This document shows, one piece after another, positions 1 through 37,432 of a stretch of 37,432 nt of DNA. Each line of letters opens with the position of its first letter. Within the stretch, counting starts at the first letter, position 1. Source of the stretch: a virus (taxonomy: Duplodnaviria; Heunggongvirae; Uroviricota; Caudoviricetes). Location of the stretch: the IMG/VR virus record IMGVR_UViG_2724679140_000013, one strand, 5' to 3'. Position numbers and translations under genes: made by a program. A model generated the notes under the pieces. It had not been told where the DNA came from, did not search any database, and worked only from the letters and a program-made list of their open reading frames with translations.

Positions 1-1002
1 TTACCCTCTATTGTCAAAAGGGTTCAATTCAACAGCAGCCTCTAAATGACCTGGAGCAAAATGCGCATAACGCATAGTCATTTTTATATCGCTATGCCCC
101 AGTATTTTTTGCAACACAAGAATATTTCCGCCCCGCATCATAAAATGACTGGCAAACGTGTGACGTAGCACATGAGTTAATTGCCCATCAGGAAGCTCGA
201 TCTTCGCTCTCTTAATTGCAGCGTCAAAAGCCTCATAACATGGTGAAAATAGCGCTCCTCGTTTTTTAGGAAGCATAGCCTGCAATTGAGGTGAAATCGG
301 TACAGTGCGGTTCTTCTTTCCTTTAGTTTTGACAAATGTGATTCGACCGGGCAGTACTTGAGATTGTTTTAATCCTTCTGCTTCACTCCACCGAGCACCA
401 GTCGCAAGCCCAATACGAACAACAACCCCCAAATCTTTATTCCGTGACTCATCACACGCAATCAGAAGGCGTTCAATCTCATCTACATACAGAAACGCCA
501 GTTCCTTTTCTTCCTCACGAAACTTGCGAATACCAGTCAGGGGGTTTTCACCAGACCACTCTCCAAGGCGCTTCAGTTCGGCAAAAACAGCATGTAGATA
601 TGACTGCTCACGATTAACAGTTGCTTCACTAAGTTTCTTCTTCCCCTTTGGATTCCATTCACCTGATAATCGCCGCTCCCTGTAGGTGGCAAACATATTT
701 TTATCAAATTGAGAAGCAAACGGATCACCTAACCTAGAACAAATCGCCTCGAGTTTAGCCCTTCGCTCTTCACCGGAAGACAGTGTTTTACCGTACATAT
801 CAAACCAGCGAGCAACCAACTCGGAAAGGTGGGGGCCAGAATCATCCTGAAACTCGCTCCCCAAATTACTATTCATTAAACGGCGCTCATAAGAGAGCGC
901 CTCACCCTTAGTCGCAAACTGTTTACGAATACGCTTTCCCGATGCTCCATACGGGTAACACTCGCAAAGCCATTTACCAGTAGGTAGTCTTCGAACACTC
1001 AT
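1..1002 (-). CDS. int: tyrosine recombinase / phage integrase
   Basis: 333 aa; C-terminal catalytic region with HVLRHTFAS...LGHSDIKMTMRYAH (R-H-R-Y integrase signature); ATG at 1002, stop at 1-3. Confidence 0.9.
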   Translation of the reverse strand: MSVRRLPTGKWLCECYPYGASGKRIRKQFATKGEALSYERRLMNSNLGSEFQDDSGPHLSELVARWFDMYGKTLSSGEERRAKLEAICSRLGDPFASQFDKNMFATYRERRLSGEWNPKGKKKLSEATVNREQSYLHAVFAELKRLGEWSGENPLTGIRKFREEEKELAFLYVDEIERLLIACDESRNKDLGVVVRIGLATGARWSEAEGLKQSQVLPGRITFVKTKGKKNRTVPISPQLQAMLPKKRGALFSPCYEAFDAAIKRAKIELPDGQLTHVLRHTFASHFMMRGGNILVLQKILGHSDIKMTMRYAHFAPGHLEAAVELNPFDNRG

Positions 1003-1007
1003 TCTAA

Positions 1008-1394
1008 TTAAGACTTAATCCATCCCATCATCAACATCAGAGATACCGCCGTATTAGAAACAGACTGATTTTGATATACTTTTCTATTCTTTTTTTTATC
1101 TGCGAAAGGCTCAAAGGCCATATCAAGTTGTTTAGTCAATTCCTCTGCCAACAATTTGAGGTCATCCATATTTTTAACTTGTGTAGACAATTCTGGTGTA
1201 AGTCTTCCTTGATTATAAAGTACAGCTATAAAGTCAGCCGAGGTAGCCAATTTGTTTTTATAAGATGCCTTTTGCCACTCAAGGGCGTTTGCCTTATGTA
1301 ATGTTCCACCTTCATACCATTCAGAGGCATAACCATGAGATGCAAAAACAAACAAGATATAAAAAAGGACTAATTTTAAATAATTACGCTGCAT
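1008..1394 (-). CDS. hypothetical secreted protein (N-terminal signal peptide), low-GC cargo
   Basis: 128 aa; hydrophobic N-terminus LKLVLFYILFVFASHGYA then polar mature region; AAGGA SD before ATG at 1394; AT-rich compared with phage core. Confidence 0.6.
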   Translation of the reverse strand: MQRNYLKLVLFYILFVFASHGYASEWYEGGTLHKANALEWQKASYKNKLATSADFIAVLYNQGRLTPELSTQVKNMDDLKLLAEELTKQLDMAFEPFADKKKNRKVYQNQSVSNTAVSLMLMMGWIKS

Positions 1395-1425
1395 ATCATA
1401 TTTCCTTGCATGTTATTTAACGTAT

Positions 1426-2073
1426 TTACACAAAATAAATTAAAAATGTAATCACCATACCCAAAATGAGTCCAACAATGAACACAATCAAAAATTCTTT
1501 AGTATATTCTGTTAATAGTTCACTAATGCAGTGTCTATTTTTAATATTGCCATTGCTCTGAGATATATTTTTATTAGTCTGCTGATCTAACCACGACAAT
1601 GCAGATTGCAACTGAGAACGAGTAAGATCGTTTAAACGGCCTGTACCGAAATTGATATGGCAATATCGAAGAAGTTTTTGTCTAATTTCATTACTTTCAC
1701 TGTTGCGAAGAAGGAGGCTTACAAGTAATTTACAGGCGTCATGATCCTTGTGTCGGTCAAGCATCGCATTGAGAAAGCTAATTGCGGTTGGATACTGATT
1801 CACCGTCATCTTATCGACACTATCAACACCGATTTCAGCATGAAGTTTACGCCAAACAACAAACGATTCTTCCTTGCTGGCATCAACAATCTTGTCAACC
1901 AACAACTTCAGTTGATGTCGCTGAGCCTTAACTAATGGGCGCTCATCAGGCCTACCAGAAGGGATTGCAATATTGACTGTATGCCGATCATCATATCGCT
2001 CTATCTGAATATTCTTTTCGTGGTAATCACGCCCAGCAACGCGATTGTCTGAACCGTTTGAGTTGACCGCCAT
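1426..2073 (-). CDS. hypothetical C-terminally membrane-anchored protein, co-transcribed with repressor
   Basis: 215 aa; single C-terminal TM helix FLIVFIVGLILGMVITFLIYFV; GGAGGTGA SD 6 nt upstream of ATG at 2073, immediately after repressor stop at 2092-2094; low GC. Confidence 0.6.
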   Translation of the reverse strand: MAVNSNGSDNRVAGRDYHEKNIQIERYDDRHTVNIAIPSGRPDERPLVKAQRHQLKLLVDKIVDASKEESFVVWRKLHAEIGVDSVDKMTVNQYPTAISFLNAMLDRHKDHDACKLLVSLLLRNSESNEIRQKLLRYCHINFGTGRLNDLTRSQLQSALSWLDQQTNKNISQSNGNIKNRHCISELLTEYTKEFLIVFIVGLILGMVITFLIYFV

Positions 2074-2091
2074 GTCACCTCCCTGCTAGAG

Positions 2092-2505
2092 CTAACCCTT
2101 AGTTTCGTTATAGTCACGACCAGCAATACGATGGCCCTTGCCAGAAGCTCTTATTGTACCTGGAGCCAAACTACCAGCGGTCAAGGCTGCCAAAGCCGCC
2201 GCCTTAACAGCCAAAGGTGCAGAGCGATATATTTTAATTAGCTCAATCTCATCTTCAGTGGCATTAGGGATGCCATGTGCACGACTACCAGAAAGTATGT
2301 AATAGACATCTACTCCGCAGCGCCTTCCCAAGAGATTCAGCATAGCTGCATCCGGTGTAGTCACCCCTCTTTCATACTTCCCCCAAGTCTTTGTAGAAAC
2401 TTCAAAAATAGACGCCATATCATCCTGAGTCATGCCAGTTTTCTCTCGTTCCTCCCGTAATCGACGTCCAATAATGACACTTAATTCCTCTTTTTCTGTT
2501 GACAT
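2092..2505 (-). CDS. HTH (XRE-family) immunity repressor, C/CI-like
   Basis: 137 aa; HTH segment GMTQDDMASIFEVSTKTWGKYERG; divergent from the early operon; sits between int and early genes as in P2. Confidence 0.8.
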   Translation of the reverse strand: MSTEKEELSVIIGRRLREEREKTGMTQDDMASIFEVSTKTWGKYERGVTTPDAAMLNLLGRRCGVDVYYILSGSRAHGIPNATEDEIELIKIYRSAPLAVKAAALAALTAGSLAPGTIRASGKGHRIAGRDYNETKG

Positions 2506-2564
2506 AGGAAGTTTTGTTCCCTAAAGTAATTTCACGTGCAATTAGATGATCACAATGTACCACT
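2506..2564. promoter_or_regulatory. divergent lysogenic/early promoter-operator switch region (Pc/Pe equivalent)
   Basis: 59-bp gap between divergently oriented repressor and first early gene; contains repeated tcacgtg / tcacaatg elements; position-based inference. Confidence 0.45.
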
Positions 2565-2771
2565 ATGAATCAAGTTAGTCACGACACCAAGTCACGCATT
2601 CCGCGTAATACCGCCACAGGTCCAAGACTGGCACTTAGGCTGTCCCTCGAGGAGCGAGCCATCATTGATGAAATGGCCGCCAAAGAACAACGCTCATCCT
2701 CTAACATGGCGCGCATGATCTTCCTTCGAGGCCTGGAGCTGACCCAGAAAGAACAAAACAAATCTTCCTGA
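2565..2771 (+). CDS. small early protein at the cox/apl position, possible ribbon-helix-helix DNA binder
   Basis: 68 aa; first gene of rightward early operon; segment LALRLSLEERAIIDEMAAKEQ resembles RHH fold pattern; assignment by position. Confidence 0.5.
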   Translation: MNQVSHDTKSRIPRNTATGPRLALRLSLEERAIIDEMAAKEQRSSSNMARMIFLRGLELTQKEQNKSS

Positions 2772-2787
2772 TCAGGAGGTTAGTGGG

Positions 2788-2991
2788 ATGTCAGGTATAA
2801 CCATCAATATCAATGTGAATGCCCCCTATGTATCCCTGCAGAAATATGCAGAGATAACAGGTATCCCTCTTAATACATGCAAAAAGATGTTGGCTGACGG
2901 TCGAATTATTATCCGACCAAAACGCGCCAAAATGGAAAAGCCAGAAGTAAACCTTGTGGCAATGCTGAAAGACGCTATCGCTAACAGTTAA
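2788..2991 (+). CDS. small early protein with HTH-like segment
   Basis: 67 aa; GGAGG SD upstream of ATG; YAEITGIPLNTCKKMLADGRI resembles an HTH. Confidence 0.5.
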   Translation: MSGITININVNAPYVSLQKYAEITGIPLNTCKKMLADGRIIIRPKRAKMEKPEVNLVAMLKDAIANS

Positions 2992-2997
2992 AACAAC

Positions 2998-3360
2998 ATG
3001 AGCATCGCTATGAATAGAAATGCCACCTCCTCACGTTCTAAATACCGCAACGGGGCGGAACGCCATGCTAACCGTTTCGCTACCAGTGCATCACGCAGCA
3101 GCTCTCGCTACAGCCTGAGCGAAACACACGCAACACCGGATGGCCACGCTGTAAAACAAATCGGCGAGCATGCCTGGCTGATTGAGAAAGCTGGAATCGT
3201 GGTCCATAAATGCCCACGCAATCCGTTTACCGGAAACCGCATTTTTGCATTGAGCTGCGGCGACAATCAATTCGGGCAGGATTTCACATTATACGAAGCA
3301 CTTCGTACGGTTGATCGTCTGCTTCGCGGGCAAAGTTTTATTAAACAGGCTGATTTATAA
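2998..3360 (+). CDS. hypothetical early protein
   Basis: 120-aa ORF, tightly packed in early operon; start uncertain. Confidence 0.45.
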   Translation: MSIAMNRNATSSRSKYRNGAERHANRFATSASRSSSRYSLSETHATPDGHAVKQIGEHAWLIEKAGIVVHKCPRNPFTGNRIFALSCGDNQFGQDFTLYEALRTVDRLLRGQSFIKQADL

Positions 3361-3370
3361 CAGGTGAGTT

Positions 3371-3658
3371 ATGACCAAAGAGCATACACAAAGTGTATTT
3401 ATCCGTTTTATTGATTTTCGCGGTGAACTGTTATTACGCGCATCCGCTATTGATGGAGTGGCTCCGGCGGGTAAAAACGGAGCCGACGAAGCCACTTACG
3501 TTTATCTGAACGGCACGCGACTGCTTGTGGAACTTCCGTACCAGACCGTACGAGAAATCATTAGTGGAGCTGAAAAGGCACGCCAGGCTAATGGCGATGA
3601 ACCTTATATCGAAATTATTTGTATGGATTCAGAAGCAGAAATTCAGAAAGCAGATTAA
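3371..3658 (+). CDS. hypothetical early protein
   Basis: 95-aa ORF in early operon. Confidence 0.5.
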   Translation: MTKEHTQSVFIRFIDFRGELLLRASAIDGVAPAGKNGADEATYVYLNGTRLLVELPYQTVREIISGAEKARQANGDEPYIEIICMDSEAEIQKAD

Positions 3659-3669
3659 AGGGCGTTGCG

Positions 3670-3912
3670 ATGGGCAAAGAATATAAAACTCTCATTAACA
3701 AAGCACTTGAGCGTTTTTATTTTCGCTTAAGTGCATCAGGCGCTCATGCTGAACGTGCAGCCCGTGACTCATTGACCAGGGCAATCCGGAGTCTGTATGA
3801 CGTGGCTTTTTACGCTGATGATCTGGATGCACTTAACGAACTTTCCGAGCTGATCTGTGCCGCAGAATGCGGGGAACATATTGAACCGTATAAGCTGGGG
3901 AATATTGCATGA
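3670..3912 (+). CDS. hypothetical early protein
   Basis: 80 aa from ATG at 3670 (in-frame upstream ATG at 3619 overlaps previous gene). Confidence 0.45.
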   Translation: MGKEYKTLINKALERFYFRLSASGAHAERAARDSLTRAIRSLYDVAFYADDLDALNELSELICAAECGEHIEPYKLGNIA

Positions 3913-4022
3913 GTATATTTATCTCATGGCTTGTTCTGATTATTTCGGTGGCCTGCGCCATTGGGATTATGCGAATTATTCATTCAGTAAAAAAGATTGA
4001 ACGCTTTTTCACTGGCGAATAA
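3909..4022 (+). CDS. possible 37-aa single-TM membrane peptide
   Basis: ATG at 3909 overlaps upstream stop (ATGA coupling); translation MSIFISWLVLIISVACAIGIMRIIHSVKKIERFFTGE; below ORF-track size cutoff. Confidence 0.3.
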   Translation: MSIFISWLVLIISVACAIGIMRIIHSVKKIERFFTGE

Positions 4023-4108
4023 CAGAGCAAATAAAACCACAGGTTAAATAAGAAAATGTAAAAACAATCCGCATTCGCGGAGGTATTCGCACACGCCAAG
4101 GAGGCGTA

Positions 4109-4312
4109 ATGGCAATTAAGCATTTTCCTGTCGTTCGTTTTACCTCCAGAGGACGTGAATACGAAGTCGACGAACGCCTGATTACCACAATCGACAAACA
4201 CCGTTCAGAAAAGGATGCACATCACATCTATCTCACTGACGGCACTTACTTCTGCGCCACGAATGTGGTGCGGGTGAACCTTATCCGACAGGTACAGGAG
4301 TCACGCAGATGA
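4109..4312 (+). CDS. hypothetical early protein
   Basis: 67 aa; strong AAGGAGG SD upstream of ATG. Confidence 0.5.
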   Translation: MAIKHFPVVRFTSRGREYEVDERLITTIDKHRSEKDAHHIYLTDGTYFCATNVVRVNLIRQVQESRR

Positions 4313-4554
4313 CCATTCTGGACTATATCGCCGCCAATCCGGGGTGTAGCGGTGGAGAAATCGCCGCAGCACTGAATACCCCAACCACAGCCATTAATGC
4401 GGAGTTACGCCGACTCTGGCGCAGCGGTTCAGTCATAAGAAAAGAGCGCAAAACAGGCGGTCGCTTTTCTTACCAGATAAACCCGATGCCGTTCGGGTGC
4501 GGCAATCCACTTACCAACATGTTTAACCAGCTACTGAAGGAGGCCAGAGCATGA
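4309..4554 (+). CDS. hypothetical small protein, possible winged-helix DNA binder
   Basis: 81 aa; start overlaps upstream stop; GCSGGEIAAALNTPTTAINAELRRLWRSG resembles wHTH. Confidence 0.5.
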   Translation: MTILDYIAANPGCSGGEIAAALNTPTTAINAELRRLWRSGSVIRKERKTGGRFSYQINPMPFGCGNPLTNMFNQLLKEARA

Positions 4555-4850
4555 GCGCCATCAACCACCAGGAATTACGCGAACTGGCGATTGACCTGCA
4601 ACGAATGGCAACGCATCAAAAATTACTGGCGTTTCGCGCAATGCTCTCGCCGTCTGCCGTGCTGGCACTGCTGGATGAGCTGGAGCACGCCAGAACCATG
4701 TCTCCAGCCATTCGCCTGGCGCTCCATCATGAAATCGCTGATTTCTGCGCTCCACTGGGTTCGCCTGGTGAACCAGAAACGCCGGAAGCAATGCAACGAG
4801 AGCTACTGCAACGCATCGACAAGGTTTTTGATTTCTTCCTTAACCAGTAA
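4551..4850 (+). CDS. hypothetical early protein
   Basis: 99 aa; translationally coupled to upstream gene. Confidence 0.5.
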   Translation: MSAINHQELRELAIDLQRMATHQKLLAFRAMLSPSAVLALLDELEHARTMSPAIRLALHHEIADFCAPLGSPGEPETPEAMQRELLQRIDKVFDFFLNQ

Positions 4851-4861
4851 AGGACCGCGAT

Positions 4862-5065
4862 ATGAACAAAAAGACCTGGTTTCGCGCATACATGTGGGCG
4901 CTGGTATGCGTCCTCGTTTCTCTCATTCTGTATGCAGGACTACTCCCCCGAATGATTTCATCAGACAGCTCCTTCTTGGTATTGCTGGGCATTTTCATTG
5001 CCATGCTGTACCCGGCAGGCGTTGTTCGCCTTTTCAGTAAGTACATCAAGGAAATCAAACAATGA
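4862..5065 (+). CDS. small two-TM membrane protein, possible partner of downstream SPFH protein
   Basis: 67 aa; two hydrophobic helices (WALVCVLVSLILYAGLL and FLVLLGIFIAMLYPAGVV); stop overlaps start of next gene. Confidence 0.5.
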   Translation: MNKKTWFRAYMWALVCVLVSLILYAGLLPRMISSDSSFLVLLGIFIAMLYPAGVVRLFSKYIKEIKQ

Positions 5066-5892
5066 AGAAACTCAAACTCTTTCAGATTATCCCGCTTTTT
5101 GCCGCCATCCTGCTGGTTGGTTGCGATCGCGTTGAGCCAGGTAATGTGGGCATCAAAGTCAACAAACTGGGCGACGACAAAGGCGTCGGTGAAGTGGTTG
5201 GCGTTGGCCGCTACTGGACAGGCTGGAATACAGAGGTTTACATCTTCCCGACCTTCAAACAAATGAAGACCTACGATGAGCCGTTCAGCTTTCAGATGAG
5301 TGACGGCACAACCATCGGCTATCACATCGGTGTGGCCTACAAGGTTGATCCATCCAAAGTTACTACAGTGTTTCAGACCTACCGCAAAGGCGTGGACGAC
5401 ATTACCGACACTGACCTGCGCCAGAAGATCGCCGATGCACTCAACCGACTGGCCAGCAAAATGACCACCGATAAATTCATCGACGGTGGCAAGTCTGAAC
5501 TGCTGGATTCAGCACTTAAAGATATTCAGGAAGAGATGACCCCCATCGGTATTCAGGTCATGAGCCTCTCTTATGTCGGTAAACCGGAATATCCGCCAAC
5601 CGTTATCGACAGCATTAACGCCAAAGTCACGGCAAACCAGAAAACCCTGCAACGCGAACAGGAAGTCAAGCAACGCGAAGCAGAAGCCAACATGTTGCGC
5701 GCAGAAGCTGCCGGACAGGCTGATGCCATTCGCACAAAAGCCCAGGCTGAAGCCGACGCCATTCGTTTACGCGGTGAAGCTCTGCGCCAGAATCCCGGCG
5801 TTATGGAGCTGGAAGCAATCAACAAATGGAACGGCACGCTGCCGCAATACATGACCAGCAATACCGCTGTTCCGTTTGTTCCGGTGAAGTAA
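5062..5892 (+). CDS. SPFH/band-7 (HflC/prohibitin-like) domain lipoprotein
   Basis: 276 aa; lipobox LLVGC after signal peptide; SPFH-like core followed by Ala/Glu/Arg-rich coiled-coil (QREQEVKQREAEANMLRAEAAGQADAIRTKAQAEADAIRLRGEA) and C-terminal WNGTLP motif. Confidence 0.75.
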   Translation: MKKLKLFQIIPLFAAILLVGCDRVEPGNVGIKVNKLGDDKGVGEVVGVGRYWTGWNTEVYIFPTFKQMKTYDEPFSFQMSDGTTIGYHIGVAYKVDPSKVTTVFQTYRKGVDDITDTDLRQKIADALNRLASKMTTDKFIDGGKSELLDSALKDIQEEMTPIGIQVMSLSYVGKPEYPPTVIDSINAKVTANQKTLQREQEVKQREAEANMLRAEAAGQADAIRTKAQAEADAIRLRGEALRQNPGVMELEAINKWNGTLPQYMTSNTAVPFVPVK

Positions 5893-6057
5893 TTAAACCC
5901 GGCCAGTGAAAATCGCTGGCCGGAGCAGTATCAGGATTTTTTAGTATGCCGTTCTCACAAAAAAACCGCTTGCCATGCCGCAATCAGTCAGGTTACATTT
6001 CCGCTGCACCTCATAAAACGGGTGCCGGGATTGGAACCCCGCAGACTAACAGAGCGC

Positions 6058-6080
6058 ACAACCGCGCCAGCGGTTTTTTT
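6058..6080 (+). terminator. putative intrinsic terminator within the SPFH-to-A noncoding stretch
   Basis: short GC hairpin accgc-gcca-gcggt followed by T7 run. Confidence 0.4.
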
Positions 6081-6259
6081 GTGCGTACCGTATCGCCACG
6101 TCTTTTTCGCGTCAAAATTATGGTGGGGCGTACAGGGCCAGCATCAGCTGGGCCGGGTCCTCTGTTAGCCGGTAGTTCCAACCCTGTACGTCTCACCACC
6201 CCGAGCTTGGAACCTCTGGATGGTGAGTTTTCAAAACTGACTAACAGAGAGGCCACACC

Positions 6260-6487
6260 ATGGCAAACCGCAAACAGCGCGCATACGCTGCGCGTCGTCA
6301 CATCCAGACTGAAATCGACCGCAGACTTTCCCGCGCATTCCGCGTCGCTAAAATCATGCACATCAACATGCTGCATGAGCGTAGCTGCGAACTTTCAAAC
6401 CTCTACTCATCCGCTGTTTTCAGCTATCTGGCGGATGATCTGCGCGAGCTTCAACAGCTCATCCAGCAGCAAAACAAACTCCATTAA
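6260..6487 (+). CDS. hypothetical small basic protein
   Basis: 75 aa; GAGAGG SD upstream of ATG. Confidence 0.45.
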   Translation: MANRKQRAYAARRHIQTEIDRRLSRAFRVAKIMHINMLHERSCELSNLYSSAVFSYLADDLRELQQLIQQQNKLH

Positions 6488-6559
6488 TTCCTGTTCCGGG
6501 CCTTTCCTGCACCTTGCGGCGGGAGGCCTTCGCACATCTGTAACAAGAGGATTGCCGCA

Positions 6560-6925
6560 ATGATTCTCGCCAACGACTTTCTTGAATACCTGCTCAACAC
6601 AGAACGTGATCTTGCCGCTCGCGTGCGTGATCGTTATGACATGTACCTGAAATCCCTGCCTGTACCGCAACTCGCTGACGGAAAAATTGTTATTGATGGT
6701 CGCTACATGATTGACAGCCACGAGGGAAATTACAGGCTTTACCGCATTGAAGGTGGCACCCCGTCCGTTATTGGCATTTACCAGCGCCCATCCTCTGCAA
6801 TCGTCGATGTGATTGCCGACAGCATCCGCATCACACATCGCCATGCCGACACAGAAGACACCGTGCTGGAAATTCAGCGGCTGGCTGCCGTCTGCCGCGA
6901 CACCCTGAATGGCATGACGAAGTAA
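6560..6925 (+). CDS. hypothetical protein preceding replication gene
   Basis: 121-aa ORF immediately upstream of A. Confidence 0.5.
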   Translation: MILANDFLEYLLNTERDLAARVRDRYDMYLKSLPVPQLADGKIVIDGRYMIDSHEGNYRLYRIEGGTPSVIGIYQRPSSAIVDVIADSIRITHRHADTEDTVLEIQRLAAVCRDTLNGMTK

Positions 6926-6931
6926 ATCACT

Positions 6932-9754
6932 ATGACGGCAGAGTACATCAGGGACTGGCAACAGCCGCGCCACGCAGTGGGACGTGAAGGAACGGGGATC
7001 CCCGTTCCTGAATCCGCGCTTTCCTCCTGGCTGGATGCCTACCGGGCAGAGAACGAGCGCCGCCAGGAAATGGCTGATGCGGCGTTCTCCGCCACGCCGC
7101 TGGGCAACCTGATTAATAAAAGCCTGGATGCACAGGAAAAACAGGACAAAACCATCACACTGGCAGGAGACGCCAGAAAACAGGTACGCGGTGCGGTGGA
7201 TGAAGCCATGGCCTCGCTGCGCCTGCTGCCGTCCTATCTGCGCGATCCGCTTATTCGCCACCTCTCCTTCCTGCGCAAAAAACAGGAAGCCGATCGCCGG
7301 AAAGGCAAAAAGAGCTGGCAGGCTGAACGCTACGCGCGCGGAACCCTGCGCAAAATATTCGAACGTCTGGACCGCACCGACCACCGCTGGCTGACACCGG
7401 GTTATCGCTCCCTTGCCGGACGCGAACGCCTGGATGATTTGCTTTACCTGCCGCAGCTCAACAAGCACCAGATACAGACGCTGGCCACCATGACGGCGGC
7501 GATGTTCAGCAGCACCTTCGAAAAACTCTGCGATGGCTTTGGCGCGACTGATGGCGAGCTGACCATGGAGGTAACGCTGAAGGCGTATCAGATGCTGGCC
7601 CGCATGGCGTTACACCTGCACGCCATGCCTCCGCATTATGACGCACTGACAACAGACAAAGACCGGAGGAACGAACCGGACACGGAGTTGCTGCCGGGCG
7701 CAATCCTTCGCCTGACCTGTGCGGAATGGTGGAAACGCAAACTGTGGCTGTTACGTTGCGAGTGGCGGGAAGAACAACTCCGCGCCGCCTGTCTGGTTTC
7801 CAGAAAAACATCGCCCTATCTGAGCCAGGACGCGTTAAGCGAGTTTCGAGCACAGCGCGAGAAAACACGCGATTTCCTGAAAAGTTTCATGCTGGAAAAC
7901 GAAGACGGGTTCACGATTGATCTCGAGACGGTGTATTACGCGGGAGTAAGTAATCCGGTTCATCGTAAGGCAGAAATGATGGCCACCATGAAGGGGCTGG
8001 AACTTCTGGCCGAAGCCCGTGGCGACAAAGCGGTGTTTCTGACTGTCACCTGCCCGTCAAAATACCACGCCACAACAGAGAACGGTCATCCGAATCCCAA
8101 ATGGAACGGGGCCACCATGCGCGACTCCAGCGATTACCTGGTTAACACGTTTTTTGCGGCGGTCCGCAAGAAACTGAACCGCGACGGCCTGCGCTGGTAT
8201 GGCATCCGCACGGTGGAGCCTCACCATGACGGCACCGTGCACTGGCATATGATGGTCTTTGCTCATCCGGAAGAAATCGACACCATTGTGTCCCACACCC
8301 GCGATATTGCCATTCAGGAAGATCGTCACGAGCTGGGTGATGATATTACCCCACGCTTTAAGGCGGAGTACGTCGACGGCTCAAAAGGCACACCGACCAG
8401 CTACATCGCCACCTACATCGGGAAAAACCTGGACAGCCGTGCCGTGGATGGCATCGACCCGAAAACGGGCAAGCCACGCGTTGACCACGAAACCGGAAAA
8501 TCAATGGCCGAGAGCGTGGAACGCGCCATCGGCTGGGCGCGCCTTCACCGGGTCCGCCAGTTCCAGTTCTTTGGTATCCCCTCCCGTCAGGTGTGGCGTG
8601 AACTGCGCCGCCTTGCCAGCCAGATGGCTCGCAACCCGGAAGGACCGCAACGGCTGAAGGATGACGCAATGGACGCGGTTCTTGCTTCCGCTGATGCCGG
8701 ATGTTTTGCCACCTACATAGAGAAACAGGGCGGCGTACTTGTTCCACGCAAGGACTACCTGATTCGCACCGCCTACGACCTCGCAGATGAGCTGAACGAT
8801 TACGGTGAACAGAGCGTACAGATTTACGGGATCTGGTCACCGCTCATCGGGGAGTCTTCCCGCGTATGCACGCATCCGGACAACTGGAAGCTGGTAAGAC
8901 GCAAACCGGAAGCGGAAGACAGCGCCCGCGAAAATGGTTTTGACCTTCAGGGCGGCCCTGCCGCCCCTTGGACTCGTGGCAATAACTGTCCCCGTATACA
9001 GGAAACGGGCAACAACGGGACAGAACAGCCGGAAGAACGGCCAGCACCGTGGCCGCAGCTTCCTGACGGCGTTGACGTGAATGAATGGATGCGCTCACTG
9101 AAACGGCACGAACACCGGGCGCTGATGCGTTCGCTGCGTGACAAACAGGCAAAAAACAGCAGTGATGAAATGCAGAACTGGACACAGAGCCGCAAACAGC
9201 CACAGCCTTTGCCTGATAACCACGAGTTACTCGCTAAAGAATGGCGGGAGTCTGCTGAATCTCTCGGCCTGCATATCGGTGAACAGCAGATGCAGCACCT
9301 GTTACGGGGCGGCAGTCTGTACGTTGACGGCAGCATCATTGCACCGCAGGGATTTGAAATTGTACGCAAACCGGATACCCGCCCGGACAGCCGAATCACG
9401 CAGCTCTGGCAGCGCCTGAGCCGTAACCACGGCGTAAGCAGCACGGAGATCCGCCATAACCCGGTCGCCAGCTATCTGGAACAGCTGGGGGCATCAGACC
9501 CCGAAGCCGCCGCACGCCTGGCATCCACACTTCAGCAAGACCAGAACACCATGAAAACACCCGTTACCGTGCTTTCTGACATGCTGCGCGCCATCCGCGA
9601 CGCAGAGCACGCACAGAGAATCAGTGAAACCACTGAACGCGCCCGCCGCAAAGCAGACCTGCTGCGGGGTGGCCTGACCAGTGGAAACAAAAAACAGACA
9701 GAAACGGGATTCACAAATCCCGTAAATGAGCAAAAAACGCGCCGCGATATATGA
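6932..9754 (+). CDS. A: rolling-circle replication initiator (P2 gpA family endonuclease)
   Basis: 940 aa; HUH-type motif EPHHDGTVHWHMMVFAHP and downstream tyrosine motif YIATYIGKN; last early gene as in P2; longer than P2 A (about 760 aa) through a C-terminal extension. Confidence 0.85.
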   Translation: MTAEYIRDWQQPRHAVGREGTGIPVPESALSSWLDAYRAENERRQEMADAAFSATPLGNLINKSLDAQEKQDKTITLAGDARKQVRGAVDEAMASLRLLPSYLRDPLIRHLSFLRKKQEADRRKGKKSWQAERYARGTLRKIFERLDRTDHRWLTPGYRSLAGRERLDDLLYLPQLNKHQIQTLATMTAAMFSSTFEKLCDGFGATDGELTMEVTLKAYQMLARMALHLHAMPPHYDALTTDKDRRNEPDTELLPGAILRLTCAEWWKRKLWLLRCEWREEQLRAACLVSRKTSPYLSQDALSEFRAQREKTRDFLKSFMLENEDGFTIDLETVYYAGVSNPVHRKAEMMATMKGLELLAEARGDKAVFLTVTCPSKYHATTENGHPNPKWNGATMRDSSDYLVNTFFAAVRKKLNRDGLRWYGIRTVEPHHDGTVHWHMMVFAHPEEIDTIVSHTRDIAIQEDRHELGDDITPRFKAEYVDGSKGTPTSYIATYIGKNLDSRAVDGIDPKTGKPRVDHETGKSMAESVERAIGWARLHRVRQFQFFGIPSRQVWRELRRLASQMARNPEGPQRLKDDAMDAVLASADAGCFATYIEKQGGVLVPRKDYLIRTAYDLADELNDYGEQSVQIYGIWSPLIGESSRVCTHPDNWKLVRRKPEAEDSARENGFDLQGGPAAPWTRGNNCPRIQETGNNGTEQPEERPAPWPQLPDGVDVNEWMRSLKRHEHRALMRSLRDKQAKNSSDEMQNWTQSRKQPQPLPDNHELLAKEWRESAESLGLHIGEQQMQHLLRGGSLYVDGSIIAPQGFEIVRKPDTRPDSRITQLWQRLSRNHGVSSTEIRHNPVASYLEQLGASDPEAAARLASTLQQDQNTMKTPVTVLSDMLRAIRDAEHAQRISETTERARRKADLLRGGLTSGNKKQTETGFTNPVNEQKTRRDI

Positions 9755-9799
9755 AGCGCGCATAAAACAGGCAAAAACGGGATTTCAGAATCCCGTAAA
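9690..9799. repeat. two copies of a 37-bp direct repeat, each containing palindrome cgggatt-N5-aatcccg (candidate parC/ParR sites)
   Basis: copy 1 at 9690-9726 (inside 3' end of A), copy 2 at 9763-9799 (36 bp upstream of parM start): aaaacagNcaNaaacgggattNcaNaatcccgtaaa. Confidence 0.45.
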
Positions 9800-9830
9800 C
9801 GATTAATTAATCAACATAAGGAAAAGCGAC

Positions 9831-10790
9831 ATGAAAATTTGTATCGATGACGGCTCCACCAACATCAAGCTGGCATGGACTGAGAACGGCGAACGCCGCA
9901 ACGCCATCAGCCCGAACAGCTTCAAGTCGGAATGGTCTGCGCCGTTCGGTGGAACGCAGCCCGCAAACTACATGCTTGATGGCGTGCGCTATGGTTTTGA
10001 TCCGGTCAGCGATCGCTTTGTCCAGACGACCGACACGCAATACCAGTACAGCGATGTGAATGTCATTGCCATTCATCACGCGCTGGTCAAATCAGGCATC
10101 ACACCACAGGAAGTGGATGTGGTTGTCACCCTGCCACTGAGCGAATATTTCGACACCAACGCACAGCCGGACATGGCCAACATCAACCGCAAAAAAGCAA
10201 ACGTCATGCGCCCGGTGGCGTACCAGAACGGAAAAGCATTCACTATCCGTAACGTACGGGTTATGCCTGAATCCATTCCGGCTGGTTTTAAAGCACTGGC
10301 TGACATGAGTCCGTTTGAATCCCTGCTGATTGTGGATTTAGGCGGAACCACGCTGGATGTGGCAAAGGTTCAGGGACAACTGGCAGGTATCAGCCAGGTG
10401 TTTTGCGATCCACACGTAGGCGTTTCCCTGATGGCCGATGCCGTACTGTCGGTGATGGCCACTAACGGTATGCGTACCAGTCACCACATCGCCAATACCA
10501 TTATCGAACATCGCCATGATGAAGCCTGGCTGCGCCAGCACATCCACAATGACGCGCATTACGCCAGCCTGATGGCGGTTATTCGTGAAAAGGAAGAAAC
10601 ACTGAAACAACGCGTGATCCGCGCGCTGGCGGGTTTTTCGGGTTACGGGCGGGTGATGGTTGTCGGTGGAGGGGCGGAGATTGTGGCACCCGCTATCCGC
10701 GAAGCCTGCGGAGTTAATGCGACTTTCATCGCGGACGGGGTGCCACAGTTTGCTCTGGTTAACGGGCTGTACGCAATGGACAAGGAGTAA
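9831..10790 (+). CDS. parM: ParM/StbA-type actin-like partition ATPase
   Basis: 319 aa; N-terminus MKICIDDGSTNIKLAW and motifs YSDVNVIAIHHAL, IVDLGGTTLD, VMVVGGGAEI closely resemble plasmid R1 ParM as I recall it. Confidence 0.85.
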   Translation: MKICIDDGSTNIKLAWTENGERRNAISPNSFKSEWSAPFGGTQPANYMLDGVRYGFDPVSDRFVQTTDTQYQYSDVNVIAIHHALVKSGITPQEVDVVVTLPLSEYFDTNAQPDMANINRKKANVMRPVAYQNGKAFTIRNVRVMPESIPAGFKALADMSPFESLLIVDLGGTTLDVAKVQGQLAGISQVFCDPHVGVSLMADAVLSVMATNGMRTSHHIANTIIEHRHDEAWLRQHIHNDAHYASLMAVIREKEETLKQRVIRALAGFSGYGRVMVVGGGAEIVAPAIREACGVNATFIADGVPQFALVNGLYAMDKE

Positions 10791-10794
10791 ACCA

Positions 10795-11109
10795 ATGACG
10801 ACACCAACCAGACGGATAAGTTTCTATCTGAAGCCAGCTGCAGTCAAGAGTGAACGGGAAGCGTGTAATTATCTCGACAGCCTGCCAGCCTCCGAACGCA
10901 GCCGCGCGCAACGCGCGGCATTTCTGGCTGGACTGGCACTCATTAAAAACGATCCTGCCTTTGCTTACTGGCTGGCTGAATGGTCAGAGGGGGAAAATAT
11001 GCCTGCCAACAATCACATATGGGGCTGGCATAACAGCGAGCCTGTTGGTTGCAAAAATCAGAATATAAGTCAAATAAAAAAGAATATTCAGGAATTTTTT
11101 CCTGAATGA
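10795..11109 (+). CDS. parR: ParR-like partition adaptor/repressor
   Basis: 104 aa from ATG at 10795 (AGGAG SD 7 nt upstream); RRISFYLKP...LDSLPASERSRAQRAAFLAGLALIKNDP resembles R1 ParR N-terminal RHH region; directly downstream of parM. Confidence 0.75.
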   Translation: MTTPTRRISFYLKPAAVKSEREACNYLDSLPASERSRAQRAAFLAGLALIKNDPAFAYWLAEWSEGENMPANNHIWGWHNSEPVGCKNQNISQIKKNIQEFFPE

Positions 11110-11113
11110 TCAC

Positions 11114-11140
11114 AAAAAGCATGGCTTTCGCCATGCTTTT
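11114..11140. terminator. intrinsic terminator after parR
   Basis: hairpin agcatggc-tttc-gccatgct flanked by A run upstream and T run downstream. Confidence 0.6.
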
Positions 11141-11429
11141 AAATATCAAATATCAGCTTCGCACTAGAAACGCCCAAGCTTTCCAGCCATACTCATGAGC
11201 ATCCAGCTTTCGACCAGAATCACCACGAACCTTACGGTATCGGCAAAACTGCCAACGAAATCCTTTCGGAGCCGGTTTTTTTACAATTGATTTCAAAGCC
11301 ATCCATAATCACCTCCTTACTGAGAATGATTTTTACCTTGATTATCTGCCTGGATTGACTAGAATCACAGTTGTACATGCAAAACATCAAGGTGATGATA
11401 TTTCTCAGACTATCATTCCTTTGTGTTGA

Positions 11430-11465
11430 AAAGCCCCTGACGGTTGGCCCCGTCAGGGGCTTAAT
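11430..11465. terminator. intrinsic terminator downstream of antitoxin gene (bidirectional potential)
   Basis: 10-bp GC-rich stem cccctgacgg / ccgtcagggg with flanking A/T runs. Confidence 0.6.
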
Positions 11466-11467
11466 AT

Positions 11468-11785
11468 TTATGCAACCTGACAGGAATGTTCTGCCGTCGC
11501 AGTAACAACCCCACCGGAATACCCAAACTTAAAATCCCACCCCAGGATGTTTAGCATGATAAACAGTCGATCAATGGTATGATTATCTAACTTACCATTA
11601 ATGATTTCGCTTACTCTTGGTTGGGTTGTTTCCAGCAATTCAGCAGCTTCTCGCTGGGTAAGACCGCGCTCCTGAATCATTTTTCGGATAATAACCATTA
11701 ATTGGGCCCGGATGTGTTTATCACTAGCTTCATTTACAGAGCTACTTGATGACGCATAAGGGTTTTTGACTACGACGAATTCCAT
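11468..11785 (-). CDS. HTH (XRE-type) antitoxin, HigA-like
   Basis: 105 aa; HTH GLTQREAAELLETTQPRVSEIINGK; directly downstream of the toxin gene. Confidence 0.75.
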   Translation of the reverse strand: MEFVVVKNPYASSSSSVNEASDKHIRAQLMVIIRKMIQERGLTQREAAELLETTQPRVSEIINGKLDNHTIDRLFIMLNILGWDFKFGYSGGVVTATAEHSCQVA

Positions 11786-11855
11786 AACTCTCCAGCCTTA
11801 ATCAGCGATGTTGCTGACATTGATTATGTTATATCAGATTTGAGATACCTGCAAG

Positions 11856-12257
11856 CTATCTTAAGCCATTTTTACGACGATACTCCACTAATTGTTTGTA
11901 TCTTGCGGCAGCTGTCTCATATTCTTTTTTTGACACACCATTTGTCTTTTTCTTAAATGTATGAAGTATGTAAACAGACTCCGCAAATTTCGCAACGTAA
12001 ATCATACGATAAGAATCACTACTCTTGATGGTTAATTGCATTGCGTAGCGACCAATCGTTTCCCGCATTGATTTTTTTTGAGCAGGTGGAACCCCCAAGG
12101 CATCATCACCATCCACTGGAAAATCGAAACTGTCGAAAGAATGAGGACAATCGCTCTGCAGTGCAACAAGCTCAAAATTTATCCTTTCTCGAACAGCTTC
12201 AGGATAACTATCAATTTGTTTCTGAATTTTATCATTCCAATATGTGATGTCTTTCAC
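11856..12257 (-). CDS. RelE/HigB-superfamily toxin (Gp49-like)
   Basis: 133 aa; C-terminal signature YRMIYVAKFAESVYILHTFKKKTNGVSKKEYETAAARYK typical of Gp49/HigB-like toxins; GTG start with GAGAGG SD. Confidence 0.75.
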   Translation of the reverse strand: MKDITYWNDKIQKQIDSYPEAVRERINFELVALQSDCPHSFDSFDFPVDGDDALGVPPAQKKSMRETIGRYAMQLTIKSSDSYRMIYVAKFAESVYILHTFKKKTNGVSKKEYETAAARYKQLVEYRRKNGLR

Positions 12258-12349
12258 TCAGAACCTCTCACCAACGTAACCGAACGAAATTATACAAAGA
12301 TCTTTTTTTCGCTTAAATACATCCACTGAACGTTGATTTTAATGCAAGA

Positions 12350-12369
12350 TTGTGCACAAATTTGCACAA
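12350..12369. promoter_or_regulatory. candidate operator of TA operon
   Basis: ttgtgcacaaatttgcacaa: TGCACAA repeated at 10-bp spacing with partial dyad symmetry, about 95 bp upstream of toxin start. Confidence 0.4.
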
Positions 12370-12867
12370 TTTTTTTGAACGACTTTTTGCCCTTCCGGCC
12401 CGCGTGGCGGCTGGATCCGCCAAGGATCCGTGCGTGCACAAAAAAACGCGTTTTTTCTGCGCGCAGGTGACGGGGGAACAGCCCGCGTTTCAGGGGGTAA
12501 ATAGCATTCCCTGAACGATGTCGCAGCGACACAACAGAATGGCTGTATCGCTCACGCTGAGCGTGAAAAATACGTAAGGGGTTCTGATTTGATGGGGTGA
12601 AAGGTAAGGCCGTCAAATCGCAATGAGACGGCGAGAACATGCTGTCAGCTCGATGGGATTGCGTAAGAGTCTGGCCATCGATGATGGCGATAAGTTGGAA
12701 GACGTCGTGAAATTATCTGATTGATACGGGAGCTGGAGAGTCGGGGCATAAATTTTTTATGCCCCGGCGAAGCAGCAGACAAGCGAAGCGCGTCAGTGAT
12801 GCGGCACCTTGCCGACCACACTCCATAAGTGCAAAATACGAGCAAAGAAATCAATGGAGGCTGTTTT

Positions 12868-13392
12868 ATGGTCATTAATTACAAGCAGTTACGAGAAAAA
12901 CGAGAGCAGGTAAAGGAAAGTTTTCGCCGCAATGAAGATCTGACCCCGCTTGTACACCTTGCCCAGGGAATTGTTGATGCTTATGAAATCTCTCTGGAGC
13001 TGCCATCACAGACATGGACGGATAGCGACGGTAATCGCCAGCATTACGTTTCATGCGGACTGGAAACAACTGAAGGGTTTCGCAGAATGCCTTTATCTCA
13101 GATTCCTGCCGCTACCCCCAAAGCAAGGGGCGGCAATGATGAGCGAAAACTGATTTTTAGCATTGAGACAGTGGTTGACGACACACCTGGCGAAGTCGCG
13201 TTCGTGCATACTCCTCTTTCGATCGCAATGTATAACGATGAAATACAGGTTCGCGTTAATAATAATATCGTGCCACTTAAAGAAGGTAATTCACCCTACA
13301 CCACCGTTTGTGAAGCCATTCAATATTACGTTCTCTCTGAAATTGATAATCTCAAGCCTGACGGCACCCAGAAAATGGTTCAACTCTGGTAA
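12868..13392 (+). CDS. hypothetical protein, accessory gene next to portal
   Basis: 174 aa from ATG at 12868 with GGAGG SD 7 nt upstream; followed by intrinsic terminator; no family recognised. Confidence 0.55.
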   Translation: MVINYKQLREKREQVKESFRRNEDLTPLVHLAQGIVDAYEISLELPSQTWTDSDGNRQHYVSCGLETTEGFRRMPLSQIPAATPKARGGNDERKLIFSIETVVDDTPGEVAFVHTPLSIAMYNDEIQVRVNNNIVPLKEGNSPYTTVCEAIQYYVLSEIDNLKPDGTQKMVQLW

Positions 13393-13397
13393 TAAGG

Positions 13398-13425
13398 ACA
13401 GCCCCATCACGGGGCTGTTTTTTCA
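13398..13425 (+). terminator. intrinsic terminator
   Basis: hairpin cagcccc-atcac-ggggctg followed by T6; overlaps last codons of portal gene on opposite strand. Confidence 0.55.
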
Positions 13426-14453
13426 TCAAGAAGTGCATAAGAGTTAAAACGGATCACCTCTTCGCCAAGCCAGTCATTGATGTGCTTCATGGCCTCCATG
13501 ACGGGCATCAGCTCGTTAATTGCGTAAACCCGCGCGGCCTTCTCCACATCACCAAACGCACTTTTTTCACCCGGCATCGCCCCCATCAGTTGCGGCGGAA
13601 CGCGGTGCGCAGCCAGCACATCATCACGGGATGCCGCCTTAACATTCATGAACTCATCCTTTGCGGTGATCTGCTGGAACGGCAAAATTTGCACCCCCTC
13701 TTTGCCCCCGTTGGGCGCATGAATGAGCACGTTTTTAAACGCACCACCACCACGTGCCCCCTGTAGCGTTTCTTTCAGGGAGTCCATGCTTTCGCGGTTT
13801 ACCTGCGCTGCACCGATGTAGATGATGCACCCGGCGTGGGATCCGTTGTCGTAATACAGTTTTCTGAACATGTCCGCCGAATGAGACAGGCTGGCCGAGA
13901 GTAATGCGCCAAGATATTCCGGCATGCCGTAAATTTCCTGGTTAATGTCAGGATTCATCAGGTGGCACACTTTACCAGGGCGAAACTGAAACGCATCCTT
14001 GCCATCCTGCACATACCACCATGATTCAAGATCGCTTCCGCGTCGCATGTATTTCGCCAGGGCGTGCCGTAATTTAAGCGGTTCGCCGAGCATATTGCTC
14101 CGAAGCTCAAGGAATGCGTTACCGAACACAAACCAGTCCAGCGCCAGCGCCGAGAAATCCTGCCGGGAAAGCAGCGGGTGCGGAATGTAGCAACCGAGCA
14201 ATACATTACGCTTAAAGTAAAGCGCAGACTGATGCCAGGACGTTTGCCGGGCAGCTCTTGCCAGACCGTACCAGTCCACCGGGGTTTCATACCACCGCCC
14301 GTTATCAGCACAGTACATGTTGTCCAGCAGGTCATGCCCGGTCAGGCGATAAGGACCATCAAATGTGAATGCACTGAGCGATGATTCTTTCCTGAGCGCA
14401 TCAGCGAGATCAATGCGTGAACTCATGCGCACTTTTTTATTTTTTCTGCTCAT
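13407..14453 (-). CDS. Q: portal protein (P2 gpQ family)
   Basis: 348 aa; length and sequence character match P2 Q; immediately downstream of terminase gene with overlapping stop/start. Confidence 0.9.
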   Translation of the reverse strand: MSRKNKKVRMSSRIDLADALRKESSLSAFTFDGPYRLTGHDLLDNMYCADNGRWYETPVDWYGLARAARQTSWHQSALYFKRNVLLGCYIPHPLLSRQDFSALALDWFVFGNAFLELRSNMLGEPLKLRHALAKYMRRGSDLESWWYVQDGKDAFQFRPGKVCHLMNPDINQEIYGMPEYLGALLSASLSHSADMFRKLYYDNGSHAGCIIYIGAAQVNRESMDSLKETLQGARGGGAFKNVLIHAPNGGKEGVQILPFQQITAKDEFMNVKAASRDDVLAAHRVPPQLMGAMPGEKSAFGDVEKAARVYAINELMPVMEAMKHINDWLGEEVIRFNSYALLDEKTAP

Positions 14454-16204
14454 CAGAACTCCATAACCGTGAAACGCTCGTTTTCTCCTTCGCCGCCAAT
14501 CGGTTCGTTAATGACAGCAAGCATGGTTGCCCACGCAAGGTCGCCGTGGCTGATCCCCCTCGCGCGGTCCGTTTCGTAAGTGATAAAGCCGCCCGGTGTT
14601 TTCACCTTACGCACGGCGTTAAAGGCCGCGACCAGCTCGCGTTCGGCGCGATCGTATTCCCACCGCCCGGCACGCATTATTTGCAGCATTTTCAGTACCA
14701 GCGACCGTTTTGATGACAGCGTGAAGGTGTACGGAATAGCAGCAGGGAAAAACCGTTTCACTATCTGATAAACAGCCTCCCCGTTCCCGCCCGTCACATC
14801 AATGCCGATGTGTTCCACGTTGTAGCGACACGTGAACTCTTCAATGACTCTGGCCTGTTCTTCAAACTCCAGCCCCTGAACGCGTCGCGTCTCCACCGTT
14901 CGAAAACGGCCTCCAGGAACAGCCGGAGGAACCACTACGGACACAGCGCCGCTGTCGCCGTTTCCACTGCTGCCGTTTGCGTCATACCCAATCCATACCG
15001 GACGATTCCCCATCGGGCGGGGAGCAAAAGGTTTCCAGTCTTTCCAGTCGTCGTATCCGTCAACACCGCAGCCAATCAGTATATTCAGGTTAAATGCCGA
15101 TTCCCCTTCGCGGACAAACTCACACATATAGAGATTGCGGAACTCGTCTTCGGTGTTTTCATCACGAATTTCGTCAATATCGGTGTGTTTCCAGCCGTGA
15201 TTAACCACATCTTCCAGCGTGACAATTTGCCGCCACGTCCGGTCAGGGCAGATAAGCCCGTTATGCAGCGTTTTCCAGTCCACAGAAAAACGCTGACGTT
15301 TATGCGTGGCCTTTTTCTCGTTCCAGCGGTCGCCGTTCCAGTAGGCGTATGCCTCGTGCGTTTCGGTGGATGGCGTGGAGAAGTAGGTGCGCCGCAGTCC
15401 GCTGAGGGTTGCCATAGCGCCAGCCACCTTGCGCAGTTCAGCAAAGCGACTGACCCAGAAAAATTCATCAAAATAAAAATTGCCCGTGTAGGACTGTGCC
15501 GTCGCAGCAGAAGTACCAAGAAAATGCAGCTCTGCGCCGTTGGAGAGGATGATTTTATCGCCCCCTTTCAGCTCCACATCAACTTCAGATGCAGCCTTCT
15601 GAATAATGCTTTTAAACTGGAACGCCTGACGACGCGACGCAGACAAAAAAATCTGGTTACGCTGGTAAGGTTGCGCCACATCGTCACGCAGCGCCATCAG
15701 CAGTGCTTCCTGTGCAAAATACCAGGTCGCCCCAATCTGTCGGGATTTCAGGATCATCCTGTTACGTATCCCGGCTTCACTGCAAAGGGTCAGGGAGTCA
15801 AACCAGCCCCGCTGATGCCACTCCAGCCTGCTGATGATTTTTTCCCGCAGTGCGGCAATCTGCTCCGGCGTGAAATGATTTTTAAGTTTTTTCGCCCGGC
15901 CTTTCTTTCCTGTGGCCGTCACATCCGGCTGGCCATCATGCAGTTTTTTAAGCTGCCGGGTCAGCAGGTCTATTTCCTTAAAGTCACCGCCTGTTTTATT
16001 CTGTTTTTCAGTAAGCTGGATGAGGCGCGCATCGATGGACTGCGTGACACGCTGCACGGGTGGCGTTTCATCCCACTGGTCGCGTTTTTTCCACGCATAA
16101 ATCGTGTTCGGGTTTATTCCCATCAGACGTGATATTTCTGCGGGCGGATAACCCTGCCAGTAAAGTTGCCGCGCACGCTGGCGCACAAAAGCGTCCTGAA
16201 TCAT
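14453..16204 (-). CDS. P: terminase large (ATPase) subunit (P2 gpP family)
   Basis: 583 aa; divergent from O-N-M-L operon as in P2. Confidence 0.9.
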   Translation of the reverse strand: MIQDAFVRQRARQLYWQGYPPAEISRLMGINPNTIYAWKKRDQWDETPPVQRVTQSIDARLIQLTEKQNKTGGDFKEIDLLTRQLKKLHDGQPDVTATGKKGRAKKLKNHFTPEQIAALREKIISRLEWHQRGWFDSLTLCSEAGIRNRMILKSRQIGATWYFAQEALLMALRDDVAQPYQRNQIFLSASRRQAFQFKSIIQKAASEVDVELKGGDKIILSNGAELHFLGTSAATAQSYTGNFYFDEFFWVSRFAELRKVAGAMATLSGLRRTYFSTPSTETHEAYAYWNGDRWNEKKATHKRQRFSVDWKTLHNGLICPDRTWRQIVTLEDVVNHGWKHTDIDEIRDENTEDEFRNLYMCEFVREGESAFNLNILIGCGVDGYDDWKDWKPFAPRPMGNRPVWIGYDANGSSGNGDSGAVSVVVPPAVPGGRFRTVETRRVQGLEFEEQARVIEEFTCRYNVEHIGIDVTGGNGEAVYQIVKRFFPAAIPYTFTLSSKRSLVLKMLQIMRAGRWEYDRAERELVAAFNAVRKVKTPGGFITYETDRARGISHGDLAWATMLAVINEPIGGEGENERFTVMEF

Positions 16205-16358
16205 TGCTCCCCCTGAGTAATTACAGGAAGATTACCCGCGCGCGAAACCGTTCTCCTTAACCCCCTGTTCTGGCCGTTTTCTTACAACAAAAGCCCTTTG
16301 TATCAGCCTGTTACGCTTTGCCATCATGACTGAAGAACCAGTCAGAGGGGCAAAAACT
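16205..16358. promoter_or_regulatory. divergent late promoter region between P and O (Ogr-dependent by analogy)
   Basis: intergenic region between divergently transcribed late operons; no clear TGT-N12-ACA Ogr half-sites found by eye. Confidence 0.35.
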
Positions 16359-17195
16359 ATGGCTAATGAAAAAAAGACATCCCGCAAAAAGTTTCGCGTG
16401 GCTGTCTCCGGATCAACTGTTGATGGCCGCGAAATCAGTCCGGTACATCTGCGTGAAGCCGCCGAGAACTTCAACCCGGATGTTTACGCTGCCCGCGTGA
16501 ACGTTGAGCACTATCTCTCGCCATGCCCGTCAAGCGAATTTTCCGCAATGGGCGATGTCACCGCGCTGAGTACGGAAGATATTACGGAAGGCCCGCTGGC
16601 CGGACGTACTGCGCTGTATGCAGAAATCGAACCGACCGAGCGCATGAAGCAGCTTGTCGCTGACGGCAAGAAAATCTATTCCAGTATCGAACTGCACCCG
16701 CAGTTCTCCGTTAACGGGCGCGCCTATCTGGTCGGGCTGGCGATGACCGACACCCCGGCAAGCCTGGGCACTGAGCGCCTGAAATTCACGGCACAGCAAC
16801 GTCAGGCGGTGATGACGTTCAACAGTGTCCAGGGTGAAGCACCGCTTATCTCCGAAGCCATCGAGTCTGAAATCATCGAAATGGCAGAACAACGCCAGGA
16901 AGAAGGCACCCAGTGGTTTAACCGCGTAATGGGGATTATTGGCCGTGGCCGCAAAGCGGATGACGCCAGTTTCTCCCGCATTCAGGAAGCGGTGGAAGGC
17001 GTCGCAACGTCACAGGCCGACATTATCGACCGTTTTAATGTGCTGGAAACCCGCCATCAGCAGGACCGCCAGAAAATCACGTCACTGACCACAGAGCTGA
17101 CAGCACTGAAGGAAAAACTGCGCACGCAGGACGGCGATCCGCAGAACCGCTTCACCGCAACGGGCGCAGCCTCCGACCAGCTGGCTGACTTCTGA
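16359..17195 (+). CDS. O: capsid scaffolding protein (P2 gpO family)
   Basis: 278 aa from ATG at 16359 (GAGGGG SD); N-terminus MANEKKTSRKKFRVAVSGSTVDGREIS parallels P2 O. Confidence 0.85.
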   Translation: MANEKKTSRKKFRVAVSGSTVDGREISPVHLREAAENFNPDVYAARVNVEHYLSPCPSSEFSAMGDVTALSTEDITEGPLAGRTALYAEIEPTERMKQLVADGKKIYSSIELHPQFSVNGRAYLVGLAMTDTPASLGTERLKFTAQQRQAVMTFNSVQGEAPLISEAIESEIIEMAEQRQEEGTQWFNRVMGIIGRGRKADDASFSRIQEAVEGVATSQADIIDRFNVLETRHQQDRQKITSLTTELTALKEKLRTQDGDPQNRFTATGAASDQLADF

Positions 17196-17218
17196 TAAGA
17201 CAAAGGAGCAAATTTTTT

Positions 17219-18271
17219 ATGAATCTGGTGATGTCAGATATTACCCGCAACAAGCTGGGTTGCTATATGGCGCAGCAGGCGTCGCTTAACAATATCCCGG
17301 TTTCCGCACTGGTATCGCGATTTACCGTGGAACCCTCGGTACAGCAGCGTTTTGAAAACGCCTCAAAGGAAAGCACCGAATTTACAAAAAGAATTAACGT
17401 GATCGGCGTGACCGACCAGAAAGGCGAAAAAATCCTCCCGGATACCACCGGGCCGATTGCGCGCACGAATACCAGTTATGACGGCACAAAACGCCGTAAC
17501 CCGAATAACGTGGTTGATCTGAAAAACCGCAAATACCAGTGCGAACAGGTGAACTACGACACGTTTATTTCATATCCGCAGCTTGATGCCTGGGCGGCAC
17601 ACCCTGATTTTCAGTCCCGCATCAGCGCACAGATTGCCCGACAGGTGGCACTTGACCGCATCATGATCGGTTTCAACGGCACGTCTCACGCGGATGAGTC
17701 TAACTTCAGCACCAACAAGTTGCTTCAGGACGTTAACGTGGGCTGGCTGGAGCACATCAGAACCGACGCCAGCGAACGCGTTATGAATGACGTGACGCTG
17801 ACCTCCCGTAACATGGACAACACCGTGGCGCACGCGGGTAAGTATGCGAACGCTGATGCACTGGTACAGGACGCGCGCTCATCCCTGCTGGATGAATGGC
17901 ACAAGGAAGCTGACGACCTCGTGGTGATTATGGGGCGCAACCTGTTTAACTCGCTGCGTCTGCCCGTGCTGAACAGCATCAGCGGCCAGAATCCCAATGC
18001 GGAATTACTCGCCGGGCAGCTCATTCTGTCATCGCGCACCATTGGCGGGCTGGGCGTGTTCCTTGCGCCGTTCTTCCCGGATTCAACGATGCTGATCACC
18101 TCGTTCAACAACCTGTCGATTTACTGGCAGAAAGGTTCAATGCGTCGTCTGATGAAAGACGAACCGGAATACAACCGCATCGCCACCTACCAGTCCATCA
18201 ATGACGCTTATGTCGTTGAAGACTATGGCAAGTGCGCGATGGTCACTGGCCTGAAGTTCGCCGACAGCTAA
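17219..18271 (+). CDS. N: major capsid protein (P2 gpN family)
   Basis: 350 aa; motifs FTVEPSV, NGTSHADESNFSTNKLLQDVNVGWL and C-terminal YVVEDYG align with P2 N; AAGGAG SD. Confidence 0.9.
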   Translation: MNLVMSDITRNKLGCYMAQQASLNNIPVSALVSRFTVEPSVQQRFENASKESTEFTKRINVIGVTDQKGEKILPDTTGPIARTNTSYDGTKRRNPNNVVDLKNRKYQCEQVNYDTFISYPQLDAWAAHPDFQSRISAQIARQVALDRIMIGFNGTSHADESNFSTNKLLQDVNVGWLEHIRTDASERVMNDVTLTSRNMDNTVAHAGKYANADALVQDARSSLLDEWHKEADDLVVIMGRNLFNSLRLPVLNSISGQNPNAELLAGQLILSSRTIGGLGVFLAPFFPDSTMLITSFNNLSIYWQKGSMRRLMKDEPEYNRIATYQSINDAYVVEDYGKCAMVTGLKFADS

Positions 18272-18316
18272 TCAACTCACGGCGGGCATCATGCCCGCCT
18301 GTAACGGAGAGAAAGA

Positions 18317-19117
18317 ATGATTACTCCTGCACAGCAACACTGGCAGAACGTGATGGCACAGCGCGCAGGCCGGGCGAATGAAGGCGTGGACCACGCCGCG
18401 CGTACCGCGCATGAAGAGGTGCTGTATCGTCTGCGTCTGGCACAGGCCCGGCTTAAGGGCGTACAGGCAAGAAGCGCGAAAGCCGCCATCAAAAAAGAGT
18501 TGTTGCCGGATTTTTCCGGCTGGATTGAGGGAACGCTGGAGGCTGACGGCGGGCAGCAGGACGAAGTGATTGCCACGCTGATGGTGTGGGCGATTGACTG
18601 CGGCGATCTTCCGCTTGCGCTGCGTATTGGTGCGTATGTGGTCCGTCACAACCTCATCATGCCGGATAACTTTGGCCGTACTGCTGCCACGGTACTGACC
18701 GAAGAAATCTGCAACCCGGTACTGACGCAGGCCGGGACGGATGCCGACGCGGATTTGTCCACCTTTATCGAACCACTGGACACACTTTGGGAAATTGTCG
18801 CCAACCAGGATATGCCGGACGAAGTGCGCGCCAAATTATGCAAGGCGTGCGCCTTTGCCCGTCGTGGTCTGACCGATGCAGACAACATGGCCTTATCACT
18901 GAAGCTGCTGCGCGAAGCGATGCACCTGAACCCGAACGCAGGTGTGAAACGCGAGATTGCAACCCTTTCCCGCGCCCTGAAAAAAGCCGATTCCGCAGCC
19001 GCACCAGAAGACGCCAGCGCACAGCAGACGCAGGACGAAAGCAGCAAAAGTAAAAAGACAACGCGGAAGCCTGCAACACGAAAAACCACCGCGACGCAGA
19101 AGGCGAAGCGCGGTTAA
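18317..19117 (+). CDS. M: terminase small/endonuclease subunit (P2 gpM family)
   Basis: 266 aa; conserved DMPDEVRAKL motif and basic C-terminal tail as in P2 M. Confidence 0.85.
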   Translation: MITPAQQHWQNVMAQRAGRANEGVDHAARTAHEEVLYRLRLAQARLKGVQARSAKAAIKKELLPDFSGWIEGTLEADGGQQDEVIATLMVWAIDCGDLPLALRIGAYVVRHNLIMPDNFGRTAATVLTEEICNPVLTQAGTDADADLSTFIEPLDTLWEIVANQDMPDEVRAKLCKACAFARRGLTDADNMALSLKLLREAMHLNPNAGVKREIATLSRALKKADSAAAPEDASAQQTQDESSKSKKTTRKPATRKTTATQKAKRG

Positions 19118-19132
19118 CGACTGACCCCGTCA

Positions 19133-19204
19133 GCGGGCGGCGTGCGCGGTGTTCCGGTTTGACTCCGTGACCGTTTACACCGCGCACCCACCGCCCGATT
19201 TTTT
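19133..19204 (+). terminator. putative intrinsic terminator / attenuator after M
   Basis: long GC-rich inverted repeat gggcggcgtgcgcggtg ... caccgcgcacccaccgcccg followed by T6. Confidence 0.5.
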
Positions 19205-19218
19205 CAGGAGTGAACCCC

Positions 19219-19713
19219 ATGAGTATGGTTGCCAGAACCAACCCCGGCCCCGCAGAGGACGACATCACCGATACCGATGATGGTGATACCCGTATTTCAG
19301 CGGGCGCATTCTGGCCGGATATTGTGCTGCGTGAGCTGCGTCTGGCGATACGACTGCCGGGCCGTGTGACCACCTCCCGCCTGCTGCATACCGCCACCGG
19401 GGCCGTGGCACACGTTACCCGCGAGCTGGAAGCGTGGCAGCAGGAACAACAGGCGGCTGGCCATCAGACGCTGGCCGATGTTCCGGCACCCGTAATTAAC
19501 GGAGAAAGCGTCAATCTCTGGCACTGGCGCAATGCCGTTTATACCGCCACACGCGCCCTGATTCTGGAGCGTTACCGCGATGCGGACACAACGGATAAGG
19601 GCGACCGCCGCGCGGACGCACTGGATATACAGACATCGGATTTGTGGCGCGATGTGAGCTGGGCCATCTCTGACATTCTGCGCCGCCCGCGAATCTTTGC
19701 GGAGTTGTGCTGA
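19219..19713 (+). CDS. L: head completion/stabilisation protein (P2 gpL family)
   Basis: about 164 aa from ATG at 19219 (CAGGAG SD); follows M as in P2. Confidence 0.85.
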   Translation: MSMVARTNPGPAEDDITDTDDGDTRISAGAFWPDIVLRELRLAIRLPGRVTTSRLLHTATGAVAHVTRELEAWQQEQQAAGHQTLADVPAPVINGESVNLWHWRNAVYTATRALILERYRDADTTDKGDRRADALDIQTSDLWRDVSWAISDILRRPRIFAELC

Positions 19714-19913
19714 TGAAAGTGAAGGCACTGGAAGGCGACACCGTGGATTCGCTCTGTTTCCGGTACTACGGCACGACGCAGGGCGTCACCGAAAAGGTGC
19801 TGGATGCCAACCCCGGACTCTGTCAGCAGGTATTTCTGGACGCCGGGCAGGAAGTGGAGATGCCGGAGCCGGAGAAGAAGAAACGAGAAATGATTCAGTT
19901 GTGGGGGGAGTAG
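19713..19913 (+). CDS. X: tail protein X (P2 gpX family)
   Basis: 66 aa; MKVKALEGDTVDSLCFRYYG...ANPGL matches P2 X pattern; ATG overlaps L stop. Confidence 0.8.
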   Translation: MKVKALEGDTVDSLCFRYYGTTQGVTEKVLDANPGLCQQVFLDAGQEVEMPEPEKKKREMIQLWGE

Positions 19914-19915
19914 CA

Positions 19916-20239
19916 GTGAGCACCATTCAAACAGGGATCACAGAGCAGGTTATTGCGTGGCTCTTTGACCACCTGCCAACGGTGTATGCAGTAGGCGCGG
20001 CGGTCAGCATTTCCGCGCTGATGAGTCTTTATGACGGACGAACACTGGTTCAGACCGTAACGGGATCGCTGGCGTGCGGCGTTCTTGCCATGGCCGTGGC
20101 CGGGTCGTTGCGCTTCTTCGGAGTTCCTGAGGATGCCGTGACGTTTTTCGGCGCATCTATCGGTTTTATGGGTGCAGAGAAAGCACGCGACAAGGTTATT
20201 GCGGCCTTTAATCGCAGGGTGAAGGAGAAGGACGAATGA
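19916..20239 (+). CDS. holin (P2 Y position)
   Basis: 107 aa from GTG at 19916 with GGGGGGAG SD; hydrophobic helices; first gene of lysis cassette. Confidence 0.65.
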   Translation: MSTIQTGITEQVIAWLFDHLPTVYAVGAAVSISALMSLYDGRTLVQTVTGSLACGVLAMAVAGSLRFFGVPEDAVTFFGASIGFMGAEKARDKVIAAFNRRVKEKDE

Positions 20240-20628
20240 GCGACACATTTAAATTCAGCAGCCGGAGCGAAAAGAATTTACAGGGTGTAAATCCTGATCT
20301 GGTGAAAGTGACCCGACGGGCACTGGAAATCTCGGAAGTGGATTTTGGTATCACCGAAGGATTGCGCAGCCGTTACCGCCAGAAGCAACTTGTGGCCACA
20401 GGTAAGAGCCAGACCATGAACAGCCGCCACCTTACGGGGCATGCCGTGGATGTTGTGGCGTATGTCGGCAGCCAGGTGTCATGGGAATGGCCGCTGTACG
20501 AAAAAATCGCAGCAGCATTCAGACAGGCCAGCCGGGAGCTGAATATTCCGGTGGAATGGGGCGGCGACTGGAAGACCCTGAAAGACGGACCGCATTTTCA
20601 GTTACCACACGGAGCCTATCCGGCATGA
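20236..20628 (+). CDS. endolysin, peptidase M15-type (zinc D-Ala-D-Ala carboxypeptidase/L-Ala-D-Glu endopeptidase fold)
   Basis: 130 aa; metal-ligand pattern SRHLTGHAVDV ... PHFQL; start overlaps holin stop. Confidence 0.8.
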   Translation: MSDTFKFSSRSEKNLQGVNPDLVKVTRRALEISEVDFGITEGLRSRYRQKQLVATGKSQTMNSRHLTGHAVDVVAYVGSQVSWEWPLYEKIAAAFRQASRELNIPVEWGGDWKTLKDGPHFQLPHGAYPA

Positions 20629-21032
20629 AGCTCTGGCCCACGCTTGGCGTCGCTTTCCTTCTGATTGCCGGATGGGGAACATCCATGCGTCTGTCGTGGT
20701 CGCTGGGCCGGGAGAACGCCAGAAACGAAGCGCAGGCCAGCACCCTGAAAAGTACCGCCGACACCCTGAATATCATCAGCGCCGGGGTACAGGATATGCA
20801 GCAGGTGCTGGCGCAACTCCGCGTGGAAAATCAGCAACGCAATCAGGACGGAGAGGTAAGACGTGAACAGCTACGCAACGATATTGCAAAAGATGAATGC
20901 GCCCACGCTTTGCCTGACGCTCGTTTTACTGACAGGCTGCGCAGGCACGCAGAACGCGCCACTGCCAGCGCCGTCAGTCCGGCTTATACCGCAGACGCTG
21001 ACCATTCCGGTAACGCCGCCCCCCTTCCCTGA
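20625..21032 (+). CDS. i-spanin (Rz/LysB-like)
   Basis: 135 aa from ATG at 20625 overlapping endolysin stop; N-terminal TM then charged periplasmic region. Confidence 0.65.
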   Translation: MKLWPTLGVAFLLIAGWGTSMRLSWSLGRENARNEAQASTLKSTADTLNIISAGVQDMQQVLAQLRVENQQRNQDGEVRREQLRNDIAKDECAHALPDARFTDRLRRHAERATASAVSPAYTADADHSGNAAPLP

Positions 21033-21183
21033 CCTTCCCACATGGGGAAATCTCGGTATATGGGGCGACCGCCTTCTGGATGCACTGGAAACCTGTAACG
21101 CGGATAAACGGGCCATTGAATTACTGGAACAGCGCAGGCTGCAACGACTGAACAACGAGGACAACAACCATGCTGAAAACTGA
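20893..21183 (+). CDS. o-spanin lipoprotein (Rz1/LysC-like), overlapping i-spanin in another frame
   Basis: 96 aa from ATG at 20893; lipobox LLTGC; proline-rich mature region. Confidence 0.65.
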   Translation: MNAPTLCLTLVLLTGCAGTQNAPLPAPSVRLIPQTLTIPVTPPPFPDLPTWGNLGIWGDRLLDALETCNADKRAIELLEQRRLQRLNNEDNNHAEN

Positions 21184-21637
21184 TTCCCTGCGTGAAGCCA
21201 TGACCCGTTCATGCCGATGGTGTCAGGCCAACCCGGAAAAATTCACCATTTTCGTGGAGAGCGGCAACATTGAAACGACAGGAGAAACCCCATCGTTTGT
21301 TTACCGCTATCAGATGGTGATGTTTGTCATGGATTACGCCGGGGAGCTGGATGACCTCACGCTGCCGCTGCTGGCGTGGTTATCCGAAAATCAGCCACAG
21401 TTGTTGCTCAACCCTGAGCGTAATCAGGACATCAAATTCTCCGCCGTTATCAATGACGATGACAGCGCCGACCTCCTGTTTACGCTCCCCCTGCGGGAAC
21501 GCGTTCGCATCACGCGCAACAGTCAGGGCACACCGCAGGCAGAACACCTGCCGGAGCCAAAACCCCGTCTGCCCTCTTCCGAAGGCGACTGGTCGCATGT
21601 ATTCCAGGATGTGACGTGGGGTGAAAGCGATGGATAA
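21170..21637 (+). CDS. R: tail completion protein (P2 gpR family)
   Basis: 155 aa; same length and position as P2 R. Confidence 0.8.
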   Translation: MLKTDSLREAMTRSCRWCQANPEKFTIFVESGNIETTGETPSFVYRYQMVMFVMDYAGELDDLTLPLLAWLSENQPQLLLNPERNQDIKFSAVINDDDSADLLFTLPLRERVRITRNSQGTPQAEHLPEPKPRLPSSEGDWSHVFQDVTWGESDG

Positions 21638-22265
21638 GGCATTCACCCGCGTGGATGAAACCTTTGAGGCCATCCGCAACAGCCTGAATCAGCAGGCCAT
21701 CAATAACATCGCCAGAAAGCTGGCACAGGATTTACGCCGCGCCCAGCAGGCGCGTATCCGGTCACAGAAAGCGCCGGACGGGACCGCGTGGACACCACGC
21801 AGACGCCGCGTAACCCGGATACAGGAACGCATTCGCTTTATCTGGAATAACGAAGCACGCACGCTGAAAAACTGGCATCACGACACGGGGAAATACGGGC
21901 GAACCATTACCGGGTGGGATGAGGATAAAAACAATATCCGCACGTTTTACCGGGATGACATCGACCGTTTTCTGGAAATACGCACCCGGCGCATCAACCA
22001 GGACAGCACAAAGCGCGTCCCCATGTTCGTAAAACTGCGCACCGCCCGCTACCTGAAAGCCCGTGCAGATGCTTCCGGTGTGACGGTGGGTTACAGCGGC
22101 GTGGCCGCACGTATTGCCCGCGTTCATCAGTTCGGTGAGCGCGATCAGGTTGCGCCGGGCATTTTCACCGATTACCCGGTACGTGAGCTGCTGGGTATCA
22201 GCCAGGCAGATGAGCGCCTGATTTATAACACGGTGCTGGGCCGGATTGCGGAGGCTGTACGGTGA
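21630..22265 (+). CDS. S: tail completion / virion morphogenesis protein (P2 gpS family)
   Basis: 211 aa from ATG at 21630 overlapping R stop; position-conserved. Confidence 0.8.
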   Translation: MDKAFTRVDETFEAIRNSLNQQAINNIARKLAQDLRRAQQARIRSQKAPDGTAWTPRRRRVTRIQERIRFIWNNEARTLKNWHHDTGKYGRTITGWDEDKNNIRTFYRDDIDRFLEIRTRRINQDSTKRVPMFVKLRTARYLKARADASGVTVGYSGVAARIARVHQFGERDQVAPGIFTDYPVRELLGISQADERLIYNTVLGRIAEAVR

Positions 22266-22843
22266 GCGCAGAACTCATGCGACTGCTGAGCAATATCATC
22301 CGCACCGGGATCATCTCTGAAGTTGATGAGAAGTCCTGGCGCGTGCGCGTTCGCAGCGGCGAACTGGAAACAGGATGGTTGCGCTGGAACACCACGCGCG
22401 CGGGAGCCTTCAATGTGTGGCTGCCGCCATCACCAGGCGAACAGGTGGTAATTGCCTGCATTGGCGGCAACCCGGAAACCGCCATGATAATTGGCAGCCT
22501 GTGGAGTGATGCCAGTCCGGCCCCCGGAAAAAGCCTGAAAGAAATCGTGGTCAGTGCGCCGGATGGCGCGGTGTTCCGCTACGACGCGGACGCAGGCGCA
22601 CTGAGCGCCAGCGGCATGAAAACAGCCACCCTGCAGGCATCCGTCAGCGTGACACTGGATACGCCCGTCGTGGAATGCACAGACCTTCTGAGAACGGCGA
22701 CGCTTGACGTCACAAAAGGGGGAAAGATGAGCGGCAATATCACGCACAGCGGCGGCGATTTCACCTCAAACGGCATCACAGTGCATACGCATAAGCACGG
22801 TGGTGTTAAAGGTGGCAGCGATTCGACAGGAGGCCCGCAGTGA
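22262..22843 (+). CDS. V: baseplate spike protein (P2 gpV family)
   Basis: 193 aa; C-terminal GGxMxGNIxHxGGxxxSNGxxxHTHKHxG matches gpV apex motif; GTG start overlapping S stop. Confidence 0.85.
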   Translation: MSAELMRLLSNIIRTGIISEVDEKSWRVRVRSGELETGWLRWNTTRAGAFNVWLPPSPGEQVVIACIGGNPETAMIIGSLWSDASPAPGKSLKEIVVSAPDGAVFRYDADAGALSASGMKTATLQASVSVTLDTPVVECTDLLRTATLDVTKGGKMSGNITHSGGDFTSNGITVHTHKHGGVKGGSDSTGGPQ

Positions 22844-23190
22844 CAACCCGCTACACAGGAATGAACCCGGACGGGACGGGAAACCTGAACGATATGGACC
22901 ACCTGAAACAGTCAGTCAGGGACATCCTGACCACCCCGCTGGCAAGCCGGGTTATGCGACGGGAATATGGCAGCCTTGTGCCTGATTTGATTGACGAACC
23001 CATGAATAACACCACGCGTCTGCAATGCATGAGTGCTGCCGTGATTGCACTGACACGATGGGAACCCCGCATTGCCCTGGATGCCATCGATGTTGTCTGG
23101 AAAGCAGGAGGCCGCGCTGGGGTGACGCTGTCGGGCACTGTCATGCAGACCATGCAGAATGTTGAATTAACCATCACGCTGAGAGAGTAA
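22840..23190 (+). CDS. W: baseplate wedge protein (P2 gpW / gp25-like)
   Basis: 116 aa; MTTRYTGMN...RVMRREYGSL parallels P2 W; AGGAGG SD before GTG start. Confidence 0.85.
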   Translation: MTTRYTGMNPDGTGNLNDMDHLKQSVRDILTTPLASRVMRREYGSLVPDLIDEPMNNTTRLQCMSAAVIALTRWEPRIALDAIDVVWKAGGRAGVTLSGTVMQTMQNVELTITLRE

Positions 23191-23193
23191 ATC

Positions 23194-24090
23194 ATGCCTG
23201 CCGTTGACCTTTCCCAGTTACCGGAACCCGCCATCATAGCGGAGCCTGACTTTGAGGCAATTCTGGCTGACACAAAGGCCATGATGATTGCGTCCTATCC
23301 TGCCGAACAGCGTGAAGCCGTCTCCGCCGCGCTGGAGCTGGAATCGGAACCCCTGAACGTTATCGCTCAAACCATGTCTTTTCGTGAAATGCTGTTACGC
23401 CAGCGGGTTAACGAGGGGGCACGCGCCTGCATGTTAAGCCACAGCGCCGGAACAGACCTGGACAACCTCGCGGGCAATATGAACACAAAGCGCCTGGTTA
23501 TCACTCCGGCAACGGATACCACCGACGCGGTGATGGAGAGCGACACCTCGCTGAGACTGCGGGCGCAGCGGGCGTACGACGGCCTGAGTGTTGCTGGCCC
23601 GTCAGGTGCATACGAGTATTTTGCCCGCAGCGCCAGCGGTCTGGTGCGTGATGCGCGGGCCATCAGTCCGTCTCCGGCCTGTGTGACGGTTTCCATCCTG
23701 TCCACTGAAGGCGACGGCACAGCAACGGAGGCGTTGCTTAATACCGTTCGCGCCGTTCTGAATGCAGAGGATACCCGCCCGGTGGCCGACCGCCTGACCG
23801 TACAGAGCGCCAGAATCGTGACATGGCGGCTGAATGCAAAACTGTACTTTTACCCCGGTCCGGAATCCGAACCTATTCTGGCGGCGGCTGAATCGTCGTT
23901 CAGGAAGTGGCTGGCTGAGCAGGGGCTTATCGGTCAGGACGTGGCGTTGTCCGCCATTGCTGCCGCACTGCATGTGCACGGTGTGCAACGCGTGGAGATA
24001 ATCGAACCCACACAGAATATGGCCATCAGCGACATACAGGCGGCGCGCTGTGAGTCATTCACCATCAGCGAAGGTGGGCGTAATGAGTAA
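23194..24090 (+). CDS. J: baseplate assembly protein (P2 gpJ family)
   Basis: 298 aa; length and position as P2 J. Confidence 0.9.
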   Translation: MPAVDLSQLPEPAIIAEPDFEAILADTKAMMIASYPAEQREAVSAALELESEPLNVIAQTMSFREMLLRQRVNEGARACMLSHSAGTDLDNLAGNMNTKRLVITPATDTTDAVMESDTSLRLRAQRAYDGLSVAGPSGAYEYFARSASGLVRDARAISPSPACVTVSILSTEGDGTATEALLNTVRAVLNAEDTRPVADRLTVQSARIVTWRLNAKLYFYPGPESEPILAAAESSFRKWLAEQGLIGQDVALSAIAAALHVHGVQRVEIIEPTQNMAISDIQAARCESFTISEGGRNE

Positions 24091-24691
24091 TTCACTGTTA
24101 CCGCCATCAGCCAGCAGTTTCATGCGTTGCGCCGAAGCTGTCGGAGCGCGCATTACAGACATCCCGGTAGACCTCAACACGCTGTGGTCACCGGACACCT
24201 GCCCGGTGCATCTGCTGCCTTATCTCGCCTGGGCATTTTCCGTTGACCGCTGGGATCGCAACTGGCCGGAAGAGACAAAGCGACAGGTGATTCGTGATGC
24301 ATGGCTGATACACCGACACAAAGGGACCATCAGCGCACTGCGAAGAGCCGTGGAGCCTCTCGGCTACCTGATTGAAGTAAAGGAGTGGTGGCAACTCAAC
24401 GAGGAGCCGGGAACATTTCGCATTGTTGTCGGAGTACTTGATCAGGGCATCACCGATGAAATGTATCAGGAACTTGAGCGCCTTATTGCGGATGCAAAAC
24501 CAGTAAGTCGCCATCTGACGGGGCTGGCGATCAGCCTGAGTGTGAACGGAAAGATTTTCGTTGGTACGGGATGCTATCACGGCGATGCCCTGACGGTTTA
24601 TCCCTACACCCCGGAGTCCATTATTGTCGAAGGGGATTATTTCCCTGCCCCGGCCATTCATTTAATTGATAATCTGAGAGTAAACCCATGA
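24083..24691 (+). CDS. I: baseplate/tail protein (P2 gpI family)
   Basis: 202 aa from ATG at 24083 overlapping J stop. Confidence 0.85.
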   Translation: MSNSLLPPSASSFMRCAEAVGARITDIPVDLNTLWSPDTCPVHLLPYLAWAFSVDRWDRNWPEETKRQVIRDAWLIHRHKGTISALRRAVEPLGYLIEVKEWWQLNEEPGTFRIVVGVLDQGITDEMYQELERLIADAKPVSRHLTGLAISLSVNGKIFVGTGCYHGDALTVYPYTPESIIVEGDYFPAPAIHLIDNLRVNP

Positions 24692-26013
24692 CATCAAAAT
24701 ACTATGCCATACTGACCAGCCAGGGCGCAGCAAGGCTGGCAAACGCGACCATGCTCGGCAGCAAGCTGAATCTGACGCAAATGGCCGTGGGTGATGCAAA
24801 CGGCATATTACCAACGCCAGATCCGACACAAACCAGACTGATTAACCAGAAACGCATTGCTCCGCTGAATATGCTGGATATCGACCCCTCTAATCCGGGC
24901 CAGATTATTGCGGAACAAATCATTCCTGAAAATGAAGGAGGTTTCTGGATCCGTGAGATTGGTCTTTACGATGATGAAGGGATCCTTATTGCAGTGGCGA
25001 ACTGCCCGGAAACCTACAAACCACGATTGCAGGAAGGGAGTGGTCGTACACAGACCATCCGAATGCTCCTTATTGTCAGCAATACAGAGTCTGTCACACT
25101 GAAAATTGACCCGTCAGTAGTCCTGGCAACCCGCAAATATGTGGACGACAGGATGTCTGGTGCATCCTTGCAACTGGACAAATTAATAGAGAAACACATC
25201 AATGCAGAGGATCCGCATACCCAATATGCCCACAAAGAATCCCCGGCGTTTAGCGGCACCCCGACTGCACCAACTGCGGATAAAGCGGATAACAGCAATA
25301 AGCTGGCCACGACAAAATTTGTAAAAGGGGCAATCGCTGATCTGCAGTCAAAATTAGATAATAACCAGCCCGTTGACTGCTATACAAAAGCCGAATCAGA
25401 TACCAGGTATCCGGATTCAGGAAGTGTTGCATACCTGACGAAAAGTACAATTCAGCGTTTTCAGGGAAGTATTGAAGTCAGGGATATTTTCAGTATCTAC
25501 ACATTAAATGATGTAAACGGTCTCAGGCTCGAACCGGGACTAAAAAATAACATTGGACTGAAACGCAGAGGAAAATGGACTTATTACAGCTTCCCGGATA
25601 AGGATGGGGAGCTGGCATTAAAATCTGATTTAACTTCGCTTCTGGACGGTCTGGACATATATCCTGTGGGAGCACCACTTCCCTGGCCATTAGCCACACC
25701 GCCATCGGGTTACTTAATCTGTAACGGACAGCGATTTAACCCGTCCACCTACCCCGGGCTGGCTTCTGCCTATCCAGGTGGTGTCCTGCCGGATTTGCGC
25801 GGTGAATTTATTCGTGGCTGGGATAATGGTCGTGGTGTGGATACAGGAAGACGCATCCTCAGTCAGCAATTCGGCAATACCCCAGTTATGGATTATGAAT
25901 ATCCGGTAGGCAGTGGTTTTTCGGTAACGATTCGCACTGTAGGAAATGATGAAGGTGCAAATGAAACGCGTCCGCGAAATATCGCTTTTTTATATATCGT
26001 GAGGGCTAAATAA
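24688..26013 (+). CDS. H: tail fibre protein (P2 gpH family)
   Basis: 441 aa; conserved P2 H N-terminus (MTSKYYAILTSQGAARLANA...); divergent C-terminal receptor-binding region. Confidence 0.85.
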   Translation: MTSKYYAILTSQGAARLANATMLGSKLNLTQMAVGDANGILPTPDPTQTRLINQKRIAPLNMLDIDPSNPGQIIAEQIIPENEGGFWIREIGLYDDEGILIAVANCPETYKPRLQEGSGRTQTIRMLLIVSNTESVTLKIDPSVVLATRKYVDDRMSGASLQLDKLIEKHINAEDPHTQYAHKESPAFSGTPTAPTADKADNSNKLATTKFVKGAIADLQSKLDNNQPVDCYTKAESDTRYPDSGSVAYLTKSTIQRFQGSIEVRDIFSIYTLNDVNGLRLEPGLKNNIGLKRRGKWTYYSFPDKDGELALKSDLTSLLDGLDIYPVGAPLPWPLATPPSGYLICNGQRFNPSTYPGLASAYPGGVLPDLRGEFIRGWDNGRGVDTGRRILSQQFGNTPVMDYEYPVGSGFSVTIRTVGNDEGANETRPRNIAFLYIVRAK

Positions 26014-26633
26014 TGCAAAAATATAACGTCAATATTCAGGAAGGAAAAATTGGTGAGAACGGTCTGGCCAGCGTGGCCGGATGGGTTAAGTGCTACCTTG
26101 CTAATCCTGTAACACGCGAATACATGGGGTCCACCATGGAATATGTCATGTTCGATGTGTCCCTGTCAGAAGGTGCATATCTGGATGAACCTCAGTTACC
26201 AGTAAAAGCCAGTCAGGCGGTTCGACGCACGGAAGATGGAACAGCCTGGGAAATTGTCGACGATTATCGTGGGATGGAAGCCTTTAATACACAAACCAGA
26301 GAGTCCGTAACCATTAATTTTATTGGTCCATTGCCCGAAATATTAACAATGCACAAACCCACAAGCGAATTTGACAGATGGGATGGCCATCGCTGGGTGG
26401 AGGACAAAGAAGCAGCCAGAAAAGCCAGGATTGATGCTGTCAGAAAACACAAAGCAGCGTTATCAGAAGAAGCGGAAACACGCATCGCTCAGCTTGAGCG
26501 AAAAGTTCGTCTGGAACTTGCATCAGATGAAGAAAAAGAACTGCTGAAAGCATGGGAAATCTACACAATAAAACTCGATGATATCAATCCTGAAATAACA
26601 ACGGATATTAAACTGCCGGAGAAGCCAGAATAA
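26013..26633 (+). CDS. G: tail fibre assembly chaperone (P2 gpG / Tfa family)
   Basis: 206 aa; immediately downstream of H with overlapping stop/start. Confidence 0.8.
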   Translation: MQKYNVNIQEGKIGENGLASVAGWVKCYLANPVTREYMGSTMEYVMFDVSLSEGAYLDEPQLPVKASQAVRRTEDGTAWEIVDDYRGMEAFNTQTRESVTINFIGPLPEILTMHKPTSEFDRWDGHRWVEDKEAARKARIDAVRKHKAALSEEAETRIAQLERKVRLELASDEEKELLKAWEIYTIKLDDINPEITTDIKLPEKPE

Positions 26634-26752
26634 TTAATGTTTCCGGCAATCTATCGGATAACCGGATAAAACCAGCCCCGGCAATTCCGACAGTTTCTTT
26701 TTATAAAAACTTACCGCTGTGACCAGACTGGTTATCAGCGGTTCACTTCATA

Positions 26753-27247
26753 TCAGAACAGTGCTTTAACTGAACTTGTCGTATTATTCAGGGATGCGGT
26801 CACTTTTCCCTTTAGCTCTGACACCATATCGCTGAATGAGGAGGACTGAAGGCGTTCCCGCAGATCTTCGTCGCATCGCTCCAGCGTCAGGGAAAATTCT
26901 ATTTTCTTCGCTTTCCCGTAGCGATCTAACTCAGAACGGGTCGTATTCGTTTCGGTCAGAACATACATGCCATAAATATGTCCGACACCATCAATCAGAG
27001 GCCAGGGTCGCCCTGTATACGCCTGTGTGGTCAGCAGCGACAGTGACACTTCGCCACCTGTAATTTCAGGATAAAGCACGCCGGAAAGAACGATGCGATC
27101 ATCACCTGCACCGATATACTGCCAGCTTGCAGAACGGTTAACGCGTTCATTTTTCACATGCCGCCAGCTTTTGTTTTGCTGCAACTGCTGATGCGGCAAT
27201 GTGCGCAACTCAAAAACAAACATACCGTAAATCATCATCATGACCAT
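26753..27247 (-). CDS. U: tail protein U (P2 gpU family)
   Basis: 164 aa; motifs WQYIGAGDDRIVLSGVLYPEITGG and KIEFSLTL match gpU. Confidence 0.85.
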   Translation of the reverse strand: MVMMMIYGMFVFELRTLPHQQLQQNKSWRHVKNERVNRSASWQYIGAGDDRIVLSGVLYPEITGGEVSLSLLTTQAYTGRPWPLIDGVGHIYGMYVLTETNTTRSELDRYGKAKKIEFSLTLERCDEDLRERLQSSSFSDMVSELKGKVTASLNNTTSSVKALF

Positions 27248-27253
27248 GAATCC

Positions 27254-30064
27254 TTAATCTTTATCGTAAAAACGGCCACGTCCGGCACGGTCACGTCGTT
27301 CCATTTCTGTCCTGACCATTTCACCGACCAGTTTCGCCAGTTCGCGGGGATTCTGCGTAACAACGTTATGCAGATGAACATGAATTTCACCACCAAATCC
27401 GGAGGCAACAGGCTCCCGGTTACGGGGAGGAGCAGGAACAGATGCCACTGGCGATCGTATGGCCTCCGCCACCGGGCGGGAGCTGGCAGCAACAACAGGG
27501 ACCAGCGCCGGAGGCAGCGGAGCCGGGACCACGGGTGTGATATTGATTGCGGGGGCAGGCTTACTGACCTGCGCAATCTTCCGCTCCTGCCACTCCCCAC
27601 GAACGGCAAGTGCGCGTGGCAGGTTCTTAAAGACAATATCGCCGGGGCCAATGCGTTTTTTCGTCTCATCAACCAGCTTACCTGTGTTATCAGCAATTTT
27701 GCTGAGTCTGCGTTGCGTACCGGTATTGCTGTCTGTGAGCGGTTTGTTGTCTTTGGGTTTATCGCCTCCGGTGCCATTTTCCGCTGGCTTCGGCGGATTG
27801 ATTTTCGCCAGATCCCCCTGAAGCAAGGCAACCTTATCCTGAAGAATGGCCGCACGCTGTGCGTCTTCGATTTTCTTTCTCGCCCTTTCCGCTTCATCCG
27901 GAAGCACACCGAGCTTTTCAAGTATCCACGCCAGCGTATCCAGCAGCATTTTTGCAGGCGTCAGAACAAGCTGTAGCGCACCACCAAGAACGTTACCAAA
28001 TACCTCGCCAGCACTGGTGCACTTATCCAGTGTTTCCTTGCTGGACTCCATCGGTGACAGCAGCGATTTAAACCAGTTAAACACCTGGCTGATCCCGCTT
28101 CCGATTATGTCAAAAACAGGGCCAAACCGTTCAAAGGTTTCACGCAGCGGAGCCAGCTTTTCCATAATTCCGCTGAACACCCCGGCAAAAAATGCCTTAA
28201 TCGGGTCCCAGTATTTCCAGATGAGAACCGCCGCAGCCACAAGTGCAGCAGCAACCAGACCAACCGGACTGAACAGCGTCCCGAGAGCACCGCCCAGCAA
28301 AGAGACGGAACCCGTCACCATTCCCCATAGTGCAGGCAACACCCTGACAACATTCATGGAACTGGTCAGAAGAGAAAAACCAAGACGCAACGTGGCCAGC
28401 TTCCCGTAAAGCACCCCAACAACCAGCGATAACGAGCCTACGGTTGCTGTCAATGCCAGCAGCGCACCGCCTGCAATCAGCAACTGGCGCGTCAGTACCG
28501 GATGGGCCTGTGCCAGCGCCGTCACCTTTGTGACCACACGCGTGAGCCACTGTGTGACAGAACGCAGCGGCCCATCAATCAGATCACTGATGCGAATACG
28601 CAGCCCTTCCCATGCGCTGCCGAGTGATTTCAGGTCGCCGTCAAGGTTGTCGGCCATAACCTTTGCTGTACGCTCTGCCTCACCGCGCGCAGCTTCAAGC
28701 TCTTTTCTCAGTTTGGGTAAGGAACCGTTACCCGCCGCATCAACGAGCGCCATAAACGATGTGAAAGCCTCTTCTCCGGCAATGTCCTTAAAGAACGATA
28801 CCCGGTCAACTTCCCCGTATTTGCGGGTGGCTTTATAAAGGTCGGCCAGCACATTCTCCATCGGGCGCATTTTGCCGTTCGCGTCAGAGACGGCCACACC
28901 CAGTTCTTTCAAAGCATCAGCGGTTGCCTTTGGCTGTGTTACCAGACGAGCCAGGCTGGCACGCATTGCCGTCCCGGCATCACTCCCCCTGATCCCCATA
29001 TTCGCCAGCACACCCGCCATTGCTGCGGCCTGCTCCAGCGATATTCCCAGCTTGCCCGCCACCGGACCTGCATATTTCATGGTTTCACCCAGTGCGCGAA
29101 GGTCAGTGTTGGTTCGGGTAAACGCTGCGGTGAGTGTGTCACCGACCCGGTCCATCTGGTCAGCAGAAAGGCCGAACTGCGTCAGGATATTTGAGCCAAT
29201 ATCCGCCGTCTCGCCGAGGTCCATACCGCCAGCCGTTGCCATGTTCAGCACGCCGGGAAGCGCAGCCTGAATGGCTTCTGGTGTGAAGCCAGCCATTGCC
29301 AGAAAGCTCTGTCCACTGGCGGCATCGCCTGCGGTGAACTGTGTTTCAGAGCCAAGTTTTAACGCCTGCTCACGCAGCGCCTTAAACTGCGGGCTGTTTT
29401 TGTCGATTCGCGTCAGTGCCTGAACGCGGGACATCTCTTTCCCGAACCCGATGGCAGGCTGTAAAAAACGCCCGGCAGCATAGCCGCCAGCCGCTGCCGC
29501 GCCAATTGCCAGCGCACCACCCGTTTTCAGTTTTCCCGCTGTTTCCTGCGCGCGCGAATACCGCTCACGCGCCCGTGTTACACGCGCAAGCGCCTGCCGT
29601 TCGCGTTCAAGCTGGTTGTTGTATTGTTCGGTGCGTCTGATGGCCTGCTGGATGGTGTTATCGCTACCTGTCAGGGAAATGCCGTGGCGTTTCAGCTCTC
29701 CGCCAAGTTCCCGCATTTTCTGAATTTCCCGTGTGCGCGATTCGTTCAGGCGTTCAAGCCGGGTGCTTAACTGCTGCATCAGCTTTTGTTGTTTTTCGCT
29801 GAGCACTGTCCCCGAGCGTTGTAACTGTTGAAGGGCGTTAAGCTGGCGTCGTGCTTTCACGATGCCCGCATCCGCTTTACTGACAGCGTCACGGGCGCGC
29901 TCAAATGAACGCGCCTGACGCTCAAGATTTTTGATCGCCCCCTGCGTTCGCTGGATGGAGTCACCAAACTGTCCCATCAGACGGCGGGCGCTTTCGACAG
30001 GCCGGGTCAGCCTGTCAACGGCGCTGAAAGCGACCCGGATATCAAGAGTCTTCATTGTCTGCAT
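27254..30064 (-). CDS. T: tail tape measure protein (P2 gpT family)
   Basis: about 936 aa; coiled-coil N-terminus, Gly/Ala-rich TM-like middle, typical tape-measure composition; start uncertain (candidates ATG 30064, ATG 30055, GTG 30091). Confidence 0.85.
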   Translation of the reverse strand: MQTMKTLDIRVAFSAVDRLTRPVESARRLMGQFGDSIQRTQGAIKNLERQARSFERARDAVSKADAGIVKARRQLNALQQLQRSGTVLSEKQQKLMQQLSTRLERLNESRTREIQKMRELGGELKRHGISLTGSDNTIQQAIRRTEQYNNQLERERQALARVTRARERYSRAQETAGKLKTGGALAIGAAAAGGYAAGRFLQPAIGFGKEMSRVQALTRIDKNSPQFKALREQALKLGSETQFTAGDAASGQSFLAMAGFTPEAIQAALPGVLNMATAGGMDLGETADIGSNILTQFGLSADQMDRVGDTLTAAFTRTNTDLRALGETMKYAGPVAGKLGISLEQAAAMAGVLANMGIRGSDAGTAMRASLARLVTQPKATADALKELGVAVSDANGKMRPMENVLADLYKATRKYGEVDRVSFFKDIAGEEAFTSFMALVDAAGNGSLPKLRKELEAARGEAERTAKVMADNLDGDLKSLGSAWEGLRIRISDLIDGPLRSVTQWLTRVVTKVTALAQAHPVLTRQLLIAGGALLALTATVGSLSLVVGVLYGKLATLRLGFSLLTSSMNVVRVLPALWGMVTGSVSLLGGALGTLFSPVGLVAAALVAAAVLIWKYWDPIKAFFAGVFSGIMEKLAPLRETFERFGPVFDIIGSGISQVFNWFKSLLSPMESSKETLDKCTSAGEVFGNVLGGALQLVLTPAKMLLDTLAWILEKLGVLPDEAERARKKIEDAQRAAILQDKVALLQGDLAKINPPKPAENGTGGDKPKDNKPLTDSNTGTQRRLSKIADNTGKLVDETKKRIGPGDIVFKNLPRALAVRGEWQERKIAQVSKPAPAINITPVVPAPLPPALVPVVAASSRPVAEAIRSPVASVPAPPRNREPVASGFGGEIHVHLHNVVTQNPRELAKLVGEMVRTEMERRDRAGRGRFYDKD

Positions 30065-30571
30065 TCCCGCTGCGAAGTGCCGCCCGCTCACGCCAGCTAA
30101 CCACTTCGCCGGGCGTCATCATGAAGATTTCGGCGGGCGACCAGTTAAAAATAACGGCAATATCTGCCACAAAGTCTTCTATGTGCTCAAAGCACAAAAC
30201 TGTGATCAGGCTTCCGTCGCCTGTTCGTTCTTCCCGCCAGAGTCCGCACCGCTCAAAAAATTTACGGCAACCACGCATAACTGAATAAAGTCACGGGATG
30301 CCATTTTTTTGATCGTCACTTCATCCAGTCGCGGTGATGTCACGCGTGACAGCAGCGTAAACATGGATTCCGCTTTCAGATTCAGCACATCAGACAGCGA
30401 CAAATCTCGCAGAGATCCAGCCTGCTCAATAGCCCCGGTGATCTCCACAAACGTGATTTTTTCGCCGCCACGCTCAATGGGTTGGGTAAGTTTTACGCCA
30501 CGCTCACTGGTTTCTTTCACAGTATCAGCAACTACCGTGTTTTCGGTATCGATGTTTTTCGTCTCTTTCAT
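30042..30571 (-). CDS. E+E' fusion product by programmed -1 frameshift
   Basis: second ORF in -1 frame (open from 30290 to stop at 30042) overlaps E; slippery heptamer T_TTT_TTG in E frame at 30260-30254; E' C-terminus overlaps T start as in P2. Confidence 0.6.
30206..30571 (-). CDS. E: tail assembly chaperone E (P2 gpE family)
   Basis: 121 aa; AAGGAG SD; contains slippery site near 3' end. Confidence 0.75.
   Translation of the reverse strand: MKETKNIDTENTVVADTVKETSERGVKLTQPIERGGEKITFVEITGAIEQAGSLRDLSLSDVLNLKAESMFTLLSRVTSPRLDEVTIKKMASRDFIQLCVVAVNFLSGADSGGKNEQATEA
30254..30260 (-). other. -1 ribosomal frameshift slippery heptamer TTTTTTG
   Basis: minus-strand T_TTT_TTG in E reading frame; shifted frame continues KFFERCGLW... 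to 30042. Confidence 0.6.
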
Positions 30572-30625
30572 CAGGAAACTCCTTTCAGTCAGAGGCGACG
30601 CACTGCGCCGCCTGCATATTACTTA

Positions 30626-31138
30626 TCAGCCAAGCCCAAGTGCGGAACGGATGCGATCGGGCACAATGTCCTTACCGTCCTTCCGGTAAATGAAGTTCAG
30701 CAGGTCAATCTCCCACAACGGACGATCGTTAACGCTCAGCTTGTAGTAGGTGTTTTTAATGGCGTAAGTGTGCGACGTGGCTTCGCCCTGCTTGGCTTCC
30801 CCCATATCAATTTCCGTCACACGTCCGCGCATTTCGACTTCATACAGGTCGCTTTCTGCATCGGTGTAGTATTCGCCCGCAAAACGCAGCAGCGTGCCGT
30901 CAATCGTGCCGCCATACTTAAGGAACAGCTCACGAACTGCGCCCCCCATGACAAAGCTCGCATCAAGCGCGGAGTCGTCCAGACCGAGATCAATACTTAC
31001 CGCGCCCATCATGCCACCACCCCGGTAGCTGTCGGTTTTGCGCGTCAGTTTAGGCAGGGTGACAGACGTCACCTTACCCACTTCGTTTTCACCATCCACA
31101 AACAGCGTAAAAAAGCGAAGATGTTTTGGTACAGCCAT
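30626..31138 (-). CDS. FII: tail tube protein (P2 gpFII family)
   Basis: 170 aa; ATG overlaps FI stop (ATGA). Confidence 0.9.
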   Translation of the reverse strand: MAVPKHLRFFTLFVDGENEVGKVTSVTLPKLTRKTDSYRGGGMMGAVSIDLGLDDSALDASFVMGGAVRELFLKYGGTIDGTLLRFAGEYYTDAESDLYEVEMRGRVTEIDMGEAKQGEATSHTYAIKNTYYKLSVNDRPLWEIDLLNFIYRKDGKDIVPDRIRSALGLG

Positions 31139-32322
31139 CAGGCACCTCCCAGAACCGCAAATGCGGGTCCAAAGAATTCATCAGTAAACGACTGGTAAAG
31201 TTCCATGTCTTCCAGTGGAGGAGCTGGCGTATATTTGTAGCGAATACGCACCCGCCCCTGACGTAAATCCGTGGTGCCGTTATCCACCACGTCATACCAG
31301 CACGACGCCCCAATCAGTTTCCCGGCAGTAACCAGTGAATCCAGTTTTGCCCTGACGGCACTGATAACATCCTTCACATTCACGGGTGTTAATGGGCTGT
31401 CAATGGTTTCAAACTGCGCTTCCGCAATCGTGTCAGCCAGGACCTGTGCGGTACGGGTATACACCTCAAAGATGTAGGCTTTTGTTTCCGGTGTGCGGTT
31501 GCCCCAGAAGCGGAACCCGTTGCGACGAATAATGGTCGTGATTTCCTGGTTGTTGAGGCTGTTGGCATCACTGCCTTCGGCCTGCAACGACCAGAACACA
31601 TGTCTGGACATTCCCAGCACATTTTTAACCGGAACGTTGGACAGCGATTTGTGCCAGCCCTGCTCATGGTCAATGTACGCACGAAGGCCGCACGCATAGG
31701 CAGGCGCGGGGAACACTTCGTTTTTGCCACTTTTCGGGTTCCAGGCGATGAAGTCCGGCCATAAGAGCATCACCTCACGTTCGTTGAATTTCTGGCGGTA
31801 GGTAATTGCCTCAGCCATCGTGTTACAGCCGTGACATGAGGCATACACAAACGCGCGCAGTTTACCCGCAATCACGCACAGGGATTTTGTTACCGCCTCC
31901 GTGTCCAGCTCCGGCGCGGCCAGAATACGCGGACGGTATCCGATGCTTTCCTCCTGCTCTGCAACAAGCAGCGCATACATCCCCGTATAGCTGCCGTCAG
32001 ATTCAGAACCACCGATAACCAGTTGATCCTGCGTCTTACCGCCCTCTTCTTTGTGTTCAGCCACGCGAACGACGATCACCTTTGTGCTCACCTGGTCTGC
32101 GATAGCCTTAAGCGCACGATAAAGCGTCCCCGTTGTTCCGCATTTTCCCAGCACGTCATTGACGCGGGTCAGCAGTGTGGGCTTGTTCAGCGGGAACAGC
32201 TTCGCGTCCGCATCATCCGCCGTTGCCACGATACCGATAACACTGGAATCAACATCGTTAATCGCTGTTACCAGGTCGGTATTTTCCGTAACACGGGCAC
32301 CATGAAAACGAGTTTCACTCAT
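31138..32322 (-). CDS. FI: contractile tail sheath protein (P2 gpFI family)
   Basis: 394 aa; multiple conserved blocks (FPLNKP, RILAAPELDT, LRAF.Y, WPDF.AW, QGWHK.LSNV, FRFWGNRT, YTPAPPLE) match P2 FI; AAGGGG SD. Confidence 0.9.
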   Translation of the reverse strand: MSETRFHGARVTENTDLVTAINDVDSSVIGIVATADDADAKLFPLNKPTLLTRVNDVLGKCGTTGTLYRALKAIADQVSTKVIVVRVAEHKEEGGKTQDQLVIGGSESDGSYTGMYALLVAEQEESIGYRPRILAAPELDTEAVTKSLCVIAGKLRAFVYASCHGCNTMAEAITYRQKFNEREVMLLWPDFIAWNPKSGKNEVFPAPAYACGLRAYIDHEQGWHKSLSNVPVKNVLGMSRHVFWSLQAEGSDANSLNNQEITTIIRRNGFRFWGNRTPETKAYIFEVYTRTAQVLADTIAEAQFETIDSPLTPVNVKDVISAVRAKLDSLVTAGKLIGASCWYDVVDNGTTDLRQGRVRIRYKYTPAPPLEDMELYQSFTDEFFGPAFAVLGGA

Positions 32323-32479
32323 AGCTTCAGCCCCTTGTATCCGTTAAATGATTAGGCAACAATCATCACCCACCACGCGCGTAATCTCACCCCTGCGCCA
32401 TTCTCCCGCCACGGCGACAACAAAAAGCAGTAACCCCCTCCGCACGCACATGCGACCATGCCGCACAGGGAGGGAACAG
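32323..32479. promoter_or_regulatory. divergent intergenic region between FI (minus) and D (plus); expected late promoters
   Basis: 157-bp gap between divergently oriented late genes; no clear Ogr-type dyad recognised. Confidence 0.3.
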
Positions 32480-33589
32480 ATGACCGACACCACCATGCAA
32501 TTGCTCAGTCAGGGCACAGACCCTGTAAAAATGCCGGATTTTGATATTCTCGCGGAGGGTAAAACGCTGTCAGGCGTGGCAGAGCGCCTGATGAGCCTGT
32601 CACTGACCGACAACCGTGGATTTGAGGCGGACCAGCTCACCATCACGCTGGATGATGCGGATGGTCAGTTGCAGCTACCGCCACGGGGCGCGCGCCTGAC
32701 GGTTCTCATTGGCTGGAAAGGAGAACCGCTGACAGAAAAAGGCACTTACATTGTTGATGAAATCGCTCACGAAGGACCGCCGGACAGGCTGACTGTTTCA
32801 GCCAGAAGCGCAGATTTTCGGGATGAATTTAACGTTAAACGTGAGGTGTCCTGGCATGATGTGACCGTTGAGCGTGTGGTATCCGCCATCGCTCATCGGT
32901 ACGGTCTGAAACCACAAATCAGCGAAATACTGATGGATATTGAAATCGACCACGCCGACCAGACCGAAGAAAGCGACATGTCCTTCCTTACGCGCATGGC
33001 GGAAATGCTGGGCGCAATCACCACGGTAAAAAGCGGTAATCTGTTATTCATCATGCCTGGCGGTGGCGTGAACGCACAGGGCCAGCCGTTGCCCTCATTC
33101 GCCATCACACGCAGCAGTGGCGATCGCCATCAGTTCCGCATTGCTGACCGCGAAGCGTATACGGGGGTACGCGCTTACTGGCTTGATCTTAATTACGGGA
33201 AAAAGAAAAAAGTCAGCGTGAAACGCCGCAAACCGCCAAAACCCAAAAAGGAGAAAAGCAGCAGCCGTGAAGGTGATTATATGGAAGGCGCGGAAGGCAA
33301 TGTGTTTGTGTTACGCAAGACTTATCAGAACGAGCAGGCAGCAAGACGCGCAGCGGCGGCGAAGTGGCAGCAGCTACAACGCGGAGCCGCATCATTCTCC
33401 ATCACGCTGGCACGTGGACGAGCAGAACTCTACCCCGAAATGCATGGCACGGTAACAGGATTTAAAAGCGAGATTGATAATCAGGACTGGATTATTGCAA
33501 AAGCCGAGCACACCATTGATAACAGTGGTTTTACCACACAGCTTGAGCTTGAAGCAAAAATCCCGGAATGGATAGCAGAAACAGAGTGA
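32480..33589 (+). CDS. D: tail protein D (P2 gpD family, late control D)
   Basis: 369 aa from ATG at 32480 (GGGAGGG SD); typical gpD features including basic KKKKVSVKRRKPPKPKK patch. Confidence 0.85.
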   Translation: MTDTTMQLLSQGTDPVKMPDFDILAEGKTLSGVAERLMSLSLTDNRGFEADQLTITLDDADGQLQLPPRGARLTVLIGWKGEPLTEKGTYIVDEIAHEGPPDRLTVSARSADFRDEFNVKREVSWHDVTVERVVSAIAHRYGLKPQISEILMDIEIDHADQTEESDMSFLTRMAEMLGAITTVKSGNLLFIMPGGGVNAQGQPLPSFAITRSSGDRHQFRIADREAYTGVRAYWLDLNYGKKKKVSVKRRKPPKPKKEKSSSREGDYMEGAEGNVFVLRKTYQNEQAARRAAAAKWQQLQRGAASFSITLARGRAELYPEMHGTVTGFKSEIDNQDWIIAKAEHTIDNSGFTTQLELEAKIPEWIAETE

Positions 33590-33715
33590 ACAACCTCGAC
33601 GTTTTACTTAATATACAATAGCCTTCTGGACACGGTAAGGCAAGAACAAGGGTAAAAGATCCTTTACTGTCAGAGTTACAGGTTATACCTGTAAGCAAAA
33701 ACAAAGGCATATATT

Positions 33716-34474
33716 ATGTTCAGTTTATTTTCGTTAACTGCCGGAGCAAATGTGCGCTGGCATGATTTACCTGGTAAAGGTATTCCTGTTGTTTTTATTC
33801 ATGGGCTTGGCTGTTCCTCTTCTTATGAATATCCACGGGTTGTTGCAGATCCTGCATTTGGTGGACAACGAGCGATATTGATAGATCTCCCTGGATATGG
33901 ATTCAGTGATAAGCCTAAAGGATTCGATTACAGCATATCCCATCAAGCTAAAGTTGTTATTGAAGTAGTAGAAACCTTAAATCTCTCACAGTTCCATATT
34001 TATGGTCACAGTATGGGGGGAAGTATTGCGATTGAAGTGGCCAGACAACTACATGAGAGAACAAGAAAGCTTGTGGTTTCTGAGCCTAATTTTCACTCTG
34101 GTGGAGGTACCTATAGCCGTAAGATAATAGAGAAACCAGAAGCAGAGTTTATTTCGCATATATATAATGAATTACTGGAGTGTGAAACATCCCCATGGAA
34201 AGGTGAACTCCAGAATGCAGCCCCATGGGCAATATGGCGAGGAGCCAAAAGTCTGGTTGATGGAACCACTCCATCATGGAGAGATATATTCCTTAATCTG
34301 CCCTGTTCACGTACACTAATTTTTGGCGAACAATCATTGCCAGACAATGATTTCCAGCAAATAAAAGAATCTGGAATATCTGTTGCAATAGTGCCAAACG
34401 CTGGACACTCCATGTCATGGGAAAATCCATCAGCACTGGCCTCAATTTTACATACAGAATTTTATAGAAAGTAA
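33716..34474 (+). CDS. alpha/beta-fold hydrolase (esterase/lipase-like), AT-rich cargo gene
   Basis: 252 aa; nucleophile elbow GHSMGG, N-terminal HGLG oxyanion-region motif; markedly lower GC than flanking phage genes. Confidence 0.8.
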   Translation: MFSLFSLTAGANVRWHDLPGKGIPVVFIHGLGCSSSYEYPRVVADPAFGGQRAILIDLPGYGFSDKPKGFDYSISHQAKVVIEVVETLNLSQFHIYGHSMGGSIAIEVARQLHERTRKLVVSEPNFHSGGGTYSRKIIEKPEAEFISHIYNELLECETSPWKGELQNAAPWAIWRGAKSLVDGTTPSWRDIFLNLPCSRTLIFGEQSLPDNDFQQIKESGISVAIVPNAGHSMSWENPSALASILHTEFYRK

Positions 34475-34520
34475 AATAACCTATACATAGATATTGTTTC
34501 CACCAACATCATATTATCAA

Positions 34521-34553
34521 AGAGCAGGGCAAATTTACCTCCTGCTCTTTTAC
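34521..34553 (+). terminator. intrinsic terminator after hydrolase gene
   Basis: hairpin agagcagg ... cctgctct followed by TTTT. Confidence 0.55.
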
Positions 34554-34827
34554 TCAAATTAGATGATTTTATAGCACACATTTTATGAAATATTTAAAAT
34601 CTATAAACTTATAAGAACATTTTTTATCAAAACACATACATAATGAACAATCTCTTTTATCATAATTAGTAAATTATCACTTGATAATAAATGACATACT
34701 AAATATGCATCAGGGTTAATTTTTATTAATAGATAAACGTCCATGCCTCAATCTGACCTGATTGTTGATTGGCATATTCACTAGTACAATTTAAAATCAC
34801 GATAGCAGCACATTAAGGGAGGTCGCT

Positions 34828-35088
34828 ATGTTTCGTTGTCCGCTTTGTGGCGCATCTGCCCGTATCCGCACCAGTCGTCCGGAAAATGATTCAAACACCG
34901 TGCGGCAAAAGTATTACCAGTGTAACAACCTGGAATGCGGCGTATGCTTCTCAACACTGGAAGCTTTCCATAAATTCACATCAAAACACGCCTCCGGCGT
35001 TCACTCTTCAGAAGGTATCCCGTGGCATGAGCTGCCAGCTTCACACAGGGGAAACAATCAGATGAGTTTGCCTTTACCTCAGAATTAA
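34828..35088 (+). CDS. ogr: Ogr/Delta-type zinc-finger late transcription activator
   Basis: 86 aa; MFRCPLCGASARIRTSR ... YYQCNNLECGVCF (CxxC...CxxC) closely resembles P2 Ogr; AAGGGAGG SD. Confidence 0.85.
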   Translation: MFRCPLCGASARIRTSRPENDSNTVRQKYYQCNNLECGVCFSTLEAFHKFTSKHASGVHSSEGIPWHELPASHRGNNQMSLPLPQN

Positions 35089-35277
35089 CAGGCAGAATTG
35101 CCGGAGTAACAAAAAAGCGATAGATTACGTGCGGGTGCCTTTCGGCTGATGGTCGGAGGGAATACCCGAAGGCCGGATGTGGAAAGGCCCCGGAAAACAT
35201 TTCTGTTTAACCGAGGCCCTAACCCGTCAACCTAGCAAGTGATAGGTTAGCGCCTCTCCAACAAAGGAGCAAGCGCT

Positions 35278-35418
35278 ATGTCGCAAAAATCGCTTACGGC
35301 CATCACGTTCTGCGTGACGGTAATCCTCATCATCTGGATGCTGCACGGTTCGCTGTGTGAAATACGGATGAGCTTCTGGGGAGCGGAGTTTGCGGCGTTC
35401 TTACAGTGTAAGCAGTAA
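35278..35418 (+). CDS. Hok/Gef-family type I toxin-like small membrane protein
   Basis: 46 aa (below ORF-track cutoff): MSQKSLTAITFCVTVILIIWMLHGSLCEIRMSFWGAEFAAFLQCKQ; N-terminal TM helix and SLCEIR...E.AAF signature of Hok family; AAGGAG SD 9 nt upstream. Confidence 0.6.
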   Translation: MSQKSLTAITFCVTVILIIWMLHGSLCEIRMSFWGAEFAAFLQCKQ

Positions 35419-35607
35419 GGAAACCGCGACGGGGAGGCAACTCCCCGTCAATCGGTTGCCAGGGTAAGGCCGATAAGGCACCCTATCTCATAGGCATGAA
35501 TAACAACCCCACAGCGTAAAAACTGCGGGATTTCTTTTTGGGACTCTCACTAGCTAGTGAGCTGTTAACTGCACATAATGCTCGCACAACAAATCATTTA
35601 AAAGAGA

Positions 35608-35889
35608 TTACTCAGCATTCTCCTGCTTCCATTGCCGGATCATTTCATCGGTAACATCACTTTCATAACATACCACGTCATACCCTCCAGTACGGCTATA
35701 TGCACTGCGTCCACCACATCTACTACCATTCCTTGCATGATTATACGGACACGCACAATTGCCTGGATAAGATTCAATGGATTCTTTAATTATTTCTTTC
35801 TTGATCTGAGCGTCTGACTTTCCTGTTGCTGCATACCCACTAAAAGATACCAAACACAGGCAGATTGCCATTAATAAACCACATCGCAT
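35608..35889 (-). CDS. hypothetical small secreted cysteine-containing protein
   Basis: 93 aa from ATG at 35889: signal-peptide-like MRCGLLMAICLCLVSFSGYAATG then six-Cys mature region; upstream in-frame extension in ORF track unlikely. Confidence 0.5.
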   Translation of the reverse strand: MRCGLLMAICLCLVSFSGYAATGKSDAQIKKEIIKESIESYPGNCACPYNHARNGSRCGGRSAYSRTGGYDVVCYESDVTDEMIRQWKQENAE

Positions 35890-36139
35890 ACCGATACACT
35901 CTATTACTAACCAATCATAGCCCACATCATAAAATCGAGATGAGGAGTACAGCACCTTTAACAAGAAGGTGCCATCACGATAATATGCCGTGCAATTCAT
36001 CAAAAAAAAGATCTATATCAAAGAGATAGAGTTATTATCAGTGCTGCAGACATCAGCATTCGAGGCAGCAGAAAGACAGTAAATCTAACGAATTTGTCTT
36101 TTTCTCAGGATGTTCTCAGATTAAAAAAGATAGAGTAGC

Positions 36140-36260
36140 GTAGACACCTTTTGGTGGATGGTAGGAGGAAAAATGAAGTTGAGTGGGAAGATCCCAGAAA
36201 AAACTTTGGTTTAACCAAGGCCCTAGTTCAATATGCGAAATGCAGATGAGTTGCAGGAGA
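36140..36260 (+). other. second, degenerate copy of the hok-type 5' leader (no intact toxin ORF seen)
   Basis: about 70% identity by eye to 35130-35240 (shared gatggtNggagg and gaaaaacNtttNgtttaaccNaggccctag blocks) but no downstream SLCEIR-type ORF. Confidence 0.35.
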
Positions 36261-36360
36261 GTTTTGCTTCACCCTTAGAGTTTAAACAGACGTGTACTAT
36301 CATTATTTCTGCATATCGCCACACCATCGCCACTTTACCGCCATTTAACAAAATACAAAT

Positions 36361-36390
36361 ACAAAAAAACCACCCGAAGGTGGTTTCACG
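36361..36390 (-). terminator. intrinsic terminator of glyW-cysT-leuZ operon
   Basis: on minus strand hairpin aaaccacc-ttcg-ggtggttt followed by T7; 40 nt downstream of leuZ 3' end. Confidence 0.6.
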
Positions 36391-36429
36391 ACACTGCTTA
36401 TTGCTTTGATTTTATTCTTATCTTTCCCA

Positions 36430-36516
36430 TGGTACCCGGAGCGGGACTTGAACCCGCACAGCGCGAACGCCGAGGGATTTTAAATCCCTTGTGTCTACCG
36501 ATTCCACCATCCGGGC
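36430..36516 (-). tRNA. leuZ: tRNA-Leu (anticodon UAA)
   Basis: 87 nt; reverse complement reads GCCCGGATGGTGGAATCGGTAGACACAAGGGATTTAAAATCCC...GGGTACCA with anticodon loop TTTAAAA. Confidence 0.95.
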
Positions 36517-36528
36517 TCGGGAAGAAAG

Positions 36529-36602
36529 TGGAGGCGCGTTCCGGAGTCGAACCGGACTAGACGGATTTGCAATCCGCTACATAACCGCTTTGTTAACGCG
36601 CC
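36529..36602 (-). tRNA. cysT: tRNA-Cys (anticodon GCA)
   Basis: 74 nt; reverse complement GGCGCGTTAACAAAGCGGTTATGTAGCGGATTGCAAATCCGTC...CTCCA. Confidence 0.95.
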
Positions 36603-36656
36603 AAATTCTTCAGGCCTTTCAGCCAGACATCCGCTTGACGCCGATGTCTTTTAAAC

Positions 36657-36732
<76 letters not shown>

Positions 36733-36883
36733 ATTCATCAAGCAATCAGTTAATCACTTGATTTTATTATCGTCTGGCAATCAGTGCCGCCGTTCGATGC
36801 GTTGCATTCTACTTACCTGGCGCGATGAGTCAACGATATTTTTCACCACTTTTGATCGTTTGCTGAAAATTACGCCGAAACGA

Positions 36884-37432
36884 TCACTGATCAAGCAAAT
36901 CTGCACGCGCAGCGCTCAAATATTGCAACATTGACCACAGAGTCAGTACCGCAGCCACAAAGAAAAGTGCAATACCGGCGTACTCAACCCAAATGTTCGG
37001 ACGCCACAGCAGCCATGCCAACGCCACCATCTGGGCAGTGGTTTTCACTTTCCCAATCCAGGAGACGGCCACGCTACTGCGTTTACCCAACTCCGCCATC
37101 CATTCGCGTAGCGCAGAAATAATAATTTCACGGGCGATCATCGTTGCCGCCGGTAATGTCACCCACCAGCTGTGATAATGCTCGGTTACCAGCACCATGG
37201 CGATAGCCACGAGAACTTTATCTGCCACAGGGTCAAGGAAAGCACCAAACCGGGTACTCTGGTTCCAGCGGCGTGCCAGAAAACCATCGAACCAGTCAGT
37301 CACCGCCGCGACGCAGAAAATGAGCGCGGCGGCAAACGGCGACCAGGTGACAGGCAGATAAAAGACCAATACAAAGAATGGGATAAGGATGACACGGAAC
37401 AGTGTAAGCAACGTAGGGATATTAAATTGCAT
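36884..37432 (-). CDS. pgsA: CDP-diacylglycerol--glycerol-3-phosphate 3-phosphatidyltransferase
   Basis: 182 aa complete ORF starting at last codon of window; CDP-alcohol phosphotransferase motif DWFDGFLAR...[10 protein letters not shown]; 151-bp spacing to glyW matches my recollection of E. coli K-12. Confidence 0.95.

Follow-up and report, generated by a model that had tools for sequence, protein, structure and literature searches.

The inverted sheath-to-U block of a P2-like Escherichia coli prophage follows the order of its P88-type lineage and may share one activator site with gene D

Pfam assignments in the stretch of viral DNA analysed here (37,432 nucleotides, the window) are consistent with a full P2-type set of head, lysis and tail late genes, and tblastn finds homologues of all 22 P2 late proteins in it at 26-62% identity. 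The minus strand carries FI, FII, E, T and U; the remaining late genes are oriented as in P2. PGAP gene names were taken from the prophage of E. coli M8, which is 100% identical to the window. The genes of the region are the following.

22262..26633, plus strand: baseplate and tail-fibre genes V-W-J-I-H-G (ORFs, Pfam for H and G, tblastn with P2 homologues)
24688-26013, plus strand: tail fibre H (Pfam)
26013-26633, plus strand: tail-fibre assembly protein G (Pfam)
26753-27247, minus strand: tail protein U (Pfam PF06995, E = 2.5e-38; 46% identity to P2 gpU)
27254-30091, minus strand: tape measure protein T (Pfam PF10145; 33% identity to P2 gpT)
30206-30571, minus strand: tail assembly chaperone E (32% identity to P2 gpE; PGAP 'GpE family' ORF)
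30042-30571, minus strand: E+E' (three-frame translation, slippery site)
30626-31138, minus strand: tail tube protein FII (Pfam PF04985, E = 7.5e-47; 42% identity to P2)
31138-32322, minus strand: tail sheath protein FI (Pfam sheath domains; 45% identity to P2 FI)
32480-33589, plus strand: baseplate hub / late control protein D (Pfam PF05954, GPD; 48% identity to P2 gpD)
34828-35088, plus strand: Ogr/Delta-type zinc-finger late activator (Pfam PF04606, E = 5e-14)

The plus-strand run starts with V at ~22262, continues with W (22840), J (23194), I (~24083), H (24688) and G (26013), and ends at the stop codon of G, converging on U. On the minus strand, PGAP places the start of T at 30055. The Pfam search gives no match for E (30206-30571), and a P2-type programmed -1 frameshift feature is present, with the slippery heptamer TTTTTTG at ~30260-30254 and E' as an open -1 frame continuing to 30042, upstream of the tape measure gene. 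The D reading frame is open from 32348 and offers an ATG at 32480, preceded by a GGAGG Shine-Dalgarno motif 7 nt upstream and in agreement with the start annotated in P88, which argues for a D start at 32480 rather than at 32348. The analysis likewise argues for placing the start of O at 16359 rather than at 16326. The Ogr homologue shows the cysteine motif CX2C...CX4C in its translation and runs in the same direction as D, with an alpha/beta-hydrolase gene between the two.

The original prediction described U, T, E/E', FII and FI as a minus-strand block between plus-strand V-to-G and D, separated from D by a gap of 157 bp, and contrasted this with the co-directional order FI-FII-E-T-U-D of P2. 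The ORFs agree with this description (26753-32322), and the gap length holds given the D start at ATG 32480. Strands and tblastn homologues further indicate that the FI-U block is truly inverted in place relative to P2 and that D, on the plus strand, is cut off from the minus-strand remainder of the F operon. The contrast with P2 is real because P2, SopEPhi and 36 other loci keep FI to D co-directional. The canonical organisation of the P2 F operon, with FI to D co-directional downstream of G, is therefore not that of the window, which has the layout of the P88-type clade of Xuanwuvirus, Gemsvirus and allied genera: FI-U inverted, D-ogr divergent from FI and the fibre operon convergent on U.

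This layout is widespread. Over 25800-33700, both junctions included, the window is matched at 100% identity by three complete E. coli genomes. The U-to-D block is colinear in 1,101 of 5,426 complete E. coli genomes, and of the 1,375 complete E. coli genomes that match the junction of FI, gap and D, 1,105 have it colinear with a coverage of ≥80%. When 40 rows were sampled evenly across 1,377 matching E. coli records, 39 cross the FI-D junction, and the weakest row is a match of only 83 bp inside D. Among phage records, the window stretch 24000-34000 finds 92-94% identity over 73-80% of its length, and FI plus D are colinear in 42 records, down to ~68% nucleotide identity. The gene order is annotated in characterised phages: the same strands are given for P88, 500465-2, 3LV2017 and phiT5282H, which represent four ICTV genera. 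Hence, this orientation is also that of the closest characterised relatives, the very observation that the original prediction had set against its own reading, and the implied unusual or recent event in this element gives way to an order typical of the P88-type clade. In the literature on P88, Citrobacter rodentium prophages, Burkholderia P2-like phages, Peduoviridae/Xuanwuvirus and xenorhabdicin, we found no explicit description of the inverted arrangement. In other Enterobacterales, a one-genome-per-species scan, of which the best 80 of at least 576 loci were used, shows the window order at 44 of 80 loci, spanning ~20 genera, and the P2 order at 36.

The distribution bears directly on the origin of the block. 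An assembler that mis-oriented the 5.7-kb segment, the artefact proposed in the original prediction, would have to have produced identical junctions three times over, in complete genomes assembled independently, and colinear ones in more than 1,100 further complete E. coli genomes. Genomes of phage isolates and 44 other species (among the best 80 of at least 576 loci) show the same order as well, the junctions hold no repeats able to mislead an assembler, and the intergenic signals suit the observed orientation; we give this possibility practically no weight. A recent, prophage-specific inversion, or a programmed switch of the Gin/Cin/Hin/Pin type flipping the block between two states, could draw on the serine invertase of the relatives, whose gene directly adjoins the left breakpoint, following U in the inverted clade and separating G from FI in relatives with the canonical order. 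Yet the window contains no invertase (tblastn with the P88 invertase, best E = 3), and crossover-like AAACCNNGGTTT sites occur in P88 only around the H'/G' cassette. No AAACCNNGGTTT-type crossover site was found at the window's block boundaries (~26.6 and 32.4 kb), and an inverted-repeat search at both junctions yields only short pairs at chance level, none of them spanning the junctions; the best pair (I5) matches at 16 of 18 bases and has one arm within FI. Moreover, only the junction with divergent FI and D is seen among E. coli genomes matching the junction, and orientation goes with protein phylogeny, following it down to ~50% identity. Recent inversion or switching is therefore very improbable.

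Module replacement, by which a sheath-tube-tape-measure cassette from another contractile-tail element was inserted in the opposite direction, is in keeping with the frequent mosaicism of P2-like phages and with the late-operon rearrangement reported for Smp131 (PMC3931495). A foreign cassette is at odds with the divergence of the block from P2 (FI 45%, FII 42%, U 46%), which equals that of its flanks (V 46%, D 48%, Q 47%); over all its genes the block is 32-46% identical to P2, and P and N in the flanks reach 44% and 42%. The pF dyad also retains its P2 spacing to FI, and the FI and D trees recover the same clade with similar stems. We consider this route improbable, if less so than a switch.

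In neighbour-joining trees of FI and D, built without bootstrap from the best 80 of at least 576 loci and rooted on betaproteobacterial loci, the inverted-type loci are monophyletic for both proteins, the window falls inside the clade, and the stem of the clade is 0.103 long in the FI tree and 0.104 in the D tree. One clade in both trees points to a single old inversion; because the trees lack bootstrap and cover this subset of loci, a single origin is not rigorously established. In the ancestor of the clade, the segment comprising the pF promoter, FI, FII, E/E', T and U would have flipped in place, one breakpoint separating the tail-fibre/invertase region from the pF activator site and the other separating U from D. 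The inversion would then have become fixed, such that in all sampled members G converges on U and FI diverges from D-ogr. Thus, the inverted block represents the normal, ancient order of a very common prophage group, so that neither misassembly nor a recent change accounts for it. Taken as a whole, the account of the window as a P88-type P2-like (Peduoviridae) E. coli prophage with a lineage-normal order, produced by an ancestral in-place inversion and combined with the promoter model below, is in our view highly probable.

The convergent gap between G and U is 119 bp long and holds two candidate terminators.

26634..26752, no strand: G-U gap, two face-to-face terminator-like elements (folds, sequence)
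26654-26690, plus strand: terminator-like hairpin, followed by TTTCTTTTTAT (fold)
26742-26713, minus strand: terminator-like hairpin, followed by the T-rich tail AAGTTTTTAT at 26712-26697 (fold)

A generic terminator scan finds nothing in the G-U or FI-D gap; direct folding of the G-U gap revealed the hairpins, with z-scores of -2.7 and -3.0. The gap has no match in P88 or 500465-2, homology restarting at 26752, and it contains neither an invertase nor an alternative fibre cassette, unlike P88.

The original prediction reasoned further that the divergent FI-D gap must carry promoter signals and proposed to look there for Ogr-dependent motifs. The first point is supported, and the gap contains a conserved Ogr-type dyad, T[GC]T-N12-A[GC]A, which in the window has five of the six specified bases of TGT-N12-ACA.

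32323..32479, no strand: divergent FI-D control region, putative bidirectional late promoter (alignment across relatives, anchored profiles)
32402..32419, no strand: Ogr-type dyad, TCTCCCGCCACGGCGACA on the plus strand (conserved across relatives)
32362..32367, minus strand: -10-like hexamer GATGAT of the putative pF (offset conservation, P2 geometry)
32454..32459, plus strand: -10-like hexamer GACCAT of the putative D promoter (offset conservation)
16269..16286, no strand: second dyad of the same type, TCT-N12-ACAACAAAAGC, in the divergent P-O gap

P2 has four late operons and a late-promoter consensus of TGT-N12-ACA (PMC3931495), and the feature scored here is such a dyad ~55 nt upstream of the transcription start. 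An exact search of the window for TGT-N12-ACA returns four sites, which is below chance expectation, none of them in late intergenic gaps, and a generic sigma-70 scan detects no promoter in the FI-D or G-U gap. The dyad came to light by relaxing one base and comparing relatives. Both window dyads (16269 and 32402) read TCT-N12-ACA and match the consensus equally well; read towards FI, the FI-D dyad is TGT-N12-AGA, and its centre is 88.5 nt away from the ATG of FI and 69.5 nt away from that of D. In 44 of the 45 inverted-type loci, a T[GC]T-N12-A[GC]A motif precedes the alignment-anchored FI start, its centre 74.5-88.5 nt away (median 82.5); ~0.03 such motifs per locus are expected by chance, and 18 of these 44 carry the perfect TGT-N12-ACA. 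The median equals the spacing in P2, where the centre of the pF activator site lies 82.5 nt from the FI ATG.

The surroundings of the dyad are conserved on both sides. At offset 52 from the dyad, NANNNT is present in 44/44 unique sequences on the FI side and in 38/42 on the D side (next-best offsets reach at most 10 sequences), and start codons of D concentrate at 77-80 nt from the dyad start; as the loci are phylogenetically related, part of this conservation of position reflects common descent and is not independent. A TAATCT hexamer stands at the same offset on the P side of the P-O dyad, and in the P-O gap the model would place transcription starts near 16333 (plus strand) and ~16222 (minus strand). 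The predicted pF transcription start falls at ~32353-32355, a geometry in agreement with the mapped pF, pO and pP starts of P2, where mapped starts lie 64-67 nt from the dyad start. For D, a start at ~32466-32468 is predicted, with a leader of 13-15 nt that includes the GGAGG. A single activator site is annotated for pO and pP in the P2 record, and Smp131 has a shared pP'/pO' site (PMC3931495).

From this sequence geometry we infer that one activator site would drive FI-U leftward and D rightward. The dyad-symmetric Ogr-binding site would have moved along with pF and would now lie between FI and D, where it would serve a pair of late promoters in mirror image, their -10-like hexamers both lying 52-57 nt away from the dyad start. 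Transcription from pF would proceed leftward through FI-U and end at the hairpin plus T-run just past U, and a new D promoter would transcribe D rightward, possibly reading on towards ogr. That the D gene severed by the inversion co-opted the Ogr site of pF as a bidirectional late promoter, by way of a newly evolved D promoter with its short leader of 13-16 nt, is the version we somewhat favour. Alternatively, the arrangement may be real while D is expressed from something other than an Ogr-dependent divergent promoter, for instance a constitutive promoter, an early one or a different activator site. The D-side hexamers are poor matches to TATAAT (e.g., GACCAT), the predicted leader is very short, and the FI-D gap yields no sigma-70 promoter in the consensus scan. 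P2 late promoters are, however, similarly weak sigma-70 matches (GAAACT, TAGCCT), and the tight conservation of the D-side hexamer offset (38/42) and of the D start (77-80) relative to the dyad speaks against this alternative. Short leaders have precedent, since the transcription start of P2 pV is annotated at the V start codon. An independent D promoter is thus a serious but rather doubtful alternative to the shared Ogr site.

The textbook late-gene map of P2 is hence not valid for every P2-like phage. The inverted sheath-to-U block marks a large and very common clade of Enterobacterales prophages, found in roughly one in five complete E. coli genomes, and because the clade is common, the inverted orientation is no ground for flagging misassembly or novelty in prophage annotation. 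The conserved, symmetric FI-D region suggests how an activator-dependent operon may be split with both halves keeping one regulator, and the promoter model yields precise predictions of transcription starts. If it is correct, D, and possibly ogr by read-through, would stay under late control, the low-copy D would be dosed apart from the high-copy sheath and tube proteins, and the locus would provide a natural case of promoter rewiring following an operon break.

Compared with known systems, the window is closest to P88 (Xuanwuvirus), 500465-2 (Gemsvirus) and Citrobacter phiSM, which have its order and strands (V-to-G, U-T-E'-E-FII-FI on the opposite strand, then D), 92-96% nucleotide identity from U to D and a near-identical FI-D gap. 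P88 and phiSM are inducible, infectious and viable phages (PMC5285337, PMC6456863). Between G and U, these three relatives carry an invertible alternative tail-fibre cassette and a serine DNA invertase, whereas the window has only the short gap; it also differs from them in the C-terminus of H, in G and in the hydrolase gene between D and ogr. Klebsiella 3LV2017 (Reginaelenavirus) and Enterobacter phiT5282H (Novemvirus) show the same inverted order without an invertase between the fibre genes and U. Both keep the dyad, which is a perfect TGT-N12-ACA in 3LV2017, although their nucleotide identity to the window is only ~68-72% and their tail fibres and cargo genes differ.

The P2 F operon (pF: FI-FII-E-E'-T-U-D) shares with the window the same gene set at 32-48% identity, the T6G frameshift site of E/E', the spacing of activator dyad and -10 element relative to FI, and a gene for an Ogr-type activator located downstream of D. 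The seven P2 genes all run in one direction after G, whereas in the window FI-U is inverted and D separated. The closest model for the putative FI-D promoter is P2 pP/pO, where one dyad lies between divergent late units with each of the two transcription starts at 64 nt from the dyad start, a layout that the window resembles in both its P-O and FI-D gaps. The shared-site layout has been experimentally mapped in P2, only at P/O, and its counterpart at FI/D in the window is suggested by conservation. With the Gin/Cin/Hin/Pin segments the window block shares a DNA inversion beside tail-fibre genes, and an invertase of this kind is encoded next to the breakpoint in relatives. Unlike those segments, the window block consists of 5.7 kb of essential tail genes without recombination sites at its ends or an invertase in the window, and its orientation is fixed in all genomes examined.

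The window contains a complete P2-like prophage, whose limits and late genes are as follows.

Prophage limits and late genes in the window
1-1002, minus strand: integrase, one prophage limit
24688-26013, plus strand: H (Pfam)
26013-26633, plus strand: G (Pfam)
26753-27247, minus strand: U (Pfam)
27254-30091, minus strand: tape measure protein T (Pfam)
30206-30571, minus strand: E (matches P2 gpE; no Pfam match)
30626-31138, minus strand: FII (Pfam)
31138-32322, minus strand: FI (Pfam)
32348 (frame opens), likely start 32480, end 33589, plus strand: D (Pfam)
34828-35088, plus strand: Ogr (Pfam)
36369-36382: P88-type att core, other prophage limit, beside tRNA-Leu/Cys/Gly and pgsA

The att core (ACCACCCGAAGGTG), probably attR, has one mismatch to the 14-bp attP core published for P88, and tRNA-Leu(taa) at 36430-36516 is about 48 bp away. 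Just within this prophage end is a Hok/Gef gene. E has a P2-type TTTTTTG slippery site, and the -1 frame is open for E'. Each of the 22 P2 late proteins has a tblastn match in the window, with the strand flipped for FI, FII, E, T and U only. While the F operon FI-FII-E-E'-T-U-D lies on one strand in the P2 record, FI to U are opposite to D in the window. Thus, the strands, coordinates and 157-bp FI-D gap of the original prediction are correct.

A 7.9-kb query spanning both junctions is matched at 100% identity in three complete, independently sequenced mouse E. coli genomes (M8, RSHH22, SK6988), and the U-to-D block is colinear at ~95% identity in 1,101 of 5,426 complete E. coli genomes. Hence, an assembly artefact, the second option of the original prediction, is rejected. 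With the FI-D gap at its centre, a 1.16-kb probe finds matches in 1,375 genomes, with the junction intact (at least 80% coverage) in 1,105, and no alternative orientation was seen among these E. coli matches. Rows sampled evenly over all records matching the probe cross the junction in 39 of 40 cases, the weakest being 83 bp matched within D only; the sampled O157:H7 rows span the gap and stop within D (query positions 1-925 matched). The first option, a genuine in-place inversion, is borne out. The block's identity to P2 (tblastn: FI 45%, FII 42%, U 46%) equals that of its neighbours (Q 47%, P 44%, V 46%, D 48%), which points to inversion in place and rejects a foreign cassette. An invertible switch is rejected as well because a repeat search found no inverted repeats at the junctions, the block's ends have no invertase crossover-like sites and the window encodes no invertase. 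An 18-nt inverted repeat (16/18 complementary; arms 26727-26744 and 32006-32023), with one arm in the terminator hairpin past U and the other within FI ~300 bp from the junction, was judged to be chance.

Where present, the invertase keeps with the fibre operon: canonical relatives have the order G-invertase-FI, and in the inverted clade it lies directly past U, converging on U. These positions place the left breakpoint of the inversion between the invertase and the Ogr-type dyad (putative activator site) of the late promoter pF; the right one falls between U and D, two genes that adjoin in P2. P88 and 500465-2 carry an invertible alternative tail-fibre cassette and a serine invertase between G and U, both of which are missing from the window (26013-26752 compared with 3617-8654 of the P88 locus). 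Their crossover-like sites surround the H'/G' cassette only (P88 locus, ~4880-4907 and 7951-7978). The H C-terminus and G of the window represent a different cassette from that of P88 and 500465-2, and P88-like sequence begins again exactly at the stop codon of U (26752).

The best phage matches include P88 (Xuanwuvirus), 500465-2 (Gemsvirus), PhiR44_2 and Citrobacter phiSM, and the deposited annotations of P88, 500465-2 and others give the window's strands. Divergent FI and D are also annotated in Klebsiella phage 3LV2017 (Reginaelenavirus) and Enterobacter phage phiT5282H (Novemvirus), at ~68-72% nucleotide identity. P88 can be induced and is lytic, and phiSM shows spontaneous activity (PMC5285337, PMC6456863); virions thus form with this gene order. 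In contrast, SopEPhi (Felsduovirus) has the canonical order. In Burkholderia phage KS5, D, U and T share one strand (PMC3091744). One genome per bacterial species was scanned with an FI alignment, and the best 80 of at least 576 loci were sorted by tblastn with FI, U, D, J and Ogr: 44 have the window order and 36 the P2 order. The former include Salmonella, Citrobacter, Edwardsiella, Enterobacter, Kosakonia, Klebsiella, Raoultella, Serratia, Pantoea, Erwinia, Mixta, Pectobacterium, Symbiopectobacterium, Providencia, Morganella and Xenorhabdus. One contig labelled Vagococcus sp., a Firmicute (NZ_JBQPOM010000071.1), has a prophage FI protein 96% identical to the window's, probably reflecting contamination or mislabelling of the assembly. 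For these best 80 of at least 576 loci, FI and D were each placed in a neighbour-joining tree, without bootstrap support and with betaproteobacterial loci of canonical order as the root; the inverted type forms a single clade in both, and one ancient inversion is the simplest reading. The order is therefore not the unusual event that the original prediction implied; the closest characterised relatives of the prophage share the orientation, an outcome that the original prediction itself named as refuting, as do 44 of the 80 best loci. Annotated public phage genomes already show this arrangement, and an identical prophage exists in complete genomes; literature searches found no explicit discussion of it.

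Several accessory genes were observed. A low-GC (~0.40) alpha/beta-hydrolase gene (33716-34474) is inserted between D and ogr, which abut in most relatives; 500465-2 has a different gene there, so the interval looks like a cargo (moron) slot. The early region contains an SPFH/Band 7 domain protein (5062-5892) and a plasmid-style partition module in this integrated prophage (9831-11109; ParM/StbA actin-like segregation protein and Plasmid_stab_B protein). A perfect TGT-N12-ACA dyad (12519-12536; minus strand TGTTGTGTCGCTGCGACA, like the TGTTGTG half-site of P2) lies inside ~560 bp left intergenic by PGAP in the identical M8 prophage, flanked by a minus-strand Gp49/HigB-like (11856-12257) and HTH_37 (11468-11785) pair and by a plus-strand unknown ORF (~175-187 aa, 12829/12868-13392). 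This dyad might mark a cargo promoter under Ogr control.

Further putative late signals were found. The P-O gap has a second copy of the FI-D dyad type (16269-16286, TCT-N12-ACAACAAAAGC) with TAATCT on the P side at the same offset as the FI-D hexamers. In the convergent G-U gap, two hairpins face each other, both with a T-run behind them, and are suited to terminating the V-G and FI-U transcripts. S runs directly into V (21170-22843), so that the window has neither intergenic gap nor dyad upstream of V, the position of orf30 and the pV promoter in P2. In this lineage, O to G could form one late transcription unit, or pV may lie within coding sequence.

In all lineages, the FI-D gap measures ~150 nt and includes an invariant ACAACAAAAA, on which the gaps of inverted-type loci were anchored. 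An Ogr-type dyad and -10-like hexamers were found in the gap, with these positions in the window.

Putative control elements in the FI-D gap
32367-32362: FI-side -10-like hexamer GATGAT
32402-32419: dyad
32454-32459: D-side -10-like hexamer GACCAT

T[GC]T-N12-A[GC]A is kept in 44 of 45 inverted-type loci, window included, and 18 have the exact P2 consensus TGT-N12-ACA (PMC3931495). Measured from the FI start, the dyad centre is 74.5-88.5 nt upstream (median 82.5), and the annotated pF activator site of P2 is centred 82.5 nt upstream of FI. A -10-like NANNNT occurs 52-57 nt from the dyad start on the FI side in 44/44 unique sequences and, in mirror image, on the D side in 38/42; the next commonest offsets reach at most 10 sequences. 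For P2 pF, pO and pP, the distance from the dyad start to the mapped transcription start is 64-67 nt.

The D start codon clusters 77-80 nt from the dyad start. Start annotation is inconsistent at 32348-32479 (D) and 16326-16358 (O). D has an upstream ATG in 500465-2 (413 aa), 366 aa in P88 and, in M8, a shortened 267-aa 'VgrG/Pvc8' protein plus a pseudogene fragment. A start at 32480 is favoured by its Shine-Dalgarno sequence, GGAGG at 32470-32474, and by the conserved promoter layout. The O frame opens at 16326, a codon overlapped by the -10-like element; ATG 16359, the PGAP choice, has a Shine-Dalgarno sequence and fits better.

pF would have travelled with the inverted block, and its symmetric activator site would now also serve a D-side promoter. 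We infer that the split operon, FI-U and D, is probably expressed from one activator site through divergent promoters. This conserved, apparently bidirectional architecture is the sole mildly new element. It has a precedent in the P2 record, where a single activator site serves the divergent pP and pO promoters, and Smp131 is likewise described with one shared site for divergent promoters (PMC3931495).

What the first reader, a model, noticed from the sequence alone, without database searches (positions are those of the whole stretch)
30042..30571. Conserved E/E' programmed -1 frameshift with TTTTTTG slippery site
The E' frame is closed upstream at a TGA (30293-30291), so the shift must occur at T_TTT_TTG (30260-30254), not at the upstream A7 run. 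This matches the tail-chaperone frameshift strategy known for P2 and lambda G/GT and supports that the inverted tail block is functional.
Basis: partly seen in the sequence, partly recalled or inferred. Interest (0 to 1): 0.35.

Follow-up and report, generated by a model that had tools for sequence, protein, structure and literature searches.

The report
P2-type tail-chaperone frameshift site, confirmed
This is the ordinary, well-known trick by which P2-family phages make two tail-assembly proteins (E and a longer E+E') from one gene by letting some ribosomes slip back one base on a run of T's; here it sits intact in a P88-like prophage of E. coli.

Summary
On the minus strand, gene E runs 30571-30206. 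The -1 frame is closed by TGA 30293-30291 and then stays open to TGA 30044-30042. TTTTTTG (30260-30254) lies in phase as aaT_TTT_TTG.

The window is a complete P88-like (Xuanwuvirus, Peduoviridae) prophage, 100% identical to the E. coli M8 chromosome over the 801 bases compared.

- The heptamer matches phage P2's annotated E/E+E' frameshift site in sequence and phase, and falls in the same alignment column.
- The -1 frame encodes the Pfam Phage_P2_GpE domain.
- The predicted 176-aa fusion aligns end to end with P2 E+E' (1e-25).
- Among 43 loci from other species, 42 keep the -1 ORF. Forty of those have T_TTT_TTG or T_TTT_TTA at that column.
- No conserved downstream RNA structure or upstream Shine-Dalgarno (SD) stimulator was found, as reported for P2.

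One correction: the shift need not occur at TTTTTTG. An overlapping in-phase heptamer, A_AAT_TTT (30263-30257), also lies in the permitted interval. It is the only heptamer left in the abundant sister lineage (phiSM and 112 IMG/VR contigs, AAATTTTATG).

Verdict: real, functional-looking, already known, low interest. RefSeq mis-annotates E' as a separate small gene.

The parts
30206..30571 (-). Gene E (0 frame), 121 aa, tail assembly chaperone homologous to P2 gpE
   Evidence: ORF and translation. PHROG 103 'tail protein' 2e-34. Pfam PF10109 Phage_TAC_7 is weak: 16.4 bits, below the cutoff of 25, covering residues 26-106. tblastn to P2 E gives 31.8% identity over residues 23-107.
30579..30583 (-). 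Shine-Dalgarno AGGAG, 7 nt upstream of the E start codon
   Evidence: Read directly from the sequence.
30291..30293 (-). TGA closing the -1 (E') frame upstream; sets the 5' limit of where a productive shift can occur
30257..30263 (-). In-phase heptamer A_AAT_TTT, an overlapping alternative slip site; a shift here gives ...VNF-F-ERCG...
   Evidence: It is the only in-phase heptamer in phiSM, 520873 and 112 IMG/VR contigs.
30254..30260 (-). In-phase heptamer T_TTT_TTG, identical to the P2 E/E+E' slip site; a shift here gives ...VNF-L-ERCG...
   Evidence: Invariant in 79 of 79 close relatives. T_TTT_TTG or T_TTT_TTA is present in 40 of 43 species-level loci.
30042..30253 (-). E' coding region in the -1 frame (70 aa plus stop), reached only by the frameshift; the predicted fusion E+E' is 176 aa
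   Evidence: Pfam PF06528 Phage_P2_GpE 5.9e-12. PHROG 1756 1.9e-38. The -1 frame becomes the better conserved frame immediately after the heptamer.
27254..30055 (-). Tape measure gene T; its ATG (30055) lies 14 nt inside the end of E'
   Evidence: Pfam PF10145 7e-57. The start is taken from the P88 annotation mapped onto the window.
30626..31138 (-). Tail tube gene FII, immediately upstream of E
   Evidence: Pfam PF04985 7.5e-47.
31138..32322 (-). Tail sheath gene FI
   Evidence: Pfam PF04984, PF22671 and PF17482.
26753..27247 (-). Tail gene U, downstream of T
   Evidence: Pfam PF06995 2.5e-38.

Best explanation
Gene E and the overlapping -1 ORF E' are the tail assembly chaperone pair of a P2-family (P88-like) myovirus.

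Most ribosomes translate E to its stop and make the 121-aa gpE. A minority slip back one base within the decamer A_AAT_TTT_TTG (30263-30254). They continue in the -1 frame and make a 176-aa E+E' fusion that carries the conserved GpE domain. Its coding region ends 14 nt inside the tape-measure gene T.

By analogy with lambda G/GT and P2 E/E+E' (an inference from those families, not shown here), the shared E part binds the tape measure. The E' part recruits tube subunits. The fixed low ratio is set by the slip efficiency.

Shown here: the frames, the in-phase heptamers, homology of both parts to P2, synteny, conservation, and the lack of a conserved RNA stimulator. Inferred: that the shift happens, its efficiency, and which of the two overlapping heptamers is used. 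T_TTT_TTG is favoured by the P2 precedent. A_AAT_TTT probably contributes too.
For: - Frames and heptamers are exact.
- P2's annotated site is the same heptamer in the same phase. PMC3091744 states that P2 shifts at TTTTTTG to give the 91-aa E and the 142-aa E+E'. My reconstruction of the P2 fusion is 142 aa.
- The window fusion aligns with P2 E+E' at 1e-25 across the junction.
- E' hits PF06528 above the gathering score.
- The gene order FI-FII-E/E'-T-U matches P2.
- Conservation: 14 of 17 diverse phage loci (P88 and P2 among them) have T_TTT_TTN at the aligned FL/FF column. Among 43 loci from different species, 42 keep the -1 ORF with the E' motif: 36 have T_TTT_TTG, 4 have T_TTT_TTA and 2 have C_CCT_TTC.
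- The decamer is invariant in 79 close relatives comprising 47 distinct sequences.
- Selective constraint switches frames at the site. In the 15 codons upstream, mean identity is 0.50 in the 0 frame and 0.22 in the -1 frame, with stops in the latter. In the 15 codons downstream it is 0.40 and 0.59.
- In several relatives a -1-frame stop lies only 4-5 codons before the heptamer, which pins the shift site.
- No start codon is conserved in the -1 frame of the relatives, and the window's own candidate starts have no SD.
Against: - No protein data exist for this phage group. RefSeq and GenBank annotate E' as a separate 51-aa gene starting at TTG 30197.
- UUUUUUG alone is a weak shifter in E. coli reporters: 0.118% without a stimulator against 0.055% background.
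- I found no conserved stimulator. The alifold consensus is -0.17 kcal/mol, the window fold has z -1.85, and there is no SD-like motif 6-17 nt upstream. The efficiency is therefore unexplained.
- The sister lineage lacks TTTTTTG altogether. That heptamer is therefore not indispensable in this genus.
Confidence: 0.9

Rival explanations
1. The frameshift is real, but the working slip site in this phage group is mainly A_AAU_UUU (30263-30257) rather than U_UUU_UUG. Residue 106 of the fusion would then be Phe (…NFFER…), not Leu.
For: - The heptamer is in phase and inside the open -1 interval.
- It is the only in-phase heptamer in the closest diverged relatives. These include phiSM, called an active, fully functional phage in PMC6456863, plus 520873 and 112 IMG/VR contigs with intact E'.
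- Klebsiella Reipivirus-type loci likewise keep only the upstream heptamer, C_CCT_TTC.
- In E. coli reporters AAAUUUU gives 0.355% with the IS911 stimulators and 11.4% with the IS3 pseudoknot. UUUUUUG gives 0.247% and 0.765%.
Against: - Without a stimulator AAAUUUU is at background (0.070% against 0.055%), while UUUUUUG gives 0.118%. No stimulator was found here.
- P2, the one experimentally studied case, has only T_TTT_TTG.
- T_TTT_TTG is invariant in the P88 subgroup.
Confidence: 0.3
2. E' is a separate small gene translated from its own start (TTG 30197 as in RefSeq, or ATG 30278), with no frameshift.
For: RefSeq, GenBank and PGAP annotate a 156-nt 'GpE family phage tail protein' CDS from the TTG. 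An ATG exists at 30278 in the -1 frame.
Against: - There is no Shine-Dalgarno motif at a usable distance before either start.
- Neither start is conserved in relatives, whose -1 frames often have no ATG, GTG or TTG there.
- Conservation of the -1 frame begins at the heptamer, 57 nt upstream of the TTG.
- An in-phase slippery heptamer is kept in 42 of 43 species-level loci, which independent initiation would not require.
- P2 E+E' is recorded as a frameshift fusion.
Confidence: 0.04
3. The longer product arises from RNA polymerase slippage (insertion of one U) on the T6 run rather than from ribosomal slippage.
For: The site is a homopolymer run, and some distant relatives have T7 or longer runs (Vibrio and Zymomonas loci).
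Against: - From general knowledge, a run of six is short for efficient transcriptional slippage.
- The sister lineage has only T4 (AAATTTTATG) yet keeps E'.
- The run is always in the X_XXY_YYZ phase. That matters for tRNA re-pairing but not for polymerase slippage.
- Mannheimia phage PHL101 uses G_GGA_AAG instead.
Confidence: 0.03

Closest known systems
Bacteriophage P2 E / E+E' programmed -1 frameshift (Christie et al. 2002, J Bacteriol 184:6522; cited from PMC3091744 and the P2 GenBank record)
   Same: - Identical heptamer T_TTT_TTG in the same phase and at the homologous alignment column (FL).
- Homologous E and E' parts.
- Same position between FII and T.
- E' overlaps the start of T.
- No recognisable RNA stimulator.
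   Different: - E is longer: 121 aa against 91 aa, with an N-terminal extension and a 15-codon 0-frame tail after the site instead of 6.
- There are 10 extra residues between the site and the GpE domain.
- A second, overlapping in-phase heptamer (A_AAT_TTT) is present that P2 lacks.
- The FI-FII-E-T-U block is inverted relative to gene D, as in all P88-like phages.
- Overall identity is only about 31%.
Phage lambda G / GT tail assembly chaperone frameshift (Levin, Hendrix and Casjens 1993; Xu, Hendrix and Duda 2004, 2013, 2014; summarised in PMC5009743)
   Same: - Two proteins share an N-terminus and are made by a low-level -1 shift near the end of the upstream ORF.
- The genes lie immediately before the tape measure gene.
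- The presumed role is as non-virion chaperones whose ratio matters.
   Different: - No sequence similarity to lambda G/GT was seen or tested here.
- Lambda uses G_GGA_AAG (from general knowledge).
- Lambda is a siphovirus and this is a contractile-tail phage.
- The functional roles here are inferred, not tested.
Sister Xuanwuvirus lineage (Citrobacter phage phiSM, Escherichia phage 520873)
   Same: About 86% nucleotide identity over this region, with the same genes and the same E' (63 of 70 residues identical by eye).
   Different: The site reads AAATTTTATG. T_TTT_TTG is lost and only A_AAT_TTT remains in phase.

Membership tests
P2-type gpE / gpE+E' tail assembly chaperone pair | The C-terminal extension carries the GpE domain (Pfam PF06528) | tested here: met
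   45.3 bits against a gathering score of 23, E 5.9e-12, residues 135-170 of the fusion. PHROG 1756 1.9e-38.
P2-type gpE / gpE+E' tail assembly chaperone pair | The N-terminal part is homologous to gpE (Pfam PF10109 Phage_TAC_7) | tested here: inconclusive
   PF10109 scores only 16.4 bits, below the gathering score of 25. However, PHROG 103 gives 2e-34, tblastn to P2 E gives 5e-4, and the whole fusion against P2 E+E' gives 1e-25. Homology is supported, but the Pfam threshold is not reached.
P2-type gpE / gpE+E' tail assembly chaperone pair | Located between the tail tube gene (FII) and the tape measure gene (T) | tested here: met
   FII 31138-30626, E 30571-30206, T 30055-27254, all on the minus strand.
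P2-type gpE / gpE+E' tail assembly chaperone pair | A -1 ORF overlaps the 3' end of E, lacks its own ribosome binding site, and runs into T | tested here: met
   The -1 frame is open 30290-30042, there is no SD before ATG 30278 or TTG 30197, and the stop lies 14 nt inside T.
P2-type gpE / gpE+E' tail assembly chaperone pair | An in-phase slippery heptamer (T_TTT_TTG in P2) at the homologous position | tested here: met
   aaT_TTT_TTG at 30260-30254 against ggT_TTT_TTG in P2, in the same alignment column.
P2-type gpE / gpE+E' tail assembly chaperone pair | Both E and E+E' are actually produced and both are needed for tail assembly | not testable with these tools
   This needs protein detection and genetics. 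It is known only for P2 (literature cited).
Conserved tail-chaperone frameshift of dsDNA tailed phages (lambda G/GT type) | Two overlapping ORFs just upstream of the tape measure gene, joined by a conserved -1 (rarely +1) slip site | tested here: met
   the arrangement and an in-phase heptamer are kept in 42 of 43 species-level loci and in all 17 phage loci examined.
Conserved tail-chaperone frameshift of dsDNA tailed phages (lambda G/GT type) | A low, fixed frameshift ratio (about 1:30 in lambda) | not testable with these tools
   Reporter values for the bare heptamers are 0.07-0.12% without a stimulator. The efficiency in the native context is unknown.

The most novel reading that the evidence does not exclude
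In P88-like phages the slip site is a tandem decamer, A_AAU_UUU_UUG, whose two overlapping heptamers are both used. This would give two E+E' isoforms (Phe or Leu at residue 106).

Such tandem sites (also C_CCU_UUU_UUG in Enterobacter, Pantoea and Erwinia prophages) may be the evolutionary intermediates through which the slip site has moved 3 nt upstream. The end states would be lineages that have lost T6G, such as phiSM-like AAATTTTATG and Klebsiella CCCTTTCTTG.
Probability: 0.4. Interest if true: 0.2.

Novelty: already known. Interest (0 to 1): 0.08.

Why it matters
Scientifically it matters little. It is a textbook recoding signal in a very common E. coli prophage; the region is present in 1373 of 5426 complete genomes.

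Its practical value is for annotation. RefSeq and GenBank records of this phage group call E a 'hypothetical protein' or 'tail protein'. They list E' as an independent 51-aa gene rather than as a ribosomal-slippage fusion.

The intact signal, together with intact FI, FII, T, U and D, is consistent with a tail module that still works.

The side observation is a small but testable point about how recoding sites drift. Sister lineages have swapped T_TTT_TTG for the adjacent A_AAT_TTT or C_CCT_TTC.

Tried and rejected
- **Downstream stimulatory RNA.** The 104 nt after the site fold with z = -1.85, and 11 of 200 shuffles fold as well. The stem starts at +1 with no spacer. RNAalifold on 20 diverse relatives gives 2 pairs, -0.17 kcal/mol and no covariation. 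Rejected.
- **Upstream SD-like stimulator.** None was found by eye in the 20 nt before the site.
- **The A7 run as slip site.** It is out of phase and upstream of the -1-frame TGA.
- **A 16-sequence E alignment as query for the genome scan.** A 7-sequence alignment worked, but its single pattern ([IL][KES]QAGSLR[GD]L) samples only the enterobacterial clade.
- **A degenerate DNA pattern to count site variants in IMG/VR.** It returned mostly unrelated chance hits and excluded the P88 type. Not used.
- **Christie et al. 2002.** The paper is not held, so P2 details come from the GenBank record and from PMC3091744.
- **NCBIfam.** No hit for E or the fusion.
- **PDB sequence search.** No relative found.
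- **Promoter and terminator scan of 29800-30800.** Nothing above the shuffle expectation.
Full report
**1. What is in the sequence**

Reading the minus strand, gene E starts at ATG 30571, seven bases after an AGGAG motif. It ends at TGA 30208-30206 and encodes 121 aa.

The -1 frame carries a TGA at 30293-30291. It then stays open for 82 codons to TGA 30044-30042, which is 54 codons past the end of E.

The 0-frame codons around the site are GTA AAT TTT TTG AGC.

The A7 run at 30310-30304 is out of phase (ATC AAA AAA ATG) and lies upstream of the -1-frame stop, so it cannot give a long product.

A script that lists every in-phase heptamer between the -1-frame stop and the E stop finds exactly these two.

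**2. Is it more than chance?**

The bare heptamer is common. There are 21 copies in the window against 11.7 expected from shuffles. The evidence has to come from context, and it does.

- The predicted fusion is E residues 1-106 plus 70 residues of the -1 frame, 176 aa in all. It hits Pfam PF06528 (Phage_P2_GpE) at 45.3 bits, against a gathering score of 23, within the -1-frame part.
- That part alone hits PHROG 1756 at 1.9e-38, and E hits PHROG 103 at 2e-34.
- The neighbours on the same strand are sheath FI, tube FII, tape measure T and U. D lies on the other strand.

**3. Where the window comes from**

The region is 97.6-97.9% identical to Escherichia phages P88 and 500465-2 (genus Xuanwuvirus, Peduoviridae). 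It is 100% identical to the chromosome of E. coli M8.

The window holds an integrase at its left end, replication gene A, portal, terminase and tail fibres. It is therefore a whole P88-like prophage.

In phage P88 the FI-FII-E-T-U block has the same orientation relative to D. P88 was obtained by induction (PMC6456863). The 'inverted tail block' is thus the normal layout of this genus and not a rearrangement.

The region is present in 1373 of 5426 complete E. coli genomes.

**4. Comparison with P2**

The P2 record annotates E (91 aa), E+E' as a two-piece CDS, and a 'site of -1 translational frameshift' at 19685.

The P2 sequence there reads GGT TTT TTG TCG. This is ggT_TTT_TTG, the same heptamer in the same phase.

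PMC3091744 states that P2 shifts at TTTTTTG to give the 91-aa E and the 142-aa E+E'. It also states that P2 has no downstream RNA structure. My reconstruction of the P2 fusion is 142 aa.

The window fusion aligns with the P2 fusion over 150 residues (31% identity, E 1e-25). NFL aligns with GFL, and the conserved DxxADIAVIFxWxPxE…WRExA…RSGN motif aligns as well.

**5. Conservation in relatives**

Three samples were examined.

- **Seventeen phage loci from many genera, P88 and P2 among them.**
  - Ten have T_TTT_TTG: P88, phiT5282H, SEN4, KSP20, 3LV2017, RSA1, Alfacinha3, ST147-VIM1phi7.1, YenM_31.17 and P2.
  - One Yersinia phage has T_TTT_TTC.
  - A Vibrio phage and a Zymomonas element have T_TTT_TTT.
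  - Mannheimia PHL101 has G_GGA_AAG further downstream.
  - All have a -1 ORF with the E' motif.
  - In the protein alignment the site falls on a nearly invariant Phe.
- **Forty-three loci from different bacterial species.**
  - Forty-two keep the -1 ORF with the E' motif.
  - Thirty-six have T_TTT_TTG, four have T_TTT_TTA and two have only C_CCT_TTC.
  - One MAG locus has E and E' fused by an indel.
- **Seventy-nine near-identical IMG/VR loci (47 distinct sequences).**
  - All have AAATTTTTTG unchanged, while nearby positions vary.

Selective constraint also switches frame exactly at the site. In 16 ungapped relatives, mean pairwise amino-acid identity over the 15 codons upstream is 0.50 in the 0 frame and 0.22 in the -1 frame, with stops in the latter. 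Over the 15 codons downstream it is 0.40 in the 0 frame and 0.59 in the -1 frame.

In several relatives a -1-frame stop lies only 4-5 codons before the heptamer, which pins the shift to the T run.

**6. The caveat: which heptamer is used**

The closest diverged relatives are phiSM, 520873 and P884B11, at about 86% nucleotide identity. PhiSM and 520873, the two examined base by base, read AAATTTTATG. TTTTTTG is gone and the only in-phase heptamer left is A_AAT_TTT.

This is not a defect. The exact variant occurs in 112 IMG/VR contigs, all with that single heptamer and nearly all with an intact E'. PhiSM is described as an active phage.

Klebsiella Reipivirus-type loci likewise keep only the upstream heptamer, C_CCT_TTC. 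Many Enterobacter, Pantoea and Erwinia loci have the tandem C_CCT_TTT_TTG.

E. coli reporter data (Sharma et al. 2014, PMC4066793 supplement) give these frameshift percentages:

| Heptamer | No stimulator | IS911 stimulators | IS3 pseudoknot |
|---|---|---|---|
| UUUUUUG | 0.118 | 0.247 | 0.765 |
| AAAUUUU | 0.070 | 0.355 | 11.4 |
| CCCUUUC | 0.193 | 1.39 | 23.2 |

Background without a motif or stimulator is about 0.055%.

The statement that the shift 'must' occur at T_TTT_TTG therefore does not follow. The frames allow either heptamer, and the products differ by one residue (…NFLER… against …NFFER…). I favour T_TTT_TTG as the main site because of the P2 precedent and its invariance in the P88 subgroup. 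I give about 0.3 to A_AAT_TTT being the main site.

**7. Stimulators**

The 104 nt downstream fold only marginally better than shuffles (z -1.85). Twenty diverse relatives share no structure (-0.17 kcal/mol, no covariation). No SD-like motif lies 6-17 nt upstream. This agrees with what is reported for P2. It leaves the in-context efficiency unexplained.

**8. Rivals**

- **Independent initiation of E'.** RefSeq annotates a 156-nt CDS from TTG 30197. This is unlikely. Neither candidate start has an SD, no start codon is conserved in the -1 frame of relatives, and -1-frame conservation begins 57 nt upstream at the heptamer.
- **Transcriptional slippage.** This is unlikely because the run is short, the sister lineage has only T4, and the phase is always kept.

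**9. Verdict**

This is an already known recoding device in a very common prophage, and its interest is low. The useful outputs are an annotation correction (E+E' should be a ribosomal-slippage CDS) and the minor note that the slip site has moved by one codon in sister lineages.

Noticed in passing
window 30042-30197 (minus strand); L253 804-959; L001 4504-4659: RefSeq (PGAP) and the P88 GenBank record annotate E' as a free-standing 51-aa 'GpE family phage tail protein' starting at TTG 30197. They call E a 'hypothetical protein' or 'tail protein'. No ribosomal slippage is annotated in any record of this phage group that I looked at.
   Followed up: yes
L002 1947-1956, L084 1524-1533, and 112 IMG/VR contigs (L141 onward): The sister Xuanwuvirus lineage reads AAATTTTATG. 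T_TTT_TTG is lost and A_AAT_TTT is the only in-phase heptamer, with E' intact. Klebsiella loci (L086, L117, L119) have only C_CCT_TTC. This suggests the slip site has shifted by one codon through tandem-decamer intermediates.
   Followed up: partly
L115 1240-1470 (Symbiopectobacterium MAG): E and E' are in one continuous frame (155 aa from the match start) because of an indel shortly after the TTTTTTG. This is either a degraded prophage in a symbiont or an assembly error.
   Followed up: partly
one of L004-L083 (IMG/VR), about nt 425 of the E/E' segment: One near-identical contig shows an indel inside E', with 89 mismatches from position 425 onward in an ungapped comparison. I did not check whether it keeps the frame.
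   Followed up: no
window 26634-26752, compared with L001 7990-8577: Phage P88 has a DNA invertase gene between the tail-fibre genes and U. In this window the tail-fibre assembly gene (26013-26633, +) is followed directly by U (27247-26753, -), with no invertase. The tail-fibre region also differs from P88, which covers only 76% of window 13000-37432.
   Followed up: partly
window 33716-34474 (+): An alpha/beta-hydrolase ORF (Pfam PF00561 7.5e-21) lies just after gene D. It is still inside the stretch that matches phage PhiR44_2 (match to about window 35490). It may be prophage cargo rather than a host gene.
   Followed up: no
window 9831-10790 (+): A ParM/StbA-type actin-like segregation protein (PF06406 6.9e-82) is encoded in the early region of the prophage. 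This hints that P88-like phages may also be able to persist as plasmids.
   Followed up: no
window 30593-30613 (minus strand): A 9-bp GC-rich hairpin (GGCGGCGCA…UGCGUCGCC) lies in the FII-E spacer and has no T tail. The 59-nt spacer folds at z -1.62, which is not remarkable. It may be an mRNA-processing or stability element.
   Followed up: partly
L096 1506-1515 (Mannheimia phage PHL101): This P2-family phage has no T-run at the homologous column. It carries G_GGA_AAG/A_AAG_GGC near the end of E, which is the lambda-type heptamer in a P2-type gene pair.
   Followed up: no

Follow-up and report, generated by a model that had tools for sequence, protein, structure and literature searches.

The window analysed in the present study, that is, the whole stretch of 37,432 nucleotides, is an almost complete P2-family prophage, in which the integrase gene at the left end (1-1002, minus strand) is followed by replication gene A, the portal gene, the tail genes and gene D. 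Gene D, encoding the tail or late control D protein, lies at 32480-33589 on the plus strand (Pfam Phage_GPD, PHROG 52); this start is approximate and corresponds to Met45 of an open reading frame (ORF) at 32348-33589. Further downstream, ogr, encoding the Ogr/Delta zinc-finger late-gene activator, is found at 34828-35088 on the plus strand (Pfam Ogr_Delta, E 5e-14), consistent with the RefSeq annotation of the identical locus in E. coli M8. Beyond the 3' end of ogr are located hok/sok, a tRNA-Leu/Cys/Gly cluster and a host gene that we take to be pgsA. The 3.07-kb stretch from D to hok shows 100% identity with the chromosome of E. coli M8 (NZ_CP019953), a mouse isolate in which the cargo locus lies at 2272998-2274235. 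A sequence-only reading of this DNA had described D and ogr as adjacent in P2 and separated here by an inserted gene. The adjacency was indeed observed in related phages, as D directly adjoins ogr in P88, PhiR44_2, Shae_phiSM, Chuche and P884B11; the choice of reference phage had to be changed, because these nearest relatives are P88-like (Xuanwuvirus/Gemsvirus) and not P2 itself.

Gene D and ogr form the conserved left and right borders of the insertion. Gene D is 96-98% identical to that of P88 and its relatives up to the stop codon at 33589, where the homology with P88 stops, to restart at window position 34788. The BLAST breakpoints against P88, 500465-2 and 520873 delimit an insert at 33590-34787 (plus strand), which is absent from the empty P88-type slot and comprises, in 1198 bp with a GC content of 0.37, a leader, a gene for a hydrolase of 252 amino acids (33716-34474, plus strand), a terminator and an AT-rich spacer. 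The GC content is approximately 0.54 in D, 0.39-0.42 over the hydrolase ORF and 0.285 in 34400-34799, and for the cargo as a whole it is 0.37-0.41 compared with 0.52-0.54 in the phage core. The clearly lower GC content that had been attributed to the hydrolase ORF was thus confirmed (0.41 in the ORF compared with 0.54 in neighbouring phage genes), and the comparison of codon positions with the phage core also places the gene far from the phage, with a GC3 of 0.28 compared with 0.56 in D and 0.60 in the sheath gene. At both cargo junctions, imperfect short repeats of the form ACAAC(C/T)T(C/A)GA were observed, and P88 carries a fused form, AACTTAGAATAGCG. These sequences might be taken as a hint of microhomology deletion as the origin of empty sites, the repeats matching at only 6-7 of 10 positions. 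A direct repeat of the 3' end of gene D at 34633-34654 (17/22) was also considered and rejected, being at chance level for this AT-rich 1.4-kb region by our own estimate.

Several candidate regulatory sequences flank the hydrolase gene. First, the perfect palindrome that had been reported just upstream is located exactly at 33676-33694, at -40 to -22 from the hydrolase ATG. This 8-3-8 palindrome, TTACAGGTTATACCTGTAA, consists of the arms TTACAGGT and ACCTGTAA around a central TAT. Such a sequence is not rare by chance, as at least one match within three mismatches was obtained in 11 of 100 shuffles. The palindrome does not vary among the three E. coli alleles described below, which is weak evidence because the entire leader is 96-100% conserved, and it is missing from all homologous loci outside E. 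coli. Neither the rest of the window nor the prophage immunity region contains a related half-site arrangement, and a search of IMG/VR with TACAGGT-N3-ACCTGTA gave 107 scattered contigs, approximately the chance expectation by our own rough estimate. The palindrome occupies the position of the LexA box in chromosomal orthologues; considered as a LexA box itself, it was rejected, and it also has no T-run. We take its GGT-N3-ACC arrangement to resemble operators of the GntR/FadR type, and the palindrome may be an operator for a protein other than LexA. Second, a Shine-Dalgarno-like AAAGG at 33703-33707 (plus strand) was read from the sequence 8 nt before the ATG. No promoter with at least 9 of 12 consensus positions was detected in the leader (33590-33715), in which only TACAAT at 33614-33619, with a poor -35 element, was noted. 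Third, the hydrolase gene is followed by an intrinsic-terminator-like hairpin (AAAGAGCAGG / CCTGCTCTTT) with a T-tract, at 34519-34554 on the plus strand. Folding of the hairpin at 34519-34550 gave a dG of -14.6 kcal/mol and a z score of -5.1, with none of 200 shuffles being equally stable, and in the divergent allele of strain 06-00048 the stem is kept through a compensatory A-T to G-C change. These results bear out the claim that the gene carries a terminator of its own.

The region between this terminator and ogr is composed of two distinct parts. The first is an AT-rich non-coding spacer (34555-34744; GC 0.285), which is poorly conserved in the divergent allele, the identity between alleles being approximately 72% in the 3' spacer compared with 97% in the ORF. 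A search of Rfam over 33400-36450 assigned the spacer to no RNA family, the sole match being sok at 35133-35288. The second is a conserved segment upstream of ogr (34745-34827, plus strand), in which a sigma-70-like promoter matching the consensus at 10 of 12 positions is predicted, with -35 TTGGCA at 34769-34774, a 17-nt spacer and -10 TAAAAT at 34792-34797. The 60-90 nt upstream of ogr are common to all eight occupied slots that were aligned, each with a different cargo, and display an invariant TTGG in the -35 element, the 17-nt spacer and a -10 element of the form TAxAAT. Thus, the very AT-rich spacer of the sequence-only reading is real, but its last 60-90 nt belong to the backbone as the putative ogr promoter rather than to the cargo, since they are shared by all of these occupied slots. 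In the empty P88 type the -10 element is kept and the -35 element is absent, because the D stop codon sits 6 nt (GGAACT) upstream of the -10 hexamer.

The D/ogr junction as a cargo slot

The occupancy of the D/ogr slot was examined in complete E. coli genomes. A query consisting of D, cargo, ogr and hok matched 1646 of 5426 genomes (approximately 30%), part of these matches being partial, and the hydrolase was present in only five of the matched genomes. In an evenly spaced sample of 35 loci with both flanks matching, 21 slots were empty and 14 (approximately 40%) were occupied. Four of the occupied loci were checked by annotation, and one gene each was found between D and ogr, encoding a TIR protein (minus strand), a PIN protein (plus strand), a DUF3800 protein (minus strand) and a YecA-family protein (plus strand). 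Phages 500465-2 and 520873 carry other AT-rich cargos at the same place, namely a 340-residue HEPN-like protein and a 132-residue hypothetical protein. Therefore, the insert boundaries relative to P88, the rarity of the gene, the other cargos of the slot and the deviant GC and GC3 all uphold the proposal that the hydrolase gene is phage cargo, that is, a moron. A gene present in all relatives and phage-like in composition would have argued against cargo status; five carriers among 1646 matched genomes and a deviant composition were observed instead. The gene is missing from close relatives in which the flanks are conserved, differs from the phage core in composition and possesses its own terminator, as expected of a moron. 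Its composition marks the cassette as foreign, and few genomes carry it; there is strong support for regarding it as an accessory element of one gene that occupies the variable D/ogr slot of a P88-like, P2-family prophage.

The slot resembles the hotspots previously described in the P2 family, where conserved genes flank a fixed insertion point occupied by AT-rich cassettes that are short and hold one gene or a few; turnover among near-identical phages is high there, and the cargo is often defence-like (PMC9122126; bioRxiv 10.1101/2024.10.15.618418). However, the slot considered here extends exactly from the D stop codon to the ogr promoter and belongs to the P88-like (Xuanwuvirus/Gemsvirus) lineage, and its hydrolase is an enzyme with no defence annotation. 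An explicit description of the D/ogr slot was not found in the papers on P2-family hotspots that were consulted, which do not mention ogr. The D/ogr junction of P88-like prophages is presented herein as a sharply bounded slot for single-gene cargo that could be mined in the same manner as the better-known P2 and P4 hotspots, whereas the hydrolase insertion as it stands is a routine case of modular cargo exchange in a temperate phage.

The company that the hydrolase gene keeps raises the possibility of a role in anti-phage defence or inter-phage competition, in which superinfection would be blocked through enzymatic breakdown of a lipid, or of a small molecule that is made by a phage or serves in signalling. 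Defence genes are known to accumulate in P2-family hotspots (PMC9122126; bioRxiv 10.64898/2026.02.27.708500), the single genes in the slot of sister prophages include TIR, PIN, DUF3800 and HEPN-like genes, and the hydrolase cargo is AT-rich like other genes of the slot. On the other hand, no PADLOC-DB model matched the hydrolase at E <= 0.01, the protein has no partner, sensor or effector domain, and the slot also hosts cargo that does not look defensive, e.g. YecA. The distribution of the family, described below, likewise does not follow the pattern of defence genes, and we consider a defence role unlikely.

The hydrolase protein

The ORF at 33716-34474 encodes an alpha/beta-fold serine hydrolase, in agreement with the GxSxG motif recognised in the sequence-only reading. 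The protein matched Pfam Abhydrolase_1 (E 7.5e-21; 75.3 bits, threshold 25.8) and Abhydrolase_6 (E 1.2e-17; 65.7 bits, threshold 26.3), and in an alignment of 71 homologues the nucleophile elbow G97-H-S99-M-G101 (GHSMGG) and His231 are invariant. The oxyanion-loop motif is HGLGC. The usual position of the catalytic Asp after strand beta7 is occupied by G204-E-Q-S207, with a near-invariant Ser207, so the canonical acid is not present at this place; Glu123, in the motif S-E-P-N after strand beta6, is invariant in the same alignment, and no other invariant acid is found nearby. Thus, the protein is a soluble serine hydrolase of the alpha/beta fold in which the Ser99-His231 pair is intact, and we infer from conservation alone that Glu123 completes a putative Ser-His-Glu triad in which the acid is relocated to beta6. 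The AlphaFold model (pLDDT 94.6) predicts an eight-stranded alpha/beta core with a helical cap.

The comparison with known enzymes assigns the fold and leaves a wide choice of chemistry. Short-chain carboxyl and aryl esterases (Thermogutta esterase 4UHC, EaEST 5H3H and the P. fluorescens aryl esterase 1VA4) show 16-21% identity to the hydrolase, which differs from them in having Ser207 at the usual Asp position and Glu123 after beta6 as the only invariant acid. The best sequence E-values, 4e-17 to 1e-9, were obtained with the meta-cleavage-product (C-C bond) hydrolases CumD, MhpC and BphD, covering the N-terminal half (residues 9-121) and ending before the cap domain. A C-C hydrolase of this type was rejected, since the motif is GHSMGG and not G-N-S-x-G-G and the scores were 38 bits against a cut-off of 462 for TIGR03343 and 48 against 400 for HsaD. 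The top Foldseek match was the haloalkane dehalogenase DhaA/HaloTag (TM 0.78). The DhaA triad, Asp106-His272-Glu130, has its catalytic Glu after strand beta6, and this placement parallels that of Glu123. Nevertheless, a haloalkane dehalogenase was rejected, because the nucleophile is Ser99 rather than Asp and the scores were 50-54 bits against cut-offs of 241-466. The named E. coli-type esterases BioH, MenH, RutD, YbfF and PcaD were rejected at 25-62 bits against NCBIfam cut-offs of 207-399, as was macrolide esterase, the best antimicrobial-resistance-type NCBIfam match, at 20 bits against 420. Consequently, a prediction of the substrate class by homology or structure, which had been put forward as a way to check the sequence-only reading, was not obtained: the sequence and fold matches were flat at 15-23% identity across esterases, perhydrolases, dehalogenases, lactonases and epoxide hydrolases, and all NCBIfam equivalog scores were far below their cut-offs.

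The sequence-only reading had also suggested that the gene might encode an esterase or lipase affecting the envelope of the host, or a lysogenic-conversion function; the two combine into a lysogenic-conversion enzyme that modifies the envelope. The PHROG families matched by the protein are labelled 'esterase/lipase', and lipases as well as the membrane phospholipase A structure 6I8W were matched weakly. However, no signal peptide, lipobox or transmembrane segment is apparent in the hydrolase, as judged from the sequence and the AlphaFold model. Residues 1-28 are modelled as core beta-strands, so that a signal peptide would not be accommodated; the N-terminus, MFSLFSLTAGANVRW, forms the first core strands E2-6 and E11-18 at pLDDT 95-98. 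Moreover, the structural neighbours are all soluble esterases or hydrolases, and the best are small soluble short-chain esterases. The proposal is therefore unsupported because the predicted protein carries no export signal, and it is the least probable of the roles considered herein; lysogenic conversion in the broad sense of an enzyme benefiting the host is possible.

The gene is maintained by purifying selection. Three E. coli alleles are known at 100%, 96.7% and 90.9% DNA identity, differing by up to 9% over the insert, and the prophages bearing them occupy different integration sites in the chromosome. A neutral hitch-hiker that currently serves no function would be compatible with the rarity of the gene and with its having no known phenotype. 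However, the ORF and catalytic residues are intact in all three alleles despite this divergence and the different integration sites, the compensatory change noted above preserves the terminator stem, and the dN/dS among the alleles is 0.16-0.43, showing that the gene is kept by selection. A functionless passenger is thus very unlikely.

Chromosomal and mobile relatives

A search of 5.8 billion proteins recovered 484 homologues, nearly all of the named ones being described just as 'alpha/beta hydrolase', and the enzyme belongs to an uncharacterised Enterobacterales hydrolase family. In a scan of one genome per species, relatives were found in more than 60 Enterobacterales species. The usual chromosomal context consists of an ortT-like toxin gene, the hydrolase gene and, on the other strand, srfCBA; the hydrolase gene has no operon partner. 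An exact CTGT-N8-ACAG was observed 32-41 nt upstream of the ATG in approximately 33 species loci, compared with a chance expectation of 0.003 per 200 nt, and in two further loci, those of K. pneumoniae and Kosakonia cowanii, a CCAG half-site is present instead. The genera with this LexA box include Enterobacter, Leclercia, Klebsiella, Raoultella, Kosakonia and Pseudocitrobacter, as well as Scandinavium, Lelliottia, Buttiauxella, Pluralibacter and Cedecea. The consensus, TACTGTATAAAAACACAGT, overlaps a TATAAA -10 element, upstream of which a -35 element, TAGCAT/TGGCAT, is conserved. The exact box over the -10 element in so many loci suggests that the chromosomal orthologues are very probably LexA-repressed. 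They share the operator of the LexA-regulated (SOS) genes of enterobacteria, whereas the prophage copy does not: no LexA box is present upstream of the prophage hydrolase gene, in which a different palindrome takes its place. No paper naming an alpha/beta hydrolase as an SOS gene was found in the literature.

In a neighbour-joining tree, the E. coli phage alleles adjoin a patchily distributed clade at 70-79% identity, including Citrobacter murliniae, the Lelliottia/'Enterobacter 638' group, Serratia, Yersinia and Salmonella, and this clade is nested among the clades with the LexA box and has lost the box. Thus, the phage hydrolase descends from an Enterobacterales chromosomal family with a LexA operator over the -10 element, and the phage copy has lost this ancestral box, so that the SOS link is ancestral only. 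The copy in Enterobacter sp. 638 was considered as the cargo of a second prophage and rejected as such; it is probably chromosomal and beside an integration hotspot, because related genomes keep the same right neighbours while the islands on the left differ.

The family has also been captured by other mobile elements. In several Salmonella assemblies, a 4.68-kb Tn3-family unit (tnpA-tnpR-hydrolase) carries a 79%-identical homologue as its sole passenger; the unit has 37-bp terminal inverted repeats and is found at two insertion sites, where the 5-bp target duplications differ (TAAAA and AGACA). The layout is that of single-passenger Tn3-family transposons, of which Tn3 with blaTEM is the textbook example; unlike blaTEM, the passenger of the Salmonella unit is no known resistance gene. 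A 79.5%-identical copy is carried on two 193-kb Salmonella plasmids. Among viruses, two close copies were found in IMG/VR, both P88-like, and the GenBank phage records gave only one distant match, at 29.5% identity. The hydrolase family has been mobilised independently by phage and transposon, a pattern typical of resistance or detoxification determinants. These observations also weigh against the defence role introduced above, as passage on Tn3 is typical of resistance genes, and a conserved gene that stands alone at a constant chromosomal locus outside islands (ortT-hydrolase-srfCBA), behind a LexA box in many genera, does not follow the pattern of a defence gene.

Expression and proposed role

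The hydrolase gene is co-oriented with the late tail operon, and D has no terminator after it. Together with a leader devoid of a good sigma-70 promoter, this arrangement suggests that late transcription should enter the hydrolase gene and end at its terminator. We propose that the gene would be weakly transcribed from its leader, possibly gated by a protein binding the palindrome, and that late transcription after induction would read through D into the gene. The hydrolase terminator would then halt this read-through, and ogr could be expressed from the putative promoter at 34769-34797. In P2, ogr is reportedly reached also by late read-through from the F-E-T-U-D operon (Birkeland et al. 1991). 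A cargo with a terminator would thus make a dedicated ogr promoter necessary, and all of the aligned occupied slots possess that promoter.

The same arrangement could be taken to indicate a late auxiliary enzyme of the lytic cycle, acting, for example, in host takeover or lysis and transcribed solely as a distal extension of the late operon, beyond D. The shared orientation, the uninterrupted passage from D, the failure to find a convincing promoter of the gene's own and the terminator closing the unit would all fit such a role. However, more than 99% of closely related phages lack the gene and evidently complete their cycle, and its relatives are chromosomal or transposon-borne rather than phage-borne, apart from the few viral copies listed above. 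We therefore regard a lytic role as quite unlikely.

Herein, we propose instead that the feature is a moron encoding a self-sufficient hydrolase that benefits the host, most likely by detoxification in the cytoplasm; taken as a whole, this is the explanation we consider probable. The hydrolase would act alone and pay its way for the host cell, since a gene retained on its own in a phage, in a transposon and at a constant position on the chromosome is expected to need no partner and to bring a direct benefit to the cell. The most likely mechanism would be the hydrolysis of an ester, thioester, lactone or aryl-amide bond in a small harmful molecule in the cytoplasm. More specifically, the enzyme might inactivate a harmful, probably genotoxic small molecule through ester, lactone or amide hydrolysis, a role that we put forward tentatively and hold to be possible rather than probable. 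That its ancestors are under SOS control suggests a DNA-damaging compound as the target. By destroying such a compound, the hydrolase would protect the lysogen and avoid unwanted induction of the prophage.

Among the side results, the LexA box upstream of the chromosomal orthologues and the hydrolase copy carried by the Tn3-family transposon have the most follow-up value. The findings point to an uncharacterised serine-hydrolase family that is very probably LexA-controlled in many clinically relevant genera, including Enterobacter, Klebsiella and Raoultella. A bolder reading, which we regard as speculative and improbable, is that these enzymes form an undescribed family of the SOS regulon of Enterobacteriaceae that inactivates a DNA-damaging natural product and has been captured as a portable 'anti-induction' or resistance gene; candidate targets might be an albicidin/cystobactamid-type oligo-arylamide gyrase poison or another genotoxin of gut competitors. 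If this were true, the gene captured by phage and Tn3 would shield the lysogen from killing or from forced prophage induction.

Cargo genes and the empty form of the D/ogr slot

Single genes encoding TIR, PIN, DUF3800, YecA-family, HEPN-like, and unknown proteins were observed between tail gene D and the late-gene activator gene ogr in other E. coli prophages (compared loci L209, L210, L211, and L212, together with the phage loci L001 and L002), and the same conserved ogr promoter segment lies downstream of every such cargo gene. The empty slot of the P88 type (phage P88, L003 1688-1735) was set against window 33590-33600 and 34784-34797. In this slot the -10 element of the ogr promoter (TAGAAT) has been kept without a -35 element, and the junction is AACTTAGAATAGCG. 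This junction resembles a fused version of those short imperfect repeats by which the cargos are bordered, a resemblance which suggests that the P88 slot might have been emptied through cargo deletion by microhomology.

Other islands of the prophage and its right end

Several further genes and islands were observed in the prophage. First, a second AT-rich island (window 1008-2073, minus strand, GC 0.36), located between the integrase and HTH repressor genes, contains two ORFs of 128 and 215 amino acids, neither of which was matched in Pfam or PADLOC; this island is probably cargo of the int/repressor hotspot. Second, a gene for an SPFH/Band-7 family protein is present in the early region (window 5062-5892, plus strand). 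Third, the classical old/tin hotspot, flanked by replication gene A and the portal gene, holds at window 9831-12257 the genes for a ParM-type actin-like segregation protein (window 9831-10790) and a HigB(Gp49)/HigA(HTH_37)-like toxin-antitoxin pair (window 11468-12257, minus strand) in an island with a GC content of 0.41.

Immediately 3' of ogr, a hok/sok-type module (window 35133-35418; hok ORF, window 35278-35418) was found as a conserved backbone component in all relatives, and its Rfam sok match scored 47 bits, under the gathering score of 59. Near the prophage end, an AT-rich ORF (window 35608-36003, minus strand) encodes a small protein of PHROG 27544 with a signal-peptide-like N-terminus, several cysteines, and the motif CACPYNHARNGSxCGxRSA. 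Homologues of this ORF adjoin the chromosomal hydrolase locus in Kosakonia (gene -1 in L028 and L029, gene -2 in L034), a proximity that may be a coincidence.

The metagenomic viral contig 3300005460_000378 of IMG/VR (L213), compared with window 28716-36484 and 1-685, is 99.99% identical to the window and links window 36484, within tRNA-Leu, to window 1, the integrase stop codon, via approximately 106 nt. The link is the attP junction of the phage in its excised or circular form, which places the right prophage end near window 36484. The phage also appears able to excise.

The hydrolase on a transposon and in chromosomes

In two Salmonella assembly loci (L004 2178-6852 and L006 2178-6852), a Tn3-family transposon of 4.68 kb was observed that comprises tnpA, tnpR, and, as its sole passenger, a hydrolase gene 79% identical to the window copy. 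Its inverted repeats are 37 bp long, GGCCTA(G/A)TGGGAGCGAAGCTGCAAAATGCGACATCTG, and its two insertion sites carry 5-bp duplications, TAAAA and AGACA.

Among the loci of the Lelliottia/'Enterobacter 638' group (L008, L202, L205, and L207), the right-hand neighbours of the hydrolase gene are constant, namely those for a PTR2 peptide transporter, a methyltransferase, and a GGDEF protein. The left side varies: it is occupied by a prophage, by an integrase gene accompanied by CTD6/MC2 genes, or by a UvrD-helicase island, and this one-sided variation points to an integration hotspot adjoining the hydrolase gene. A DUF1706 (ClbS-like) gene lies close by on one contig.

A canonical LexA box with the consensus TACTGTATAAAAACACAGT is located 32-41 nt upstream of the ATG in hydrolase chromosomal orthologues from many genera of Enterobacteriaceae (approximately 35 loci: L011, L018-L036, L041-L053, L059, L067, L076, L079, and L083), overlapping the -10 element of a conserved promoter. 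The chromosomal hydrolase orthologue looks like a so far undescribed gene of the SOS regulon.

Follow-up and report, generated by a model that had tools for sequence, protein, structure and literature searches.

The window analysed here, a stretch of 37,432 nucleotides, very probably contains the right end of an integrated P2-like prophage (P88-like, Xuanwuvirus-type), with its attR located in the tRNA gene leuZ and with the DNA that follows ogr representing phage cargo. The preliminary description of this DNA had noted a Hok-like locus, a gene for a Cys-containing protein, a hok-leader remnant and the terminator of the leuZ operon after ogr; all of these are present (Table 1), and the counterpart of ogr in E. 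coli M8 is annotated as ogr/Delta-like. As had also been deduced, the location of int at the opposite end of the window makes this the int-distal junction. To the right of the prophage lie the host genes leuZ-cysT-glyW and then pgsA. The right boundary, which had been left open, can be placed to the right of the interval first reported (35090-36429), within leuZ, at or near the anticodon loop. Neither of the two sites then considered, the tRNA's 3' end or a position farther downstream, agrees with the end of the attR identity block, which falls at the anticodon loop.

Table 1. Features of the window that bear on the ends of the prophage (coordinates are window positions)
Feature	Position	Strand	Basis
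Tyrosine integrase gene int	1-1002	-	Pfam Int_N and Phage_integrase; stop codon at window base 1
ogr, late-gene activator; final conserved gene of P2 type, followed by the cargo	34828-35088	+	Pfam Ogr_Delta, E=5e-14
hok/sok-type type I toxin-antitoxin locus	35100-35540	+	HOK_GEF, phrog_251, sub-threshold Rfam sok match
hok CDS, 46 aa, long leader upstream	35278-35418	+	PF01848; phrog_251
Terminator-like hairpin in the hok locus	35505-35532	.	Terminator scan
93-aa Cys-protein gene	35608-35889	-	ORF; four invariant Cys; phrog_27544
Decayed 5' leader of a second hok-type locus	36122-36225	+	Alignment to 35110-35221
Candidate integrase arm-type sites, attP/attR right arm	36315-36344	+	Three motif repeats
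attR identity block, 124 bp, prophage direct repeat	36361-36484	.	Identical yecA-side copy in M8
Intrinsic terminator hairpin, glyW-cysT-leuZ operon	36366-36387	-	Terminator scan
leuZ, tRNA-Leu(UAA)	36430-36516	-	ARAGORN and Rfam
7-nt anticodon loop of leuZ, inferred crossover (overlap) segment	36478-36484	.	Block end and HP1 attP
cysT, tRNA-Cys	36529-36602	-	
glyW, tRNA-Gly	36657-36732	-	

The region 34800-37432 was searched against 5,426 complete E. coli genomes. Nearly all of them (about 5,424-5,425) gave a match, in most cases only from position 36361. At the empty site of a K-12 strain, GTTGCAGGC comes after yecA and abuts ACAAAAAAACCACCCGAAGGTGG, with leuZ next; at the same junction the window has AAATACAAAT abutting ACAAAAAAACCACCCGAAGGTGG, and its divergence from K-12 falls exactly at 36361. 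The uninterrupted arrangement, with yecA directly before the terminator and leuZ, is found in K-12 and in thousands of other genomes. Since homology to prophage-free E. coli starts only at 36361, the segment 35090-36360 is not host backbone. The earlier proposal that 35.1-36.4 kb represents extra cargo is thus borne out, with 35.1-36.36 kb being prophage cargo. The converse scenario, in which 35.1-36.4 kb would be ordinary host backbone, is excluded because empty sites match only from 36361.

The block that begins at this position consists of the complete leuZ operon terminator, the spacer and the 3' 55 nt of leuZ. Its left end coincides exactly with the end of the terminator U-tract and its right end is the last nucleotide of the 7-nt anticodon loop, which reads TTTTAAA on the + strand and in attB has the inverted stem AGGGA/TCCCT on either side. 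A search of the whole window found no part of 36301-36520 duplicated elsewhere inside it, in agreement with the original remark that the window contains no duplicate of the leuZ 3' end. The direct repeat that was suggested to lie beyond the left edge of the window was found there in M8-type lysogens. Closest to the window among the complete E. coli genomes are M8, RSHH22 and SK6988, all three isolated from mice and different from it only at 10862-12343; the M8 prophage is 99.5-99.9% identical to the window except for a swapped segment at these coordinates. In M8, the DNA between yecA and int includes a 100% copy of 36361-36484, and a 106-bp arm separates this copy from the stop codon of int. 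In such near-identical lysogens the yecA-side 124-bp copy is located 107-230 bp to the left of window base 1. The left junction of the window itself is deduced from these three 99.5%-identical lysogens and from 500-odd others. The attL/int arm was found in 524 of the 5,426 complete genomes and the arm containing the Cys gene, the remnant and attR was found at leuZ in 587, and the leuZ attachment module is present in ~10% of complete E. coli genomes. In M8 and the 524 genomes, intact leuZ is located at one end of the element and a leuZ 3' fragment beside int at the other, the arrangement of a tRNA-integrated element.

An exact-pattern scan of IMG/VR for the junction between the block and the int arm identified 16 loci, two of which (L015 and L016) are of the attP type. 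Contig L015, which appears to be metagenomic from the IMG numbering convention, is composed of window 26459-36484 (99.98% identity), then the 106-bp arm, then window 1-685 (100%). Contig L016 (34.9 kb) is ~93% identical to the window and its join is arranged in the same way. Both contigs have the form of an excised element, with the two ends joined through the block. Neither was obtained by experiment: both are assemblies, in which a repeat of 124 bp might in principle produce a false join. This is unlikely, however, since two lineages 7% apart show the identical join. Because both attP contigs carry hok, the Cys gene and the hok remnant continuous with the block, these elements are placed inside the phage genome. 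Judged by its sequence, the DNA from ogr to 36360 is phage DNA, composed of a hok/sok locus, the Cys-protein gene, a decaying hok leader and the right arm of attP. The phage collection that was searched yielded no free-phage genome carrying this attP; its sole close match to int was in record 520873, a mis-delimited prophage.

When 40 copies of the block were compared, all variants were confined to block positions 1-65 and none fell in the tRNA. The attL (yecA-side) copy of O157 strain 493/89 matches the K-12 empty site exactly; its attR copy, next to the intact leuZ, has 3A>G and 61T>G, two substitutions that are also seen in attR copies from other prophage lineages. Since these SNPs are absent from the attL copy, the terminator and spacer beside the intact leuZ were supplied by the phage, and strand exchange must have taken place to the right of block position 61, which corresponds to window 36422-36484. 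Lysogens of another host have variant bases at block positions 17-60 of the attL copy. Two exact-pattern scans for the attR right arm in 185,579 species-representative genomes gave no matches, and the O157 SNPs therefore took the place of an attL/attR comparison in a second species. At the level of sequence, these SNPs demonstrate that positions 3-61 of the block at attR originate from the phage; the repeat copies are identical within the window lineage and M8, and the phage origin of the attR copy is for this reason argued from the related lineages.

Topology and the SNPs together suggest that leuZ in the window is composite, the 5' part (36485-36516) being of host origin and the 3' part, from 36430 to about 36484, being derived from the phage. 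The original 3' half of the host leuZ and its terminator would now be located beside yecA, outside the window. The terminator previously assigned to the host is indeed present, but topology and the SNPs of related lysogens argue that this copy was supplied by the phage.

The integrase encoded in the window is 59-60% identical in amino acid sequence to the Int proteins of HP1, HP2 and S2 over 99% of its length, a span that takes in the arm-binding, core-binding and catalytic domains. The best match among solved structures, which concerns the catalytic domain, is the HP1 integrase (1AIH, E=5e-75), with conservation of HVLRH...MRYAHF. The attP in the HP1 record includes a complete tRNA-Lys gene together with the 3' half of a tRNA-Leu gene, which ends in GAGGGATTTTAAA. 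As in HP1, the target in our element is a tRNA-Leu(UAA) gene, the block ends at the identical 13-nt GAGGGATTTTAAA anticodon stem-loop, and sequence from the downstream part of the operon is carried along. The two systems also share the location of int, ~100-160 bp from the block, and the occurrence of (A/G/C)(T/C)CGCCA repeats in both attP arms. In the right arm these repeats are ATCGCCAC, ATCGCCAC and ACCGCCAT, with a spacing of ~11 bp, and the int-proximal arm has at least one ATCGCCAC, ~20 bp before window base 1 and outside the window. Only 6 occurrences of ATCGCCAC were found on both strands of the whole window; the same motif is found five times in the HP1 attP, in both arms. The arm repeats are thus candidate Int-binding sites.

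There are also distinct differences from HP1. That phage is a member of Hpunavirus (Peduoviridae) that infects Haemophilus influenzae, whereas the window holds an E. coli phage of the P88-like group that has ogr, hok and parM. The HP1 block is at least 179 bp and includes the whole tRNA-Lys gene, but the block described here is 124 bp and includes the operon terminator. Unlike HP1, the window element has 1.27 kb of cargo adjoining its right arm.

The cleavage positions of HP1 Int, the basis of the 7-bp overlap model, were reportedly mapped by Hauser and Scocca in 1992, a study cited in 10.1101/2023.11.06.565760. By analogy with HP1, the crossover probably took place within the 7-nt anticodon loop: the Int is of the HP1 type, the block ends at the loop as it does in the HP1 attP, and integration into tRNA-Leu is described in the literature. 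HP1 integrates into tRNA-Leu, and in P2-like prophages of the 186/HP1 type the tRNA is restored by a long common core (PMC3448106). The Islander database contains 2,083 islands with anticodon-centred attP sites (PMC4383910). In the mechanism that we propose, an HP1-type tyrosine integrase would target the anticodon stem-loop of leuZ, and Int would bind the arm repeats that flank the core. The attP carries a 124-bp copy of host sequence that starts at the anticodon loop, passes the tRNA 3' end and includes the whole of the operon terminator. Insertion would split leuZ, but since attP carries the leuZ 3' half and the terminator, integration would rebuild a complete gene and terminator by placing the phage-borne block beside the host 5' part. 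The displaced host leuZ 3' half and terminator would end up on the yecA side, next to int.

The cargo begins with the hok locus. The Hok peptide scores 30.1 bits against Pfam HOK_GEF (PF01848, cutoff 22) and matches phrog_251, 'MokW-like host killing', with E=2.5e-23. The Rfam sok model (RF01794) matches at 35133-35288 with 47.3 bits, below the gathering score of 59. The locus in the window resembles known hok/sok loci in its Hok-family peptide of 46 aa, its long structured leader and its terminator; it differs in that the sok match falls below the gathering score and in that the second copy is a leader fragment only. The locus is 94-96% identical in P88, Chuche, P88_4B11, 500465-2 and PhiR44_2, in each of which it directly follows ogr, and the similarity stops at ~35540. 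It appears to be an ordinary prophage hok-type locus, with presumptive toxin activity.

The alignment of the remnant at 36122-36225 to this leader has a local score of 51, as compared with 16.4 +/- 2.4 (maximum 29) for 500 dinucleotide shuffles, and no hok ORF was found after it. It is the fastest-diverging segment between prophage lineages, and its conservation of only ~82% indicates that the leader is decaying. An interpretation of the remnant as a retained orphan sok-like antisense gene was rejected, in view of its being the least conserved segment (82%) and having no Rfam match.

The 93-aa Cys protein, putatively secreted, has an N-terminal hydrophobic segment that resembles a signal sequence by eye, and it belongs to phrog_27544 (E=1.5e-59). 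No Pfam or NCBIfam family was identified for it; a match to 'Sclerostin' was sub-threshold and was disregarded. Its 260 homologues, all of them without a name, share the invariant residues C45, C47, C58 and C74, and the invariant residues of the family are contained in the core motif SI..YPG.C.CPY.....G..CG.RSA.S..GG....CY. The family is spread across Proteobacteria, with named members in E. coli, Salmonella, Oxalobacter and Pseudomonas. A Foldseek search with the AF2 model of the protein (pLDDT 76.6) gave no PDB fold match, and a tblastn search of the phage collection gave no match to the protein. Between prophage lineages the protein is 96-99% conserved. It travels with the leuZ attachment module, and its gene is next to attP in every lineage of this module. 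It is conceivable, though improbable, that the protein acts in the periplasm as a lysogenic-conversion or exclusion factor, for example by binding metal or the envelope; such a role would explain why the arm is retained in decayed prophages, as in O157:H7.

The gene order D-ogr-attP-int-repressor and the P2-type virion module are shared with P2 itself. The P2 attachment core, however, is 27 bp long and is not in a tRNA gene. In the P2 record the ogr stop is at 24254 and the core at 24356-24383, a distance of ~100 bp, which is consistent with the initial statement that ogr is close to the attachment site in P2. Here the 124-bp block is in leuZ, 1,272 bp after the ogr stop, and the integrase belongs to the HP1/186 branch rather than to the P2 branch. 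In the P88-like phages (Xuanwuvirus: P88, P88_4B11, 500465-2 and Chuche), ogr is likewise followed by hok and there is a variable slot between hok and attP, but the cargo is different (com and a DNA methyltransferase in Chuche), as are the attP and int modules. The stretch from hok to attP is thus a variable cargo slot in this phage group, since it is at ~35540 that the free P88-like phages diverge into other cargo.

The prophage found at leuZ in O157 strains, which we take to be Sp13/CP-933T, has the same site, an integrase of the same lineage (~93% DNA identity) and the same arm of Cys gene, remnant and attR. It differs from the window element in having an IS30 in gpD and two SNPs in its attR block. 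In classical O157:H7 it also lacks the D'-ogr-hok segment and retains 35557-36360 without ogr or hok; O157 strain 493/89 retains both ogr and hok. Relatives at leuZ are often damaged, by IS30 in O157, by IS100 and a split int in NC_049344, and by a frameshift in the replication endonuclease of M8. The site has been listed for prophages or integrative elements in STEC O121 and O145 (PMC8767318, PMC7067040).

The prophage could instead end at ~35540, after ogr and hok, with 35557-36360 representing a separate, older remnant or host-lineage DNA in a tandem decayed island. The free P88-like phages lose similarity at just this point, classical O157:H7 has the segment without ogr and hok, the segment contains a decayed hok leader, and tandem elements are known at leuZ. 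We nevertheless consider such an early end extremely improbable. No att-like or leuZ-like sequence is present near 35540 or elsewhere in the window, both attP contigs hold the segment between hok and the block, and the putative Int arm repeats adjoin the block. The O157:H7 arrangement can be explained by the IS30 in gpD together with an adjacent deletion, and 493/89 keeps ogr and hok. In addition, the segment is about as frequent as the integrase (587 versus 524 genomes). With the boundary placed in leuZ, the exchange might still have occurred in the terminator or spacer part of the block, or by homologous recombination anywhere within it. Copies in the window lineage are 100% identical over 124 bp, and their sequence alone cannot place the exchange. 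An exchange outside the loop is very unlikely, however, given the SNPs at positions 3 and 61 of the 493/89 attR that are missing from attL, which put the exchange to the right of 61, and the variant attL bases at 17-60 in the lysogens of another host. The block, moreover, stops with the final anticodon-loop nucleotide, as does that of the HP1 attP, and the Islander database counts 2,083 islands whose attP sites are anticodon-centred (PMC4383910).

A different question is whether the element still excises. It may be a fixed, defective prophage, in which case the attP contigs would be assembly artefacts of the 124-bp repeat; the damage seen in its relatives at leuZ (IS30 in O157, IS100 and split int in NC_049344, the M8 frameshift) and the lack of a cultured free-phage genome with this attP in the phage collection are in keeping with this. 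We think it rather unlikely, in that int, the 940-aa replication gene and the structural genes of the window are all full-length ORFs and the two attP joins come from lineages differing by 7%. Even if the prophage were defective, the position of the boundary and the content of the cargo would be unchanged.

The attachment site described here, an attR in leuZ with phage cargo to its left, is an ordinary tRNA-gene attachment site. It represents already-known biology and no new mechanism is implied. Its value is for annotation: the right boundary of such prophages falls within leuZ and is neither just after ogr nor at the tRNA 3' end, and what is read as the 'host' leuZ terminator and 3' half in lysogens would be phage DNA. 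Prophage callers err at this site, as illustrated by RefSeq NC_049344, which starts inside yecA and stops inside hok. With ~10% of complete E. coli genomes carrying the module, those of O157 among them, its correct delimitation matters for pangenome analysis and prophage typing. For the integrase family, the shared target suggests that the specificity of HP1-type integrases for tRNA-Leu(UAA) is conserved between Haemophilus and E. coli phages.

The interval between gpD and ogr of the window prophage holds an insert of low GC content (38%) carrying an alpha/beta-hydrolase gene. In the related leuZ prophage of O157 strain 493/89, the same position is filled by a gene for a 'YecA family' protein, and the attP-type contig L016 has no counterpart of the hydrolase gene or its flanks. 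These three states make the D-ogr interval a second cargo slot. The stretch between int and the repressor, which has a GC content of 36% in the window, may be a further accessory slot; where the window carries the phrog_23065 gene, the O157 prophage has a DUF2511 gene.

Window positions 10862-12343 are the sole segment that distinguishes the window from its nearest relatives, the lysogens M8, RSHH22 and SK6988. This segment is flanked by the parM/partition genes on one side and the portal gene on the other, a position equivalent to that of the P2 old/tin variable hotspot, a known site of defence genes. The ParM-type segregation and partition genes hint that these P88-like phages might also persist as plasmids.

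Coordinates of genes, damaged regions and the second leuZ prophage in the window and the compared loci (L-numbers)
Feature	Location	Strand	Remarks
Gene, phrog_23065	window 1008-1394	-	function unknown; between int and repressor
Gene, phrog_5825	window 1426-2073	-	function unknown; between int and repressor
ParM-type segregation gene and partition gene	window 9831-10790	+	named via aligned M8 annotation
Alpha/beta-hydrolase gene	window 33716-34474	+	in gpD-ogr insert; flanks to 34800
O157 prophage, IS30-damaged region	L002 4485-6031; L052 34774-37106		
Siphovirus/lambdoid-type prophage at leuZ	L027 7925-9142 (E. coli 3385); L011, L012+L049, L018 (IMG/VR)		equivalent window 36359-36484

Several relatives at leuZ are damaged or mis-delimited. 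In the O157 prophage, gpD is interrupted by IS30: in 493/89 this is a simple insertion, with ogr and hok retained; in classical O157:H7 (ECP17-46), the region from D' up to window 35557, including ogr and hok, is missing as well. The RefSeq 'complete phage genome' of 'Escherichia phage 520873' (NC_049344.1; L009) is a mis-delimited prophage at this site, starting within host yecA and stopping within hok; int and the genes for replication and the tape measure are split, and IS100 has inserted into the gene for the tail sheath.

The leuZ site is also occupied by a second, unrelated prophage of siphovirus/lambdoid type, in the opposite orientation to the P2-like one. The identity block of this second prophage begins immediately beyond the terminator U-tract, no more than 2 nt from where the P2-like block begins. 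Tandem arrays (lambdoid prophage, block, P2-like prophage, block, leuZ) were also seen.

The window-type integrase module also forms attL junctions in another host background (IMG/VR loci L014, L020, L022, L023 and L025), where the flank upstream is a different one and the terminator loop is CCCGTAGG or CCCGGAGG. These differences in flank and loop indicate that the phage group lysogenises enterobacteria beyond E. coli, likewise at leuZ.

Follow-up and report, generated by a model that had tools for sequence, protein, structure and literature searches.

The window, by which we mean the whole 37,432-nt stretch of DNA that was analysed, is a complete P2-like prophage with an integrase (1-1002), replication protein A, portal, tail sheath and tube, gpD and ogr, and its right end abuts the glyW-cysT-leuZ tRNA operon and pgsA of E. 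coli. The segment 35000-36450 is 100% identical to E. coli M8 and about 99% identical to the O145, O103 and O45 EHEC. The gene under study, an open reading frame of 93 codons, lies at this end of the prophage among the following features, each given with the evidence on which it was placed.

34828-35088, plus strand: ogr/delta zinc-finger late activator, the last core gene before the cargo (Pfam Ogr_Delta 5e-14, RefSeq).
35133-35418, plus strand: intact hok/sok-type locus encoding a 46-aa Hok, convergent with the 93-codon gene (HOK_GEF 3.7e-07, NCBIfam HokA-like).
35505-35532, no strand assigned: GC-rich hairpin between the convergent hok and 93-codon genes (terminator scan, conservation).
35546-35561, no strand assigned: perfect 16-nt palindrome ctcactagctagtgag, located 46 nt downstream of the stop codon of the 93-codon gene (position, count, conservation).
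35608-35889, minus strand: CDS of the 93-codon gene, encoding a 93-aa precursor (ORF list, sequence, RefSeq CDS WP_071529678.1).
35611-35829, minus strand: part coding for the predicted mature domain, residues 21-93, a helix, a basic Cys-clamped loop and a helix (alignments, AlphaFold model).
35830-35889, minus strand: part coding for the putative signal peptide, residues 1-20, with cleavage predicted between GYA and AT (n/h/c layout in homologues).
35890-36127, minus strand: AT-rich region upstream of the 93-codon gene, about 38-41% GC, with a weak SD-like agag (sequence, composition, promoter scans).
About 36128-36235, plus strand: another hok-type leader, which survives as a remnant lacking a hok ORF and diverges from the 93-codon gene (alignment to the first leader, ORF list, BLAST among loci).
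36363-36516, minus strand: attR side, with tRNA-Leu leuZ (36430-36516), its 3' external spacer and terminator (RefSeq and K-12 annotation, alignment, Rfam tRNA).

The 93-codon gene runs from ATG to TAA, with its stop codon at 35608-35610 on the minus strand. The coordinates in the preliminary description of this DNA were exact, and the same CDS stands in RefSeq, where WP_071529678.1 is labelled a hypothetical protein. Every source that names the protein calls it hypothetical, and searching the literature for the accession, for P2-like/leuZ and for ogr/hok/moron returned no paper on it. Many metagenome gene callers use a 131-aa reading from the TTG at 36003, which we rejected because the extension is unconserved and would leave the signal peptide in the interior of the protein.

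About 580 of 5426 complete E. coli genomes (~11%) carry the gene when those holding at least 80% of it are counted, and nearly all of these copies are at least 95% identical. Pairwise comparison with other E. coli alleles gave dN/dS values of 0.05-0.13, at dS of up to ~0.2 and of ~2 for a 75%-identical allele, and purifying selection on the gene is strong. O157:H7 is among the carriers, and there the gene is kept in a degraded Sp13-type P2-like prophage in which ogr-hok has been replaced by an IS30-family element. P2-like prophages of Salmonella carry a homologue with 58% identity in the same slot adjoining leuZ. A lack of conservation in related islands had been named in advance as the observation that would count against the gene; what we found is that it is kept in the prophages of both E. 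coli and Salmonella. The protein has 260 close homologues, counted as cluster representatives, and in the alignments all family-invariant residues are present in it. We conclude with high confidence that the ORF is a genuine protein-coding accessory gene.

Identity to the prophage-free K-12 chromosome covers leuZ, the 3' external spacer and the terminator and ends near 36361, which places the attR junction there. The gene lies between ogr/hok and this junction, inside the prophage borders. In a viral contig (L104) int, att and the gene are contiguous, and such contiguity in phage contigs indicates that the gene is phage-borne and not host flank. Its GC content is 42% as against 50-57% in the flanking phage genes, and the isolated-phage genome collection held no match to it. 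A conserved ORF of low GC content, in a phage-borne slot, variably present and without a match in isolated phages, carries the signature of a moron. With high confidence, therefore, the gene is accessory cargo of a P2-like prophage that has inserted at leuZ, and it occupies the attR-proximal end. It resembles the morons of other P2-like phages in its low GC content, variable presence and fixed slot; P2's own cargo comprises tin/old and Z/fun. It differs from them in position, since its slot extends from ogr/hok to attR and is neither the A-Q slot nor one of the tail-gene slots, and its product has no match to a known defence or virulence family. On the attR side, the 3'ETS-leuZ small regulatory RNA of the K-12 annotation (36363-36429, minus strand) is intact and identical beside the prophage.

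The earlier placement of the gene between two hok-type leaders is correct, with an intact hok locus on one side and an ORF-less leader on the other. The intact locus consists of a leader (35133-35288) and the hok CDS (35278-35418), both on the plus strand, and the Rfam sok model scores 47.3 bits there, under its gathering score. The HOK_GEF profile has no match in the 93-residue protein, although it matches the neighbouring 46-aa ORF. Three hok leaders are present in the Salmonella prophages (locus L004, 6340-6518, minus strand); in the third, the hok start and four codons (MPQK) lead directly into the 3' end of the homologue of the 93-codon gene, so that the cassette appears to replace the hok coding region. 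The repeated leaders may act as recombination anchors for the exchange of cargo.

The hairpin between the convergent genes is terminator-like on the minus strand and has a T-run on the plus strand, at the 3' end of the hok mRNA; it is kept in related loci and constitutes a conserved element between the two genes. The palindrome is perfect, as had been reported, but lies at 35546-35561 and not at 35538-35553. It is intact in 14 of 41 related loci; the remaining ones have a degenerate copy or none. Three perfect 16-nt palindromes were observed in the window where 0.57 were expected, which is weakly above chance; the other two are at 6991-7006 (AACGGGGATCCCCGTT) and 12441-12456 (AAAAAACGCGTTTTTT). 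We considered the palindrome beside the gene as a terminator or operator, but it is poorly conserved, and without a loop or T-run it is not convincing as either. It is probably incidental.

Promoter scans of the region upstream of the gene gave no convincing sigma-70 promoter, the best match being 8/12. The sole promoter-like match at the scan threshold in the cargo region (TTAACA-17-TAATAT, 35958-35986, plus strand) is directed away from the gene and faces the second hok-type leader. Read-through from the tRNA operon was considered unlikely as the source of transcription because the terminator in the leuZ 3' spacer is intact.

Other cargo was observed in the window. A gene for a 252-aa alpha/beta-fold hydrolase without a signal peptide lies between gpD and ogr (33716-34474, plus strand, ~40% GC) and is followed by a spacer of 28% GC (34475-34827). 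Among the related prophage loci compared, the hydrolase was found only in the M8 locus and in viral contig L093. In Kosakonia/Enterobacter chromosomes a homologue with 57% identity is located ~0.8 kb from a member of the domain family described below, with two small membrane ORFs in between, of which the one scanned matches the GhoT/OrtT toxin family. The slot between gene A and the portal gene Q (9831-13392) encodes a ParM/StbA-like actin-type segregation protein (9831-10790), a toxin-antitoxin-like Gp49(HigB-like)/HTH_37 pair (11468-12257, minus strand) and a further two ORFs lacking a Pfam match.

The N-terminus of the 93-residue protein is made up of M-R, a hydrophobic core (CGLLMAICLCLVSF) and SGYA, with A following at the predicted cleavage site, and thereby shows the tripartite layout of a Sec signal peptide. 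The same n/h/c layout recurs in 35 of 35 aligned homologues although their sequences differ, in keeping with the signal peptide noticed earlier. The cysteines had been described less accurately. There are seven in the precursor rather than six. Three of them (C3, C10, C12) fall within the signal peptide; the remaining four, C45, C47, C58 and C74, belong to the mature part and are the only conserved ones, being invariant in the family. Of the reported pattern CAC...C..C, the CAC is found at 45-47, but there is no C..C pair in the mature part, and the only other C-x-C in the protein is CLC, in the signal peptide. A lipoprotein reading was rejected because the homologues have no cysteine at the lipobox position. 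The general proposal of a small, secreted, disulfide-stabilised periplasmic protein fits the conserved putative signal peptide, the four invariant cysteines, the purifying selection and the confident structure model. With moderate confidence, the sequence suggests that the product would reach the periplasm and be stabilised there by two disulfides.

The mature part holds one copy of a domain of about 70 residues with the consensus SDAQIKxxIIxESIAxYPGNCPCPYNxARNGSRCGxRSAYSRPGGYxPxCYxxDVTxxMVxxYR, of which the motif is YPGxCxCPYN..RNGSxCGxRSA[YW]S[RK]xGG...C[YF]xxD[VI]. Invariant in the family are S37, Y41, C45, C47, P48, G55, C58, G59, R61, S62, A63, G68, G69 and C74, and the protein agrees with every invariant column of the S..Y.G.C.CPY...G..CG.RSA.S..GG motif and with the four cysteines. 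When a profile built from the homologues was searched over 1.84 billion cluster representatives, the four-cysteine domain family comprised 2268 clusters at 50% identity (E<=1e-3). The genome matches are chiefly in Alpha-, Beta- and Gammaproteobacteria, and also in Geomonas and a few others. Klebsiella, Enterobacter, Pantoea, Erwinia, Dickeya, Janthinobacterium, Caulobacter, Sphingomonas, Xanthomonas and Pseudomonas are among the genera with the domain.

Chromosomes, plasmids and prophages all carry the domain, but the family is mostly chromosomal and far larger than its phage-borne set. Plasmid copies were found in 35 Xanthomonas records, on Pantoea megaplasmids and on small colicin N plasmids, where the family gene follows that of the Exc2 exclusion lipoprotein. 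The family member of Klebsiella pneumoniae is an ordinary chromosomal gene and looks "viral" only because a prophage integrates beside it.

In the phage protein catalogue the domain has a single entry, PHROG 27544, annotated as "unknown function". The match to the 93-residue protein is full-length (E 1.5e-59, profile positions 1-81 of 81), with the model beginning at residue 13 of the precursor, and this is the same family as catalogued from prophages. We assign the protein with high confidence to PHROG 27544 and the unnamed family around it. Pfam and NCBIfam scans of the protein gave no family, and the only match at E<=1 was a sub-threshold one to the Sclerostin cystine knot (PF05463; 16.8 bits against a cut-off of 27, E 0.0058), which was taken as chance because its span includes the signal peptide. 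A scan against PADLOC-DB gave 0 families at E<=1.

Across 80 genome loci compared, no gene neighbour is conserved across taxa, and the neighbourhood therefore points to no pathway. A second small secreted protein, GYxRKDGTYVxPHxRTNPNxxxxDNWSTxGNxNPYTG, which has no Pfam match, is encoded beside the family gene in seven loci from distant taxa: four alphaproteobacterial (L036, L047, L049, L067), two from Geomonas and relatives (L011, L015) and one from Xanthomonas (L066). An alpha/beta hydrolase gene is found near the family gene in four Kosakonia/Enterobacter loci. Both were examined as functional clues and set aside, their distribution being too narrow.

The combinations in which the domain occurs are more informative about its nature. 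Among the best 150 of the 2268 representatives, 82 are single-domain proteins of at most 135 aa, the domain is C-terminal in 56 of the 68 that are longer than 135 aa, and six carry tandem copies; some of the shorter "long" relatives may be over-long gene calls. In 51 longer relatives (~150 aa or more) the Pfam domains found were SH3_3 (15), SH3_4 (8), PG_binding_1 (3), SNase (3) and Adhesin_E (1), and in the fusions to SNase, a secreted nuclease, the family domain stands either before or after it. Mixing of this kind, with nuclease and wall-binding partners, is what a ligand-binding module typically shows, and from the sequences the family domain would be one. The wall-binding fusions fit an anchored effector domain equally well as a second binding domain.

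Excalibur (PF05901) has a comparable distribution: both it and the family domain are found either on their own after a signal peptide or fused to a secreted SNase. In Pseudomonas an SNase+Excalibur gene is located ~2 kb from a family member, and a stretch resembling Excalibur was noticed by eye, not through a family search, in the sequence of one relative (P0161). The Pfam scans gave no match to the PF05901 model, and the motif and cysteine pattern differ from those of Excalibur.

Much smaller relatives are encoded in accessory regions of temperate phages. Phage TL-2011b (gp43, "putative transmembrane anchored protein") and the Klebsiella phage ST512-KPC3phi13.3 (QBQ71877) have 53-aa precursors with a signal peptide and the core loop C-x12-C-G-G-R-S-A-x-S-R-P-G-G as in the 93-residue protein, in the form C-x12-C-GGRSADSRPGG. 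The mini-proteins differ from it in having a mature part of ~30 residues, two cysteines and no flanking helices, and the hhalign probability between the two loops is 97% (E 4e-11). They are probably what is catalogued as phrog_14503, "membrane associated protein", and the label "transmembrane anchored" of gp43 probably reflects its signal peptide. Genes for such proteins are at 3453-3614 in the TL-2011b locus (L173) and at 2956-3114 in locus L174; that of TL-2011b is beside the ant/arc region and adjoins a YafO toxin gene. Since the two-cysteine mini-proteins keep the GGRSAxSRPGG loop, this loop, rather than the cysteine set, looks like the functional core. Alignment with the mini-proteins also suggests how the cysteines of the 93-residue protein would pair, C45 with C58 and C47 with C74.

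The AlphaFold model of the mature domain, based on an alignment of 101 sequences, has a pLDDT of 88.2 and a pTM of 0.72 and predicts a helix at either terminus and, between them, a long loop region containing a short beta-bridge hairpin. Foldseek searches with the full-length model against the PDB and BFVD and with the mature-domain model against the PDB gave a best E of ~1.6 and TM <=0.31, and a PDB sequence search with the family profile gave no match even at E<=10. In the absence of fold relatives in PDB/BFVD the structure gives no lead on function. The chemistry of the inter-helix loop is distinctive: over 253 domains its mean net charge is +3.9, R61 never varies and position 66 is occupied by R or K throughout. 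The mature E. coli protein is slightly acidic overall (net -1), so that a general binding of polyanions is not obvious. No invariant His/Asp/Glu set of catalytic type is present among the family domains.

The joint explanation that we favour, tentatively, is that the gene is a real moron encoding an exported two-disulfide domain, a ligand-binding module that alters the envelope of the lysogen. The protein would be exported to the periplasm through its Sec-type signal peptide, where the four invariant cysteines would form the disulfides C45-C58 and C47-C74 and clamp the basic loop RNGSxCGxRSA[YW]S[RK]xGG between the two helices. The domain would be neither enzyme nor toxin but a module for binding a conserved, probably anionic, component of the envelope or of incoming material, such as peptidoglycan, LPS or nucleic acid. 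A free periplasmic copy produced by the lysogen would change a property of the envelope to the benefit of the carrier prophage or plasmid, for example by protection against, or exclusion of, incoming lytic agents or DNA. Since prophages and plasmids carry the domain repeatedly, in one case next to an exclusion gene, protection or exclusion is the outcome that we find most attractive; given the many ordinary chromosomal copies, as in K. pneumoniae, a role peculiar to phages, such as exclusion, need not be assumed. As for this particular protein, we hold only with low confidence that it acts as a free binding module for an envelope-associated ligand and so changes the lysogen envelope.

One may further speculate, as a long shot, that the domain is a new extracytoplasmic fold which phages and plasmids use as a free periplasmic blocker of the entry of competitors, binding an envelope polymer, incoming nucleic acid or lytic machinery, and that the 30-residue mini-proteins are its minimal active loop. 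An entry-blocking domain of this sort, if true, would be a new kind of superinfection/entry-exclusion or envelope-protection protein.

Two alternatives to the ligand-binding module deserve to be weighed, although we consider both improbable. The first is a periplasmic inhibitor, in which the clamped loop C-G-x-R-S-A-Y would be substrate-like, with Arg61 as P1, and directed against a trypsin-like protease, or in which the protein would block a lysozyme or peptidoglycan hydrolase. The protein is small, putatively exported and Cys-clamped, its exposed loop has an invariant R-S-A, the fusions to SH3b and PG_binding_1 would put such an inhibitor on the wall, and carriage on prophages and plasmids suits a protective factor. 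Ecotin, Ivy, PliC/MliC and the T4 Spackle protein are small, Sec-exported, often disulfide-bonded and periplasmic, and some are phage-encoded. The likeness of the 93-residue protein to them would, by analogy, extend to size and predicted location only: it matches neither the profiles nor the folds of ecotin, Ivy, MliC and PliC (no Foldseek E<1), and Pfam, NCBIfam, PDB sequence and Foldseek searches revealed no sequence or fold similarity to inhibitor families. Reactive sites of canonical inhibitors tend to vary, whereas the loop of this family is invariant across phyla. The SNase fusions in both orders are hard to account for by inhibition, and the neighbour survey found no linked gene for a target enzyme.

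The second is a metal-binding or redox-active function, equally improbable in our estimate, in which the C-x-C (mostly C-P-C) and the two other cysteines would bind metal or form a strained disulfide, as in the CPC of Mia40 and the CGC of Erv2. A CPC/CAC pair is indeed part of the four invariant cysteines. Calcium is bound by the Excalibur motif and required by SNase, and the Excalibur-like stretch in P0161, as read by eye, and the SNase fusions of other relatives would be in keeping with such a function. Against this, the family domains show no conservation of a His, Met or acidic cluster, in the oxidising periplasm structural disulfides are to be expected by default, and the mini-proteins retain the GGRSAxSRPGG loop with two cysteines only.

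A secreted toxin or bacteriocin-like effector is very unlikely. A small Cys-rich secreted product on mobile elements, colicin N plasmids included, could suggest one, but a Sec signal would take the protein no further than the periplasm of the cell that makes it, neither an immunity nor an export partner is conserved, the gene is a stable chromosomal one in many genera, selection is purifying and strong and not diversifying, and PADLOC and toxin-family scans were without a match. The possible inhibitor or toxin-like effector of the preliminary description thus found no direct support, there being no similarity to known inhibitors or toxins and no partner or immunity gene, and the fusions point instead to a binding module. 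That the ORF is spurious or decaying and without function in this prophage is hardly credible, for while promoter scans gave no clear promoter and the setting is among hok remnants beside attR, the gene is intact in hundreds of E. coli genomes at a dN/dS of ~0.05-0.13, has all family-invariant residues and is kept in the degraded Sp13-type O157 prophage.

The gene described here belongs to a familiar class of element, the secreted cargo of temperate phages, and encodes a domain that has not been described. Its immediate value is modest because the evidence points to no specific surprising mechanism. The domain family is large, extending through the Proteobacteria and beyond, and it recurs on prophages and on colicin and plant-pathogen plasmids. 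The bacteria that have it include major pathogens such as EHEC O157, O145 and O103, Salmonella and Klebsiella. Definition of its ligand would annotate thousands of "hypothetical proteins" and could reveal a new envelope-level mechanism of conversion or exclusion.
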